Shown one piece after another: positions 1 to 63,847 of a stretch of DNA of 63,847 nt. Where the stretch lies: contig NW_013657655.1 of assembly GCF_000142905.1 (NCBI RefSeq), positions 1-63,847 of the forward strand. The letters are read 5' to 3'. The notes beneath the pieces were generated by a model. The model saw only the letters and a list, made by a program, of their open reading frames with translations. It was not told where the DNA came from and made no database searches. Each line of letters starts with the position of its first letter. Positions within the stretch are counted from its first letter, which is position 1. The translations under genes and the position numbers were made by a program. This stretch comes from Thecamonas trahens ATCC 50062. Lineage: Eukaryota > Protista > Apusomonadida.

Positions 1-1408
1 CATCCTCATCCCCGACCCCGACACCCATACCCCTCAACCATCACAATCATACTGCCCAATCTCCAACCAACAGCAATGTCAAGCCACCCAGCCCCGACCC
101 AGCCCCCTCAGCTGCGCCTGCTTTGCCGACCACCAGCCGCCAGCCGTCGCCTGCTCGCCCGATCGGCCGACCCTCATCACCACCTAGCTCCCACCCACTA
201 CCAGCTACACAACCCGCGACCACACCCAAGGTTTTCACTCGCCATGCACTAGCACCAGTATCAATATCGTCGTCATCGACACCCATCTTCCTCGGCTCAT
301 TTCCGCGTTGACTTGTTCTGCCTAGGTGGTTGAGCACGTCCTCGACCGCCCGACCCCGCACACAAACCCCATCACACTCATTGCCAGCTATACCCAATCT
401 GATTTCACTACTACTCTATTACATACCCCCCTACCCCCATGCACAGTTTCCAATCCACAGCTGCAGTATTCCGGAATCCGAGTTCCGCCGGCTCAGGCCC
501 AAGTTGTTGGCCCTGTGTCCCTTCGATGCTGCTGACCCCCCTCCCCGGGCCCATATCCGACCCCCACTCCCCACCATCCGCACCCACAACCACCACAACC
601 ACACGACACATACGCACTACACCTGAAACGTATCCACCCAATCTCTGCTTCCCGATATCTACATCAGCCGACGCCATCCCGTCAACAGCACCGCTGCCGA
701 CCGCCTGCTGCTCACCACCGATCGCCGCCCGAGCCGACCCGTCCACCGCCGGCACAACCCCGATCAGGCTAGACAGAGCACGAGTATAGTATGATCTACT
801 TGTGGGTAGTGAGACAAGTGGCAATGGCTATCAGTCCCTTCCCCCACCCCCACATCCCCTCCTTCTCCCCGCCTTGCCCATCCTGCCCCAGCCCACCTGT
901 CAACCAACCCAGCTGGTGGCGAGAGGACCGACGGGACCGACGAGGCCAGTGGGCTGGTCAGGGCGAGGGAGAGGGGAAAAGGGGGAAGAAGAGTGATATA
1001 AGGTGAGGTGGTTGATAAGATTGCAGTAGCCTGCCGCCTGATCTTGTGTCCTGATGCCTGTCGTCGTCTCGTGTCGACTGCTCACTGGCCAGCAACTCGC
1101 CGCTCGCTCGCCTGCCCGCTCAACCACTCACAGCCAAGCCAGATCAAGCCCGATCAAGCTTAGCACGACCTGCAGCTGGCTATACAGGGGGAGTAGCTGG
1201 TGGAGTCACAGGGATTGGAGGTGAGGGAGTGTAGATGGTTGTAGGATGTGTGTTGTGGCTTTGGCTGCTGCTGGCGCTGCTGCTGTGGCCGAGGCCACCC
1301 CAGACATACCACCAGCCAAGCCCCCCGTGGCCGCCCTGCCCAGCCCATATGTATGCGGCACCCCCTCCCCCATCGGGTTGTATGGCGCTCATCTGGTCGA
1401 TAGCGCCT

Positions 1409-1554
1409 TGCTGTAGTAGTCCGTATCGACAGTTGCGAATGCCTTCAATGCTGTACTACTTCGAGTGTGAAATCGGCGCGGTTTTGACTCCGCGACGACT
1501 TCCGCTCGAACCCAATGGAACCTCGTTGCCTGGCAACGAGTCGGAGCGGTAGCA
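1409..1554 (-). repeat. 3' LTR
   Basis: Matches 6180-6325 with 2 substitutions. Termini are TGCT...AGCA. Contains the inverted repeat CTCGTTGCC-T-GGCAACGAG. Confidence 0.93.
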
Positions 1555-1610
1555 ATCTGCCCCCATCGCGGCGGTATGCCATTGCCGACGCGATCGTTGC
1601 CGATGCCGTA

Positions 1611-4600
1611 CTACTGTGCGGCTTGTGTCGGCAGCTTTGTGAGGTACCCTGCCAGCCGCATTGTCTCGCCGCGACGCAAGTCCTGTACGCTCACCACCTT
1701 GTTCTCGTCCGCCTCGCGCGCGCTTCGCACGTGGGCATGGCGGATGACGTAGGTGAGCGGGACTGTCGGCGGGCTCGTGCCGCCCGCCTGATCGCGCCGG
1801 GTCTTGATACCCGAGATGACGTACGGACCCTCGAACTTGAAATTCTTGAGCGCCCGCGGACCGCGCCTCGAGCCCTCGGGCGTCCGCCACCACACCTCGT
1901 CGCCGATCTTGAAAGCCTTGGTCTGGCGGGACGCGGCGTTGAGGCCGCCGCCCGCGATCTCCTGGGCCCGCCGCGCCTCGGCCACCGCGGCCCGCCGCAT
2001 CGCCACCGTCAACTCATGGCGCGTGCCGGGCGGGTCCGCGCCCTTGAAGAGCGCGTACGGAGTGGAGACCACCGAGTGGCCCGGCCGGCGATCGTACTCG
2101 CGCGGCGTCTTGTTGTATTCGGCGACCATTCTCTTGATGACCGCATACCACGAGTTGGGCGAGTCAGTCAGCGGCTTGTTCCATCCGGCGGCCATGGTGG
2201 TACGCTTGATGTTCTGCACATGCTTCTCCGCCATCCCATTTCCTTGGGGGTGGCCCTTGGCCGCCGCGGTGATGAGGATCGTGCGATCCTGCTGCGTCGC
2301 CCAGCGCTTCACCTCCGCCGACATGAAGCTCTTCTCGCGATCGGCGTGGATGTGGTCGGGGCCAGGGAGGCCTGCGGCGCGGCGCGGGGCGCCTTGCGCC
2401 GGCTGCTGCGGCGTCTGCACATTCTCGAGGTCGAAGAGACCCTCCAGGACGTCGATGACCGCGCGCGCCGTGCGATCCGCAAGCAGCCCCACCATGGTGT
2501 AGCCGGAGAACGTGTCGACGGCAACCAGCACCCAGTGCTTGTCCTGGTTCTCGCCCCACATGAAGGGACCGGCGTTGTCGACCGACCACCGCTGGTTCGG
2601 CGCGTCGACCCCTGCAGTCACAGCTGCTCCAGGTGCGCCGTGCATCGTGCGGTATGGCTTGGACGCTAAGCACCCGGCGCACCCGTCTGCTACAAGTTGC
2701 GCCCACTTGTGGATGTGTTGAATGTCCCAGCCTCGGGCCTTGGCCCGGCGCACCATCGCGTCACGGCCGAGATGGTGCTGCGCGTGGTCCTCCTGAAGCT
2801 TTTGGATGTTGCGCAGAATCGCGTGTGGCGGCACGGGACCGAGCGTCCACTCGCCAGTGAACGTTCGCGGGCCCTGGTGCGGGCCTGCTGTTGCCCGCGA
2901 TTGGGTGCGTCGCGTGCCTGGCGCCGCAGATGTCGGTGTCGCCTCGGCCTCCGACTCGTCGTCGTCCGAGTCGAAAGTCAGCGTTGCGAGGAGCGACTCA
3001 AGGCGCGAGTTGTCGCGCGACTCCGTCTGACTGCGCGTTGTCACTGGCGCTGCCACCGACCGTGCGATGCGCCGCTCGACGCGGGAATCCTCCTCCGCCG
3101 CCATGGCTTCCCACTCCGGGTCCGGGCGGTGGAGGACAAGGCGCGAGAGGGCATCGGCGCCGCCGTTGCTCGTTCCGGGCACGTGCACCACGTCGCATGC
3201 AAACGAGCGGATGAAAGCCAGCCAGCGCGCTCGCTTTCTGCCTGGGGGTGGATCCTCGCTCTCGATCATGCCTTGGACGGCCCGCGAGTCAGTCTGGAGC
3301 TCAAAGCGGCGGCCGTCGAGGTAAGGCTCAAACTTGGTGAGAGCATGGACCACTGCTGCGAGCTCCTTGTCGGGCACACCGGCCGAGAGCTCGCGCTGCG
3401 CAAAGGCGCGTGCTGCGTATGCGACAGTGCGTGACGTGCCATCGGCGTCGCGCGCCGACAGTACGGCTCCGACCGCGCGTACCGACGCATCGGTGGCCAC
3501 CACTGCCGTTACGCCCTCGCGCTCTAGTTCGGCTGCGTGTGCCAGTGGCTCAGCGTCCACAATGGCGTCCCGCAGTGACTCGAAGGCTGCGATGCGTTCG
3601 TCGTTCCACTCCAGACGGTGGCCCTTTCGCATGCACATCGAGAGGATGTTGGACTTGGCTGACGCCTGTGGGATCCACGCGGCGAACCATTGCACCGCAC
3701 CGAGAAATGAACGGAGCGCCGCCGTCGTTGTCGGCCGCTCCATCGTGCGGAAGAGATCCTTGGCTGACTCCTTGAGACCGATGCCCTCCTCCGAAATCAC
3801 GAGGCCGACAAACTCGGTTTCGTCCACAAAGAGCTCGAGTTTGGGGAGCGAGATCGTGAGCCTCGCCTCGTCGAGGCGCTTGAGCAACTGCTCGAGCTGC
3901 GTAATGCCCTCGTCGATGTCATCGCAGCCCATCACTGCGTCGTCCATCCAGAAGGCGACGCGCTGCAGCAGCGGGCCCAGCGCGCGGGCCATCACGCGGT
4001 TCCACACGGACGGCGCGTTGACCCATCCCATGGACATCGCGACGAACTCGTACAGCTCGCCCGTATCGAGCGAGAAAGCCATCTTTGCCCGGTCTTCTTC
4101 CCGGAGCATGACCTGATGGAACGCCTTGTCGAAGTCGATGCGCGTCCAGTACCTCCGCTTGCCGGCCGCGTCGAGCACCGAGCGCACCGAAAGCTTCTCG
4201 TTGTACTCCTTCACGCAGCGCTTGTTCAACTCGCGCGCATCCTGCACGACGCGCATCGAGCCCGGAAGCGGGTTCCCTTCGTCGTCGTATTTTGTCTCCT
4301 TACCGGCTTTTTTGACAAGGAAGACAGGGAGCGACCACGGGTGTGAGTCGATCGTACGCTCTGAGTCGGGGACGCGCCTCAGGTAGCCGGCTGCCTCGAG
4401 GGCGTCGAGTTCGGCCTGGAGGATCTGACGTTCATGTGCCGAGCGCGGACGGCTCGCACGCCAGAACGGCTCCGCCCCGTCCATGAGCATGACCGCTGCC
4501 TCGGCCAGCGGGGTGAACCGGCGTGGCGTCGTGCCGAGCACTAGGGCGGGGTAAGCGTTGAGCGCGCGAAGAATGCGCGCTCGCTGCTCGCGCGTCACGT

Positions 4601-4988
4601 CCTTGCCGAACGTCACGTCGCCCTCGGTGACTGTCTTCTGCCTGTCCTTTGCCGGCGCTGCCACGGCTGCCGTGAGGTTGATGCCTGTGTGCATCGGGAT
4701 GCGGATAGCGTCACGCGACTCGGCTGTGATCACCAGCGTGTTCTCGTACGCAACCGGGTACGCGTGTTCGTCGTTGAGGAAGCGCCACCCGAGGATAAAG
4801 TCTGCCACCATGTCTGGCACCACGAGCGCCCGGGTCAGGAACATGTGCTTGTTTCCCGACGCATCGGTGAGCTCGAGAGGGAGGGTAGCGGCCCCGATGA
4901 TGAGGAGCGTTCGTTTGCCGATATCCACAGTCGAACGCTCCAGCGCCGACAGGTTGCCCTCGATCTCAAGGCCAAGCGTGTACGCCGT
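1611..4988 (-). CDS. pol: Pol: protease C-terminal half, reverse transcriptase, RNase H, integrase
   Basis: RT motifs PWSLPVFLVKK, RVVQDARELN, DFDKAFHQV, MGWVNAP, FWMDD. RNase H motifs ATDAS, ELAAVV, TDSR, ADALSR. Integrase HHCC, WSVDNAG, HADRE, NGMAEK and GPY motif. No chromodomain evident. Confidence 0.95.
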   Translation of the reverse strand, partial: TAYTLGLEIEGNLSALERSTVDIGKRTLLIIGAATLPLELTDASGNKHMFLTRALVVPDMVADFILGWRFLNDEHAYPVAYENTLVITAESRDAIRIPMHTGINLTAAVAAPAKDRQKTVTEGDVTFGKDVTREQRARILRALNAYPALVLGTTPRRFTPLAEAAVMLMDGAEPFWRASRPRSAHERQILQAELDALEAAGYLRRVPDSERTIDSHPWSLPVFLVKKAGKETKYDDEGNPLPGSMRVVQDARELNKRCVKEYNEKLSVRSVLDAAGKRRYWTRIDFDKAFHQVMLREEDRAKMAFSLDTGELYEFVAMSMGWVNAPSVWNRVMARALGPLLQRVAFWMDDAVMGCDDIDEGITQLEQLLKRLDEARLTISLPKLELFVDETEFVGLVISEEGIGLKESAKDLFRTMERPTTTAALRSFLGAVQWFAAWIPQASAKSNILSMCMRKGHRLEWNDERIAAFESLRDAIVDAEPLAHAAELEREGVTAVVATDASVRAVGAVLSARDADGTSRTVAYAARAFAQRELSAGVPDKELAAVVHALTKFEPYLDGRRFELQTDSRAVQGMIESEDPPPGRKRARWLAFIRSFACDVVHVPGTSNGGADALSRLVLHRPDPEWEAMAAEEDSRVERRIARSVAAPVTTRSQTESRDNSRLESLLATLTFDSDDDESEAEATPTSAAPGTRRTQSRATAGPHQGPRTFTGEWTLGPVPPHAILRNIQKLQEDHAQHHLGRDAMVRRAKARGWDIQHIHKWAQLVADGCAGCLASKPYRTMHGAPGAAVTAGVDAPNQRWSVDNAGPFMWGENQDKHWVLVAVDTFSGYTMVGLLADRTARAVIDVLEGLFDLENVQTPQQPAQGAPRRAAGLPGPDHIHADREKSFMSAEVKRWATQQDRTILITAAAKGHPQGNGMAEKHVQNIKRTTMAAGWNKPLTDSPNSWYAVIKRMVAEYNKTPREYDRRPGHSVVSTPYALFKGADPPGTRHELTVAMRRAAVAEARRAQEIAGGGLNAASRQTKAFKIGDEVWWRTPEGSRRGPRALKNFKFEGPYVISGIKTRRDQAGGTSPPTVPLTYVIRHAHVRSAREADENKVVSVQDLRRGETMRLAGYLTKLPTQAAQ

Positions 4989-6152
4989 CTACAACGAGAT
5001 GAGCGAGAACGTGCTTCCGGAGTCGATGAGCGCGTCGGCGCTGTAGAAGCCGAGCGGGCCGGAGAGACGCGCCGTCACCCACTGGTTGGGTTCGTCATCG
5101 TCGCAGCCGTCCGACCCTTCTTCCCCCTCAAACCCCCCGGTATAGTCTTCGGCGGGTTCAATCTCAGAGCCGGCCAGCGCTGCGCGGCCGGCTGCCAGGA
5201 TCGGGCACGCGGCTAGCACATGCCCGGTCGACTCGCACGCCTCGCAGCGCGCCTTGCTCTTCTTCTTCTGCGGGCAGTTGCGCCGCATGTGGCCAGTCTC
5301 GTGGCATCTGTAGCTCGTGACTGTGTCCGGGTGCTGGCGGCGGCTCCGGTTGGAGCTCGCCATTGCCGCAGCCGCCTGCGCCCCTCGGCCGTGGGCCTTC
5401 GTCGGCGGGGCGCGGCGGAGGGTAATGCCGAGGTGCCCCATGCCCACGGCCGCCCGAACGATGTCGTCCAGACTGTCGGGCTGCTCGAAGCCCGTGTAGC
5501 CGGCCTCGCGGCTCAGCTCAATCCATTCCGCCCGCGAGAGGTGCTCTTCCAGCGTCTCGCCCAGCCGGTCAATGGCCGACTCTTCAGACGGCATCCCTTT
5601 CAGCGCCGGGAGGCCGTTGAACCACGAACGCACGCGTGAGCAGTACGCCGTGAGCGACTCCCCTTTCTCGGGAGCCATGTCTTTGCGGTACGCGCGCGCC
5701 TTGGCGCGCTCCGCTCCGATCACGTTGTTCTCGCTGATGAACCTAGCGAAGAACAATGCGACCACCAGCAGGCCGTGCTTCCGCGCGACCTGCTTCTCCA
5801 GGCCGTTCCGGCCCAAAGCCGACGTCACGGTCGTCCAACCCGTCTTCTCGACGCCCAGGGCGTCAGCCAGGTCTTCCGGGGACTCTGCGTCGTCCAGATC
5901 CGCCACGGCCGCCGAGACGCTCACAAGCAGGTTCGCGATTCGGCGGTCGCCATTCGCCTTGGCAAGGATGGCCTTACGGGCCGCCCTCGACATGTGCTCG
6001 CCGTAGGTTCCGAGGTCTTCGGCGAACTGGCCGAGCGCGTTGGCCATGGCCTCCATCGCCTGCAGCGCCGTCCCTTCCGATAGTTCGGGAAGAAGGGCGA
6101 TGAGGGTGCTGTAAATCTCCTTGCGCAAGGCGATACCTTCGGCTACGGACAT
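4989..6152 (-). CDS. gag: Gag with zinc knuckles plus N-terminal half of the aspartic protease; ends at an in-frame TAG
   Basis: CEACESTGHVLAAC (CX2CX4HX4C), a degenerate knuckle SYRCHETGHMRRNC, and protease motif ALIDSGS. Same frame as pol. Confidence 0.9.
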   Translation of the reverse strand: MSVAEGIALRKEIYSTLIALLPELSEGTALQAMEAMANALGQFAEDLGTYGEHMSRAARKAILAKANGDRRIANLLVSVSAAVADLDDAESPEDLADALGVEKTGWTTVTSALGRNGLEKQVARKHGLLVVALFFARFISENNVIGAERAKARAYRKDMAPEKGESLTAYCSRVRSWFNGLPALKGMPSEESAIDRLGETLEEHLSRAEWIELSREAGYTGFEQPDSLDDIVRAAVGMGHLGITLRRAPPTKAHGRGAQAAAAMASSNRSRRQHPDTVTSYRCHETGHMRRNCPQKKKSKARCEACESTGHVLAACPILAAGRAALAGSEIEPAEDYTGGFEGEEGSDGCDDDEPNQWVTARLSGPLGFYSADALIDSGSTFSLISL

Positions 6153-6179
6153 GCTGTTCTTGAAGACGTTGTCAAAAGT

Positions 6180-6325
6180 TGCTGTAGTAGTCCGTATCGA
6201 CAGTTGCGAATGCCTTCAATGCTGTACTACTTCGAGCGTGAAATCGGCACGGTTTTGACTCCGCGACGACTTCCGCTCGAACCCAATGGAACCTCGTTGC
6301 CTGGCAACGAGTCGGAGCGGTAGCA
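6180..6325 (-). repeat. 5' LTR
   Basis: Direct repeat of 1409-1554; ends 27 bp upstream of the gag ATG at 6152. Confidence 0.93.
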
Positions 6326-6334
6326 ATGCTAGAC

Positions 6335-6432
6335 TGTTTCTGGCAGGAGAATCGCGGAGTTTTGACTCCGCCTGGACCGTCTGACGTGTGTCGACGTCCT
6401 CGCCACGCTGGGGAAACGTAACTCCTGAAACA
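6335..6432. mobile_element. 98-bp solo LTR-like element with 4-bp target-site duplication
   Basis: Starts TGTTTCTGG and ends CCTGAAACA (8/9 inverted match, TG...CA). AGAC on both sides (6331-6334 and 6433-6436). Shares GTTTTGACTCCGC with the neighbouring LTRs. Confidence 0.75.
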
Positions 6433-6446
6433 AGACCTCTCTCCCC

Positions 6447-6480
6447 CTTCTCTCTCTCTCTCTCTCTCTCCCTCTCTCTT
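6447..6480 (+). repeat. (CT)n microsatellite
   Basis: Read directly from the sequence. Confidence 0.9.
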
Positions 6481-6960
6481 TCAACCATAACAAACAATGA
6501 AGACTCTGCACCAGTACTCGCTCGCGTTTGTCGACGACTCTAGCCTAATAGTGATCTTGGGTGCGCCCCGAACGGATCAGTCGGACGCGTGGGAGAGCCT
6601 GCTGGCTGAGGTCACCAAGCTGATCGCGGCTGCCGACGACAACGGCGAGGTCTGCGACCTCGCATGTGAGTCGATTATCGAACTCAAGCGAGAGTTTGGA
6701 ATTCAGCTCGGAGTGTCTTGCGAAGTGGTTGCTCACGAGCACAAGGCCGAGGCAGTCATGCCAGCCGCGCCCGGTCGTAATTCAGCGCCCTCGACTTTGA
6801 CCACGCCAGGCTTGCAATGGACAAGCAGGTGGTGTGTACACGGAGAACAACTTGGACTCGCTCGTTCGGTCGGAGTTTCATCGTCTGATCCAGCTGGCCA
6901 AGGCCTCGTTTGTGCCGGAGGAGGACACGTGCTCTGTGAGCGTGGGCGGGGGACGTCTTT

Positions 6961-8050
6961 GTGATTCACAAGCGCGCCCTTGACGTGTACTTTGCCGCGC
7001 CCACGTGCACGCCGTTGACGGTATGTACAGCGTGGTTCACACGGGCTGCGAGCTCTTCACCGTGCTGGGCATTGACGCTGATGGGCGTAGTGTGCCGCTC
7101 ATGGCAGCGTTTCTGCAGGAAAGTACGACGATGTCGTACCTGGAAGCGCTCCTCTTCTTCTCCAAGCACTTTGACGCTGCACCGGAGCTCGTCCTCCTCG
7201 ACGAGTGCGCGGCGGAGCTGCGTGCCGCGTGCCTCGCGTGGTCGACGACGCGCAAGCGCCACTGCCGCTTCCACCACCTGCAGGCTCTCGGTCGCCGCTT
7301 CACCGCCCTCTCCTATCCAGTGCACGACGTCATCGCCGGCCTCGTGTACGCCTCGTCGCCGGACGTCTTTGGCCGCCGCCTGCGCACGCTTTACGACGCG
7401 CTCGCCGGCGCGCGGGAGTGGGAGCCGGACTCGGCCGAGGCCAAGGCGCTCGAGGAGATTCACCGCGTTGCGGACGACCTCTCGAGCCTCAGCGCGTCGG
7501 ACGACGTCGATGCCATCATCGACTTTGACGGCGACGGCGATGTTGACGCTGTCGTCGACGTGGATGGCGACGGCGACGGCGACGGCGACGGTGACGGCGA
7601 CGGGGACGCCACGACGTCGAGCGTCCGCGACAAAACGTTCGAGCGGACGTACGGCGACGTCCACGACGTGGTGTACGACGCGAAGGTGGAGGAGCTGGCG
7701 TAGCGCGTTGCGCACTCGCCTGCTTTGGCGAGGAAGGTCCTCAAGTACCTCGCCGACACGCTCTCCAAGCGGATGCTCTGGTCGAAGGCTTGGTACACCA
7801 GGTACTACGCGTACGGCACAACTAATCATGTGGAATCGTGCCACCGTGTGCTCCGCTTCAAGTACGGTGTCGGCTGCCGCGTGGTCCAGCTTGCCCTCGT
7901 CGTCCAGCACGTTCTCGAGGTTTACCATGCGATCATCTAGCGTATCGCCTACGAGTCGTCGCACCAGCCGATCTATGGCCGCCGGATCACCGGCACGCGC
8001 GCGGGTCACGGCACGCGCGCGGGTCACGGCACGCGGTCGGCGGCGCCGGC
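6961..8050 (+). pseudogene. MULE/Mutator DDE transposase remnant
   Basis: VDGMYSV...LFTVLGIDADGRSVPL...LLDECAAE...CRFHHLQA (CxxH)...TTNHVESCH. In-frame TAGs at 7701-7703 and 7938-7940, a frameshift at CCC 7000-7002, and an Asp-Gly repeat insert. No TIRs identified. Confidence 0.85.
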
Positions 8051-8171
8051 GAGCATGGCGCTTGCGCTGCACCCGATCGCTTCGCTCAGCCGGCCGCGAG
8101 TGTTAGCGACTCGTAGCAGTCGTGGCAACTTCGGATTGTCACGCGCATCAACGACACGGCTGAGGGACGGC

Positions 8172-9488
8172 CTAGCCAACTGTGGGCTCATAGTCAAAGA
8201 CGTCGTGGTAGGCGCGACACATGGCGCACGCTGTCCATTTCGGGCGCGAGAGGCAGCCGCGCTTGCGAGCAAGCTCGGCTAGTTTGGGCTGCACGCTCGC
8301 CTTCTTCCGCCATTCAAAGCGCGAGCGCCACTCGTCGTCGGTCATGGCGTTGAGAAAGGCGGCGAGATCGGCAGGGTCCGGAAAGTCTAGGACATCTACG
8401 AAAGAGTTGGGCGAGGGAAAGTGCGCTTTCGCGTCGGGTGGACCACCGTACACCACGACCGTGTCGTAATCAAGTGCCTCCAAAAACTTCTCGGTAAAGT
8501 AGTTTGTGACCAGTGAGTTCTCTATCGAGATGAAGAATCGATACTGTTCAGCCGCGATCTGCTTGTCCTTGTAGAATCCCCCCGAAGCAGGTTTGACAGG
8601 AGCATCTGCCGTGTGCCAGCAGCCACCCAGTGAGTAGACCTTCATGTGCCTCATCAACTCCACAATATAAGCGCTTCGCCACGTAGCACTCTCCTCGCAA
8701 TTAGAGACAACCACCACAGCAGCATTGACCTTGTCTGTAGGGTCCGGGGTAGGAAGATCCATTGATGAAAGCCGGGTCGGTCCGTCAGGGTCTTCCTTGC
8801 AATGAATCATGGTGTTGTCATAGTAGAAGATGGCGTCAGAGGCAGGATATGGCGACTGGAACAAGTCAGCGATGAACATGGGTCGTGGGTCAAACGAAAT
8901 CTCGCCCGTGGAAAACATAGTCTGTAGCCCGCGGCTCTCTGCATAGGTGACCATGTCAATGAGCTTGTCCCAATCCCATGTAAAAAGCCACGGCAACGTT
9001 GTCAAGTGCACGATTTCGCGAGCTTCAAGCTTCTCGATGGCGGATTCGATCGACTCGACGAAATCGTACTCACACGCAACGCCGCAAACCTCCTCTGAGA
9101 CACTACCCCGGCCCAAAAGCCACGGATCGACATTGCCCACGACAACAACTGGGTTATCATCGCTACGTTTGACTTTCTTCATCTGCGCCGTGTTGGGGAG
9201 CATCATGCGACGTCGGAGCAGATGAGTCTCTCGGGCTGCTTCGACCATCAAAGTCCACTTTGCCGTCTTTTCAAAGCCCGCCGCAAGGAAGTCGCGAGAA
9301 GGAGGTAAAACCTGGGAGGGCTCCTTGTCGCGGTCGCACGTGGGACAGTCTCGGTTGGTGGAACAGACTGTGGTGGGGCAGTCTTGGATGGTGTCGCAGT
9401 CATGAAAAGACCACATCATCACAGCAACCCAAAAGCAAACGACAACCATCACCTGTGGGTATCGTCGCAAGGCCACCGAAAGACTCAT
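8172..9488 (-). CDS. alpha-1,3/4-fucosyltransferase (GT10), type II membrane protein
   Basis: N-terminal TM, VVVVSNC, alpha-1,3 motif YRFFISIENSLVTNYFTEKFLEAL...VVYGG, and SFVDVLDF. Start placed at MSLSVALRRY. Confidence 0.9.
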   Translation of the reverse strand: MSLSVALRRYPQVMVVVCFWVAVMMWSFHDCDTIQDCPTTVCSTNRDCPTCDRDKEPSQVLPPSRDFLAAGFEKTAKWTLMVEAARETHLLRRRMMLPNTAQMKKVKRSDDNPVVVVGNVDPWLLGRGSVSEEVCGVACEYDFVESIESAIEKLEAREIVHLTTLPWLFTWDWDKLIDMVTYAESRGLQTMFSTGEISFDPRPMFIADLFQSPYPASDAIFYYDNTMIHCKEDPDGPTRLSSMDLPTPDPTDKVNAAVVVVSNCEESATWRSAYIVELMRHMKVYSLGGCWHTADAPVKPASGGFYKDKQIAAEQYRFFISIENSLVTNYFTEKFLEALDYDTVVVYGGPPDAKAHFPSPNSFVDVLDFPDPADLAAFLNAMTDDEWRSRFEWRKKASVQPKLAELARKRGCLSRPKWTACAMCRAYHDVFDYEPTVG

Positions 9489-9874
9489 GGTAGACAGTGG
9501 TATCGCCTTTGGCCTCCTTGACGAAGACAGATAGTCGAAGAAGACCAGTTGAGTGTGTGTGTGTTTGGGGGGGGGAGGAGAACATCCCCGACGTTTTGTA
9601 CGAGCGAGAGCAAGAGCAGTTTGTGTATGAGTCGAGGGAGCAGCGCATCTACGCGCGACACCGCGAGAAAAAGCCAGCAAGAGAAGATCCACTACCGCAA
9701 ATAAGACGAAAGAGCTGCGATACATCTCGATGAGCTGCAAGGAACGGCTGCAATGTTGTAGCGATTGCGGGGGCGTGGCTCCGGCTTGCCGCCAGAAAGC
9801 TCATTTTTCGGTCGGCGGAAGGCAGCCACAGGTCGCCAGTCAGACCGAAGTCACTTCTCGACTCGAAAACATTC

Positions 9875-11247
9875 ATGGCTGCCGAGAACAACCCGCTGGG
9901 TTTGGACGTGGCATCGGCCGCTCGCGACGGTTCGGTCCAGAGCAACGGGCCCGTCGCCCTCATTACCGGAATCACCGGCCAGGATGGCTCGTACCTCACC
10001 GAGCTTCTTCTTGACAAGGGTGCGTATTGTCCAAACTCATTGCTGCTTCGCCAAGCCCATGCCTCTTGCATAGTTCCGTTGCCGGCCGTGGATTCCCATT
10101 TTGTCGTTTCGGGCGGGAGGAAGGAAGGGCGGGAGGGGGGGGGGAGGGGGAGGGGAAATGCAATTGAGAGGGCGATTGCGAAAGGCAAGGGGGTAAGGGA
10201 GGTGGAGGCACGGTTGGTGGTATGGGCTCACGAGGAGCCGAATTGTGTGTGCGTGTAGGCTACACTGTTCATGGCATCATCCGCCGCTCGTCGTCGTTCA
10301 ACACCGGCCGCATCGAGCATTTGTACGAGGACCCGCACCGCGACTCGCGGCGGCTTGTGCTTCACTACGGTGACATGACGGACACGACGAACCTTCTGTC
10401 AATTGTGCAGATTGCCAAGCCCGATGAGGTGTACAACCTCGCCGCACAGTCGCATGTCAAGGTCTCATTTGAGCTGCCCGAGTACACGGCTGATGTGGAC
10501 GCTGTCGGCGTCCTCCGCATTCTCGACGCCATCCGCGCCGCCAACCTCGGCAAGCAGGTCAAGTTCTACCAGGCCTCCACCTCGGAGCTCTACGGCCTTG
10601 TGCAGGAGGTGCCGCAGTCCGAGACGACGCCGTTCTACCCGCGCTCGCCCTACGCTGTGGCCAAGCAGTATGCTTACTGGATCATTGTCAACTACCGCGA
10701 GGCATACAACATGTTTGCATGCAACGGCATCCTGTTCAACCACGAGTCACCGCGCCGTGGAGCCACCTTTGTCACCCGCAAGATCACCCGCGCCGTGGCC
10801 AAGATCGCCGCCGGCAAGCAGAAGGTTGTCTACCTCGGCAACCTCGACGCCAAGCGCGACTGGGGCCATGCCCGCGACTACGTCCGCGGCATGTGGATGA
10901 TGATGCAGGCCGAAGAGCCTGAGGACTTTGTCCTCGCCACCGGCGAGACACACACCGTCCGCTCCTTCTGTGACGCCGCCTTTAAGGTCATCGGTGTCGA
11001 ACTGACCTGGCAGGGCGAGGGCATCGAGGAGGTCGGCATCTCGTCGGTCACCGGCGAGCCCGTCGTCAAGGTCGACCCGGCCTACTTCCGCCCCACCGAG
11101 GTTGATCTCCTCCTCGGCGACCCGACCAAGGCCCGCACCAAGCTCGGCTGGGTCCCTGAGGTCACCTTTGATGCCCTCGTCCGTGACATGGTTGTCGCCG
11201 ACCTCGAGGAAATCGGCGCCGGCGACAAGGTCGTCGCTGCAAAGTAA
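9875..11247 (+). CDS. GMDS: GDP-mannose 4,6-dehydratase; exons 9875-10019 and 10259-11247
   Basis: [65 protein letters not shown] intron at 10020-10258 restores KGYTVHG. Confidence 0.98.
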
Positions 11248-12573
11248 CCTGTCCTTCCTGGTCCGCCGCTGCGCTGCCACGCTCGGCGCAATTGCTTTTA
11301 GCACTTCAATTGAGTGATCATTCCTGGCACCCTTCTCTGGCACATCATGCGCACGCTCGCACTCGCGCCCGCCTGGCATGCGGTCGGCCAAAGCCGGACG
11401 CGCGCTTTGCCGCCCACGGCGCGCGCCAGCCCTGGCAGCCAAGGCAAGGGACTGGTGCTCGCAACAAGAGAGTATACTCGTCTTGGGGAGAGTAGAGGTG
11501 AGACACGCGAGGACAAACAAAGTGCCGCAGCCTTTTGGCAATCACACTCTCGGTTCGCTCCTGGACCAGTTCGTGCCGTCGTAGTAGAGTGCTGCTTCAC
11601 GAGTACTGCGGGCTTGGCACATCTCTCTCCCTTTCTTGCGCACTCCCACTGACTTGCTCTTGATTGCCTGGGCTCGTTTTCCCCCTTTGGTTTCACACCT
11701 AATGAAGTTCGGCAGCAGGGCCCGGGTTATGAGCATGGTAGCTCTCTTGCAGTTGACATTGAGCTTCGCGCTCCTTACGACGAGTACCACTGCGGGCGAT
11801 CTCGGCGTTCGAAGAGGCGCCTTACTACGCGCTGCCGTAGCGGAGCCCGATCGGCCGCGCGCCTGCGGCCCGGCAGCGCTGGCTGCCGTGGGATTGGCTG
11901 CTCATGACGTCGAGGGGGGCGGTTTGGAGAGTAGCGAATGACGTGCGCGTGCGTCGGGCCGGCACTAGCAGAGTGCGTGTGCGTTGCGTCCGATTCTGCG
12001 CAATGTGCAGGGTTCCTCTTGCCTGGCTTTGTACCGGGCTCGTGCCTGGTGGCCTGAGAGCTCGCGGATGCGGGGGTGGTGGCATAAGTTTGAAACAGAG
12101 GGGGGGGGGGGAGGAGGGGGGGCAACGGGTGCTGTCGTGTGGCCACCAACGCCTCCGGCAGGGGGGCTTTTTGGGAACAGGGGGGGATGCCGCGAGCAAA
12201 GGGTGGGATGATTGGATGGTGACTGGCTTTAGGTCGGCGGTGGCTGCAGCTATCACGGGCAAAGACTATAAAGGAGCGTAGCGATGACGATGGCCAAGGG
12301 GATGCAAGCCCCGATAGCGAGCTGGAGTGGGAAGGCAGCCTGGCACGCCAATCATCTGTCGGCAGCGTTGGCGTTGGCGTGTCTGAGGGAGAGGTCATGG
12401 GAGAGGGTAGCCGTGGCATGATATATCGATCTGATCGCAGCGGCATAGGCACATGGCTCTCTGGAAGAGCCGTCGCAGCTGTGTGCTCAGGGAGGGCTAT
12501 GTTGTCTGTCCCAAATCGGAGGCGGGCCTACACGAAAAGGTTGTCGAAACGGCTGCACGGCGAGAAAATGGGG

Positions 12574-12858
12574 CTACGGCAATGGACAACCTGCATCACG
12601 AAGGAGGCTCATGACCTCGGTGTGGTTGTTCCGCGCAGCCATGCGGATGGCGTAATTGTTGTCGGCACCGATGTCAACACGCGGATCTGCAAGCAGAACA
12701 CGGACGACCTCCCTTCGGCCGTACTCGGAGGGAAAGCGGATGGCCGCGTTGAGCCGCTTGCACGACGAGGCGAGAGCGAGGACGTCAGGCAGAGGTAGCG
12801 GCGAGGTAGGATGGTATGCAATGCGGTGAATGAGCTCGGTGGAAAGCTTGTCCAGCAT
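12574..12858 (-). CDS. Short F-box-like + ankyrin repeat protein (likely internally deleted member of an expanded family)
   Basis: MLDKLSTELIHRIA...DVLALASSCKRL (F-box-like), then YGRREVVRVLLADPRVDIGADNNYAIRMAARNNHTEV (ankyrin). Confidence 0.7.
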   Translation of the reverse strand: MLDKLSTELIHRIAYHPTSPLPLPDVLALASSCKRLNAAIRFPSEYGRREVVRVLLADPRVDIGADNNYAIRMAARNNHTEVMSLLRDAGCPLP

Positions 12859-13294
12859 AATGGCTCTTGGTCGCGATCCATGCCCTGGCCTTTCAGGCCA
12901 GGCCCCAAGTCCAAGCGCTTCACGCCTATGACGAGGCTCACGAGTAAGTCTGCACCCAGTCGGGCCCGGAACGTCCCTTCCTGGTCGGGGGCTTCGTTCG
13001 ACGTTCGGCTGGCTGTGGACCCTCTGGTCTACATCATTAAACTGATTTACACTCACACGTGTACCACATGTACTTGGCACGGACCACGCTTCCGTGCGAA
13101 GAAGCGCGGGCGTTGCCGTCGATGGCACAGGTGGCGCGGAGTAAGATGATGGGATGAGGCTATCGGTGGGAGGGCGGGGGGAGTGCTCACGGAACGAGGG
13201 AGGGAGTTGTGGCGCCGAGTTGGCGCCGCCAACGCCAACAGCGCAAGACTTCACCCCCCCACCGTAGGCTCCGTGTATGGAGAAGGGAGGGGAA

Positions 13295-15040
13295 ATGTCG
13301 TTGAGAACACTAGCGTTGAGAAAGGCTGTTGTGGTGGTAGTGGTGCTCGTGGCAGTGGTCCACGTTGTCTTCTTTCCGTACATGAAGCAGACAGAAGACA
13401 AGGTGGGGCCAGCGCTTCACAACCACCGACAAGCTCGACGGGGTGACGGAAGCCTCACCCACAGCCCACTCAGCGCAGCTCGAGTCCACCGATTCTTTGA
13501 TCCACGTGGAGGATGCTGGAACTGCTATCCTGGTCTCAACGCGGTAGCGTGTGCGGGGGCTTCCGAGTGGGTGGCGGGCGAGTTGAGCGAGACGTACGTC
13601 CGCGAGACTAGGTTTCCCGCCGCGGTCGATCCGTTTGTCAAAGACGCAACCACTGCGCAGCTTGTGTCACCGTATGCAGGGGACGAACCGATGTCAGTCA
13701 GCGCGGCGATCCAATGTTGTGCACTGAAGCTGCCTCCGGGTATGGATGAGGGCGCGCCTGTGTACTCTGGGAGCCAGTGCCAGCTGCGCAACGCATCGAG
13801 TACGTTGCCGCGCAAGATGAACATGGAGGTCGGCGAGGCAGACACACATCCGCACTTTACGGTCTTTACTGGAGTTGGCGGCAGTGCGGACAAAGAGGCA
13901 CAAATGCTTGGTCGGACACTCGGGTATGAGTGGCCGGAGCTTCTGGAGGTGTACGCGAACAGAGTAGCTGATTCGCCGCCTGACAGTCTTGTGTACGACG
14001 ATCGGGTTGTCGTTGTCATCCACGACATGTGGTCTGGTAACTTCTGGCACACCTTCCACAACAGGCTCATCCGGACGTTTGGAACAATGGCGACCCTTGT
14101 AGATGAGGGCCTCATCACTTGCAGTGCCGAGAATCCGCGTGCATGCGACATCGCCCGTGACAAGGTTGTCCTCGCCTTGCCGGTCCCACTCACGCCAATC
14201 AGCGACGTCGACTTTGTGGAGCTTCTCGGAGGAGGACAAGAGCTGATGACCGCCGACAACGTTGTGTATCGTCGGATTGTGATAGGAGCGTCGACGCTTC
14301 TCGACGCCAACTCGCGGGTCATCGAGCCGCGGTCGATCATCCTCCTCGGCCACTTTGTCCGGTGGTACAATCTCCAGCTTGGCGTCGACCGTCCACTCCC
14401 AGCGATCTCCATCGACGATGCTCTCAAGAGCAAGGATGTACCGCGGCTTCTCCTCGTGGAGCGGGTTCGCAGGCGGGCATGGGCCAACCCGCACGAGATT
14501 CTCGACTGGGCCCGTGGGCGCGGCCTGGAGGTCGACACTATCCAGTTTGAGATTGCGAGCCATGCCGAGGTTGTCGACAAGTTGGCCGCCGCCACAATTG
14601 TTGTAGCGGTCTCTGGGGCCGGGCTCACCAACCTCATCCACATCACACCAGGCACGGTTGTCATCGACGTGCTCCCTGTGGCCTCGTTTGGGCTGGAGGA
14701 GAAGGTGACGACTGACGTCTGCATCTTCTCGCAGTTGACCAATGCGCGGGGCGGAGTCATGATCAAGATTTATGACTACCACGGCGACAACAAAGTCCCC
14801 ATCTCGTTTGTCAACCGCGACCACTTTGACGGCCTGCTCAACCAGGCGCTCACACTCGGGATCCACTCGGCGATGGCACCGAGTTGGACATGGGTGAATG
14901 TGCCGCCGGTTGAGTCGGGAGTGTTGATGGCGCCAGACGACCTCGGCGAGTTTATTGCCTCCGGATTCCCCGGCGCGTCCCGTGAGCATGCAGACGAGCT
15001 CTACGCGTCGTGGCCACCGTCGATGGCGGGTAAACTGTGA
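13295..15040 (+). CDS. GT61-family (DUF563) glycosyltransferase
   Basis: N-terminal TM; GNFWHTF; RRAWAN...ATIVVAVSGAGLTNL...PGTVVIDVLP (canonical HGAGLTN, here SGAGLTN). Confidence 0.8.
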   Translation: MSLRTLALRKAVVVVVVLVAVVHVVFFPYMKQTEDKVGPALHNHRQARRGDGSLTHSPLSAARVHRFFDPRGGCWNCYPGLNAVACAGASEWVAGELSETYVRETRFPAAVDPFVKDATTAQLVSPYAGDEPMSVSAAIQCCALKLPPGMDEGAPVYSGSQCQLRNASSTLPRKMNMEVGEADTHPHFTVFTGVGGSADKEAQMLGRTLGYEWPELLEVYANRVADSPPDSLVYDDRVVVVIHDMWSGNFWHTFHNRLIRTFGTMATLVDEGLITCSAENPRACDIARDKVVLALPVPLTPISDVDFVELLGGGQELMTADNVVYRRIVIGASTLLDANSRVIEPRSIILLGHFVRWYNLQLGVDRPLPAISIDDALKSKDVPRLLLVERVRRRAWANPHEILDWARGRGLEVDTIQFEIASHAEVVDKLAAATIVVAVSGAGLTNLIHITPGTVVIDVLPVASFGLEEKVTTDVCIFSQLTNARGGVMIKIYDYHGDNKVPISFVNRDHFDGLLNQALTLGIHSAMAPSWTWVNVPPVESGVLMAPDDLGEFIASGFPGASREHADELYASWPPSMAGKL

Positions 15041-15183
15041 GCGGGTGAACCGGCGGGTGGGATGGCGATGACGACATCGGCGACAATCAATCGCACCAGG
15101 TCAACTGTCTTTGCACCCTTTGTACTTGCTCTCCAGCCCTAGCTCGCACTTCTGATTCCGATCTCTCGCCCAGACCCTCGACC

Positions 15184-15261
15184 AAGGGTGGCAAGGGCCT
15201 CGGCAATGGCGGCGCTAAGTGTCACCGCAAGATCTTTCGGGACAACATCCAGGGTATCACT
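15184..15261 (+). pseudogene. Histone H4 N-terminal fragment
   Basis: Translates [26 protein letters not shown] versus canonical [26 protein letters not shown]. No start codon and no histone fold follows. Confidence 0.9.
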
Positions 15262-15641
15262 GTTTGCCAAGTTTCGCCCAACACCCCTACATTTTCTTGA
15301 CTCACGTCGAGAGATCCTCGTCCTTGCGACGTCCCTGTGGGAGTGCTACAAGCTGCGGCAGGCCGAGTCACCCCGGTGTGTAGCTAGAGAAAAGATCACC
15401 ACAGATAGCGCATCCACTGCACATACCGCCCCACCCCATGCTACCCATACACTACCAAGGGCAAATACCCTCCCCCTAACCCCCCCCCCCCCCCCATCCC
15501 CCCACCCCTTACCCCTGTCCCAATCCTATCCAGTTATCGCAGCTGCCCCAGCTCACCGGGCCGCCGCCACGTGGCGCACGACCGCGACAGCGGCACCCAC
15601 CGTTCTCTCTCCCTCCCCGTACCCCCACTCCCCTGGCACGC

Positions 15642-16545
15642 ATGGCGTCATCTCACCTCGTCAACGCGCAGCCCATTCCGGCAGACTCCATCTACGGTAT
15701 TGCAGCTCGGGCCAAGGCCGACCCTGCACCAGTGGCCAACCTGGTCATCGGTGCCTACCGTGACTAGAACGGCAAGCCGTGGATCCTGCCGTCAGTGGCA
15801 GCGGCCAAGGCAGCAGCTGCTGCCGACGACACGGTCATCCACGAGTATCTGCCCATTCGCGGTGACACTGCTTTTACTGCTGCTGCTGCTCGCTTCATCT
15901 TTGGCGCAGACTCGCCCGTCGTCGACAGTCTTGTCTCCGTCCAGACGCTCTCGGGCACCGGCGCCCTGCGCGTCCTCGCCGAGCTGTTCAAGATCCTCGC
16001 CCCCGCCGCCCCGATCTACCTCCCCGACCCGACGTGGGGCAACCATGTCAAGGTGCTGTCGCGGACGAACCCGGACGCAGACATCCGCACCTACCGCTAC
16101 TTTGATGCCGCCACCCGCGGCCTCGACGCCGACGGCATGCTCGCAGACCTCCGCGCCGCCCGGAAGGCGCCATCGTTCTCTTCCACATGTGCGCCCACAA
16201 CCCGTCGGGTGTCGACCCATCCATGGCCCAGTGGGAGGCCATTCGCGACGTCTGCCTCGAGCGCGGCCTCTTCCCCTGGTTCGACGCCGCCTACCAGGGC
16301 TTTGCCTCGGGCGATCCCGACGCAGACGCCGCCTCGCTCCGCCTCTTTGCCGCCGCCGGCATCGACCTCGTCGTCGCTCAGAGCTTTGCAAAGTCTGCCG
16401 GCCTCTATGGCGAGCGCGTCGGTGCTGCTCACGTCCTCACCCACGCTGCAGACGCCCGCCCGGCGCTCATGACTCAGCTCGAGGGCATCATCCGCCCCAT
16501 GTACTCGTCGCCGCCGCGCTACTTTGCCAGTGTTGTCCAGTACCA
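15642..16545 (+). pseudogene. Aspartate aminotransferase, disrupted and 3'-truncated
   Basis: NLVIGAYRD*NGKPWILPSV (TAG at 15765-15767), VQTLSGTGAL, PTWGNH, CAHNPSGVDP, FDAAYQGFASG, QSFAKSAGLYGERVG, YSSPP. Frameshift at CCC 16159-16161. C-terminal small domain missing. Confidence 0.9.
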
Positions 16546-16664
16546 CTTGCCGGGTATGGGTGCACGGAGTGGGCGGGCGCAGGGACCCCCGCCCTCATCC
16601 CCGCCCGCTGCTAACTCCTCGCGCAAGGCCCGGCGTCAGGTGCGCTCCGACCAGCCAGCTCGAC

Positions 16665-17447
16665 ATGGCCGCCATTCGCCAGCTGGCAGGCCGCCCAAGC
16701 CGCCGCTTGGCGACGCCCTCGATCCACGCCGGGGTGTTCGATTTGTTTGATGATGTTACTCATGATGATGATGACGGCAAACCGCGGCCCATTTTCCTTG
16801 GGTCCCAGTCCGGCTTCACCTTGCTTGGGCTTGAAACAGACGCCTTTGGCGTGGGGGTGGCAAGCAGCCACCTCGCTGGCATTGGCAGCGGACTCTCTGC
16901 TCTCAGCCTGAGCCCTGGTGGCACAAGCGGTGGCGACAAGAGACAGCTCGAGCGGGCGAGTGGGGCTCTGGACGCAAGTTCGCGGTTTGTGGGCGCCGCT
17001 GAGGTTCTTGCCAATCACGCCTCCCAGCTCTACGCGCAAGAGAGTACCCTTCTACCGCCGGAGCCTGGATACGAGTTCTGTGTCGTCGACGGCGACGTGC
17101 GCGTGGCGCCGACAGAGCAAGACCGAAGAGTCCCGACGGTTGCGATCTTTCCCGGCGCAGTCGCCAAGCCGGGCTCGCTCACTGAGGCGTTGTCGAGCAT
17201 GAGAGCCGACTCTGTTGTGCTGCGCGGGCGGGCTAGCGTTGCGTGCGCAAAGCTGGGCACGACAGCAGACAAGCTGCGAAAGACAGCGTCCGGGCTGGCC
17301 ATGCTTCTCGACGCAGCCATTGCGCGGTTGTCGACTGGGATCGCGCTGTTCGAAGATGGGCTGTCTCAGGTGGCGGTTGCAGCAGAGACGGCGTCTCTGG
17401 CAGCGCACGGCGCTCGTGTTGAGTTTGTACCCCAGACGCCAGAGTAA
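16665..17447 (+). CDS. Hypothetical protein (orphan, island-associated)
   Basis: 260-codon ORF with protein-like composition; no recognised motif. Confidence 0.45.
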   Translation: MAAIRQLAGRPSRRLATPSIHAGVFDLFDDVTHDDDDGKPRPIFLGSQSGFTLLGLETDAFGVGVASSHLAGIGSGLSALSLSPGGTSGGDKRQLERASGALDASSRFVGAAEVLANHASQLYAQESTLLPPEPGYEFCVVDGDVRVAPTEQDRRVPTVAIFPGAVAKPGSLTEALSSMRADSVVLRGRASVACAKLGTTADKLRKTASGLAMLLDAAIARLSTGIALFEDGLSQVAVAAETASLAAHGARVEFVPQTPE

Positions 17448-17599
17448 ACAAGAGTTTGGGTGGAGAGGGAGGGGGAGGGGGGTACCCCCCCCCCCACCGC
17501 TTGATCACCGATCAGCCGATCAAAAATCAATGAAATGTGGGCACTCTGAACACTCCGCCGACCGCACACTCGTCTCACCCACCAACTGCTCCCATCGTG

Positions 17600-18781
17600 A
17601 TGTTTGGGTCAGCAACAGCAGTGCTCGAGAGTGCAAGTCTTGGCAACGGAGCTATTCCGGGCGGAGGCGGGTCTTTTGGTGGACCTCGTGGTCGCGGAGG
17701 TGATCGGGGAGGCAAAAGCCGCAGTGCGGCGCGGGGGCAGCGGGGACTCGTTGGTGTGGCGCCCTTCCACCTGATGAGAAGATACTGAGCAAGGACGACC
17801 TGACACTGGTGGGTGAGCTCCTTCGTGACCCGTCTGTAGCTAACGCCATCAGCGGGCTCGCGAGCGAGGTCTCGGGCTCGCTCGTGTTTGCGGTGGCTGC
17901 GGCAGAAGACGCGACGACGCTCACGCCGACGCCGCAGTTTCAGGCCATCATCGACGAGTTCTACAAGCCTGCTATCGGGTCGATGGTGCGCTTCTATGCG
18001 CAGTATGGGCTCATTTGCGCCACGACGGGCGTGGTGCCGTACACCGACGAGCGTGACGCGGCGGTCGTCATTGTCCCGCGAGGCAACTTTGTCATCACTG
18101 TCGCCGTCCGCCGCGGCATCTACCAGTACACCTTCTACTGGGACAACACACCCCAGGGCGGTGGCATCCGCCCATTCCCGGCCTTTAACGACACGTACGT
18201 CCGCGACGACCTTATGGAGATCTCGGCTTTTGGCGAGGAGGCGCCGTCGGCGGACGGCCGGCTCCATTCCCCGCTTACGACGCTGGTACAGAGCTATGTT
18301 GCGCTGCGCGAGGCCGAAGCACGCGAGGCTGAAGCAGCATCGCGGGCAGCTGCACTGTCTTTCGCCCTCGAGTCGGCTCCAGGGCCGCCGTCAGACCTGC
18401 TCACCGATGCTCAGCGCGCGCAGGCAGTGACGGTGGTCGAAGGCTACTATGCCGACGCTTCGCGCGGTGGCGTGGCTGCCATCGAGACGCAGCTCTCCAA
18501 CGCCGAGCTCATGGAACGACTGCGGACCATTCACGCCGAGGAGCTGCCTGAGCACTTGCGCCAACTCGAGGCATCGACGCGGACGACAACGCCTCTGGGG
18601 CGGCTGCTGTGTGAGCGGATGCTGGCTGCCGTGCATGGCGACGTCGAGCGGACGCGTATGCATGCCGCGACGGCCTCGTCGTCGTTTCTACACATCCCCC
18701 CAGGGCCAGCGAGTCGTGCCGCTCCCACCGCCACAGCAGTGGAGCCAAGGCAGACTCCAAGATGCGCAGGCGCCGTCGTAA
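17600..18781 (+). pseudogene. HK97-type viral portal protein-like ORF (candidate mirusvirus/Duplodnaviria origin), C-terminally truncated
   Basis: Motif order follows the HK97 portal N-terminal half: LLRDPSVANAISGLASEVSG; F..IIDEFYKP...YGL; VIVPRGNFVITV...YQY; DLMEI...DGRLHSPLTTLVQSY followed by a long helix. One extra C at 17762-17764 would join ATG 17600 to the main frame (17809-). Confidence 0.55.
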
Positions 18782-19246
18782 GAGCAAGCAGCGTGGCAAC
18801 GCTGGCAAGAAGAAGCAACGGAAGAAGCAGAAAAGGGCGCGAGTGGTGGTGACAACGACAACGACGACGACGACGACGGCCGGCCGGCCAACGCGCGCGC
18901 CGCAAGATCTAGGAGTACGACACCTGTCTTGCTCCGGGGCACGCCATGAACTGGACGGTGGGCGAGCTGCTCCATGGGGCATGGTGGACGTGGTCTGCGG
19001 CGAGCAGTCTCTACTCGCGAGCACAACAAGCTACATCGGGAGTCTTGGGAGGGGCGGTCGGTCCTGTCCCGCAGGTGTACGGCGAGGTCTTTGACGCTGT
19101 CACGGGCGATCTCGCTAACGCCAGCGCTGGCGGTGCGGTGTCCGCTGTTTGATGGCGGCTGGCTCTTTAAACATCGCGAGGTCCAACGCCTGAGAGGGGG
19201 GGGGGGGGGGGCTTTTTACTCTGTCACCATGGGGGTCAACACGGGC

Positions 19247-21054
19247 TCACCCTGTCGTTAACCAGGTGTGAACGGGAGCTAGACGCGAGGCCAACGTCTC
19301 CAGCTCGCGTGCCGGCGGCAACGGGGGGCGTGACTTGGGCAGCGCCACAGTGAGCGCGCTCCTGATAAGATCATCAGAGAGCGATGGGATAAACTCGGTG
19401 ACCAGGGTGTTGATCAGACTCTCCTCCTCCACGGCATCGTCTGCCAAGGCGACGTAGAGGATCAGGGTGACGACAAATTCCCAGCCGACCGCGTTTGCAT
19501 TGCACCCAATGGTCGTTGCGATGTGGGCGAGAAGGTCCTTGCCAAAGGGCTTGCCGCCGTCGGCGTTTCGCATGGCGAGCAGGAACCTGTAGAGGCACGT
19601 GACATGCGACTTCTCGAGTACAGTGTGCGCGCGTGGCACCTTGCTGTCGGCGGTAAAGTAGTTAATGAGAGCGCCAACGATGGTGGGTCCAACGATGGGG
19701 GCGTCGAAGATGTCCATGGCGGTGGGGCGGTCCCCGTTGACGAGCCTGGCGGCGGTGCCGCGGACAGGCTCCCAGCAAATCGAGGCAGCAGTGGCGACGT
19801 CGATGGCGGCAATTGTCTCAAGTGAGGCACGGTGGTTCTTGGTGGCTCTCAGCAGAAGGTCGACGATCTCGCGCGGACCGCAGAGGTTCTGAGTGGCTGT
19901 CGCGGCCACGCACGTGTGCTCGTTGTAGCGTTGTGCGCGGCAAGCATCGCATTGAATCCAAGCATAGACGCGCCCGCCACCCTGGAGACAAACCGCTGTC
20001 GGCCAAAGACGGGAGGCACGAGCCTGAGCGCGGCGTCGAGAACGAGCGTGACGAACGACTCTGTGAGCCTGAGCGCAGGGGCGAGAACACGCGCAAGCAC
20101 ATCGCCAAAGAGCGGATGGTACTCGACAGTGTCTGCGATCTCCACCTCGGCGACATGCGATGAGCCCAGCGCGATGGCCCGGAAGAGTGAGCCGATCTGG
20201 GCCAAGACCAGCCGAGCAACGGACGCCTGGTTCAGCCACTGCACCGGACTGCAGCTGAAAAGGTCGCCGAGAGCATGAGGCGAGACAAACACTGCCGCGG
20301 CAATGCCAACGCCCCAGGGAGCCATCGGCTGCGTTTTGGTTACATTCAGCGGGGCCTCTGCCAGGCGGTCCGGAGTCTGCCCAGCCATGTGGCGCGATGC
20401 ATTTGCTGGGGCAGCCACAGCACTTGCCGCGAGCGGGCCGCCACCTGCGAGACCAGCAAGCAGGTCCATGCTCAACGCACAGGCAGAATCAGTGGAGATC
20501 CTGGCCGCATTCGCCACTGCATCGGCACTGTTCTCGTCCTCGTCTTCGTCGTACGGCACCTTGACGTGGCACGGGTAAATAGCCGTGCTATGGCCGAGGA
20601 AACGCGAGTAGTTGGCGTTGGTCGTCACGAACGAGACGTAGTCGCCGTCAATGCCGGCAGGCACACCTCCCGCCCCATGGGACGCAGGATCAGCTTCGCC
20701 GTACACGTACATGGCCGCCACACGGAGTGCAGCAGGCTCGCCACGGAGTGCCCCGTCGCATGCAAGCATGCGGTGGTGGAGCATGTCGTCCGAGGACGCA
20801 GCGCGTGCTGCCATCAGGGCACGCGAGTTGGCAGCGCTGGCGTCCGCCAGCGAGTTGATCATGTTGCCGGTGGCAGTGCGAGACTCGCTGATCGCGAGAT
20901 AGTTGAGGACGGCCATGATCAGGCCGGTCGCAGCCAGGAGCGCAACGAACCCGACAAAGAGAGAGCCAGCCCACCAGAAAATAGGCGACATCGACTCGTC
21001 CTTGTCCGACTTGCCGCTCTCTGCATCGTCGAGCGCGCCCGTGCGGCCCATCAT
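19247..21054 (-). CDS. Hypothetical membrane-anchored protein, two overlapping frames (switch near 19850-19950)
   Basis: ORFs 19849-21054 (TM IFWWAGSLFVGFVALLAATGLIMAVL) and 19247-~19900 both read as protein-like; no family recognised. Confidence 0.45.
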
Positions 21055-21086
21055 TGTGTACTCGCTCGGGTGGGCGTGCCCGTGGC

Positions 21087-21287
21087 GATTGGTGAGGTGA
21101 TGGTTGTGCATTCGGCTACTCACAAGGGATCCCACGCAGTAACGTGCTACGGCTTTACCTCCACTGAAACAAAAAAGGGGCAGGAGACGTGTGGCTGGGG
21201 TGTGGCCTTGCTCCGAGTGTTTGGTCGGGGGAAGTGTGCTCTGTATTTGATGGCGGGCGGGGCGAGGCGCAGAACGCAATAGAGGCG
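21087..21287. repeat. 200-bp direct repeat, copy 1
   Basis: Aligns end to end with 23178-23380, with roughly ten substitutions or indels. Confidence 0.95.
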
Positions 21288-21415
21288 AGCGGTCGTGATC
21301 GACAACGCGACGCAGACGACGAACTGGGTCCCGGACGCACCGGGCGCGTTCGTGGTCGCGTTTTCGACGGGCTCGAGGAGGACACGGCGGTCACCGGCTC
21401 AGTAAACGACGGTGT

Positions 21416-23128
21416 TCAATCAACCTTCACCTCCTCGTGGGAGGAGTCGAGCCTCAGTCGGTACCGGGCCAAAGTGGGAGCAAGCGCGGACGAGAACTTG
21501 CGGCGGGCAGCGGACGTCGCGATGTCGAGAAGCGCCGCCGAGTCAGAGAAAAGGACGAAGAACTGGTCGCCGAGATCGTTGCCCGGCCGGACGCCGACGG
21601 CAGAATGAGACCGCGTCCAGCGGAAGAGAGGGATCGACGCGAGGGCGTCGAGGTACTGTGTCCTCTCGTCAGCATCGATGGCAGTTCGGAGCAGAAGCGT
21701 TTCCCCCACGGCGAGACGGTGGTTGTCGACGTAGAGAACCTGGAGGGCAGCTCCGGCGCGCCGCTGGACAGGGCGCATGACGTGGTAAAAATCAGGAACA
21801 AACGTGTCGTACCGGTCCGCCCACTCGGGCGCAGCATCGCAAGTCACAGGCACGATGTTGACCAGGAGGGCGTCGTGCTCGAGCTCTGCCATAGGAGGCA
21901 CGAAAGGGACAACTGCACCGAGTGACCGTGACATGGCCTTTGCCTCGGATGCGCACGTGTCGGCAGCAGCGTTGAGGACGAGGCGAGCAAGGCGCTCGTC
22001 ATCCTCCAGAGCAGAGACGATGGCCTCGTGCGCGTCGCCGAGGCCGGCCACAGTGACCAGCGTCGACGCCGCAGCAGCGGCAAATGCGGCAAATGAGACA
22101 GATGGCGACGACCGCAGCACCTCGGCGGCGGCGACAGCACCCTCCGACCACTCATCAGGGTCAACAGCCTCCAGCGCCCGGCACACGGCCGCGCGCATCT
22201 CCTCGTGCGACGGGTGGCAGCGCCGCGCCCGGGGGGAAACGAGAGGTGCGGACGAGTAAAGGAGAACGCCGGGCGCGGAGCGGAAAGCCAGCATGCGCAA
22301 CGCTTCAACGTCCGTGCGCATCGGGTCGAAGCACCCAAACACGACGCCCTGCTCCAGCAAGACCACAGCGCTCGGAGGGAGGCATGGCTCGCCACACGAC
22401 TCATCCCACTCCTGGCCTTCAAGGCGCTCGAGCTCGTCCAGGACGAGGAACGCCACGTCGTTCTCATCGTTGCGCACAAGAAACTCAAAGTACTCGCGCA
22501 GAACGTAGTGAGCGTCGACAAGGACCTGGGAGGCCTTTGGTGGGCGATACATCTTGAACACGGGAGCCCCAGCGCCGGCTTGGAGGGCGAGGGCGCCGTA
22601 CGGGCACGGCTCCCAGCCAGGATTGTCGTCATTCGGCCCGTACGCAAAGCCCAACAGGTCCGTGGTCAGCTGGCTCATGTTGTGGACAGGCGTCACGAGG
22701 TGGTGCTCCCACGCACCTGGCACGTCATCATACGCACCACCCTTGTTCACGGGATCGGGCTTGGCCGTGAAGCAGCCGCCCTCGCGCCGCTCAGTCGACG
22801 CACACTGGCAGCAGAACAGCAGAGGCGGGGAGCCAATGGGGATCGGCCGGACGCAGCAGACGCCGAGCCCAAACTGGCGAGTGCCCGAGTCACCGAACGC
22901 CGCGACTACCTCTTCGAGGTAGTCGACCACGGTCTTCTTCACCATCGCATCGTGCCTCGCCACCCTCTTCGTCTGCTTGTTCCCCTTGACCTTCTGCAGC
23001 TTGACCTGCTCGAACACCGACTGCTTAATGAGGAGGGCGTGTTTGCGGACCAAGGCGTCCTTCACGTCGCCTTCTTTCACGAGCGACGCGTGCGGCGCCT
23101 GGCCGGCCCTGCCCCGATGGCATCGCAT
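21416..23128 (-). CDS. Hypothetical protein (orphan, 570 aa) between the 200-bp repeats
   Basis: Long uninterrupted ORF with a Cys cluster (CCVRP...FCCQC...C); no family recognised. Confidence 0.55.
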   Translation of the reverse strand: MRCHRGRAGQAPHASLVKEGDVKDALVRKHALLIKQSVFEQVKLQKVKGNKQTKRVARHDAMVKKTVVDYLEEVVAAFGDSGTRQFGLGVCCVRPIPIGSPPLLFCCQCASTERREGGCFTAKPDPVNKGGAYDDVPGAWEHHLVTPVHNMSQLTTDLLGFAYGPNDDNPGWEPCPYGALALQAGAGAPVFKMYRPPKASQVLVDAHYVLREYFEFLVRNDENDVAFLVLDELERLEGQEWDESCGEPCLPPSAVVLLEQGVVFGCFDPMRTDVEALRMLAFRSAPGVLLYSSAPLVSPRARRCHPSHEEMRAAVCRALEAVDPDEWSEGAVAAAEVLRSSPSVSFAAFAAAAASTLVTVAGLGDAHEAIVSALEDDERLARLVLNAAADTCASEAKAMSRSLGAVVPFVPPMAELEHDALLVNIVPVTCDAAPEWADRYDTFVPDFYHVMRPVQRRAGAALQVLYVDNHRLAVGETLLLRTAIDADERTQYLDALASIPLFRWTRSHSAVGVRPGNDLGDQFFVLFSDSAALLDIATSAARRKFSSALAPTLARYRLRLDSSHEEVKVD

Positions 23129-23177
23129 CCCAGTGCTCAGACTGGGTCAATAAAGCAAATGATGTACTGACGATTGA

Positions 23178-23380
23178 GATTGGTGAGGTGATGGTTGTGT
23201 ATTCGGCTACTCACAAGGGATCCCACGCAGTAACGTGTTGCGGCTTTTACCTCCACTGAAAACGAAAAGGGGGCAGGAGACGTGTGGGTGGGTGTGGCCT
23301 TGCTCCGAGTGTTTGGTCGGGGGAAGTGTGCTGTGTATTTTGATGGCGGGCGGGGCGAGGCGCCGAACGCAATAGAGGCG
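23178..23380. repeat. 200-bp direct repeat, copy 2
   Basis: See copy 1. Confidence 0.95.
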
Positions 23381-24063
23381 CCTGTTGGTCGAGTGAAAGG
23401 CTCCCCGGGTGCGTCGCTGCGGGCGGCGGCGGAGGCTTTCTGGCCACGCGGTGGTGGGGCGGGCGGAGGCTTTCTGACCACCGCTTGCCTGCCCAGCCAC
23501 CCCCCCCCCCCCTCCCCCCCTCCCCTCTTCTACAGTCACTCCTAGCTGAGACCTCCTATATTCCACGTTGACACATACCTTAGCTTATATAACATACTCT
23601 GCTCATGCTTCAATGAATTAGACTCTCTACGCCATGCCTTTGCGTCCGTATTGGCTATTCAGTGTCCGCGAGCCGCCCTCGCCACCTCCTCACCAACGCC
23701 CGGCCACCCACAGTCGTCGCCATCACCTTTCCTCCTGCAACAAGCTTGATATCCCACAAACAGCATTACTATACAACTAGCCTTGTAAATCTGCTTTGTG
23801 TACACTAGCAGGAACTGGCTGATGCAACAGATGGTTTCTCTAATCGATGTTGAGGGCTATGTGTGTGGTTCTGTACCTGGGTTGCTGCTGGCCTACGCTG
23901 TGAGTGCGTCCGGCGAACGTTCAAGCGTTCTCCTTTCCTACCCAACTCACCGACACCTCAAACACTCCTCGGCTGCTATACAGAACACCGACTACCAGTG
24001 ATTGTCCAAGCACCTGGTTGTTACTGTCCACCTTTTGCAGCTCCAAGCCGTTTGCATATAGCC

Positions 24064-25844
24064 ATGCTGGACGAGAAGCGTGAATCGGACGAGCCGGTCG
24101 TCCGCGGCCTTTTTCGTCCTTCGCTTCCATCCGCGGCCCCACCGTCCTTATCGCCTTGAGCATCTGTGTCGCCATTACAATCACCTTTACCATGTATATT
24201 CAGGGTCATTCCAGCAGTACTGAGCTTATGCAAGTGGGAACCCACCCAGCTGTGGCTCTGCCGCCACCACCGCCGCCCCCGCCGTCCCCGCCGCCGTCAC
24301 CGCCCCCTCCCGTCGCGCCGCCCTCGCCGCCTCCACCGCCCCCGCCGCCATCGCCGCCATCGCCCCCGCCCTCCCCACCTTCCCCACCCGCTCCACCCGC
24401 TCCCTATCCAGATGACGAGTACCCGGTCACCGTCCCACCTCCTCCCGAAGTCCGCATCTACGGCGCAGACACTTTGACTGCTCGCCGGGCAAAGGCCTGC
24501 TACGAGCGCCGAGTCGCCTTTGACACCGTCCCGCCCGACATCATCGTCACCACCCCAGATGTGTACACCACATACCTGTACGTGTTTACCAATGTCGAGC
24601 CCGTACGTTCTCGTGTTCACTACCCGTATCGTCTTCGTCTTTTGCCGTTTAGCCCGGCCCCATGGCCGGGGTGGGAGCTGCCGTACGACTTTGGCGACAT
24701 CATCTCAGCAAAGTCCGAAGCCTCGTTTGCGGCAACGATGGCCGAAGCGGAGCAGGAAGGCAGGCTGTGGCCCGAAGACAAGACTCCATCGACGCTCATC
24801 ATTGTCCGTGGCCAGTTTATGGACAAGCCTGAGCGACTCGAGTCATTCAACCTGTTGGCCATGTCTATGCATGACGTCGAGAGCCACGACATCGCCTTTG
24901 TCTACGACACCTCAATTGACGTCACGCCGGAGCGGCTCGAGGAGTTGAGTGTAAGCTATCCATGGGCATTTGGCCCAAAGAGCAAGGTTATACGCCGCGG
25001 CTCGGACATCAGGGCTCTCTTCTCAGAGTGTATGCCCAAGCTCAACCTCGACACCCTCCCGTTCACCCTTGCTGGTTCGCCAGGTTGGGTCTTCTCCACC
25101 GAGACCTACATTCCCTTCATCTTTGGTTGCGCTCCTGACTCGACGTACGAAATCGAGCTGTTTGAGCGTGAGTACGACTTGTTCTGGACGTTGGAGCTCG
25201 ACGTCACCTTTACCGGCGCTGACCCATGGACAGACTTTTTCAAGCGGGTTGATCTCGACGTCGTCGACCACGGCACTGGTCTCCGCCTTGACAAGCCTGT
25301 CGACTTGATCACCATCAAGCCGCTGCGGACCACGGCAAAGGACGGTGCATACCTGTACCACAACACGTATATTGATGGCCCCATGTTCCGCTACGCTCAG
25401 CTCATCGTGGTGCAGCGGGCCTCGCGTGCTCTGCTCGAGCGCATCTGGGCTGACGCTGTCGACTGCGGCTTCGCCGGCTACTGCGAGCAATCACTGCCGA
25501 CAGCTTGCGGCTTCTGGGATGACTGCTACGCGGCTTCGCTCTCGCCCCACACGAACCCCAATATGATCTTCTCTCCGTATCAATGCGCCGTTCAGGTCAT
25601 GCAGCGCGCTCTCGATGAGATCACCCAGGCTAGCCAGGGCGTCCCGGCTGATCAAGTGGCCAACATCGAGCGGGCGGACCCTGATCAGTGCGCTGATGCT
25701 GCACGCTACCACTCAGACTACGCAGTTTGGCTTCACAAGTCTGAAGGATACTCACGCGACCATGCCATTAGCCTCAGAAAGGCATGGTATGACTTGCACA
25801 ATGTGCCTGAAGACAAGCGCTACGATGTGGGTACATTGGAGTAA
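24064..25844 (+). CDS. Type II membrane protein with poly-Pro stem and DUF3405-like (putative GT-A) domain
   Basis: TM VLIALSICVAITITF; SPPP stem; YDLFWTLELDVTFTG..W..FF motif. One extra T at 24110-24114 would join ATG 24064 to the main frame. Confidence 0.6.
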
Positions 25845-25962
25845 CATGTACAAGCCAGCCAGCCTTTGCCTCCGAGCCACCCGTCGCGCCATCCGCCTGA
25901 CCGTTTCAACAGCATTCAATCACACCACACGGCCCTACTTTGTTCTTTGTTGCTTGCTTGCA

Positions 25963-26640
25963 TCACCTGGCGCCCTTGATCACAGCCGCGTAGTCTTGCG
26001 GCAAGAGGTGAAGGAGGGTGCCGCGCGAGACGTGGAAGGCGGCTGCCGACTCAAACGGAGTCGGGCAGTCGAGGCCGTCAAAGGCGTAGAGGGTCTTAGA
26101 GAAGGTGCAAAAGTGTGGGTCGGTGACGCCATCGGCCTTCTGATACATAAAGTGGCCGCGGTTCTCGTACGACGAGGTGATGTCAAAGTCGTGCGGCGAG
26201 GGATGGGTGAGCGAGGCGCCCATAGTTGCAGCGCCGGGCAGGAAGAAGGTGATCGGGTTGAGATCATCGTAGTTAGCGAGGACGTGCGAGGTGTAGGTGA
26301 CGAGGTTGGCGGTGCAGGACGAGGCCTCGGGTGCAGACGCCATCCGAATGTCGTACTTGGAAGCCACCGTGTCCGGCAGGATGCCGTCCGACTCGCACGA
26401 TGAGTAGACAAAGACCCGCGGGACGATGCCAGCGGCGGCGAGGTCGTCGAGGAGCGGTGCGAGCCAGGCGGCGAGGTCGGGGACGCAGCCCGGGATGACC
26501 ACATCCCAATGGTCCTTGATCTTGGGCGGAAGAATCTTGCGCTGGCCTTTCTTGCCGTTGACCACGTTGGGCTCGTATACAATCTCCTCGTAGTCGCCAA
26601 ACAGGATGTTGTCCACGGCCTGCACGCCCTGCATGCACAC
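25963..26640 (-). CDS. DUF3431-like (putative glycosyltransferase-related) protein, probably partial
   Basis: RVFVYS, YTSHVLANYDDLNPITFFLPG, AAFHVSRGTLLHLLPQDY. Confidence 0.5.
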   Translation of the reverse strand: MCMQGVQAVDNILFGDYEEIVYEPNVVNGKKGQRKILPPKIKDHWDVVIPGCVPDLAAWLAPLLDDLAAAGIVPRVFVYSSCESDGILPDTVASKYDIRMASAPEASSCTANLVTYTSHVLANYDDLNPITFFLPGAATMGASLTHPSPHDFDITSSYENRGHFMYQKADGVTDPHFCTFSKTLYAFDGLDCPTPFESAAAFHVSRGTLLHLLPQDYAAVIKGAR

Positions 26641-26711
26641 GTGGTCCTGGTTGCCCGTCGACGCGTGCTTCTACGTTTTTTTTGCGCCAGAACACCACCC
26701 GACGTCACACC

Positions 26712-29700
26712 ATGGGCAACAACGTTTCGGTCAACACCCACATGCAGACCGCACAGGTCTTCCACGAGTATGACTGCCGTATCAGCTCGTCTGAGGTGAG
26801 CCTCGTCAGCTCGAGGCCCAAGGCCACCTACATCTCGGAGCGCCGCCTCGGTAGTGGCGCTTTCGGCACCGTCTACGCCGTCCGCCGCGAGAGTGACCCA
26901 GACACGCTCTGGGCCTTCAAGCAAGTGCTCTTTGATCCCAACGAGCCTGGCGATGCTGTCACCAAAATGACCGACGTACTTGACGAGGCTGCGGCCCTGC
27001 GCGGCATCCGCGACCCCAACCTCATCCACCTCGAGCACGTTTTCCCCTTCCTCCGCGGCACAGCAAGGTCCAAGACCTAGGCCTACAAGGCCAAGGCGCG
27101 GAGGACAGCCAAGCGCAAGATCGCCACTCGCATCAAGGATGAAACCGGTACCTGCCATCTCCTTCTCGAGATCATGCTCACCACAAACCCGGCCAACCGC
27201 CGCCCGGCGGCCGATCTGCTCAACTGCGGCTTTGTCGCCGGCCTCCGCCATGCCCTCGCCTCTGATCTCGCTCAGCCTGCCTTCACCACGCTTGCCGTCT
27301 CTGCCGATTGGCAGTACCGCGGTGCGTTCCTCGCCCCGCTCGCCGATCCCAACCTCAACGACCACATCCGTGGCAAGATCGTCGACGTCGTCTTCCAGTC
27401 GGTCGGCCTTGGAAACACATCCACCACGCAATTGTCCTCGGCCTCGGTCCCGCTCATCCACCAGGGCATTGTCTCGCTCATCTACACCCATCTCAACCAC
27501 AACGCCCGCAAGGACACCACCACAGAGTCGATCATCAACCAGTTTGCTGCCGCCCTCCTCGGCCAGTCTGTCGAGCCATCGGCCTCGGTCCACACCGTGC
27601 CCCACACCGATGTGCCCGGTGTGGTCACCGGCGCCGTCCTCGCCGGCCCGTCCGATGAGCCCGATCTCATCAGCGCCCTCATGGCTCTCTTTGGTGGCCG
27701 CGATGCCAAGGCCACCGTCAAGATCATGAAAAAGGAGCTGGCCATTCTCGTCAAACTCCTCGACGACAAGCGCTCAGCCTTTCTCACCGCCGATGCTATC
27801 ATTGCTTGCCCAGGCATGATCCCGCTTCTCCTCTCCCACGTTCGCCGCTCGATCTGGCTCGAAGACTCGTTAACCTTCGAGACATGCGCCGTCCTCCGCG
27901 CAGTCTACCGCCTCCGGCCCAACACCTCGTCTGTTTACCCCATCAGCTCGCTTCTAGCTGCTTTAGCCGCACCCAACGGCCGATCGGCCTACAACAGGAC
28001 CTTCCGCCTCATGTACGAATCGCTCCCGAAAACCGTCAACAGCTGCCCTCAGCTCATCGCTCGCTACGCCGCCATGTGCGATGAGAAACCGCTCCGCAAC
28101 CGCCTTGATCGCATCCTCCGCTACGCCCAGTCCTCTGGCATCTCCTTTCCGCCCGAGCTTGCCCAAGTCTGGGGCCATGTCCTCGCCCAGCGCGCGCTCA
28201 CCGCTCTCCACATCGGCGTCCAACCCGATGCCGCCAACCACATCAACATCTCGCAGGCTGCCAACGCAGCTGCCCTCGCTTCCCTCGCCGATGCGCCGGC
28301 CAAGTCACTTGCCGTTGCAGGCAACTTCTGGCTCCACGCCTACGCCCTCGGCCTCGATCGCGCTGCAGTCAACGACGCCATCGCCTCGCTCTCCAACATG
28401 CAGCTCTGCACACAGATGATGTCTGTTGCTCTCGGTGCCTCGATTCCGCTCGTCCGCTGCCAGACATGCTCCTGCGCCGCCAAACAGGGCATCGACGTTT
28501 GCATCGCTTGCGCTCGTAACTGTCACGCCGGCCACGAGTTCGCCGACAGCTTCCACGTCATCCGCACCGTCGTCACTCAGACCTACTTTCCTTGCGAGTG
28601 CTCCACCATCGCCGGCTCCTCCTGCAAGAGTCGCTCTGCCAACTCGGCCCGCCCCATCGCTGCTCTCGACTCGATCGCTCCTCCTGAGTCCCTCCTCGCC
28701 GCCCCGCACCAGATCATCGGTGCCGTCTCGGCCGCTGTCGCGCCGCCCGAGTTCAACGCCTGGATTGAGCCGGTCATCGACCACGATCCGGTCGGCCACA
28801 CCTCGACCGCCACCTTTAAGCTCTACGATCTCGAGCAGGATGCCGCCACTCGGTATCGAAACATGACTCTGCCTGCCGGCTCGCTCGAGCCTTACATCTC
28901 ACGTGATGTGGCCAAGCTCTTCCTCTCGGTCTCGCCCCGGCTATACGCCATCGCCCAGAGCCACGGCTTTGCCTTTTCGCCCATCACCACCTCGCCCAAC
29001 CCTATCGACGTCGTCTTCTACTACGAGATTGAGGTCTGCACTGCCAAGCTCATTGGCGACTCGGACTATGCTGTCGGCATGGGCCTCATGTCTGCCGTCC
29101 GCAACCCGTCGTCTGCCCTCTTTGTCGGCTGGGGCGAGTCCGAGTGGGGCTACCACTCGGACGATGGCGGACTCCGCCACGCCACTCCCACAGGCGGCAG
29201 CACTATCATGCCATGGTCGGCCGGCGATCGCGTCGGCTGCGGCATCCACGCCTCGGGTCGCGTCTTCTTCACGCTCAACGGTGTTTACATCGACTCGCTC
29301 CCCCAGGTCCCGCCCGACGTCCCGCTCTACGCCACCGTCACCGTCCAGAACCTTGTCGGCGACGTCGTGTTCTTCTTTGATCGAGGCGACTGGGCCTTTG
29401 ACCCGACTCGGTGGGTGGTGAGCCCCGAGATGGCGTCCGCAACCTGGGCCCCGTCGTGCCTCCCGCTCGCCTCGGCGGGCCTCACTGCCCTTATCACCGC
29501 CTTTTGCCTCAACATGAGCCTCGATACCTTTGTTGGTATCTTTGACGCCATCGGCAGGTCCGTCATCGCCACCGATGCACGCATCAAGCACGCCCGCGCC
29601 CTCGCCGCCATTGACAACTCTGCCACAGACAGCTCGTCATCGCAGCCGTCGCTCGGAGACGTTGCCGCAGCTGCCCAGAGTGGGCACGCCTTTGTTCGCA

Positions 29701-29885
29701 TCGTGTGGATCCTCCAAAAGTCCAACGATCCCGAGGCCGCCCGCCGCGCCGCCGCCATCATTGCCCTTCCGTCCTTTGCCGACGTTTTGGCCGCCACCGC
29801 AAGCATCTCCTCGCCGCTCCTCGTCTCGGGCCTCGAAGCGTTTGTCGCCGACCTCGATCGCCCCGATCTCGACCTCGAGCCATGA
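26712..29885 (+). pseudogene. Internally deleted kinase + UBR-box-like zinc finger + SPRY domain protein (in-frame TAG at 27078-27080; ORF 27174-29885 open)
   Basis: LGSGAFGTVY, AFK, alphaC Glu, then directly MLTTNPANRRPAADLL (subdomain XI). CQTC...CIACARNCHAGH...CEC. SPRY motifs YYEIEV, VGWGESEWGYHSDDG, GDRVGCG, FFTLNG. Confidence 0.75.
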
Positions 29886-29973
29886 CTTCCTGCCCCTGTG
29901 CTTGATGGCGGCGCACCACAACCGAAGACATCAAACTTGTTTCCCATCGCGTGTGCCACAGCTACTACACAGC

Positions 29974-32417
29974 TTACTCGTTAGCCCCACGCTCGGCAGC
30001 ATGCTGCGCCGCGACCTTGAGAAAGACCTCCTCGAGCGTCGAGAGCGCGAGGCCGTAGGCGGCCAGCGGAGAGTTACGCTGCGCAACAAGCGCCTCGAGC
30101 TTGTCGAGGAGGAGAGGAAAGGCGCGGATGTGCGCTGTGGGAAGCCGGAACACAAGATCGCTGGCTGAACCCAGTCGCGGGACCGCCATCGCGCCGGGCA
30201 CGTGCTCGATGACCACGGCCCGTAGCGCGTCGCCATCGCCCGAGCCGCGCTGCTGGAGGGTGAGCAGATAGCCGACGCCAAAGTGGGCCTTGAGGTGAAC
30301 AGTCGTCCCGGTGACAACCAGCTCACCGTGCATCATGACTGCAATGCGGTCGCCGAGCTGCTCGGCCTCGTCCATGTAGTGGGTGGTGAGCAAGATGCCG
30401 CGGCCGGCCTTGTACCGCTGGAGCAGGGCCCAGACAGAGCGGCGCGCCGCCGGATCCATGCCCGACGTCGGCTCGTCGAGGAGCACAATCGACGGGTTGC
30501 CCACAAACGCTAGTGCAAGCGAGAGCTTGCGCTTTTGTCCGCCCGAGTACGTGCCGGTAGCCTGGTTGGGAAGCGCGTCGAGGCCGACGTCGGAGAGCAG
30601 GCTGGCTGCCTCGAGCGGCTCGCCGCCAACAGGCACTGCTGACGGCCGCATCGCCAACCACAGCGCCATGTGCTCGGACGCGGTGAGACGGTCGTACAGC
30701 CGGTCTTGTTGTGCGCACACACCGAGCCGGACTCCCGACGAGAGCGCGTGGGCAAGCGGAACACCACAGAGCCACGCGTCGCCACCACTCGGCGCAAGCG
30801 TGCCCATAATCATCGAGACCAGCGTGGTCTTGCCGGCCCGTTGGTTCCCGCAAGAATGACAATCTCCGAGGCTCGGACGCTGAGATCAACGTCGTTGACG
30901 GCAACAAACGGCTTGCCAGCCTTGCGGAACTGTTTGCGGAGAGCCCGGAGGCGGACAGGCACCTCGTGACCCGAGGCCAGCAGCGACGCGGCCTCAGAGT
31001 TGAGCGAGCCGCCAAGTGGATCCGGCGGGTTGAGGAGTCCGATTGGCGAGCCCGGCCACCAAAACTTGGGCGAGAGGAAGAAGAGCAACGGCCGCCGCGG
31101 CGCGTGGTCGGCTGGGAGCACTTGGTCAAGATACAAGCCGACGAGCAGAAGGAGCGCGGCGTCGAGTGCCAGAAACTCGAGGCAGGTCGTCATCGAAACT
31201 GGCGACGTCGCGTGCGACGAATGGAGGCCCGCCGCCGAGAACGAGAACGCCGCGCCGTGCTCCTCCATCCGGCTCATGAGGTGCGCAAAGTGGCCAAACG
31301 GCGTGGCCGGCACGAGGAGAACAAGGATCTTGAAGAACCATGAGACCTCGGCCTTGGAGAGGACAAACTGCTCCCCGAGGACGTAGACAAGGATCGAGCC
31401 AACAAGCGCTGCGGTGAGGACCGCCGACGCCGTTCGCCGCGACGAGACAATGGTCGAGACCACAAGCGCAATAAAGACTTGTGAGATGCCAAAAAGGAGG
31501 ACGACAACAAGTAAGGCGCCGAACGAGGCGTGCTTGACGATGGATAGCGCGTAGAGGGCAGCCACAAACGCAAGCGCAGTAACAATCAGCACCGCCAGAT
31601 CGGCGCTCAGCTGTGCGAACCAGTACGCCGAGTCCATCATGCCGGCTGCCGTGAGCGCCGCCCGTGTTCCGTCCTCCTTTTCCTTGATGTACCCGATAGC
31701 GGCAAAAATGGTGACGTAGGCAAAGCAGAAGGTCCAGTAGTACGGCCAGAGAAAGTACGAGCCCTGGCCCGGATCGACCGATCCCTTGGACGGTAGCGCC
31801 TGAACGCGGGCGTTGAGCACCAGCGGCACGCCACTCGCCATGCTCGTGTACGCCTCGAGGAGCGCAATCTGCAGCGAGGCATAGCCCGAGTCGAGCGTGC
31901 CGGCCACCTGGGCCTCGTCGCTCTGATCCGGCGGAGACGAGTTGAGCTGGCTATGCCTCATCCCGTACAAGTAGGTATGGATGACATACTCAAAGGAACT
32001 CTTGTCCACGACCCCAAACGAGACGCCGCCCCAAAGAGCAGGATTATCGGCAAGGGCACGAGTCAGGGCGGTCTCATCGGCGACGCCACTCGCCACGAGC
32101 GAGACGCCGCGTTCAACCTTGGCACCCTCGACCACTCTGGCGACCAGATCTTTGGTAGCCAAAGTGACAGGCGCATAGAGTATGTCCACACAGTTTGCTC
32201 GGCCGTGGCAAAGCTCTTCCAATCGAGGTAGATCATGAGTCGGTGGTGAGAGATCACCAGGCTGTGTCGTCGGTCCTGACGACGAGTTGATGCCCACCAG
32301 AATGGCCACAAACATGAGCGGGAAACAGATTTGCAGCAATGTGACTCTGGCATTCCGCCGCCGAAGGAGAAACTCCTTCCGCAATAGCGCACATGCTTGC
32401 CTTGACCACTCTCCCAT
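29974..32417 (-). CDS. ABCA-type half transporter (TMD-NBD); frameshift in Walker A at 30837-30839
   Basis: ALLRKEFLLRRRN, EKEDG, 6 TM helices, GTNG[AGKTT], YSGGQKRKLS, LLDEPTSGMDP, TTHYMDEA, TLEEVFL. Confidence 0.93.
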
Positions 32418-32934
32418 GTCTCTCACTCGTAACCCTCTATACTCGCCAGCAAGAGGAATGCTTCTCAACCTCGCTCTCCCACAGACTCGAACTGTCTCCG
32501 ACTCTCTCCCTGCTAAACGTCCGGCTTGCGCGAGAGAGCGATGGCCGCTCCGATTTCCCCATCCCCACATGAAAAAAAAGTATGAAAAAGGGCGTGCAAA
32601 TAGAGCCGCCATGGATCACCTTGCCATCACCTCCCTGCTTGCTAGCTCTCACAATCAGCCCGGGATAATGGATGGTAGAAGCGATGACAGAAGATAAACC
32701 CCTCAAATACGGACACAAAGCAGCGCTAGCAATGCTCTGCAGAGATCAAAACATCATCTTTGTTGTGCGCTATGAACTGTCTGGCTGGCTTGGGCGTCAA
32801 ACAATCACTCGCCGAGTCTCTCGCTTGTGCGGCGCGAGAGTCATTCAGACAAAGGCGCGAGGTGAAGCCTGCTGCAGCTACACTTCACTTGCTACCGCCT
32901 GCTGTTGCCACGCATCTTGCCGCTAGTCGAGGGC

Positions 32935-35211
32935 ATGTCGTTGCTGGCGCTTGTGAGGAAGAACTTGCTGGTGGCGAGCCGCAACAAACGATTCTGGGCA
33001 ACGCTCGTTGTCCTCCCGCTCATCCTGGCGGTAGCCGCCGGGCTGGTCACCAACTCGGTCTCGTTTCTCAACGTCTCTCCCTTTGCCATCACATCGCCGG
33101 CTGTTTGGGGAGACCTTTCTCCGTCGACCAAGCTGCCTATTCTGCTTGATTCGCCTGTGGTTGACTCGATCGAGTGGCGGAAGCAGTTCTGGTCGCGGTA
33201 TCCGCACGTCACGCCGGCACCTGATGGCGTCCGCATCTTTGCCAACATCTCTGACCTCGCGGCAGCCGAGTTTGACTCGCACGCCAACGACACTACCTTT
33301 CCGGGCGGGTATCGGGTGCACAATGCGAGCGGATCGCTGGAGGAGGTGACCGCGGTGACGGTGACGGTGATGTACGCGCCGGACTCGCCGCTTGTTCTCC
33401 CGTTGATGGTCAAGGATCTGGTGGCGACGGTGCTGGCGTGGCGGACCGGAAACGAATCTGGCCCTGCACCGGTGCTCCGGGAGACACAAGCGCCAGTGAA
33501 CAACAAGCATGTGGATGCTGCTTTTACTTGGGGCCTCTTTGGCCCGCTGATGATGTCGTACGCCATCGGCTTCTTTGTGGCCGGCTACACGACGGTCATT
33601 GTCGACGAGAAGGTGTCGGGGACCAAGGAGCTGCTGCTGCTTATGGGCTGTCCCATCGGTACATGGTGGGCCTCGTTCTTTGTGGTACACTACGGGATCT
33701 GGCTCGTGGTGGCGGGCGGCTCGCTCGGCATCGTGTACAGCTTCGGGCTGGTGGTGGTGACGAACAACACCGTTCTGGCGCCGGTACTGTTTCTTCTTGT
33801 CTCCGGTGCGGCGCTCATTCTCTGCTCGTACTTGCTCTCGTTCCTCTTTGACACGGCCGAGAACTGCGCTCGGGTAGTCCGGATCATTGTCTCGCTGATT
33901 GTGATTCTCCCGTACGTGCTGATCACGGTCATTCTGCACAACCCGTCGTCGCCTGCTCTCCAGACGGCGCTCTGCGTTCTTCCGACGTACGCGCTCTACC
34001 GCGGCTGGACACTTCTGGGACTGTACATCTACACCCGAGCCCCGATCACGCCTGGCACACTTCTTGCGGCGCACAATCAGCTTATACAGCTCATTGGTGT
34101 TCAGCTGGCGGTCTCTCTGGGCGCAGCGCTGGCCATCTATGTGCTCGACATGCGGTCGCGGGCGGCAGCGACAGCGTCGTCGATGGTAGCGGCCGATCCA
34201 GAGAGCGGTCCGTGCGAGCTGCCTGCGACAGCGGATGCCGACGTTGTAGCCGAGGCGGTGCGAGTTGCTGCAGCGGAATGCTTGGACCCGCTGCGGGTTG
34301 TGGGCGTGACCAAGGCGTACGGCTCGGGCGAGGAGCGAAAGGTGGCGAACAAAGCTGTCTCGTTTGGCATCGCGCAGTCCGAGGTGTTGGGCATTCTCGG
34401 ACCCAACGGTGCCGGCAAGAGCACGTTGCTCAAGATTGTCTCTCGAGCGCACGCCCCGGACTCTGGGGCGGTGGTCCTCGACGGCAGGCTAGGGGTGTGC
34501 TCCCAGCAAAACTCGCTGTGGGACGAACTGACCGGGCGCGAGCACCTGGAGATCTTTGCGGCGGTCAAGGGCGTGCCGAGCGCAGCTGTGCCGGCGGCGA
34601 TTGCCGAGCTGGCCGAAGTGACCGGTCTGGCCGAGCACCTTGCGGCGCGGACCGAGACGTACTCGGGTGGAACAAAGCGGAAGCTGGCGCTGGCGCTGGC
34701 TTTTCTAGGCGATCCGCCGGTGGTGACGCTTGACGAGCCGTCGTGCGGGCTCGACCCTGCATCGCGGCATGCCATGTGGTCGATCATCCAGGCGCTGCAG
34801 CCAGGAAAGACAATCCTGCTCACGACGCACGCGATGGACGAGGCCGAGGCGCTCTGCTCGCGGGTGGCTATGCTTGTTGGCGGTGAGCTCAAGTGCATCG
34901 GCCCGATTCAGCACCTCAAGTCCAAGTTTGGTGCGTCTGTGAGGATCGAGGTTACGGCGCCAGACGATGTTGCGGTCGACGCCATCCAAGCCGATGTCGC
35001 AGCCGCGTTTCCCGCAGCCCGACTCGACCACGAGCACTTTGGCACGCTCGTGTACTCGATCCCGCGGGCGACAGCCGTGCTCCCAGACCTGCTGCGGACG
35101 CTTCTTCACGCTGTAGTCGACGTCCACAACGTTGTCGACTACTCGATCTCACAGTCGTCGCTCGAGCAAGTGTTTCTCCGGCTTTGTCGCCAAAGCGAAG
35201 ACGATGCCTGA
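32935..35211 (+). CDS. ABCA-type half transporter (TMD-NBD)
   Basis: LVRKNLL, DEKVSGTKELL, GPNGAGKST, YSGGTKRKLA, LDEPSCGLDP, TTHAMDEA, SLEQVFL. Confidence 0.95.
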   Translation: MSLLALVRKNLLVASRNKRFWATLVVLPLILAVAAGLVTNSVSFLNVSPFAITSPAVWGDLSPSTKLPILLDSPVVDSIEWRKQFWSRYPHVTPAPDGVRIFANISDLAAAEFDSHANDTTFPGGYRVHNASGSLEEVTAVTVTVMYAPDSPLVLPLMVKDLVATVLAWRTGNESGPAPVLRETQAPVNNKHVDAAFTWGLFGPLMMSYAIGFFVAGYTTVIVDEKVSGTKELLLLMGCPIGTWWASFFVVHYGIWLVVAGGSLGIVYSFGLVVVTNNTVLAPVLFLLVSGAALILCSYLLSFLFDTAENCARVVRIIVSLIVILPYVLITVILHNPSSPALQTALCVLPTYALYRGWTLLGLYIYTRAPITPGTLLAAHNQLIQLIGVQLAVSLGAALAIYVLDMRSRAAATASSMVAADPESGPCELPATADADVVAEAVRVAAAECLDPLRVVGVTKAYGSGEERKVANKAVSFGIAQSEVLGILGPNGAGKSTLLKIVSRAHAPDSGAVVLDGRLGVCSQQNSLWDELTGREHLEIFAAVKGVPSAAVPAAIAELAEVTGLAEHLAARTETYSGGTKRKLALALAFLGDPPVVTLDEPSCGLDPASRHAMWSIIQALQPGKTILLTTHAMDEAEALCSRVAMLVGGELKCIGPIQHLKSKFGASVRIEVTAPDDVAVDAIQADVAAAFPAARLDHEHFGTLVYSIPRATAVLPDLLRTLLHAVVDVHNVVDYSISQSSLEQVFLRLCRQSEDDA

Positions 35212-35328
35212 GTCTCGCCCCGCCCCCGCCCCCTGTCGACGATCATGGTCAACCACATACACGCCCCTCCTCCCACCAGCCCGAGCCAAAGCCCACCACC
35301 AATAGCCGCAATCACAATGGCAATCACG

Positions 35329-35441
35329 ATGGACGATCACCCCCCAAAGCCCCGCAACTCCGCCACAGGCCGCCACCGCGCCAACGAACACGATCATGAT
35401 CATGATCAAGCAGCAAACACCCCTCCCCACCCCCACCCCCC

Positions 35442-35487
<46 letters not shown>

Positions 35488-36261
35488 AGCACCGACAAGC
35501 CAGCAGGCACGAAAAGCGGAACAGGTAGAGGCAACAGCAACATGCATGTGATACTCCGGATGGTTGTGAACGTTGTGTTTGGCCCCTTTGTGGCTGCGCA
35601 GTACCACTTCCCCTTTGGCTCTGATCAGATCGAAGGCCTTGCGGGAGTGTTTGGGAGTCATGGTCATCGACAATGGCGACTTGCCCTGCTCATCATCTGG
35701 TACATACCGCTACTCATTGCGCCACCATTTATGGTATATGCTCAATCGGTATTTCCTTCCATACCAAACTTGACCTCTATCTTTGCATATCTCTACTTTA
35801 TCTATCTCTCTTGTGCTCCGCTACCCTTTGTCCTCTTTCCCTATGTCTATGCTTGGCAAGGTTGGTCTCTGGCCATGTGCCTCCACTCGCTCCGCGCATG
35901 GCGAAATCAAACATCATCAACAAGTGCAACAACAAGTACAAGTACAACAAATACAACAAGTACAACAACTCCAAGAGCTTCTTCTTCTCCTCCTCCTCAT
36001 CCTCATCATCCTGGTTCGTCACCACTTGCTCATCGCCAGGCTGCCAAGCCGTCTTCTGCTGATGCTCAGAGTGTCATCCAGCCCATCCATCCGCCGCACT
36101 CGGTCCCGCCGGCTATGAAGGCCTTCTCTGATGCTGCAAGGAAGAGAAGGGCCCAGCAATCGAGCGGGATCTCCCCCGTGCCTCGGACTCGAACGCTTTG
36201 TCGTCGTCTTCGATCGTCTCAGCTTCGGCCTCGGCGTCAGCCTCAGCTTCAGCCTCATTGA
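35329..36261 (+). CDS. Hypothetical membrane protein segment, possibly the 5' part of the gene at 36491
   Basis: Two to three hydrophobic helices, (PR)n encoded by (CCACGA)7, and low-complexity Ser/Thr tracts; frame continuity unclear. Confidence 0.35.
35443..35484 (+). repeat. (CCACGA)7 tandem repeat
   Basis: Read directly from the sequence. Confidence 0.9.
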
Positions 36262-36490
36262 CCTCGTCGTCGTCGTCGTCTACCTTGGACGAGTCAGAGC
36301 GAAATAGTCCACTTTCGAGCTCGAGGCTGGTCTCCAGCCGGCCGACGTCGAGCTCGTCGTCGACGGCCTCGTACAGCTTTGACCGCCCCACTTCAAGCTC
36401 GTCGTCAGAACCTGCGTCGTCGGAGCTCCCGCAGCGGCTAGTGGTAACGTCGGCGCAGGGCTCAGCCTCACCGCAGGCCCGACCCAGAGC

Positions 36491-38479
36491 ATGTACCCGG
36501 AGCAATCAGCCACCATGTCGTCGCTGCGCTCGCGCGGCAAGGCAGCCATCACTGCAGAGGTCCTGCTGAAGGGTCTCCACCGCGACCGCCCTGTCGTAGA
36601 GTACGACGGCGACCGGCGCAAGATCCGCGACTACCACGTCACCGTCTTTAACGCTTCGCGCAAGCTCCACCTGCTCTACCCGCAGTCGGATGCGCCCGAC
36701 GCGCTCCCCCGCCCATGGTACGCCCGCATCCGCTGGGGCAACATCGGCATGCTTTTTGCCCTCCTCTGGCTCCACCTTCTCTTCCTCGCTTTTCCACTCG
36801 GTGACGACGTGCCGTGGCAAGGCAAAGTGGTCAACTCGTACATGCGCTCAACCTTTCAAGTCCTCACGCTCTCGGCCCAGCAGGCCTCGTCTGAGCTTCA
36901 GTGGGCCTCAATCGCCTTTATCGGTGCCCTCATCACCGCCTTTCTCATCACCCACGCCTACCTCTTTACACGCGTCCAGGACCTGTTCCTCTCCGGCCCC
37001 GCCGCCGCTGACTCGGCCTCGGCCTCACCGCAGCCCTCGCCAGACCGTGAGCCACCAAGCCCGCCACCGTCCATCAACCGCGCCATCGCCACCATGTCCT
37101 CGTTTCCAGACCTCCGCGTTGCCACTCTCCGCGCCTCGGGTGCCGCCATCGTCAAGCCGCCGCCGGCCGCAGTGAGCTCGGCCGACGAGCAGCAGGAGGA
37201 GCCCGTGCTCAGGTCGTCTCCGCGAGCAAACCCAGACGCCGGCCCGCACCTCACTGTCAACACCTCGCTACGCCGCAGTAGCAGCGATGGCTCCGCCGGT
37301 GAGCTCACACGCTCGATCCGGACCTTCAACGTGACCACCGCCATGAAGTGGGTCTTTAAGCCCGAGCCGACGGTCATGCTTGTCGCCATGCTCATTTTCT
37401 CGCGCAACTTTGCTGCCGTTACCTCGTGCGTTCCGCTCGACGGACAGGACCCATCCGACACCCGGCTCTACCTCCACTTTGACCCGGAGGTCCAGTGCTT
37501 TGCCGGCATGCACCGCATCTACTTTGTGGCCACTCTCTACGCCCTGCTCTTCTCATACCCGCTCTTCCTCGCCGACGCGCTCCACGTCTACTTTGCCGAC
37601 CTTCTCGAGTTCGACGGGCTTGAGCCCAAGTATGCGCCACAGGCCATCGTGCTTGAGAAGATCATCGTCACTATCCTCGGCGCCATCTCGGTCACCTGGT
37701 CCGACTCGCCGGCTCGCCGGCTGTGGTTCTTTAAGGCTGCCGTGCTGGCCGTCATGGTCATCACTGCCGTGACCCGGGCCAAGGACTACCGCTGCCTCCT
37801 TCGTCCGGGTCAAAACCTCGAGTACGGCCGCTCGGGCGTTTTCCTCGCCTGTTCTGTCGCCTGGGTCGTCATCCTTCGCCTCTTTCTCTTCCTCCTTGCG
37901 CTCTGCTCGGGCGTGGCCGCGCAGACCGCGGTGGCGCTCGACGATCCGTCGTCAAGTTTTCCCACCCTTGTCTTCTCGGTTCTACTTGTCATCTCGGTCG
38001 CCGTCTTCGCTGCCATCTCCATCTGGTGGTACCGCCGCGAGACGCCGTTTGAGCACGCCATGGAAGACGACCCGCCAGTCACCTACTACCAGTACCGCGG
38101 AGGCTGGCGCTCGCCGACCTCGGCCATCGTCGCCGCCGACGCCGGCGCCTCGCCGGTCGACACCCTCGACGACGGCGGGCCCATCGCAAAAGTTGCTCTC
38201 GACCTCAAGCCGCGTTCGCTCGTCCAGCAGCGCGTCTCGTCGGTCGGTCTCGAGCTCGGTGCGTCCTCTACCGCGGCTCAGTTCCAGCCCATGAGCTCGC
38301 AAAGCTCGCCAGTCTCACTCGCCTCCTTTGGCGCCTTTGCCCACACCTCGTCTCGCCTTAAGCTTTCACCGCTCGTCACCCTCGCCACCCACGCTGGCCT
38401 CGACGCTACCCAGGAATCGGACGCCCACTCATCGCGCCCGCCGTCGCCGCGCTGGCCTGAACCTCCGCGATGGGTCTAG
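36491..38479 (+). CDS. Multi-pass membrane protein of unknown function
   Basis: About 7-8 hydrophobic segments and a C...YLHFDPEVQCF..MH motif typical of protist multi-TM C-terminal modules. Confidence 0.65.
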   Translation: MYPEQSATMSSLRSRGKAAITAEVLLKGLHRDRPVVEYDGDRRKIRDYHVTVFNASRKLHLLYPQSDAPDALPRPWYARIRWGNIGMLFALLWLHLLFLAFPLGDDVPWQGKVVNSYMRSTFQVLTLSAQQASSELQWASIAFIGALITAFLITHAYLFTRVQDLFLSGPAAADSASASPQPSPDREPPSPPPSINRAIATMSSFPDLRVATLRASGAAIVKPPPAAVSSADEQQEEPVLRSSPRANPDAGPHLTVNTSLRRSSSDGSAGELTRSIRTFNVTTAMKWVFKPEPTVMLVAMLIFSRNFAAVTSCVPLDGQDPSDTRLYLHFDPEVQCFAGMHRIYFVATLYALLFSYPLFLADALHVYFADLLEFDGLEPKYAPQAIVLEKIIVTILGAISVTWSDSPARRLWFFKAAVLAVMVITAVTRAKDYRCLLRPGQNLEYGRSGVFLACSVAWVVILRLFLFLLALCSGVAAQTAVALDDPSSSFPTLVFSVLLVISVAVFAAISIWWYRRETPFEHAMEDDPPVTYYQYRGGWRSPTSAIVAADAGASPVDTLDDGGPIAKVALDLKPRSLVQQRVSSVGLELGASSTAAQFQPMSSQSSPVSLASFGAFAHTSSRLKLSPLVTLATHAGLDATQESDAHSSRPPSPRWPEPPRWV

Positions 38480-38540
38480 CTTTACTATTGTAGTCGCACA
38501 CACCCCGCGCGAGCGCTGTGGTACCCTCGGCTGCTTACCT

Positions 38541-38972
38541 TCATCGTACCACCTTGAGGTCGGCCACAAACTCGAGGTCCATGGCCGAAAAGACCACCAC
38601 CTCGAAGTAGTTGTCGCTATCGGCCATGGCCTCCCCAATCTTGGCGTAGAGCTGAGTCTCGGGCTCGACCCGCAGATCCGACCGCTCTTCGTCGCGCGAG
38701 TCCATGACCGTGAGGAAGCCCTCGTCATCCATCGCGATGAGCGCGTACTGGACGAGCTTGACCTCGGGTAGCTTGACTCGCTGGTCGCCCGAGAGCTTGT
38801 GCTCGAACCGCCGCCCCGTCGCCACCTCCTCCAGCATGAGATTGCACTTGGTGTGCCCGTGCTTGGCCGGCGCCGAGAGCACGTTGGCCACCACCTTGGC
38901 GATCCTATCCTTCATCACTACCACGTCGCGGTTTTTGACGCTATGCGCGAGCTTAAAGTTGAACGTCGACAT
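38541..38972 (-). CDS. EIF5A: Divergent eIF5A-like translation factor
   Basis: 143 aa; SAPAKHGHTKC hypusine-loop homolog, LPEVKLVQYALI, DEGFLTVMD, RSDLRV, VFSAMD. Confidence 0.85.
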   Translation of the reverse strand: MSTFNFKLAHSVKNRDVVVMKDRIAKVVANVLSAPAKHGHTKCNLMLEEVATGRRFEHKLSGDQRVKLPEVKLVQYALIAMDDEGFLTVMDSRDEERSDLRVEPETQLYAKIGEAMADSDNYFEVVVFSAMDLEFVADLKVVR

Positions 38973-39202
38973 TGCTGAGTGTTGTTCGCTTCGATGAGTT
39001 GCAGTTGTTGCTGCTAGCAAAATCAACCGAGTGGTGTGGCCAGCGCGCGTTTTTGCTTCGTCCCACCGGAAACTTCGGAGAGGCGAGCAGCAGGCACCAT
39101 GGACCGCGGCTCTCCGCACATTCCCACAGAACACACACTGCGGACGCCGCAGCTTTTCTTGCAGTGCAGCTTTTACTTGCCAGCAACAACAGCTTGCCCA
39201 CT

Positions 39203-42200
39203 CTACTGCGACGATGACGGCGCGTCGGCATTGCTGTCACTACTCAAGAGCTCAGCATACGCGGCGCGCTCTTCGGCCGTCTGGACGTGGATGGCGAGCG
39301 CGACTTCAGTGTTGGCCTTGGAGGCAGCCGCGTGCTCGGTGGCGGCGGCGGCGGCGGCGGCGGCGGCCCGTGCCTCGGCTCGCGCCAGGTCGCGAGCAAC
39401 AACAAGGTCCCCATCGCGAAGGTACCATGGAGTAGCGTTGAGGACGGCGGCGCCGTCGACGTCCCAGGCGAGGGCTTCAGCACCGACCTCGTCGAGCTGG
39501 GTTCGATAGTAGAGCTTGGCGACTGCGACGGCGGGAAGGCCGTGAGCACTGGCGAGCGCCGCCGCGAGGTCGTCCTTGGTCGCGGTGGCAGCGATGGCGA
39601 GCTCGAACGGACCGTCGAGGGTATCGTCCTCGGGCGCGTCACCGAGGACATGCACATAGGTGTCGAGCAGAATCTGGCCCGGGAGCAGCGCCTCGTCGGC
39701 GTCGAGAACGTTGACAACGACGTCGACTGCATCGGTCTTGGCGTAGCGCTCAGGCAGGTTGTCCGCAAGACTGGCGTCGGGCTGCGAGAGGATGTGGGCT
39801 ACCTTTTCGCCAAGAAGCTCGCGAAGCCGGAGCCTTGGAGCGACAGCCAGTTGCCCGGTGCTGGGCAGCGCGGCGGCAAGGTCGGCGGGGAGGATCGGAA
39901 CGAGCGCAGCCTTGACTTTGGCCAGGGTTGCGGCACGCGCGACGACAAGTTCGCCCACAGGCAGGTATGGGAACGAGGCCTTGTTCTCCGGGTTGTGGTC
40001 CGAGTTGGCGACGTGGACAACAAGGGCGACCTGGCCCGGCTGGACCGACCGCCCGGCCTCGGCCCAGAGCGATGAGCCGGTGTAGAGGCCAAAGTCCGCA
40101 AGCGGCGCGGTGTCGATGGCCTCGGGCGCCATCCGGCGCTGGCGGAGCCTGATGTGGGACGACGCCGGCTCGCCGCCGAGCAGCTCAGAGAGGCGAGCCT
40201 TGAGCTCGCCGACGGTCTCACGGAGGTCGACCGGAAGCAGGGCGTCCGCCTCGCGCTCGGCGCCAACTCGCGGTGTGCGCTCGCCCAGCGCCGCCGCCAC
40301 CTGAGCCGCAAGGCCGCCGCGGACTCGGACAGTCACAGTGTTGCGCATCTTCTCGAGCCACTCGAGAGTGGCCGCCCGCTCCGGCGACGGGTCGACAATG
40401 AGAGTTGAGCCCGGCACGATGCGGAGGCTTGCGATGACCCGGGTCGCCCCGTCGACCGAGTCGAGCCAGGTCACGGCATCGGCGCCGGCGCCGAGCTTGC
40501 CCATGTGGCTGGCGGTGAGTAGGCTGCCCTTCACAGCACCTCCCACCGACGCTACCAGCTCGTCCGCAGTGTAAGCGCGTGCGGCGGCAGCATCCTCAAA
40601 GTCGAGAACGTGGAGGACCGGCGGGCTCAGCTCGAGCGTCTCGGCATCAAAAACGAGGAGCGTAAGCGTGAACGACTCGGCCGGCGGAAAGACCTCACCA
40701 GGCGCGCGCGTCTCGAGAACCAGGTGTATGTTGGAGTGGAGAGGCAGGTTGGCGAGTAGCGTGTCGTCGGAAGCGATGAGTGGCGCACCGGCAACGCCAT
40801 CGGCGGTGTCAAACGGGCGGAGGCGGGCGGCAGCGCCAGGGGACAACACAACGTCGAGCGCAGTGAGGACGCGCTCAATCAGCTGAGCATAAGAAGTGGT
40901 CTTGGCGAGCGAGATCGATGTGGTGGCCGCGCCGTACCGGACGTTGAGGAGAAGTACCTCGGATGCGGCCTTGAACTGGGCGAGGAGGCCGGCGTGGACG
41001 GTGTTGGCGTCAGCCACGAGCTTGGCGAGCGGCGATGGAAGAGCGACTGGGTGGCGGCTGGCGGTGTCGGGCAGAGGGTGTGCGGCGCGCCAGGCGGCTG
41101 AGGCGCCGACCGAAGAGTACAACAGCATGTACGCGTTGGCGCCGACGAGCTTGTTAGCCGTCTCGTCGTCTGGGTCGTGGCCGTACGCCTTTGCGACCTG
41201 CTCCCATGTCGCCGGCTCGACAACCGAGTCGTTGTAGTGGATCCAGCCTGACGGCGAGCCGTCGGGCGCGGTGGCGCAATAGCCGTAGTAGTGGCCGCCC
41301 ATGGCGCCGCCGGTGTGGACGAGGACGGCAGTGAGGGCGTAGACGTGAGGCAGCGCGGCGAGGTCGGCATCGGGCGGAGGCTCATAGTCGAGCGGCGGAT
41401 GCGAGGCCCGCTCACCGCGAAGAAACTGCGAGCGGGCTTCGGGGGTATAGGCCTCGAGGTCGAGGTAGCGCGGAAAGGCGACGCGATGGTTGAGCTTGAC
41501 CTTGCGGAAGGTGACCGGCGAATAGGTGAACCGCTGGAGCTGGATAGAGAGGACGGGCGGGAGCGAGAGGAGCTTGATGCCCTTGGCGGCATCAACCTTG
41601 TCCTCGCACACGCTGCAAGCGTATTGGTTCTCGCCACGGAGCAGCTCGGGAGCGAGGTAGGTGTCAAGGGCTGCGTAGACCGAGTCAACATCCTGTGTGG
41701 GCAGGTTGAGCTCGACGTAGCTCTGCTCGGTCGCCGAGTGGTTCCCGCACCTCCCGCAGTGGACAAACGACTCGCCGGCAAAGTGGAAGAGGTTGGTAGG
41801 CGAGGGAAGAGCCTTGCGCGGGTAGATCTGGTCGAGAGCGTCAAAGAGAATGCGGCAAAACTCTTGGACGTCTGACTGAGCAAAGTGAGCAGGAGTGTTC
41901 CAACCAAAGGCATGTGTCAGAGACATGGTAGCGACGGCCTTTCTCTCTGAACCTTGCAGATGAGCAAAGAGCAGGGCAAGTTGATGAGGAATGCAACGTT
42001 GCGGAGAGCCATCGACATAAGGATCATGAACAAAGTCATAAACTCCTGCCCGAAACGATGGCAACCAGAAAAGAGCTTGCAACAACGAGTTCATGTAGCA
42101 TGTAGCGCCTGCGTTGGTGAGACCGACCAAGCCTGTCTCTGACTGCTTTGCAATAGCCACTCGAAGTTCTCCATCACTCAGTTCTCCTCCAAACACAGCA

Positions 42201-42445
42201 CGTGCATCTGCAAGTGTGCTCGCTTCCGAACTTGGCGCTTTGTATTTTTTCCGCCATGCGTTTGGCAACTTTTTCAACCCGCCGCCGCTGCTGCTGCTGC
42301 CTGCCGTGCCTGACCCACCTGGTCCCGGTGGCGGTGGTGGTGGTGGTGGCATGCCTCCTCCTCCTCCTGGGACTGGTGGTGGTGGGGGGGGTGGGGGTGC
42401 CACAGGTAGCCCTGGTGGTGGCGGGGGTGGGGGAGGGGCAGACAT
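39203..42445 (-). CDS. Ubiquitin-specific protease, USP47/USP40-like, with poly-Pro N-terminus and C-terminal Ubl-like repeats
   Basis: Cys box GLTNAGATCYMNSLLQ, AFGW...QSDVQEFCRILFDAL, LQRF, His box VHTGGAMGGHYY, YNDS, NAYMLLY. Confidence 0.92.
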   Translation of the reverse strand: MSAPPPPPPPPGLPVAPPPPPPPPVPGGGGGMPPPPPPPPGPGGSGTAGSSSSGGGLKKLPNAWRKKYKAPSSEASTLADARAVFGGELSDGELRVAIAKQSETGLVGLTNAGATCYMNSLLQALFWLPSFRAGVYDFVHDPYVDGSPQRCIPHQLALLFAHLQGSERKAVATMSLTHAFGWNTPAHFAQSDVQEFCRILFDALDQIYPRKALPSPTNLFHFAGESFVHCGRCGNHSATEQSYVELNLPTQDVDSVYAALDTYLAPELLRGENQYACSVCEDKVDAAKGIKLLSLPPVLSIQLQRFTYSPVTFRKVKLNHRVAFPRYLDLEAYTPEARSQFLRGERASHPPLDYEPPPDADLAALPHVYALTAVLVHTGGAMGGHYYGYCATAPDGSPSGWIHYNDSVVEPATWEQVAKAYGHDPDDETANKLVGANAYMLLYSSVGASAAWRAAHPLPDTASRHPVALPSPLAKLVADANTVHAGLLAQFKAASEVLLLNVRYGAATTSISLAKTTSYAQLIERVLTALDVVLSPGAAARLRPFDTADGVAGAPLIASDDTLLANLPLHSNIHLVLETRAPGEVFPPAESFTLTLLVFDAETLELSPPVLHVLDFEDAAAARAYTADELVASVGGAVKGSLLTASHMGKLGAGADAVTWLDSVDGATRVIASLRIVPGSTLIVDPSPERAATLEWLEKMRNTVTVRVRGGLAAQVAAALGERTPRVGAEREADALLPVDLRETVGELKARLSELLGGEPASSHIRLRQRRMAPEAIDTAPLADFGLYTGSSLWAEAGRSVQPGQVALVVHVANSDHNPENKASFPYLPVGELVVARAATLAKVKAALVPILPADLAAALPSTGQLAVAPRLRLRELLGEKVAHILSQPDASLADNLPERYAKTDAVDVVVNVLDADEALLPGQILLDTYVHVLGDAPEDDTLDGPFELAIAATATKDDLAAALASAHGLPAVAVAKLYYRTQLDEVGAEALAWDVDGAAVLNATPWYLRDGDLVVARDLARAEARAAAAAAAAATEHAAASKANTEVALAIHVQTAEERAAYAELLSSDSNADAPSSSQ

Positions 42446-42964
42446 GTTCACTGTGTCAACACGGTGCGACAAGTGGTGCCGAGTCGTTGTGTGCTGGGTG
42501 GTGGGTGGGGAAGGGGGGGGGGGGGGAGGGCGGTGGTGAGGGGCAAACCGAATGATGGGTGAAATGGAACGTTGGCTCGATGAGGGGAGAGGAGGGAGGA
42601 GAGCGGAAAATTTTGAAATGCAGAGATTGAGAGTTTGATTTTGTTTTGGCTGGATAGAAAGGCTTGCTGGTGAGAGGTGGTATGAAAGGTAGCGCGGTGA
42701 TAAACTGCGCCCCGAACTGTGCGCTAAAGGTGGTTAGGAGGGGGGTAAGGGGAGGTAAAGGACCGACAGTGGAGGGGTGGGGGGATGGGGGATGGGGGGG
42801 TGAAAAAAATTGGGAGGTGAGACAGATGGCAGGCTCTCCTATAGCGGGCCAATGATGTGATGCTTAGGGGAGCAACGAAGCAGGTGAGACTGAGTGAACA
42901 TACATATGTCGCAGGTAGTTGGGTTGAATGGATGTGAGGATGGATTCTAAAGGCGAAGGGTGGT

Positions 42965-44983
42965 TCAAGAGTGATGGAAAGGCGGGTGCAACATATACGA
43001 GTTGCTATGGCGTGTTTGATCAATCATGATCGAGAGAGGAGATGTAGATGAGGAGGTGACAAGCCATGTGTGTGTATGTGTATAGTTGTGTGTGTGCGAG
43101 AGAAAGTAGGGTTCGTCAGTGAGAAAGAGATCCTCCATTGTGTGTGAGGAGTTTAGAGAATCGGACAAGAGACGTGGGCAATGTGAACTTTGCTGATCTC
43201 CGTTTTTGCGTTTTCTCTGCTTTCTTTTCACACCGTAACAGAGAGGGGGGGAGGGGTATTGCGCGCATTTACACCATGTTGAGGAAGCGGTTGCGGACAG
43301 TCTTGGATGTGGCCTTGCCATACGAAGGCGGCTCTGTGGCATCGGTTTTGCACCCGAGTCTGAGGTGTCCATAGCGGAAGTCGACTGCTCGACGTACTCG
43401 TACTCCGAGCCTTCGGTGCAGGTAGCAGTCGTGGCGCCCGAGTCATCGCAGTCCGTGGCGGTGCCGGCGGTTTCATCGCTGTCACTGTCAATGCCGAGCT
43501 CGCGCTCATTGCGCTTCTTCCACTCTGAAAGGCGGCCCTGCGGCCGTGCGCTTTTGGTAGTCGATGTTGCGGGCCGAGCCTTGCGAGAGCGCTTGCTCGC
43601 GACGCGGTCTGTGTGGACCTGGCCAGCGGTACCCGAGTCCTCCTCGTCGGCGTTGTACTCGACCTCCTGGGCCTGGCCGGCCGTACGCCGACGCCACGAG
43701 CGGTAAATGGAGAGAAAGACGAGGACAGTGACGATGATGGCGCCCGGCAGCATGTAGACGAGTGTGAGCGATGCCGACGACGACGACGACGACGACGACG
43801 ACCGCGATGACGACGACGTCGAGCTGGAGGTGGAGCTGGAGGTGGATGTGGATGTGGAGCCGGTGGAGGTTGACGCAGAACTTGGCAACGTCGTCGGCCC
43901 GGACGCCCTGCACGTACCAGCATTGGAGATGACAAACGACATGGCCGCACCACGACGAGCGATGCTAGAGTCTGAGGCGAACCGAATCTCGACCTGACCA
44001 CAAAGTTGAACGCTAAAGGTGCTGACCGATGCACCCGAGTAAGTTCCGTACCTGCTGTAGGTAGAGCCGGAACGTCCAGTCGAGTACAGTTCGATGTCGT
44101 CGAAGCCCTGCTCGGTCTCAACGACCTGGAAAGTGATGGTCGTCGTTGTGCTCAACGAAGACGACGACAGCCGCCACCGGCACGACTTGCTGTGAAGGTA
44201 GTTGGTGCCTGGCGCGTTGATGTGGATCACACCCGAGGTGCCTGTTACAGAGTAGGGGCTGGCGTTGTTCCAGCATCCGATCTGGTTGCCGACACTGATC
44301 GGTGAGCAATCGTACGAGTTGGTGCCTGACAGGCACGAGCACGATCCACTCACGCATGATCGTCCTGAGCACTGCTCATGGCCGTACCACGTCGGGCAGC
44401 TGGACGACGAGCCAGTCGTCGAGCCAGTCGTCGAGCCAGTCGTCGAGCCAGTCGTCGAGCCGCCACTCGAAGAAAAGGTAAAGCCAGTAGAGTACATCGT
44501 CGAGGTTGAAAACGACGGATTAGACGGCAGGTGGTACGGTGAGTCACCCGAGATCGAGTTATCTGCCACCCCACGAGACCACGAGACGCAAGGCGGGAAG
44601 GAGAAAGCCGAGGGCGAGCGGTACGAGTATGACTTTGAGGCCGACCACATCACGCCGATCATGTAGTACTTTCCAGCCGTGACCGGGATTGAGACCGCTG
44701 CGTAGTACTTGTTCGACGCTTGGAAAGAGACCGAAGTCGTTGCATCGTAGAGACCGACATACGTGCCCGTGGGAGTGGAAGCTTCCCTGACGATGAACCT
44801 CACAGAGCCAGAAAACTCTGTCGAGAGGTGAGTCAAAGTGCCCGAGGATGCAAAGTAAAAGACATTGCCACGGAACCTGGAACCAGCCGACGACGTTGAC
44901 GAAAGGCGACCTGCAGCAAAGTCACATGCCATGACCGACTTGCTCGTCATCATCATCATCAGCATCATCATCATCAGCATCAT
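42965..44983 (-). CDS. Single-pass membrane protein with Cys-rich/EGF-like and CUB domains
   Basis: GVIH...NYLHSKSCRWRL...F..VETEQGFDDIELY...YSG...IRFASDSSIARRG (CUB); Ser/Thr linkers; TM LVYMLPGAIIVTVLVFLSIY followed by RSWRRR. Gene ends uncertain. Confidence 0.75.
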   Translation of the reverse strand: MMLMMMMLMMMMTSKSVMACDFAAGRLSSTSSAGSRFRGNVFYFASSGTLTHLSTEFSGSVRFIVREASTPTGTYVGLYDATTSVSFQASNKYYAAVSIPVTAGKYYMIGVMWSASKSYSYRSPSAFSFPPCVSWSRGVADNSISGDSPYHLPSNPSFSTSTMYSTGFTFSSSGGSTTGSTTGSTTGSTTGSSSSCPTWYGHEQCSGRSCVSGSCSCLSGTNSYDCSPISVGNQIGCWNNASPYSVTGTSGVIHINAPGTNYLHSKSCRWRLSSSSLSTTTTITFQVVETEQGFDDIELYSTGRSGSTYSRYGTYSGASVSTFSVQLCGQVEIRFASDSSIARRGAAMSFVISNAGTCRASGPTTLPSSASTSTGSTSTSTSSSTSSSTSSSSRSSSSSSSSSASLTLVYMLPGAIIVTVLVFLSIYRSWRRRTAGQAQEVEYNADEEDSGTAGQVHTDRVASKRSRKARPATSTTKSARPQGRLSEWKKRNERELGIDSDSDETAGTATDCDDSGATTATCTEGSEYEYVEQSTSAMDTSDSGAKPMPQSRLRMARPHPRLSATASSTWCKCAQYPSPPLCYGVKRKQRKRKNGDQQSSHCPRLLSDSLNSSHTMEDLFLTDEPYFLSHTHNYTHTHTWLVTSSSTSPLSIMIDQTRHSNSYMLHPPFHHS

Positions 44984-45215
44984 CGGAATGGTGACCGAGT
45001 GGGTCTTACCCCACACGGTGGTGGGCAGGGACGACGGGGTCACACAAGGCCGCTTGGTCATCCGGGTGGAGACGGTGTTAAACCCAACACTCTTGTTCTT
45101 GCTGTACACACTGAACTCCTTGGACAACATGTATATGCTGTGGGGAGTTTGGTGGAGAGAGTGGGGTGTCGTGCGTGGTGTATGGGTGTGGTGGGTGGGG
45201 GGGGGGGGGGGGGGA

Positions 45216-45712
45216 NNNNNNNNNNNNNNNNNNNNNNNNNNNNNNNNNNNNNNNNNNNNNNNNNNNNNNNNNNNNNNNNNNNNNNNNNNNNNNNNNNNNN
45301 NNNNNNNNNNNNNNNNNNNNNNNNNNNNNNNNNNNNNNNNNNNNNNNNNNNNNNNNNNNNNNNNNNNNNNNNNNNNNNNNNNNNNNNNNNNNNNNNNNNN
45401 NNNNNNNNNNNNNNNNNNNNNNNNNNNNNNNNNNNNNNNNNNNNNNNNNNNNNNNNNNNNNNNNNNNNNNNNNNNNNNNNNNNNNNNNNNNNNNNNNNNN
45501 NNNNNNNNNNNNNNNNNNNNNNNNNNNNNNNNNNNNNNNNNNNNNNNNNNNNNNNNNNNNNNNNNNNNNNNNNNNNNNNNNNNNNNNNNNNNNNNNNNNN
45601 NNNNNNNNNNNNNNNNNNNNNNNNNNNNNNNNNNNNNNNNNNNNNNNNNNNNNNNNNNNNNNNNNNNNNNNNNNNNNNNNNNNNNNNNNNNNNNNNNNNN
45701 NNNNNNNNNNNN
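45216..45712. other. Assembly gap (497 N) flanked by poly-G
   Basis: Run of N. Confidence 1.
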
Positions 45713-46758
45713 GGGGGGGGCGGGCAGCGGGAGAGCTTTGATGGCTTGGTTGGTCGGTCTTCCCCCGCTGCAATGAAAAACTGACGAATAATCGAAGAGA
45801 AACGTTGAGTTTATCGTTGGTGGCCCGTCACGGCTGCAATTGAGGGCAACGTCGGATTAATCGTTGGTTGATGGCCGGAACGAACAAATTACACGCTCGA
45901 TTCCAGGTATGACCAGGAAGTCGGCTACTTGGAATAGAACGGGGGCGAAAGGAGAGAGGAAGGGTGATGGAGGAGGTTTTTACGTTTTTAATGAAGGATG
46001 TGATGTGGGGAATTGTGGGGGAATGTGTGGTGTGTGTGGGGTGACGGTGGGGGTGGGGGTGGGGGTGGGAAGTGCTACGGGTGGATGATAGAAAAATTTC
46101 TGGGGTTCATGGCGTGGCCGATGTCGGGCTGAGCCAGGAGGCGATGAGCGATGAGCATGAGCATTACGTCGGGAAGGAGGGCACAAGAAGGAGGGAACGG
46201 GGTGAAAGAGGGTGGTGATGGAATGATAGCTGGGCATGATGGGATGGGTTGAGTGGAGAGGGATGAGAGTAGCTGGGGAAAAAACCAGATAGCGGAGTGG
46301 CGTTAGGCTTGTCGTGGACTAACGGGTGTACAGACGTGGAATGGAGGAGAAAGGCATGACTCTAGTACGCTCGAAATAATCCAGAGATGGAGGTGAGGTG
46401 CAAGAAGGCTTGGATGTGGTTGCTTTGATGGTTGCCGACAAGCCTATGAAACGCCGAAGAAAGGCTGCAGAGGTGATTTTTCTTGCGCCGCCCGCCCGCC
46501 ACCTCAGCCATCTAACCATCCCTCCCCCCCCCCCCCCCCCCCCCCACGCACACACACCACCACTACCACTACCATTTCCCCCGTTACCCTATTCCCAACC
46601 CCTCACCTCCCCGTACATCCGCATTGCACCGAGTCTGAACCTCCGATTCCGGCGATCTAAAACCCCGCTACCGGCCACCGTCGCCTGATCGCCCTCAGCT
46701 GGCACCACTTCACCCGACGACGACTGCCCCCCCCCCGCCCCCCCCCCCCCCCACCGAC

Positions 46759-46931
46759 ATGGGCGACGACATACGGCTCCTCCGCGGAGTTGCACTCCTT
46801 GCTAACTCTTCCCATGGCCACCATGCAGCCTTTGTATACTCAGGGATGTCTAACAAGACTGCTAGCTTCTCTCCCGCCTCCACCAAGGCTATGGCTACGG
46901 GTAGCGGGGCAAGGCGACGGCGACAGCGACA

Positions 46932-46974
<43 letters not shown>

Positions 46975-48728
46975 GAAGCGGGATCGGCAGCAGCGGAAGC
47001 AACGGCAACTCAACTGATGGGTTCCATGTCATGTCGAAGGAAACCCATTCAGAGTGGGGAAGTACATCCACTACTTATGGTACTCCTAACCCTGATCTCA
47101 CAGGACATGGTCATGCCACTGTCGGTCATGGTCATGGTCATGGGTACAGCCACGGGCACGGGCACGGGCACGGGCACGACGACGATGGAGATGGAGATGG
47201 AGATGATGATGGCATGAAGACTGCTGCAAGTACAAGTACAGGGCATCAAGGCATGCGATCATCGGCATCATCGTCATCATCGGCAGAGCCATTGGCGTTT
47301 GGCTTCAAGCCGAGGTACCTTGCTCTCCTCCTTACCCCGCCCAACCTTGTCTCGTCGTACTTTGAGCTCTCGGTTGAGCATCAACTCTTTCTCTCTCGGC
47401 CAACGCACTGTGCAGATGGCTCATCGTTGACCTCGTTTACGGTGGCGCTTGTCATGGACGCTGCCGGTGCCAAACAGGTTCCGTGGGTCCTTCCGGCCTT
47501 TCGTAGAGTACTCGATCGCACAGTCGCCGCCCTGGCACATGAGCAAGAGCGGACTCAGTTTGTGCTCAATGAGCTCGAGCTCATCGCCCGCATCAAGGCC
47601 GAAGGCGCCGACCGAGGCTGGTCGCCGCCCTTTACCACTCAGCGCCTCATTGACGTCTCAGAGCTTGCCCTCGTGCTCTCTTTGGTCTATGACCACTTTG
47701 AGCAGGTCTCGGTCGGCGTCCTCCGCGCCTCCACCTTTGGCTGGTGGCGAACGCTGCGGCAGCCGCTCAACATCCGACTCAACTCGTGGCTCGAGCTCAA
47801 CCTCGCGCTCTCCCTCGATCCCAACGACGGCGCTCCGCCAGCGGTCCTCGCCCCACCCGCCGTCGCTGCCACCACCATGTCTGCCGCCTCATTGTCGCCG
47901 GCCTCGCAGCAAGCCGCGACCGCCAGCCCCTATCCGGTCGCCTCGCTCGCCGACTGCCGCCCCTGGCACGCCCTCCTCCTCCTCGACTCGGGCACCTCAA
48001 TCGTTGTCCGCCTCCCTCCCGACGCCTCGCCCTCACTCCGCGCCCTCCTCCTCGCCGCCTCGCCGCTTGTCTCGTTCGAGGACCTCATGGTTGAGCTTGG
48101 CATCCCGCTCGTCACGCTTTATAAGCTCGCTCTCCATGTCCAGCACTGGGGCTGGGCCCGCATCACCGCCACCGTTTCCGAGTCGTCGCTCTTCTGCCGC
48201 AACTGGGACACCACGCTCGACCTCGGCAAGGTCGGCGCCTCATCCGAGCTCGCCTCGCTCTGCCTCCAGCTCCTTGCCCCCTTTGACGAGCCGCGCCGCG
48301 TTCGCGACGTCGAGCGCATCGACGACGTTCTATGGCTCCTCAAGTACGACCTCATCGTCCAAGTCTGCACCTACTTTTACCTCGTTGTTCCCGAAGTCGA
48401 CCGTTACCCGGACCCGCTCGCCTCGCCGGCCGACCCCGATCCGCCTCCGCCACTCTCCACCAGCAGCGCCTCACCGCGCTCAGTCGCCGCCAAGAAGCGC
48501 CACGCCTCACGCGCTGCAGCAGCCCTCACCCCCGCCGAGCGCGCCTTTATCGACTCGCTCGATCCCTCACCGGCGCGCGACCTCCTCCTTCGCCTCTTCA
48601 AGTACTTTCGCGGGAGCCACTGCATCGAGGAGATCATGTGGCGCGAGAACCTCTCGCGCGCCCTCATCCTCGACGTCGCCTCACGGTTTGACGACTTTAT
48701 CGTCGTCCGCACAACGCCGCACAAGTAG
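46759..48728 (+). CDS. NPRL3: GATOR1 subunit NPRL3-like; frame break or intron in the low-complexity region 46850-47030
   Basis: N-terminus RGVALLANSSHGHHAAFVY; YFELSVEHQLFLSRPT; RPWHALLLL; LFKYFRGSHCIEEIMWRENLSR. Confidence 0.85.
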
Positions 48729-48759
48729 CTCAGTAAACCGCGGCCGTTCATTCTTTACT

Positions 48760-51686
48760 TCACTCGGACGCGGCCGGGGCGTGGTGCTCCGACTCGGGAT
48801 TGGCCTTGACAATGACCACGCCCTCTAGCACAGGGGTGTACGCCGTGTACGCATCGTTGGCAAACTCGGCACGCTGCTGGTACTCCATGAGCACGGGCGA
48901 GTCGTTGGTCTGGAAGCCAGTGATGGTCTTGGGCTGGCCGGCGAGGCCGACGGTGTTGACGGCGTCGCCGACGCGGACCGCGGTGTAGACCTGTTCCATG
49001 TCCTCGTTGAAAGTCATGAGCATGCGCGGGCGCATGGCGAGAGCAAAGAGGAACAGCAGGTAGTGCGACTTGCCGAGGAGGGTGTCCTTGAGGTTGAGCG
49101 AGGTGAAGACAACCGAGAGAAGGCCAGCCATGGCCGCGTTGTTCATCAGCAGCCGGTCCGAGTGGTACGGGTTGAGCGTCATGGTGCCCTTGCCCATGTA
49201 GAGGAGGCCCTGCGCAATGCGGACGACAAAGAGCGAGTTGGCATCCTTGGAGTAGTACGCCGCGAGCTCGCGGAGCATGGCGGCAATGCGCGCCGAGTTG
49301 GTGCCTGCGCCGGCCATGCCGAGCGCGAGGATGGCGCCCTGCGCCACCTGCTCGTCGGCGTCGTGCGAGAGCTTGGACAGCGTGTCCACCACCGCCATCT
49401 TGGGGTTGGACGCGTACAGCAGGCCGAGCGCGAGCGGGACCGCGCGCTTGATCTCGATCTCGCCGTACTGCAGCAGGTTGTTGAACGCCCGCAGCGCCAT
49501 TTCGGACCCGAGCTCCTCGCCCTGGGCGATGAGCGCGATGCCGATCGTCGCCACCGCCTGGTGGAGCGCATCCTCCTCCTCGCCGAGGTGCTCCGAGCAC
49601 ATGTGGAGCATCTTCTGGACCTTGAGCACGTTGCCCGACCCGCAGTACGCGCACGTCTCGATGAGGAGCATGCCGACCTTTTGCAGGTGCTCCGGGATGG
49701 CCTGCGCAAGCTCGAGCACAACCTCGGCCGCCTCCTTCTGTCCAAGGAAGACCAGGCCAACGCCGAGGCACATGTACAGCGCAAACGGCGAGTGCAGGTC
49801 GGCCTCGGGCCGCTCGAGCAGGGCCTGGAAAATCGACTCGGCAATGTCAGCGTTGCACGAGCCCACAAAGATGATCGAGAGTGCGAGCGACGCCATGCAC
49901 GAGATCTCCATCGACTGGCTCGAGTCGGTGATGAGCGGCGTGAGCGCCTCGAGCGCCTCGTCCGTGTTCTGCCCGGCGTAGGAGAGCGCGAGGCCAAGAA
50001 TGGCGCCCAGCCGCACAGTCTCGTCCTCCTCCGACAGCGCTTCCTCCAGCAGCGCGTACGCAATGTCAAACGTCGCCCGCACGCCACAGTTGACCAGCCC
50101 GATGGCAAGCATGCCGCCGGCCTTGATGTAGCTCTCGTTCGAGTACGTGTACTTGTCCATCTCAGTGTTGCCAGACTCCCAGTCCCACATGTGGATCATT
50201 CCGAGCGACGCCACCGCAGACATCATCCCGTGGTCCTTGTTCTTGTACACCCACTTGGAGTCCTCCACCGTCATTAGCTTGTCCGAGCCGTAGCCGGCGT
50301 TGACAAACGCGTTGACAAAGGTCGATGCCAGGTTTGCTCGCGCCGAGTCGACGGCTCCGGCGCCAGACGCCCGCGCAATCGTCTCCAGGTGCGACTTGTA
50401 GATGTCCTCCGGCGTCTTGGCCTCGACCACGTCGAGCTCGCGCGCCAGTGTCCGGAAGTGCTCCATCTGCAGCGTGTTGCCCATCAGTGCAAGCAGGTCC
50501 TCATCGTCCTCGTGGTCCGCAAGGTACACCCGCGCCGCCCCGAGCATGCAGCAGAGCTGCTTCTTGAGCCCGGCATCGGCCTCGGCGTCCACAGAGTTGT
50601 ACACACCCGCAATGAGCTCGCGGTCGTTCATCAGAATCGCCACCCGCAGTGCGAGCGCCTTTTGGTCCTGCGCCATGTACACGTCGTACACCACCTTGCG
50701 CGCCGCGTTGTCGTCGGGCTCGAGCAGGTAGTTGGCCGTCTGCAGGAGGTAGTCGGCCACACGCACGTAGTTGTCCTCGTCGATAAACGGCAGCACATCC
50801 TCCAGCCGTTCGACCTCGAGGAGTAGGTCCACGCCCTCGGCCTCGGCCCGCGTCCGAAAGTAGAACGGAAGCACAAGGTCGACCAGTGCGTTGAGGTCGT
50901 CCACGCCCTCGCCTCCGCCAACACGCGCCTCATACTCCTCACCGATCTCCTTCACCAGCGTCTTGATGAACTCGTGCCCACACGACTCAACCTCAAGCTC
51001 GCCTGCCAGCTTGTACTTGAGCACCAGGCGCTCCTCCGTCACCACCGCCATCGACACAATCGCCAGCAGGTCGGCAAGCTTGCCAGCAAACTCGGAGCCG
51101 TCCTCCGCGCCAGCGTGCAGCTCCATGAGCCCAGCATGGTGCTCCCGAAGAAACTTGAGCGGCTTGGGCACAGAGGTCATCGACGACGTTGCCGACTTCA
51201 CCACCTCGGTCAGCTCTGCCAGCGTCTCGAGTGTCTTGCCGTCTCCGAGTGCCACCACCAGCTCGTCGAGCTTGGCCTTGAGCTTGGCATCCTCCTCCGA
51301 CTGCATTCCCCACCGCCACACCACACACACACACACACACGCATACACACACCACACAATGGTCAGTCTCAACATGCTTTTGGAGCATATGCATCCACAT
51401 GGGCCGGCCACACCATAGGCTGGGCAACCTCACCGCGCCGCTCAAAAATTCGGTTCGGTCCAGCCGCGTTTTGGCGGCGACCTTCTTCCACCTGGGCGAC
51501 CGACCCTGTGGGGTGGGCGGTGGTATGGGCAAGGGGGGTAGGTGTGACAAAGAGGAAAGGGGGTATACTAGGTAGGTAGAAGAGGTAGGTAAGAAGTATG
51601 CGTACAAGCTCAGGCTCTGCATCCACAAGGGAGGCTGTCGCAGTAGTCTTGCTCGTCGTCGTCTTCTTCTCCTCGTCCTTGGCCAT
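48760..51686 (-). CDS. PSMD2: 26S proteasome regulatory subunit RPN1; exons 51606-51686 and 48760-51300
   Basis: EL|SEED..LK; TSSMTSVPKPLKFLR; KTPEDIYKSHLE; DSARANLASTFVNAFVNAGYG; VRVG.AV.TVGLAGQPKTITGFQT. GT-AG intron at 51605-51301. Confidence 0.98.
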
Positions 51687-52060
51687 GTTGTGCGACCTGT
51701 GTGCGAGACGGGTGACCGATGTCGTTTCGCCCGACCACTGGCGATCGGCCGGCGGGTGACCGCCACCCCCCCCCCCCCCCCTTCCCCTCCCCATCCTGCA
51801 GCCGTTCCGCACCCAAACTGGCTGATCAACATGAAATCGGAGGCGAAACGAGGTGGGACATGGTGTTGGATGCCACGGTGCGACTGATGTGAGGTTAGGC
51901 ATGATGTGGGTGGCTGGCGGTCGGCTGGCGATCGGCTGGAGGCACAGCCCCTCCTCCCCTGCGTTTGCGCCACACCTACAGCCGCGCCAGCTCGCGATTG
52001 CAAGCCCAAGTGTCAGCATGGATGTCATACCGCGACTGATGTTGCACGTTGTTGCCTTGG

Positions 52061-54838
52061 ATGCGTGATGTGGTCGAGGCAAGCGCAAGCACGCGGACAA
52101 ACACACGGCATCTTCGCGCCCCACCACGCGCCACAGCGTACGGAAGAGGCCGCGACACACGCGTCTTCGACGTTGGCGTACAGGAGATGCCGGTGCGGAC
52201 GGTGACCAACTACGGCGAGCTGCTGGAGCTTCTGCCAGAGGTTACGACCGAGTCTGAGGCGACTTGGCGATATGCTCGCGGATTGACTCGGACGCTGGCG
52301 AGCCATGCCAGCTTCGGTCCGTTCTATCGGGTTACTTTGGCTGATGCTGGCGAAGGATCTGGTCGTGCTGTGGTGTTCAACACGCGTATTCGGAGCGGTC
52401 GATGGGTGGCATATGTGTTTGCCTGGGGAGAGTCTGCTGCTGCTGCCATGGCGAATGCGGTCGAGGAGATGGACGAGTTTGGATGCGGCGAGGTATTTGT
52501 CGTTGCCGCCATGAGCAATGCTGCAGAACAGATGCTGCAAGCTGAGGTCGCTATGGATGCCGCCGACTCGCATCCGTGTTGGACACGTGCTAGGGCGTGC
52601 ATGCCAGAGGGTCACACGCCGGCTCTGTTGCCAGACGGCTACACTGCGCGCAAGCTCGAGCCTGCAGACATCGACGCGCTCTTGCCGACTTGGAAGTACT
52701 CGGACGGCGTCTCGCACGACTGGATCAAGGCCATCATGGGCGACCTGGCCTCGGTCGGGGTCTTTGCCTCTGACGGCTCACTCGCCGGCTCGATGGTCGA
52801 GTACCCTGACGGCTCATGCGGCATGCTGCACACCGCCGAGGGTCATCGCCGGCGCGGCCTCGCGCGGTACGTGGTCGACGCCATGGCCGCGCAGCTGGCG
52901 GCAGCCGGGCGGTCCTGCATGTTTGTCACCATCGAGACGTACAATGAGGCCTCGCTTAGCTTGTTTGACTCGCTGGGCTTTTGCGACGCCGGCCGCGTCG
53001 CCTGGGTCTTCTTTGCCAATCGTTCGGCGGGCGTCATGGCTGCTCTCGCCGAAAGCGCCGAGGCCTTTGGGAGCTTTTCGGCGAGTGATCGGCTGCGGAC
53101 TCTGGCTGGCCTCCAGCGGACCTTCGCCGCCGGCCTCCCGCACAACACCAAGGCTCGGCGGCTGGCATCGGCGGCGCGGGTCACCGCCCGCTGGCCGGAC
53201 GTCTTCTCCGTCCTAGCCAACTGGATCAAGGCCGCATGGCTGGAGCGGGCGGCTGATGAGCTGCACCAGCTCCTCGCTTTCGTCTGGCCGTTCATCATGT
53301 CGAACAAGCCTGCGGTCAAGAGCATCCTTGCCCGCTGGGACGTTGTCGAGGTCTGCCGCGACGTGCTGGTGGATATGCCGGGCAGCGCCGTTGCCGGCTC
53401 GGCCGCCGCTGTCATCTCCAAGCTCATCAGCAATGGGCGCAACTGCCACGACCGCATGCTCGGCGAGTTGGTTGTCTCGGCTGTCATCGACGGCGTGGCG
53501 GTAGCTGACCGTGTCTGGCCACTTCGCATCCTCTACTCGATGTCGTTTGACTCGCGGCTGGTCCCGGCATTGCTGGCCCTTGATCCGCGGCCGCTCATTC
53601 AGGCCGTCATCTGCGAGGAGACAGACAGTGAGGGCATCGTTGTCCGCGCCGCCATTCTGGCTGCAAACCTGTACGGCGGGCCGGACGCCAGCGCGTTGCT
53701 GGGCGAGAAAGCCGAGTCCTGCGTGGCAGCGATGGTGGCAGCCGGCGAGGCGACACTGATCGGCGCAGCCTATCCTGCGAGCTCTGGCTCGTTCTTTGGA
53801 CTGTGGAAGATCCTGGCGGGAATTGACGCGCTGGCGACCCACGAGCCCGCCGCCAAGGCGCTGGGCAGATGCGGCGCGGTCCGCCTTGTGGCTGCCGCGC
53901 TGGCGTCTGACGCGACTGCGGGCGACTCGCGGGTGCTTATTCACGGCGTGGCAGCGCTGTGGAGCCTTTCATTTGTGGCCGCCAACGGGGCGGCTATTGC
54001 TGCCGACGCTGCACTGGTGATGCGGCTGGAAGAGCTGGCTGCGGGCGGCGCGAGCCAGCCGCGGTCGGTGGTCCGGGCGGCGCGCGGCGTGGTGTGGCAG
54101 ATGTCTGCAGCATCAAGCGGGCCCGCAAGAAAGAGTGCGGGAAAAAGCAGCAGCGACACGCTCCAGCACGATGTTATGATCTCGTACTCGTGGGCGAACC
54201 AGAAGGTGGCGCTCTGGTTGCGTGCGCAGCTTGCGGTGGCGGGGATCTCTGTGTGGATCGACGTGGAGGCCATGAGCGGGTCGACGCTCGAGGCCATGGC
54301 CGAAGCTATCGAGTCGTCCCGAGTGGTGGTTGTCCTGCTCTCGCAAGAGTACTCGGTTTCGCAGGCGTGCCGGGTCGAGGCCGAGTACTGCTTCCAACTC
54401 GGCAAGCCGTTTGTGCCCGTCAAGGCCACGCCGCGATTCCGTCCGCGCGGCTGGCTCGGCGCGCTCATCGGCTCGCGACTTTACTTTCATCCCACGCCCG
54501 ACTCGTGGCCCGACATGCATCGTGAGCTAATGACAATTCTCGAGCGACCAAGTGAGTCAGTCGCAGTGGTGGGCGCTGCGAGCGCGAGCGCGAGCACTTG
54601 CCCGGCTGTGGCGAGCGCGTCCGAGTGGGTTGCAGCTGTTGGACTCTCCGATCCTGTTGGCTGCGCGCTTGCGCGAGCCCACATCACAACCATGGCACAG
54701 ATCGATGAGCTTGCCGCGTGGCGGATGCATGCCAGCACCACGCTCTCGGCCTGGACCGAATTTGTCCGCGCCGAACTCGGGCTTGCGCTTTGCGATGCAC
54801 TTTCGCTCGGTGCTGCGCTACGCGAGCGTCTTTCCTGA
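52061..54838 (+). CDS. GNAT (FR47/GLYAT-like) - armadillo repeats - TIR - SAM-like fusion protein
   Basis: GNAT: CGMLHTAEGHRRRGLAR...YNEASLSLFDSLGF. ARM-like: ALWSLSF, AARGVVWQM. TIR_2 at 54167-54490: DVMISYSW, VWIDVEAMSGS, MAEAIESS, Y..SQACRVEAEY, GWLG. C-terminal EWVAAVGL. Confidence 0.85.
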   Translation: MRDVVEASASTRTNTRHLRAPPRATAYGRGRDTRVFDVGVQEMPVRTVTNYGELLELLPEVTTESEATWRYARGLTRTLASHASFGPFYRVTLADAGEGSGRAVVFNTRIRSGRWVAYVFAWGESAAAAMANAVEEMDEFGCGEVFVVAAMSNAAEQMLQAEVAMDAADSHPCWTRARACMPEGHTPALLPDGYTARKLEPADIDALLPTWKYSDGVSHDWIKAIMGDLASVGVFASDGSLAGSMVEYPDGSCGMLHTAEGHRRRGLARYVVDAMAAQLAAAGRSCMFVTIETYNEASLSLFDSLGFCDAGRVAWVFFANRSAGVMAALAESAEAFGSFSASDRLRTLAGLQRTFAAGLPHNTKARRLASAARVTARWPDVFSVLANWIKAAWLERAADELHQLLAFVWPFIMSNKPAVKSILARWDVVEVCRDVLVDMPGSAVAGSAAAVISKLISNGRNCHDRMLGELVVSAVIDGVAVADRVWPLRILYSMSFDSRLVPALLALDPRPLIQAVICEETDSEGIVVRAAILAANLYGGPDASALLGEKAESCVAAMVAAGEATLIGAAYPASSGSFFGLWKILAGIDALATHEPAAKALGRCGAVRLVAAALASDATAGDSRVLIHGVAALWSLSFVAANGAAIAADAALVMRLEELAAGGASQPRSVVRAARGVVWQMSAASSGPARKSAGKSSSDTLQHDVMISYSWANQKVALWLRAQLAVAGISVWIDVEAMSGSTLEAMAEAIESSRVVVVLLSQEYSVSQACRVEAEYCFQLGKPFVPVKATPRFRPRGWLGALIGSRLYFHPTPDSWPDMHRELMTILERPSESVAVVGAASASASTCPAVASASEWVAAVGLSDPVGCALARAHITTMAQIDELAAWRMHASTTLSAWTEFVRAELGLALCDALSLGAALRERLS

Positions 54839-55466
54839 GCCTGCCCTGGTCGCCACCGAACGTCTTGACCAGCGACAAAGACGCGAAAAAGCGTTCAGGT
54901 CTTACGATGCGTCTGACAACCGCGAGATGAGGTGCGATGCTGTACAGCGCGCCATCCTCGACTCCACTCCTCCGTTTCGTCGCCACCCTGCACACGCCTA
55001 TCAAGACGATGGAGCGTGAGATTGCGATGCAGGCCAAGGCCCAAGCTAAGGCCATCTCCGACATGATGTCACTCATCAACAGACGAGAGGAGAGAATGAT
55101 GGAGATCTTGGGCATGATCATGGCTTGATGTACAGAATACACCACTTTACCACACCACCGCCCTCATCTGCATCCCCTCCCCCCCTCTCTCCCCCCCAAT
55201 CCCATCCCCGATTCCATCCCCTTTCTCATCCCCATCCCCTTCCCCATCCCCTCCCGCCGATCATTCCCATTCCCATCCCTTATCCGCCCAGTATCAACCC
55301 CCATCCCCATCTCCATCCTCATCCTCCCCTTGCCCCTCCCCCGATCAGCCTCCCCCCCTCCCCTCCCTCCAACCAAAACGCCCCATCACCCAACCATCCC
55401 CCATCCACCACCACTCCACGCCCACCCCAGCCACCCCCTCCCTCCCCCCCCCCCACACACATCACC

Positions 55467-58277
55467 ATGGTCAAGTCATACCTGCGGTACCGCCGTGAGC
55501 AAGTGCTTGGACTTGTGCATGCTTCACCGTCACCCCACTCTATTGGATACATTCCAGAGAGTAAGCAGGGAGAGAGTCGGCGGGCCGTCTCGGCAGCCTT
55601 GGAACAGATCCTGGTTTGGGACATCCGACGTGGTAGCCTCGAAGGTAGCCTCGGAGGTGGCGAGAGCAATGTGGAAGTTGAAGTCACTTCTTTGATTCTC
55701 TCATCAGATGCTTCTGCTGTCTTTGCGGGTTATGCTGATGGTTCTCTTAGAGTTTGGGATTTGGCCTCGGCTTCTGTTCTCCTTACCTTTAATGGTCACA
55801 AGTCGGCGACAACTTGCCTCGCAGAGGGTCAAGGCTCTTCTGGCTCGCTTCTCCTCGCTTCGGGTTCAAAGGATACTGACATCATTGTTTGGGATGTCGT
55901 CGGTGAGGAAGGTCTCTACCGTCTTCGCGGTCACAAGGACATGATCACCGCTGTGGCTCTTCTCTCCTCCTCTCCCCGCCTCGTTTCGGCCTCCAAGGAC
56001 TCGCTCGTCAAGGTCTGGGATCTCGAGTCTCAGTCTTGCATCCAGACCCTGGTCGGACATCGTGCTCAGGTCTGGTCGCTCACCTTTTCTCCCGACGAGT
56101 CGCGTATGATCTCCGGGGCTGTCGATGCCTGCCTCCGCGTCTGGGATGCTGCGCCCATGGCCGAAGGCGGCGAGCTCGGATACATGGGCCGCATCGATCG
56201 CGCCTCGACCGACCGTGTCCTCGACCTCTCCTACGGCTACGGCGGCAAGCTCGTCCTCGCCGTCACCGCAGAGAAGATGCTTGAGATCTTCCGCGTCCGC
56301 GACCCGGTCGCTGTCGAGAAGAAGATTGCCCGCCGGCTCCGCCGCCGCCGCGAAAAGGCGACCAAGGCCGCAAAGGCCAAGGCCGCCCTCGCCGAGGCCG
56401 CCACCGTCATGATGGTCGAGGGCGCTGAGGCCGAGGCCGCCGCATCCGCCACTGAGACCGATCCGGAGCTGCGCATGCTGGACGGCCGCGACCCGGAGCT
56501 GCCCATGGGCTCGGACGAGATTGCGTCGCTGCTGACCATCCGGCTGGCCGCCAAGGTCCGCTCAGCCTCGTTTGCGCCGCCGCCGCCGTCGGCTGCCGGC
56601 GCCTCGGGCCTCCCGCCCTCATTCTCGGTCCTCGTCGCTCTCGCCAACAACTCGCTTGAGGAGTACCGCGTCGACCTGACCTTTAAGGAGCTCTCCGACG
56701 CCGCAAAGCTGGTCCCGGGCGTCCAGCCGGGCGTCGCCTCTGCCGCCTACACCCGCACCGGCCACGTCGCCCGCGCCGCGCACGCCACTGATATCCGTGC
56801 CCTCTCCCTCTCCCGCAACGACGACATGCTCGCCTCGGGCTCCGCCGATGCCATCAAGGTCTGGAACATGTCCACATTTGAGGTCATCCGCGACCTGCCA
56901 GCCACCCAGGTCCTCGCCCTCGCCTTTGTCCCGGGCGACCGCCATCTCCTCGCCGGCACCAAGGACGGCGGCCTCCTCATCTTTGACCTCCGCACCGCTG
57001 CCCTCATCGACGCCATCCAGGCTCATGAAGGCGCCGTCTGGGCCATCCGCATCCACCCCTCAGGCAACCGCCTCGTCACCGCCTCGGCAGACGCAGAGCT
57101 CAAGTGCTGGGACTTTGAGCTCGCAGGCACCGGCCTCGGCCTCGTCCACACCCGCACCCTCAAGATGACCGACGACGTTCTCGGCGTCGTCTACTCGGGC
57201 GATGGCAAGACCCTCGCCGTTGCCCTCCTCGACGCTACCGTCAAGCTCTTCTTTGAGGACTCGCTCAAGTTCATGCTCTCGCTCTACGGCCACAAGCTGC
57301 CCGTTCTCTCGCTCGACTTTTCGTCCGACGGCGAGCTCATCGCCACAGGCTCGGCCGACAAAAACATCAAGCTCTGGGGCGCGGCCTTTGGCGACTGCCA
57401 CAAGTCCATCTTTGCCCACGACGACTCGGTCATGCAGGTCGCCTTTGTCCGCCGTACCCACTACCTCTTCTCCGTCGGCAAGGACGGCCTCATCAAGTAC
57501 TGGGACGCCGACACCTACGACTGCATCCAGATCCTCCGCGGCCACCACGCCGAGGTCTGGACCCTCGCCCTCTCGCGCCTCGGCGACGTCCTTGTCACAG
57601 GCTCGCACGACAAGTCGCTCCGCGTCTGGCGCCGCACAGAGGAGCAGCTCTTCCTCGAGGAGGAGCGCGAGGCCGAGGCCGAGCTCGAGCTCGCCTCGGA
57701 CCTCGCCAAGGATGCCCATCGTGAGGCAAAGGCCACCGAGGACTCCTCTGCCGCCTACGCCGGAAAGGCCACCCTTGCATCCGTCAAGGACGGTGAGCGC
57801 CTGCTCGAGGCCGTCGACCTCGCCGTCGCAGAGTCGTACAAGTTTGTCAACCCGGATAAGCCGACCGAGCAGCCGTCGCCGCTCCTCCTTGGCCTCACCC
57901 CATCCGCCTACCTCCTCCGCGCCCTCGCCTCCATCCCGCACGCCCACCTCGAGGAGGCGCTCATGGTCATGCCCTTCTCTGCCGTCATGCACGTCCTCCA
58001 CTTTCTTGAGGCCTGGATCGTCCAGGGCTCCCGCCTCGAGCTCTGCTGCCGCACTCTCAACTTTCTGCTTGTCACCCATCGCAACCAGATCGCTGCCAAC
58101 TCATCGCTCCTCCTCCTTGTCCGCAAGCTCAAGTCGCTTGTTGACGAGCGCCTCCGCGCTCTCCGCGACACCGTTGGCTTCAACCTCGCCGCCATCTCGG
58201 TTCTCCAGGCAAAGCTCGCAGACGCCAAGACCGTCTCCTTTGCCAAGGTCGACACCGCCGCCATGGACGACAACTAG
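55467..58277 (+). CDS. WDR3: WD-repeat U3 snoRNA-associated protein Utp12/Dip2
   Basis: MVKSYLRY; FNGHKSA; SGSKDTDIIVWDVVGEEGLYRLRGHKD; SLYGHKLPVL; FGDCHKSIFAHDDSVM; C-terminal Utp12 domain GFNLA. Confidence 0.97.
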   Translation: MVKSYLRYRREQVLGLVHASPSPHSIGYIPESKQGESRRAVSAALEQILVWDIRRGSLEGSLGGGESNVEVEVTSLILSSDASAVFAGYADGSLRVWDLASASVLLTFNGHKSATTCLAEGQGSSGSLLLASGSKDTDIIVWDVVGEEGLYRLRGHKDMITAVALLSSSPRLVSASKDSLVKVWDLESQSCIQTLVGHRAQVWSLTFSPDESRMISGAVDACLRVWDAAPMAEGGELGYMGRIDRASTDRVLDLSYGYGGKLVLAVTAEKMLEIFRVRDPVAVEKKIARRLRRRREKATKAAKAKAALAEAATVMMVEGAEAEAAASATETDPELRMLDGRDPELPMGSDEIASLLTIRLAAKVRSASFAPPPPSAAGASGLPPSFSVLVALANNSLEEYRVDLTFKELSDAAKLVPGVQPGVASAAYTRTGHVARAAHATDIRALSLSRNDDMLASGSADAIKVWNMSTFEVIRDLPATQVLALAFVPGDRHLLAGTKDGGLLIFDLRTAALIDAIQAHEGAVWAIRIHPSGNRLVTASADAELKCWDFELAGTGLGLVHTRTLKMTDDVLGVVYSGDGKTLAVALLDATVKLFFEDSLKFMLSLYGHKLPVLSLDFSSDGELIATGSADKNIKLWGAAFGDCHKSIFAHDDSVMQVAFVRRTHYLFSVGKDGLIKYWDADTYDCIQILRGHHAEVWTLALSRLGDVLVTGSHDKSLRVWRRTEEQLFLEEEREAEAELELASDLAKDAHREAKATEDSSAAYAGKATLASVKDGERLLEAVDLAVAESYKFVNPDKPTEQPSPLLLGLTPSAYLLRALASIPHAHLEEALMVMPFSAVMHVLHFLEAWIVQGSRLELCCRTLNFLLVTHRNQIAANSSLLLLVRKLKSLVDERLRALRDTVGFNLAAISVLQAKLADAKTVSFAKVDTAAMDDN

Positions 58278-58671
58278 CCGGGCCCACATCAAACGCAGAT
58301 CAACTGGCGGCGTAGCACACACACACACACTCTCTCACACACACACGCACAAACGCACCCCATCGCCCAGCTCAGCCTCCTGGAGCTGCACAACATCGCG
58401 CTCGTGCGACGAAAACGCTCAACCCGCCGTCACTAGCCTCAGGCTCATTCTACGCCGCCCTGTGTCGCGGCGTGGCTTTGACCTCCTTGACCTCGCTCAA
58501 CATCAGCACCGCCTTTGGCTACCAGCCACTTGTCCCACAATCGGGCGATCCTTCCGCGTAGCGAGGTGCCCTAGCTTGGCAACTCGGTTGTCAGCAGCGC
58601 CGTAAAAAAACGCAGAACAACGCCGGGCAAGTTGCCCTCGCTCGCTTCCCCGAGTCTGCCAAGCGGTGGCG

Positions 58672-60975
58672 ATGACGAGCGAACCGGGTGGAGGCCAAGA
58701 GGATACGGCACACGACTTGGGAAAGAGCATGGAGTGCCCTACGTGCGGCAAGTACATTCCCAGCTCGTCACAGGTTCTCCATTCTGTTCATTGCGCCAGG
58801 AGAGCCTTTGGTTTGGTGCCCGGCGAGTCGGGGACGAGCGAGCAAGTCGCGGCTGCGAGTTCGGCGGCGTCGGGAGCGTCGGCGGGAGGAAGCGGAGGCA
58901 GCAGCGAATTACGACCTTTTTCGGACGGATCTTTTTCAGCAAGAACCACGACAGGATCAAGCCGCTGTGATTGGTGTGGACGGACGGAGAGCTTGGGACA
59001 TGGACCGCAGTGTGCGCTCGCTCTGAGAGAGTGTGTCTATTGCAGTCTCCCTCTGAGGCTCGACGCGCTTGTTGCCCATGAGCCAGTATGCGGCGCGCGG
59101 ACGGATGTCTGTCTGGCCTGTGGCAACTACGTCCGCCTGTTTGAGTGGGATGCCCATCAGCGGGAGCATGCTGCCGAATCTGGCGAGAATGACGAGCATG
59201 ATGGTGCTGGCGAGGCTCTGGCTGAGGTTGAGGCTGAGGCTGCCGCGCCGATAGCTCTACACGCGGGTGACGAGGCCGAGCTGCGGCTCGCTGTTGTGGA
59301 CACAGTGCTTGATGCAGTCGGCATCGACCTCAACCAGGTATCGGACGAGTGCCGGACGGTGCTGAGCGGACTGAGCAGCGGCGGAAAGGCCGAGGTAGCG
59401 GCGGCCAAAGCTTTTGTCGTCGACAGCCTCTCTGTCCGCATCCGAGTCAACCCGTTTGCCGGCTTTGCCGACACTGGTACTTTTGCGGTCCAGCTTGCGA
59501 TGTGGATTCGGTACTCAACGCAGGCTGCACTGACTCGTGGAGCGCGATCGCTACTTGCAATGCTGTTGGACTCGCTGCCGGCGCGCAGTGAGGTGAGCCA
59601 CATCAATGCGCCTGGCCTGGTCTCGTTCCCGTCGACGATTGTGCACGTGCTCCTCGACGTCGTCCTCCCGCTCCTGCTCGACCGCACCTTTGAGCTCGCT
59701 GGTGCGCCGGCGCGGTTTCGGCAGGCTTCATTCATGGCGCCTGCGGCCGAGCCGGAGATCGAACCGGCCGACGCCGCCGCGGCAACCGCACGCAAGATCG
59801 CGGCTGCCGTTGCAGCCGCTCATCGCCCGCAGTGGCTAGCGCGGCTGGCTCTTGTCTCGCTGCAGAACCAAGTGCTTGTGCTGGAGCATGCACGCGACAG
59901 CAGTAGCCCAGCGTTGGATCCGGTGGTGGCAAGCCTGGTTACTGGTCACAAGGCTGCGATTGAGAGCGCGGTTGAGGACTTGGAACTTGTAGCGCGGAGT
60001 CTAGTCCCGCTCCTTGGTCCGCACCATGTTCCAGGCTCGCGGCTTTGTGTGGCGTCGCTGGTAGCATCCCTTGGATATGCTTGCGCGATGCCGAGCCTTC
60101 CGCTGGGCGTGGCGCTCTCTGAAGTCCTCGCACACGTGCTGGCGGCGTATCCGTCGTTTGCGGCGCAGTACATGTCGCAGTGGCTGGAAGCGTTGGCGGA
60201 GCATAACGATGTGTGCCAGAGCCTGCAGGGCTCGCTCTCGCTGAGCTCGCTGACGGGTGCGTACCAGGTCCAGCGGGTGCTGAGCAGCGTGCGGCTGGCG
60301 GCGCGGATGGTGTGGCTCAACCCGCACATGCTGCGGACGCGGGCGCATCTGATGCACATGGTGCGGACGGCCGAGGCGGCGGTGGCAGCACTGGCGATGG
60401 CAGCTGAGCGCGAGCCAGCGCTGGGGCTTTGGCGCGATGAGGCAGTGGGCGCGTTTGACGGCCTCATGCGTGGTGTGCCGCTCTTTCTCTACGCCAAGGA
60501 CGTGCCATACTTGTCGGGATGCGGCGAGATGGCGGCGATTTTGGAGCTGTCGTCGCCGGCGGCGCAGGCTGTTGTGGCAAAACGCATCCTCACTGTGGTG
60601 GGTGCTACAAGCGACGACGGCCCGCGGTACGGCTCGCTCCACACTTCGCTGGTTGTCCTGCACCTCATGGTGCGATTGATGGGCCTCGACGACCATCCGC
60701 CCGAGCTGGAGAGCAAGTACCTCGAGTTTGCACTGTGGGCGACGGGACTGGTGTGCACCCAGCTCCACGAGGCGCCGCCGGTGTGGATGAGTGCTGCGTC
60801 GCCGCTCATCCACTCGGTTCTCGGCAGCATCTTTGTTCATCCTGCCTTTACTTTGCGGCTCTCGGGCGCCGAGGCGAGCTTCATGGCCGAGGTCCTCGGC
60901 GGGCAGCCGCCGCCGCTCGCCGCGCTCGCCGATGCGCTCCCCGCCACTGAGCTGCCGGCCGGCAACGATGGATAG
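58672..60975 (+). CDS. TRAF-type zinc finger (XAF1/TRAFD1-like) N-terminus plus unknown helical domain
   Basis: CPTC...LHSVHCAR; CVYC...HEPVCGARTDVCLACGNYV...H. Confidence 0.7.
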   Translation: MTSEPGGGQEDTAHDLGKSMECPTCGKYIPSSSQVLHSVHCARRAFGLVPGESGTSEQVAAASSAASGASAGGSGGSSELRPFSDGSFSARTTTGSSRCDWCGRTESLGHGPQCALALRECVYCSLPLRLDALVAHEPVCGARTDVCLACGNYVRLFEWDAHQREHAAESGENDEHDGAGEALAEVEAEAAAPIALHAGDEAELRLAVVDTVLDAVGIDLNQVSDECRTVLSGLSSGGKAEVAAAKAFVVDSLSVRIRVNPFAGFADTGTFAVQLAMWIRYSTQAALTRGARSLLAMLLDSLPARSEVSHINAPGLVSFPSTIVHVLLDVVLPLLLDRTFELAGAPARFRQASFMAPAAEPEIEPADAAAATARKIAAAVAAAHRPQWLARLALVSLQNQVLVLEHARDSSSPALDPVVASLVTGHKAAIESAVEDLELVARSLVPLLGPHHVPGSRLCVASLVASLGYACAMPSLPLGVALSEVLAHVLAAYPSFAAQYMSQWLEALAEHNDVCQSLQGSLSLSSLTGAYQVQRVLSSVRLAARMVWLNPHMLRTRAHLMHMVRTAEAAVAALAMAAEREPALGLWRDEAVGAFDGLMRGVPLFLYAKDVPYLSGCGEMAAILELSSPAAQAVVAKRILTVVGATSDDGPRYGSLHTSLVVLHLMVRLMGLDDHPPELESKYLEFALWATGLVCTQLHEAPPVWMSAASPLIHSVLGSIFVHPAFTLRLSGAEASFMAEVLGGQPPPLAALADALPATELPAGNDG

Positions 60976-60992
60976 TGCGCGGGGAGGGGGGG

Positions 60993-61881
60993 TCATGCGT
61001 TGAGGGCGGCGAAAAAGTCGTCCTCGGTCATGTCGCTGGAAGCCAGAGCCGGAGCCGGGGCCGGAGCCGAGGCGGCGGCAGAGGCAAAGGCTGAAAACTG
61101 TACCGCAGCGGGCGAGGCCGATGACAGCGGCGGCACGGTGGCGGTTGTCGGGCTCGGAGTCGGGCCTCCAAAGAGGTCCAAGAGCGAGCTGGGCATGGCC
61201 GGCTGGCTTGGAGCAGCTGGTTGGCGAGCGGGCGGAGCGGTCGAGTGCGGCTCTGCGGCGCGGTCCTGAGCGACATCGGCGAGCGAGAGAGCAGCCAGAT
61301 CCAGAAGCGTACCGGTGGAAGAAGAACTCCTCAGCGAGCCCTTTGAGTTTGAGTGCTTGAGCCTCAACGAGCCCGAGGGCGAGGAGTTAGCCGATGGAGG
61401 CTTGACAGCCAGGGGAGCCGGGGTAGACGAGGTGAAGCCCGGCGCATCTCTGGCAGTCGCTGTGATAGCCTTTGCCGCCGCCAGAGCCTTTTCCCCCGAC
61501 AAAGAAGAAGATCGCCTTGGCCTTTGAAGACGACGTTTGAGCGCGAGGCCACGGACAGGAACAGCAGCTTGCATGTCAAGAAACGCTGTTGGTACCAGAC
61601 CTTCCTTGCCCGACTCCAACAACCGACACAGACTCCAACCTCTTCCCACATTCCGATCCACTACCACCACACATGCTCCTGCTGACACGCTCATCTCGCC
61701 TACGTTCTCCTCTTGGAACTCCTCCAGCACAGGCACCTACTTCCACACCACGGGGAGGGTGGGGGGTGAGGGGGTGTGGGTGGGGTGGGGTGGGGGGAGG
61801 GGGGGGGGGGGGCGGGGGTATGACAGGAGGGGGGGAGGGAGGGAGAGGACGTACCTCGACAAGGCGGGAGGCGTCTGCCAT
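60993..61881 (-). CDS. SH3-domain protein; exons 61855-61881 and 60993-61736
   Basis: VLEEFQEENVGEMSVSAG...GWSLC...GKEGLVPTAFL. GT-AG intron at 61854-61737. Confidence 0.85.
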
Positions 61882-62196
61882 AGTGGTGAAGGGGTAGGAG
61901 GGTGGAGTGGAGTGGAGTGGTAGTGGTCGTGGTCGTGGTCGTGGTGTGTTGTGTGCCCGGTGTGGTGTGTCGCTTTTCGGCGGAACGAATACAGGGACAA
62001 CGTGCGGTGCGGGGCGGTGCGGTGCGGTGCTGTGCGTTGGACGGGCGAAATGGGTTTGGTGGTTGTGGTGGCGGTGAGGTGGCGGAGGGAGTGCGAGGCG
62101 ATCGATGAATGGGTGTGGTGGCGGTGCAATGGCGGTGAGGTGACGGAGAGAGTGCGAGGGCTGATAAGTCGATGGGCCGAAGAGCAGGCCAGTGAG

Positions 62197-63060
62197 TCAC
62201 AGCGCAGGCTCGGGCGAGGGCGAGATGATAGGGGCCACATCGGAGGAGAGGACCGACATGGCGAGCTCATAGGCGGCAAACGTAGCGGCGTTGACGGGAA
62301 AGGCGCGGATGAGGGTGGTGCCGAGGCCGCGGTAGAAGGCCTTGAATCCGCCGCGTCGGTAGAGGGTGGCAGCGACCGAGGCGATGCGCGAGTCGGCGGT
62401 ACCTGGCGGGAGGTGGCCCATGGCCTGGACCCGCGACTTGATGATGTCGACCGGGTACGAGATGGTCCAGCCGACGCAGCCGGCGACGCCACCGGCCGTC
62501 AGTTGGCCTAGCGCGCCCACCTCAGCCGACGACGGCGTCCCGGTCAGGGCTGCCCACCGCGCTTGCTTCCCTCGTACGAGGCAAAGTACACACCGTAGAA
62601 CGCCATCTCGCGGAGCGCAGTCACCGTCCACCCGTGGGTGATGCCCAACGGACGGGCACCCGAGTCGACCACAAGCTTGAACGTCGAGTAGTACGAGCCC
62701 GTTCCGCGGTTCACCTGCATCACCGTTTTGATCAGCTCGGTAGGCGAGGTGACCAACGAGACCGGGAGCGCCGTCCCGGCCCCAGACAGCCACAGCATGC
62801 CAAGCGGCGTGGTCGACTCGTCGTCTTTGAGCCCGAGCAGGACTTTGATGTACTCGTTCGACGCAAAGGCCACAGAGTTCTCCATCATCGCTCCGGCGAG
62901 CGGCGCGTAAACGCCGCGGAAGAGGCCCACCACGCCCTCTTCGGCCACAATCTGCCGGAGCAGCGAGACAATACCCGGCCGCACCCCAGCCCCGGCTTCC
63001 TCACTCGCCGTCTGCATCAGCACTCGGATCGTGTCGAGCGGAAAGCCGACAAAGTTGGCA
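62197..63060 (-). CDS. Mitochondrial carrier (SLC25, carnitine/basic amino acid carrier-like); frameshift near 62560, 5' end uncertain
   Basis: Three PX[DE]XX[KR] repeats: PLDTIR, PTELIK, PVDIIKSRVQ. Also GLFRG, AFYRGLGTTLIRAFPVNAATF. Confidence 0.9.
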
Positions 63061-63847
63061 GTAGCTGTTCTCCCCTCCGTTCATTCCACGGTCAATTGAA
63101 CGTGCGACAGTGAGTAGTTGACCGACGCTCCACACCGCTCGCATCTACTGTCGGACGAACATGATCTTGGTATGTACACGTAGCGCATGCTTTGTGCAAT
63201 GTAACCATGTCTCGGAAATCATTGCCGCATGGCTTCAGCACGTTGCAGGGGCGCTGCAAAGCCAGAAGGAGAGCGTGGCCAAAAAGGTGTTCATTCCCGC
63301 CAAAATTGGCACGCCGCCCGCTCTGCCCGCACCTGCCAGAGGAGGATGGTCAAGGGGAGGGGGGGGGGAGGGGGGCATGAGGTGTCACGACTTGAACGTA
63401 CCGCCAGAAAACGAGCCAGCAACAAAGGACTTCCAATCTGGGAGGAAGCTGACCTGGTCACATCCCTCTTCTCCGCTCGGTGGCGTGGCCATGGCTCCGC
63501 TCAGAGCGCCGAGTTGAGTGCGACGAGGGATGTCGTCGGCGGGCCGGCCAAACGCCAGCCAAGTTGGACCATGAGCCTGCCACCTCTGCCAGCCTTTTCT
63601 TTTGTCAACCTATCTTTTTTTGCCACGGGCGTGAGCTGGAGTGGGCGCGACAGAAGTCGCCGTCGTGAACACGGTGGCGGCGGGGGCGGGAGAAGGGGGG
63701 GGGGGGTGATGCCGAAAGGTTTTCGTTATTCTCAGCATGTCGATGTGGGGGAAGTGAAGGATGGAGAGACACTCCTCCCCCGCACCGAGAGGAGAAAGTG
63801 CAACTGGGGTCCGGCCGAAGTTAACTAGCAGTCCGACCCCCCCCCTA

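Follow-up and report, generated by a model that had tools for sequence, protein, structure and literature searches.

A frameshifted and truncated gene with the predicted fold of a viral portal protein lies in the chromosome of Thecamonas trahens, and it is probably the remnant of an integrated, mirusvirus-like virus that infected apusomonads, a reading to which we give a probability of about three in four. The stretch analysed, referred to here as the window, comprises 63,847 nt of T. trahens ATCC 50062 (NW_013657655.1 of GCF_000142905.1, forward strand). The gene likely ran originally from an ATG at 17600 to a TAG ending at 18912, and it is found inside a 7-kb block of orphan frames that starts at 16538. 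The features of the locus are as follows.

15642-16537, forward strand: truncated copy of the host aspartate aminotransferase gene (PF00155, E 1e-16 and 7e-29), with an in-frame stop at 15765-15767
16537/16538, no strand: left block junction, which cuts the aspartate aminotransferase gene and has contig forms in several runs
16665-17447, forward strand: orphan ORF of 260 aa upstream of the portal gene, with no Pfam or PHROG family and a weak coding signal
17600-17760, forward strand: 5′ portal piece, a Gly/Arg-rich N-terminal arm starting at ATG 17600, one base out of frame with the core
17761-18695, forward strand: portal core, corresponding to about residues 37-350 of relative P0010 and comprising the wing domain, the first stem helix and the helices of the clip region
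18697-18737, forward strand: end of the clip strand with the V.PLP motif in a shifted frame, its register agreeing in all three long relatives
18737/18738, no strand: junction at which most of the C-terminal half is missing, nothing in the window matching homologue residues past about 365
18738-18912, forward strand: basic/acidic C-terminal tail, likely of the same gene, in three short frames with the stop TAG at 18910-18912
19250-23146, reverse strand: three orphan frames annotated jointly as AMSG_11920, with no Pfam or PHROG family and no usable Atlas match

The frame 17761-18695 is coding. With nine Pfam-supported host genes of the window as reference, the codon log-likelihood over 17770-18702 is +0.143 per codon, against -0.19 to -0.62 in the five other frames, and it drops to -0.53 in the same frame past 18702. 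The portal frame is therefore a real gene that breaks at about 18700. An earlier note on this DNA had quoted a series of portal motifs in one frame, all of which indeed fall within the stop-free forward frame 17704-18852, and had the frame break down after FLHIPPG, as the codon scores bear out. It placed the break near 18705; the breakdown is real, and its nature is a frameshift at about 18696 followed by the junction at 18737. Both outer limits need correction: the likely end is the TAG at 18910-18912 and not 18781, and the ATG at 17600 lies one base out of register with the core. Alignment to the relatives requires no intron and the GC of the gene (0.647, window 0.624) is host-like, both as previously claimed.

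The core fully covers all 11 predicted P0010 elements from helix 45-55 to helix 315-341. The V.PLP piece is weak on its own (shuffle p 0.01-0.32). In the tail (18738-18912), 22 K/R per 57 residues compare with 19-21 in the tails of P0008-P0010, a match of composition only, as homology by residue order was not found and 216 of 500 shuffles score equally; the tail presumably carries an NLS-like pattern.

On its sequence, the window copy is a pseudogene, because its frame shifts near 17761 and again near 18696 and about half of its length is gone at 18737. The contigs of public sequencing runs (X1, X3, X5, X8, X11, X12 and X14) were compared with the window. In X11, an estuary run, one base inserted at 17761 brings ATG 17600 into frame, and one base fewer at 18696 places V.PLP in register with three relatives. 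Reading through the breaks with an X gives a profile score of 194 bits instead of 183 and moves the start of the match from position 35 to 11. In one X11 contig (record 6) the 252 letters that follow 18737 differ from the window sequence, and a second (record 7) joins that sequence at 18736, preceded by 69 letters that do not match it; X1, X5 and X8 have contigs that cross 18737 in the collapsed form of the window. The sequences point to a likely internal deletion at 18737 that removed roughly 400 codons lying between the clip and the tail. No further piece of the C-terminal half scores within the window. P0010 helix 367-381, the second stem helix, has no counterpart in the window copy, where the first stem helix and clip region are present, and of the crown or C-terminal domain 0 of the 58 residues of P0010 helix 395-452 align, with nothing significant elsewhere in the window. 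A single extra A in X5 at 18830 and at 18889 would link the three tail frames, and the indels listed for X11 give the same net tail frame.

Between X11 and the window over 17600-18737, 8 of the 9 substitutions listed are silent in the portal reading (expected fraction 0.27-0.32, P<=7e-4), and in the ATG-17600 frame this holds for all X11 substitutions in the 5′ piece (6/6). Six of the nine changes come from one 397-nt contig of depth 4.1, and low depth is an unlikely source of the bias because errors would not fall preferentially on silent sites. In the neighbouring glycosyltransferase, by contrast, 7 of the 19 changes listed are silent. The lineage linking both variants therefore appears to have kept a working gene until recently, and a closely related, probably more complete copy was likely under purifying selection during that time.

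The same silent changes, together with host-like codon use, would also suit a portal gene domesticated by the host, still working in some Thecamonas strains and lost in this one. X11 differs from the window by about 1.4% in host genes (19 in 1340) and by 0-2.5% in the portal pieces, so the X11 variant may be chromosomal. Domestication is nevertheless quite improbable: there are several separate breaks (the window frameshifts and junction, a frameshift near 18462 in the P0002/P0003 alleles, and a junction at 18499 in the P0007 allele), the flanks vary between populations, and selection in a virus before integration explains the silent bias equally well. Within the preferred reading of a viral remnant, the X11 copy may be proviral and not free, because X11 also contains host genes. 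The RNA run X14 has contigs on 16400-17299 and leaves the portal core uncovered, a gap without evidential weight. In X5 contig depth is 5.8 on the portal gene and 2-7 nearby, a measure too coarse for the question of an episome.

A phmmer search of 1.84e9 representative proteins gives 8 matches, four of which are true non-self relatives. P0002 and P0007 among the matches are alleles of the portal gene and are not counted as relatives, and P0012 and P0013 were dropped as chance matches of SprB repeats. P0008, P0009 and P0010 (817-861 aa) match at E 5e-30 to 7e-28 with 29-31% identity over 286-304 residues (P0010 at E 7e-28), and P0011 (656 aa) matches at E 2e-8. All of these relatives are metagenomic proteins that are unnamed or called "hypothetical"; their contigs measure 5.8-35.4 kb, those of P0008-P0010 being 18.7, 27.3 and 35.4 kb long. 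In a word-index protein search the single ORF retrieves one allele only and an alignment query retrieves P0010 only; viral-contig and metagenome scans found no relative of the portal gene, and motif scans gave 49 and 3 loci with 0 family members.

By profile, none of these proteins is recognised as a portal. For the ORF and all four relatives, no portal family of Pfam, PHROG or NCBIfam is matched at E<=1; the Caudoviricetes portal families PF04860, PF05136, PF06074 and PF07230 give no profile match at the curated cut-off, and the herpesvirus portal (UL6 family) gives no Pfam match, the likeness to it being one of fold. Alignment to the HK97 gp3 portal by hhalign has a probability of 0.2%. Sequence searches of the PDB return no portal; an APS kinase match (E 0.005 over 43 residues) was judged to be chance. 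The earlier proposal of similarity to portals holds for predicted structure and fails for profiles.

The structural evidence comes from an Atlas model of allele P0003, which is 99% identical to the window gene across its first 236 residues, and from an AlphaFold model of P0010. In the Atlas feature search P0003 scores 0.94, with 10 of 10 family-bearing matches in the portal clan, an agreement also reached by one third of shuffled proteins; 119-131 of 256 features are shared, against 170 typical for matches of the same family. The Atlas structure search returns 8 rows, which align over residues 1-247 at a TM by query of 0.44-0.48; five of them carry a portal family and three carry none, and PF04860 alone meets the naming bar. 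The P0010 model, built from a five-row alignment, has a mean pLDDT of 48 and a block of 57-86 over residues 31-210. Foldseek against the PDB finds 28 matches at E<=1e-3, and 31 of the 31 PDB rows among the matches listed are portal, neck, connector or tail-complex entries; the match to the T4 portal has E 1.6e-5. On this relative, the AlphaFold and Foldseek check proposed beforehand came out in favour of a portal. BFVD gives 51 matches, the best 50 listed including 20 named portal and 6 COG4695. A second look with VIA finds portal, neck, vertex or tail entries in 49 of the 50 matches listed (209-283 residues aligned, over model residues about 31-403), and a wide, unbiased VIA search finds portals in 22 of the 50 listed, with an unrelated helix match as the top row. 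The VIA Z for portals is 7.1-8.7 over 200-280 aligned residues, near the chance range of the tool, and the alignment extends through residue 401. A single-sequence AlphaFold model of the window ORF reaches a pLDDT of 37.8, and BFVD and VIA searches from it are uninformative.

A wing alpha/beta domain with portal topology is predicted by the P0003 model and, via homology, by the P0010 model. Single scores are modest, and the portal-fold call stands because one fold recurs across two models and three libraries. The portal fold of the gene product is thus supported by two predicted models, in agreement with the original identification of a portal-like protein, and it is almost certain, as far as such models go, that the product worked like a portal. 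The label "HK97-type" originally attached to it is too narrow, as the Z to HK97 (7.5) is no better than that to T7 (8.7) or cytomegalovirus (8.1). Nor can the fold name a phylum, because the named fold matches are portals of phages, archaeal viruses or herpesviruses.

T. trahens eats bacteria, and a phage or prophage portal gene acquired from its prey would explain the lack of an intron and the fact that nearly all fold matches are portals of tailed prokaryotic viruses. Such an origin is very unlikely, as the gene has no sequence relative in phage records, PHROGs, Pfam or NCBIfam. In 50,697 phage records tblastn gives nothing below E 0.7 for all three queries (ORF, P0010 and P0011), and the only GTDB locus matched is a chance match of 41 residues, which we take to be a phosphoglycerate mutase. 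Moreover, K/R-rich tails end the relatives, and the published mirusvirus portals examined obtain the same phage matches.

Among viruses of eukaryotes, portals occur in herpesviruses and mirusviruses (PMC10132985). A protist host and the lack of prokaryotic relatives by sequence favour the mirusvirus side. A0A6J7WTK8, the top BFVD match of P0010, is also the top match of two of four published mirusvirus portals, and A0A6J5LMY9, which tops the other two, ranks 27 for P0010 (PMC12768974). The source virus would likely belong to Mirusviricota. A less probable source, at long but not extreme odds, is a lineage of duplodnaviruses that infects eukaryotes and falls outside the Mirusviricota orders described so far. 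It would fit a gene missed by the published portal HMM screen (PMC10827195), the retrieval of only four relatives by phmmer when 988 mirusvirus portals are described (PMC12768974), and the length of P0008-P0010 (817-861 aa) against about 380-690 aa in six mirusvirus portals. Mirusvirus portals are, however, very diverse, with two orthogroups (14 and 341 genomes) separate from the main one (PMC12768974); P0011 is intermediate to the AurliV portals by eye, and the top BFVD match is common to published mirusvirus portals.

No MCP, terminase, triplex or protease was recognised in about 33 long frames of the window (Pfam; PHROG/Atlas) by methods insensitive to these genes, which agrees with the earlier note for MCP, terminase and protease. 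To our knowledge, Pfam and PHROG likely hold no mirusvirus models. The Thecamonas row of Zhao et al. (PMC10827195) reads MCP N, Portal N, Triplex1 N, Triplex2 Y and Maturation Y. The first-generation mirusvirus portal HMM must have missed or filtered the gene, because Thecamonas is scored portal-negative there, and the Triplex2 and Maturation positives are weak because 71% of assemblies had some match (PMC10827195). Thecamonas is not named in the main text of bioRxiv 10.1101/2025.04.19.649669, and a literature search on Thecamonas or apusomonads with mirusvirus, endogenous virus or MCP, supplementary tables aside, found no report of this element.

The location of the gene in a protist chromosome, as first proposed, is supported by contigs of three runs (X1, X5 and X14) that cross the 16537 junction with the host aminotransferase gene. 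A block-free aminotransferase gene runs on in X1, X3 and X14, and the block start stands behind another flank in X11, X12 and X14; the block junctions vary between populations. The locus thus combines the two marks of an endogenous viral element, joining to the host chromosome (X1, X5 and X14) and decay by frameshifts and truncation. The varying flanks, and the fact that no single contig spans the whole stretch, might instead suggest an assembly chimera or contaminating viral DNA. This is hardly credible: X5 matches 16400-17258 without a difference and 17991-19072 without a substitution, X1 and X14 cross the 16537 junction as well, and four runs tile the region together with host genes. A transposon end at 16538 was considered and found no support, there being no matching inverted terminus and no remaining part of the aminotransferase gene in the window. 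As an integrated viral remnant, the 7-kb block would be a proviral copy in decay.

Besides the in-frame TAG at 15765, the aminotransferase copy lacks one base at 16158, a gap filled in four runs, and a longer copy occurs in several runs. The orphan ORF at 16665-17447 is possibly of viral origin. Past the portal stop lies a short coding-like frame (18947-19153), and X11 contigs diverge at about 19067-19074, a further junction in the block. The frames 19250-23119 agree with AMSG_11920 at 99.5% and 100% in two segments and at 91% across a spliced one. The last of them (21419-23146, reverse strand) occurs a second time in the genome as AMSG_12459, at 94%, and is flanked by direct repeats of 200 bp that are themselves 94% identical (21087-23380). 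One X11 contig returns from 23163 to 21144, a step back of 2020 bases such as a tandem or circular unit would give. This ORF and its repeats may form a small mobile element.

The orphan surroundings described previously are confined to 16538-23500; outside these limits the window has ordinary host genes together with a gypsy-type retroelement and a MULE transposase. It represents a eukaryotic chromosome that is GC-rich and densely packed with genes, among them proteasome, ABCA, WD40, USP and glycosylation genes. The gypsy-type LTR retroelement (1408-6327) has a pol frame with RT, RNase H and integrase (1614-4988, reverse strand) and a gag frame with a zinc knuckle (4992-6215, reverse strand); it is likely young, because its 149-bp repeat pair (1408-1556 and 6179-6327) is 98.7% identical. 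A MULE transposase domain fragment (PF10551, E 1e-11) follows at 6984-7700. Adjoining the orphan block, 8175-15040 encodes a GT10 fucosyltransferase of lower GC (0.55), a GDP-mannose 4,6-dehydratase and a GT61 protein; giant viruses, too, commonly carry glycosylation genes. At 12895-13059 there is a short multi-copy repeat, at which all four runs compared have many loose ends; an ankyrin-like ORF fragment on the reverse strand has this repeat immediately upstream. At 52040-54835, one ORF joins a GNAT/FR47 acetyltransferase domain to a TIR_2 domain.

In the source virus, by analogy with the portal family, the full protein (about 820 aa in the relatives) would form a 12-subunit ring at one capsid vertex, through which the terminase would pump DNA, and the basic tail may bring the protein to the nucleus. 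The window copy is predicted to be unable to make a working ring because the second stem helix and crown are absent.

Animals are the hosts of herpesviruses, whereas the relatives of these viruses in protists have come to light mostly through metagenomes and in stramenopiles. Apusomonads, which are sister to animals plus fungi (PMC12557545), would join the hosts of mirusvirus-like viruses, and through the gene four metagenomic orphan portals gain a likely host group. Marker HMMs of today probably under-count such infections. With the estuary variant biased towards silent changes, a living virus or an intact provirus becomes a testable target in a cultured organism. That an undescribed, deep herpes-related lineage with 820-aa portals infects apusomonads today, persisting as intact proviruses or episomes in wild Thecamonas (X11), is a tentative extension with the odds against it; if true, it would provide a culturable host for tracing the route from mirusviruses to herpesviruses. 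As it stands, this is one more decayed viral gene of a kind reported from many protists. Decayed endogenous mirusvirus portal pieces are common in protists; new in this case are the lineage of the host, the divergent family of 820-aa portals and the evidence that selection acted recently.

Among known systems, the portals of phages (T7, T4, HK97, G20c) and herpesviruses (HCMV, KSHV) have the core fold in common with P0010 over about 200-260 residues (Z 7.4-8.7), at 5-16% identity and without a profile match, and HCMV (Z 8.1) is tied with the phage portals. For Mirusviricota portals (1140-2070 nt), BFVD entries A0A6J7WTK8 and A0A6J5LMY9 and PDB entries 4zjn and 6qjt recur in the P0010 lists, the likeness to the window family being one of fold matches (PMC12768974). 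The portals of AurliV-1 and AurliV-2 of Aurantiochytrium (PMC12606086) show by eye the motif order of the window gene, with a common F..I..FY.P helix ending in G, HSPL at the start of the stem and P.G in the clip. They also have fold matches to phage portals, and AurliV-2 is a chromosomal integrant (PMC12606086). The AurliV portals are whole genes of 561 and 486 aa in near-complete viral genomes with an MCP (PMC12606086), whereas the window gene is a lone broken gene with relatives of about 820 aa. A parallel in state is given by the portal markers of Zhao et al. (PMC10827195), likewise short, decayed portals in protist chromosomes, which are reported there from 171 genera, mostly as decaying pieces of 100-200 aa. 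Unlike those pieces, the window gene keeps about 380 codons of its N-terminal half and has a variant in the wild with signs of selection.
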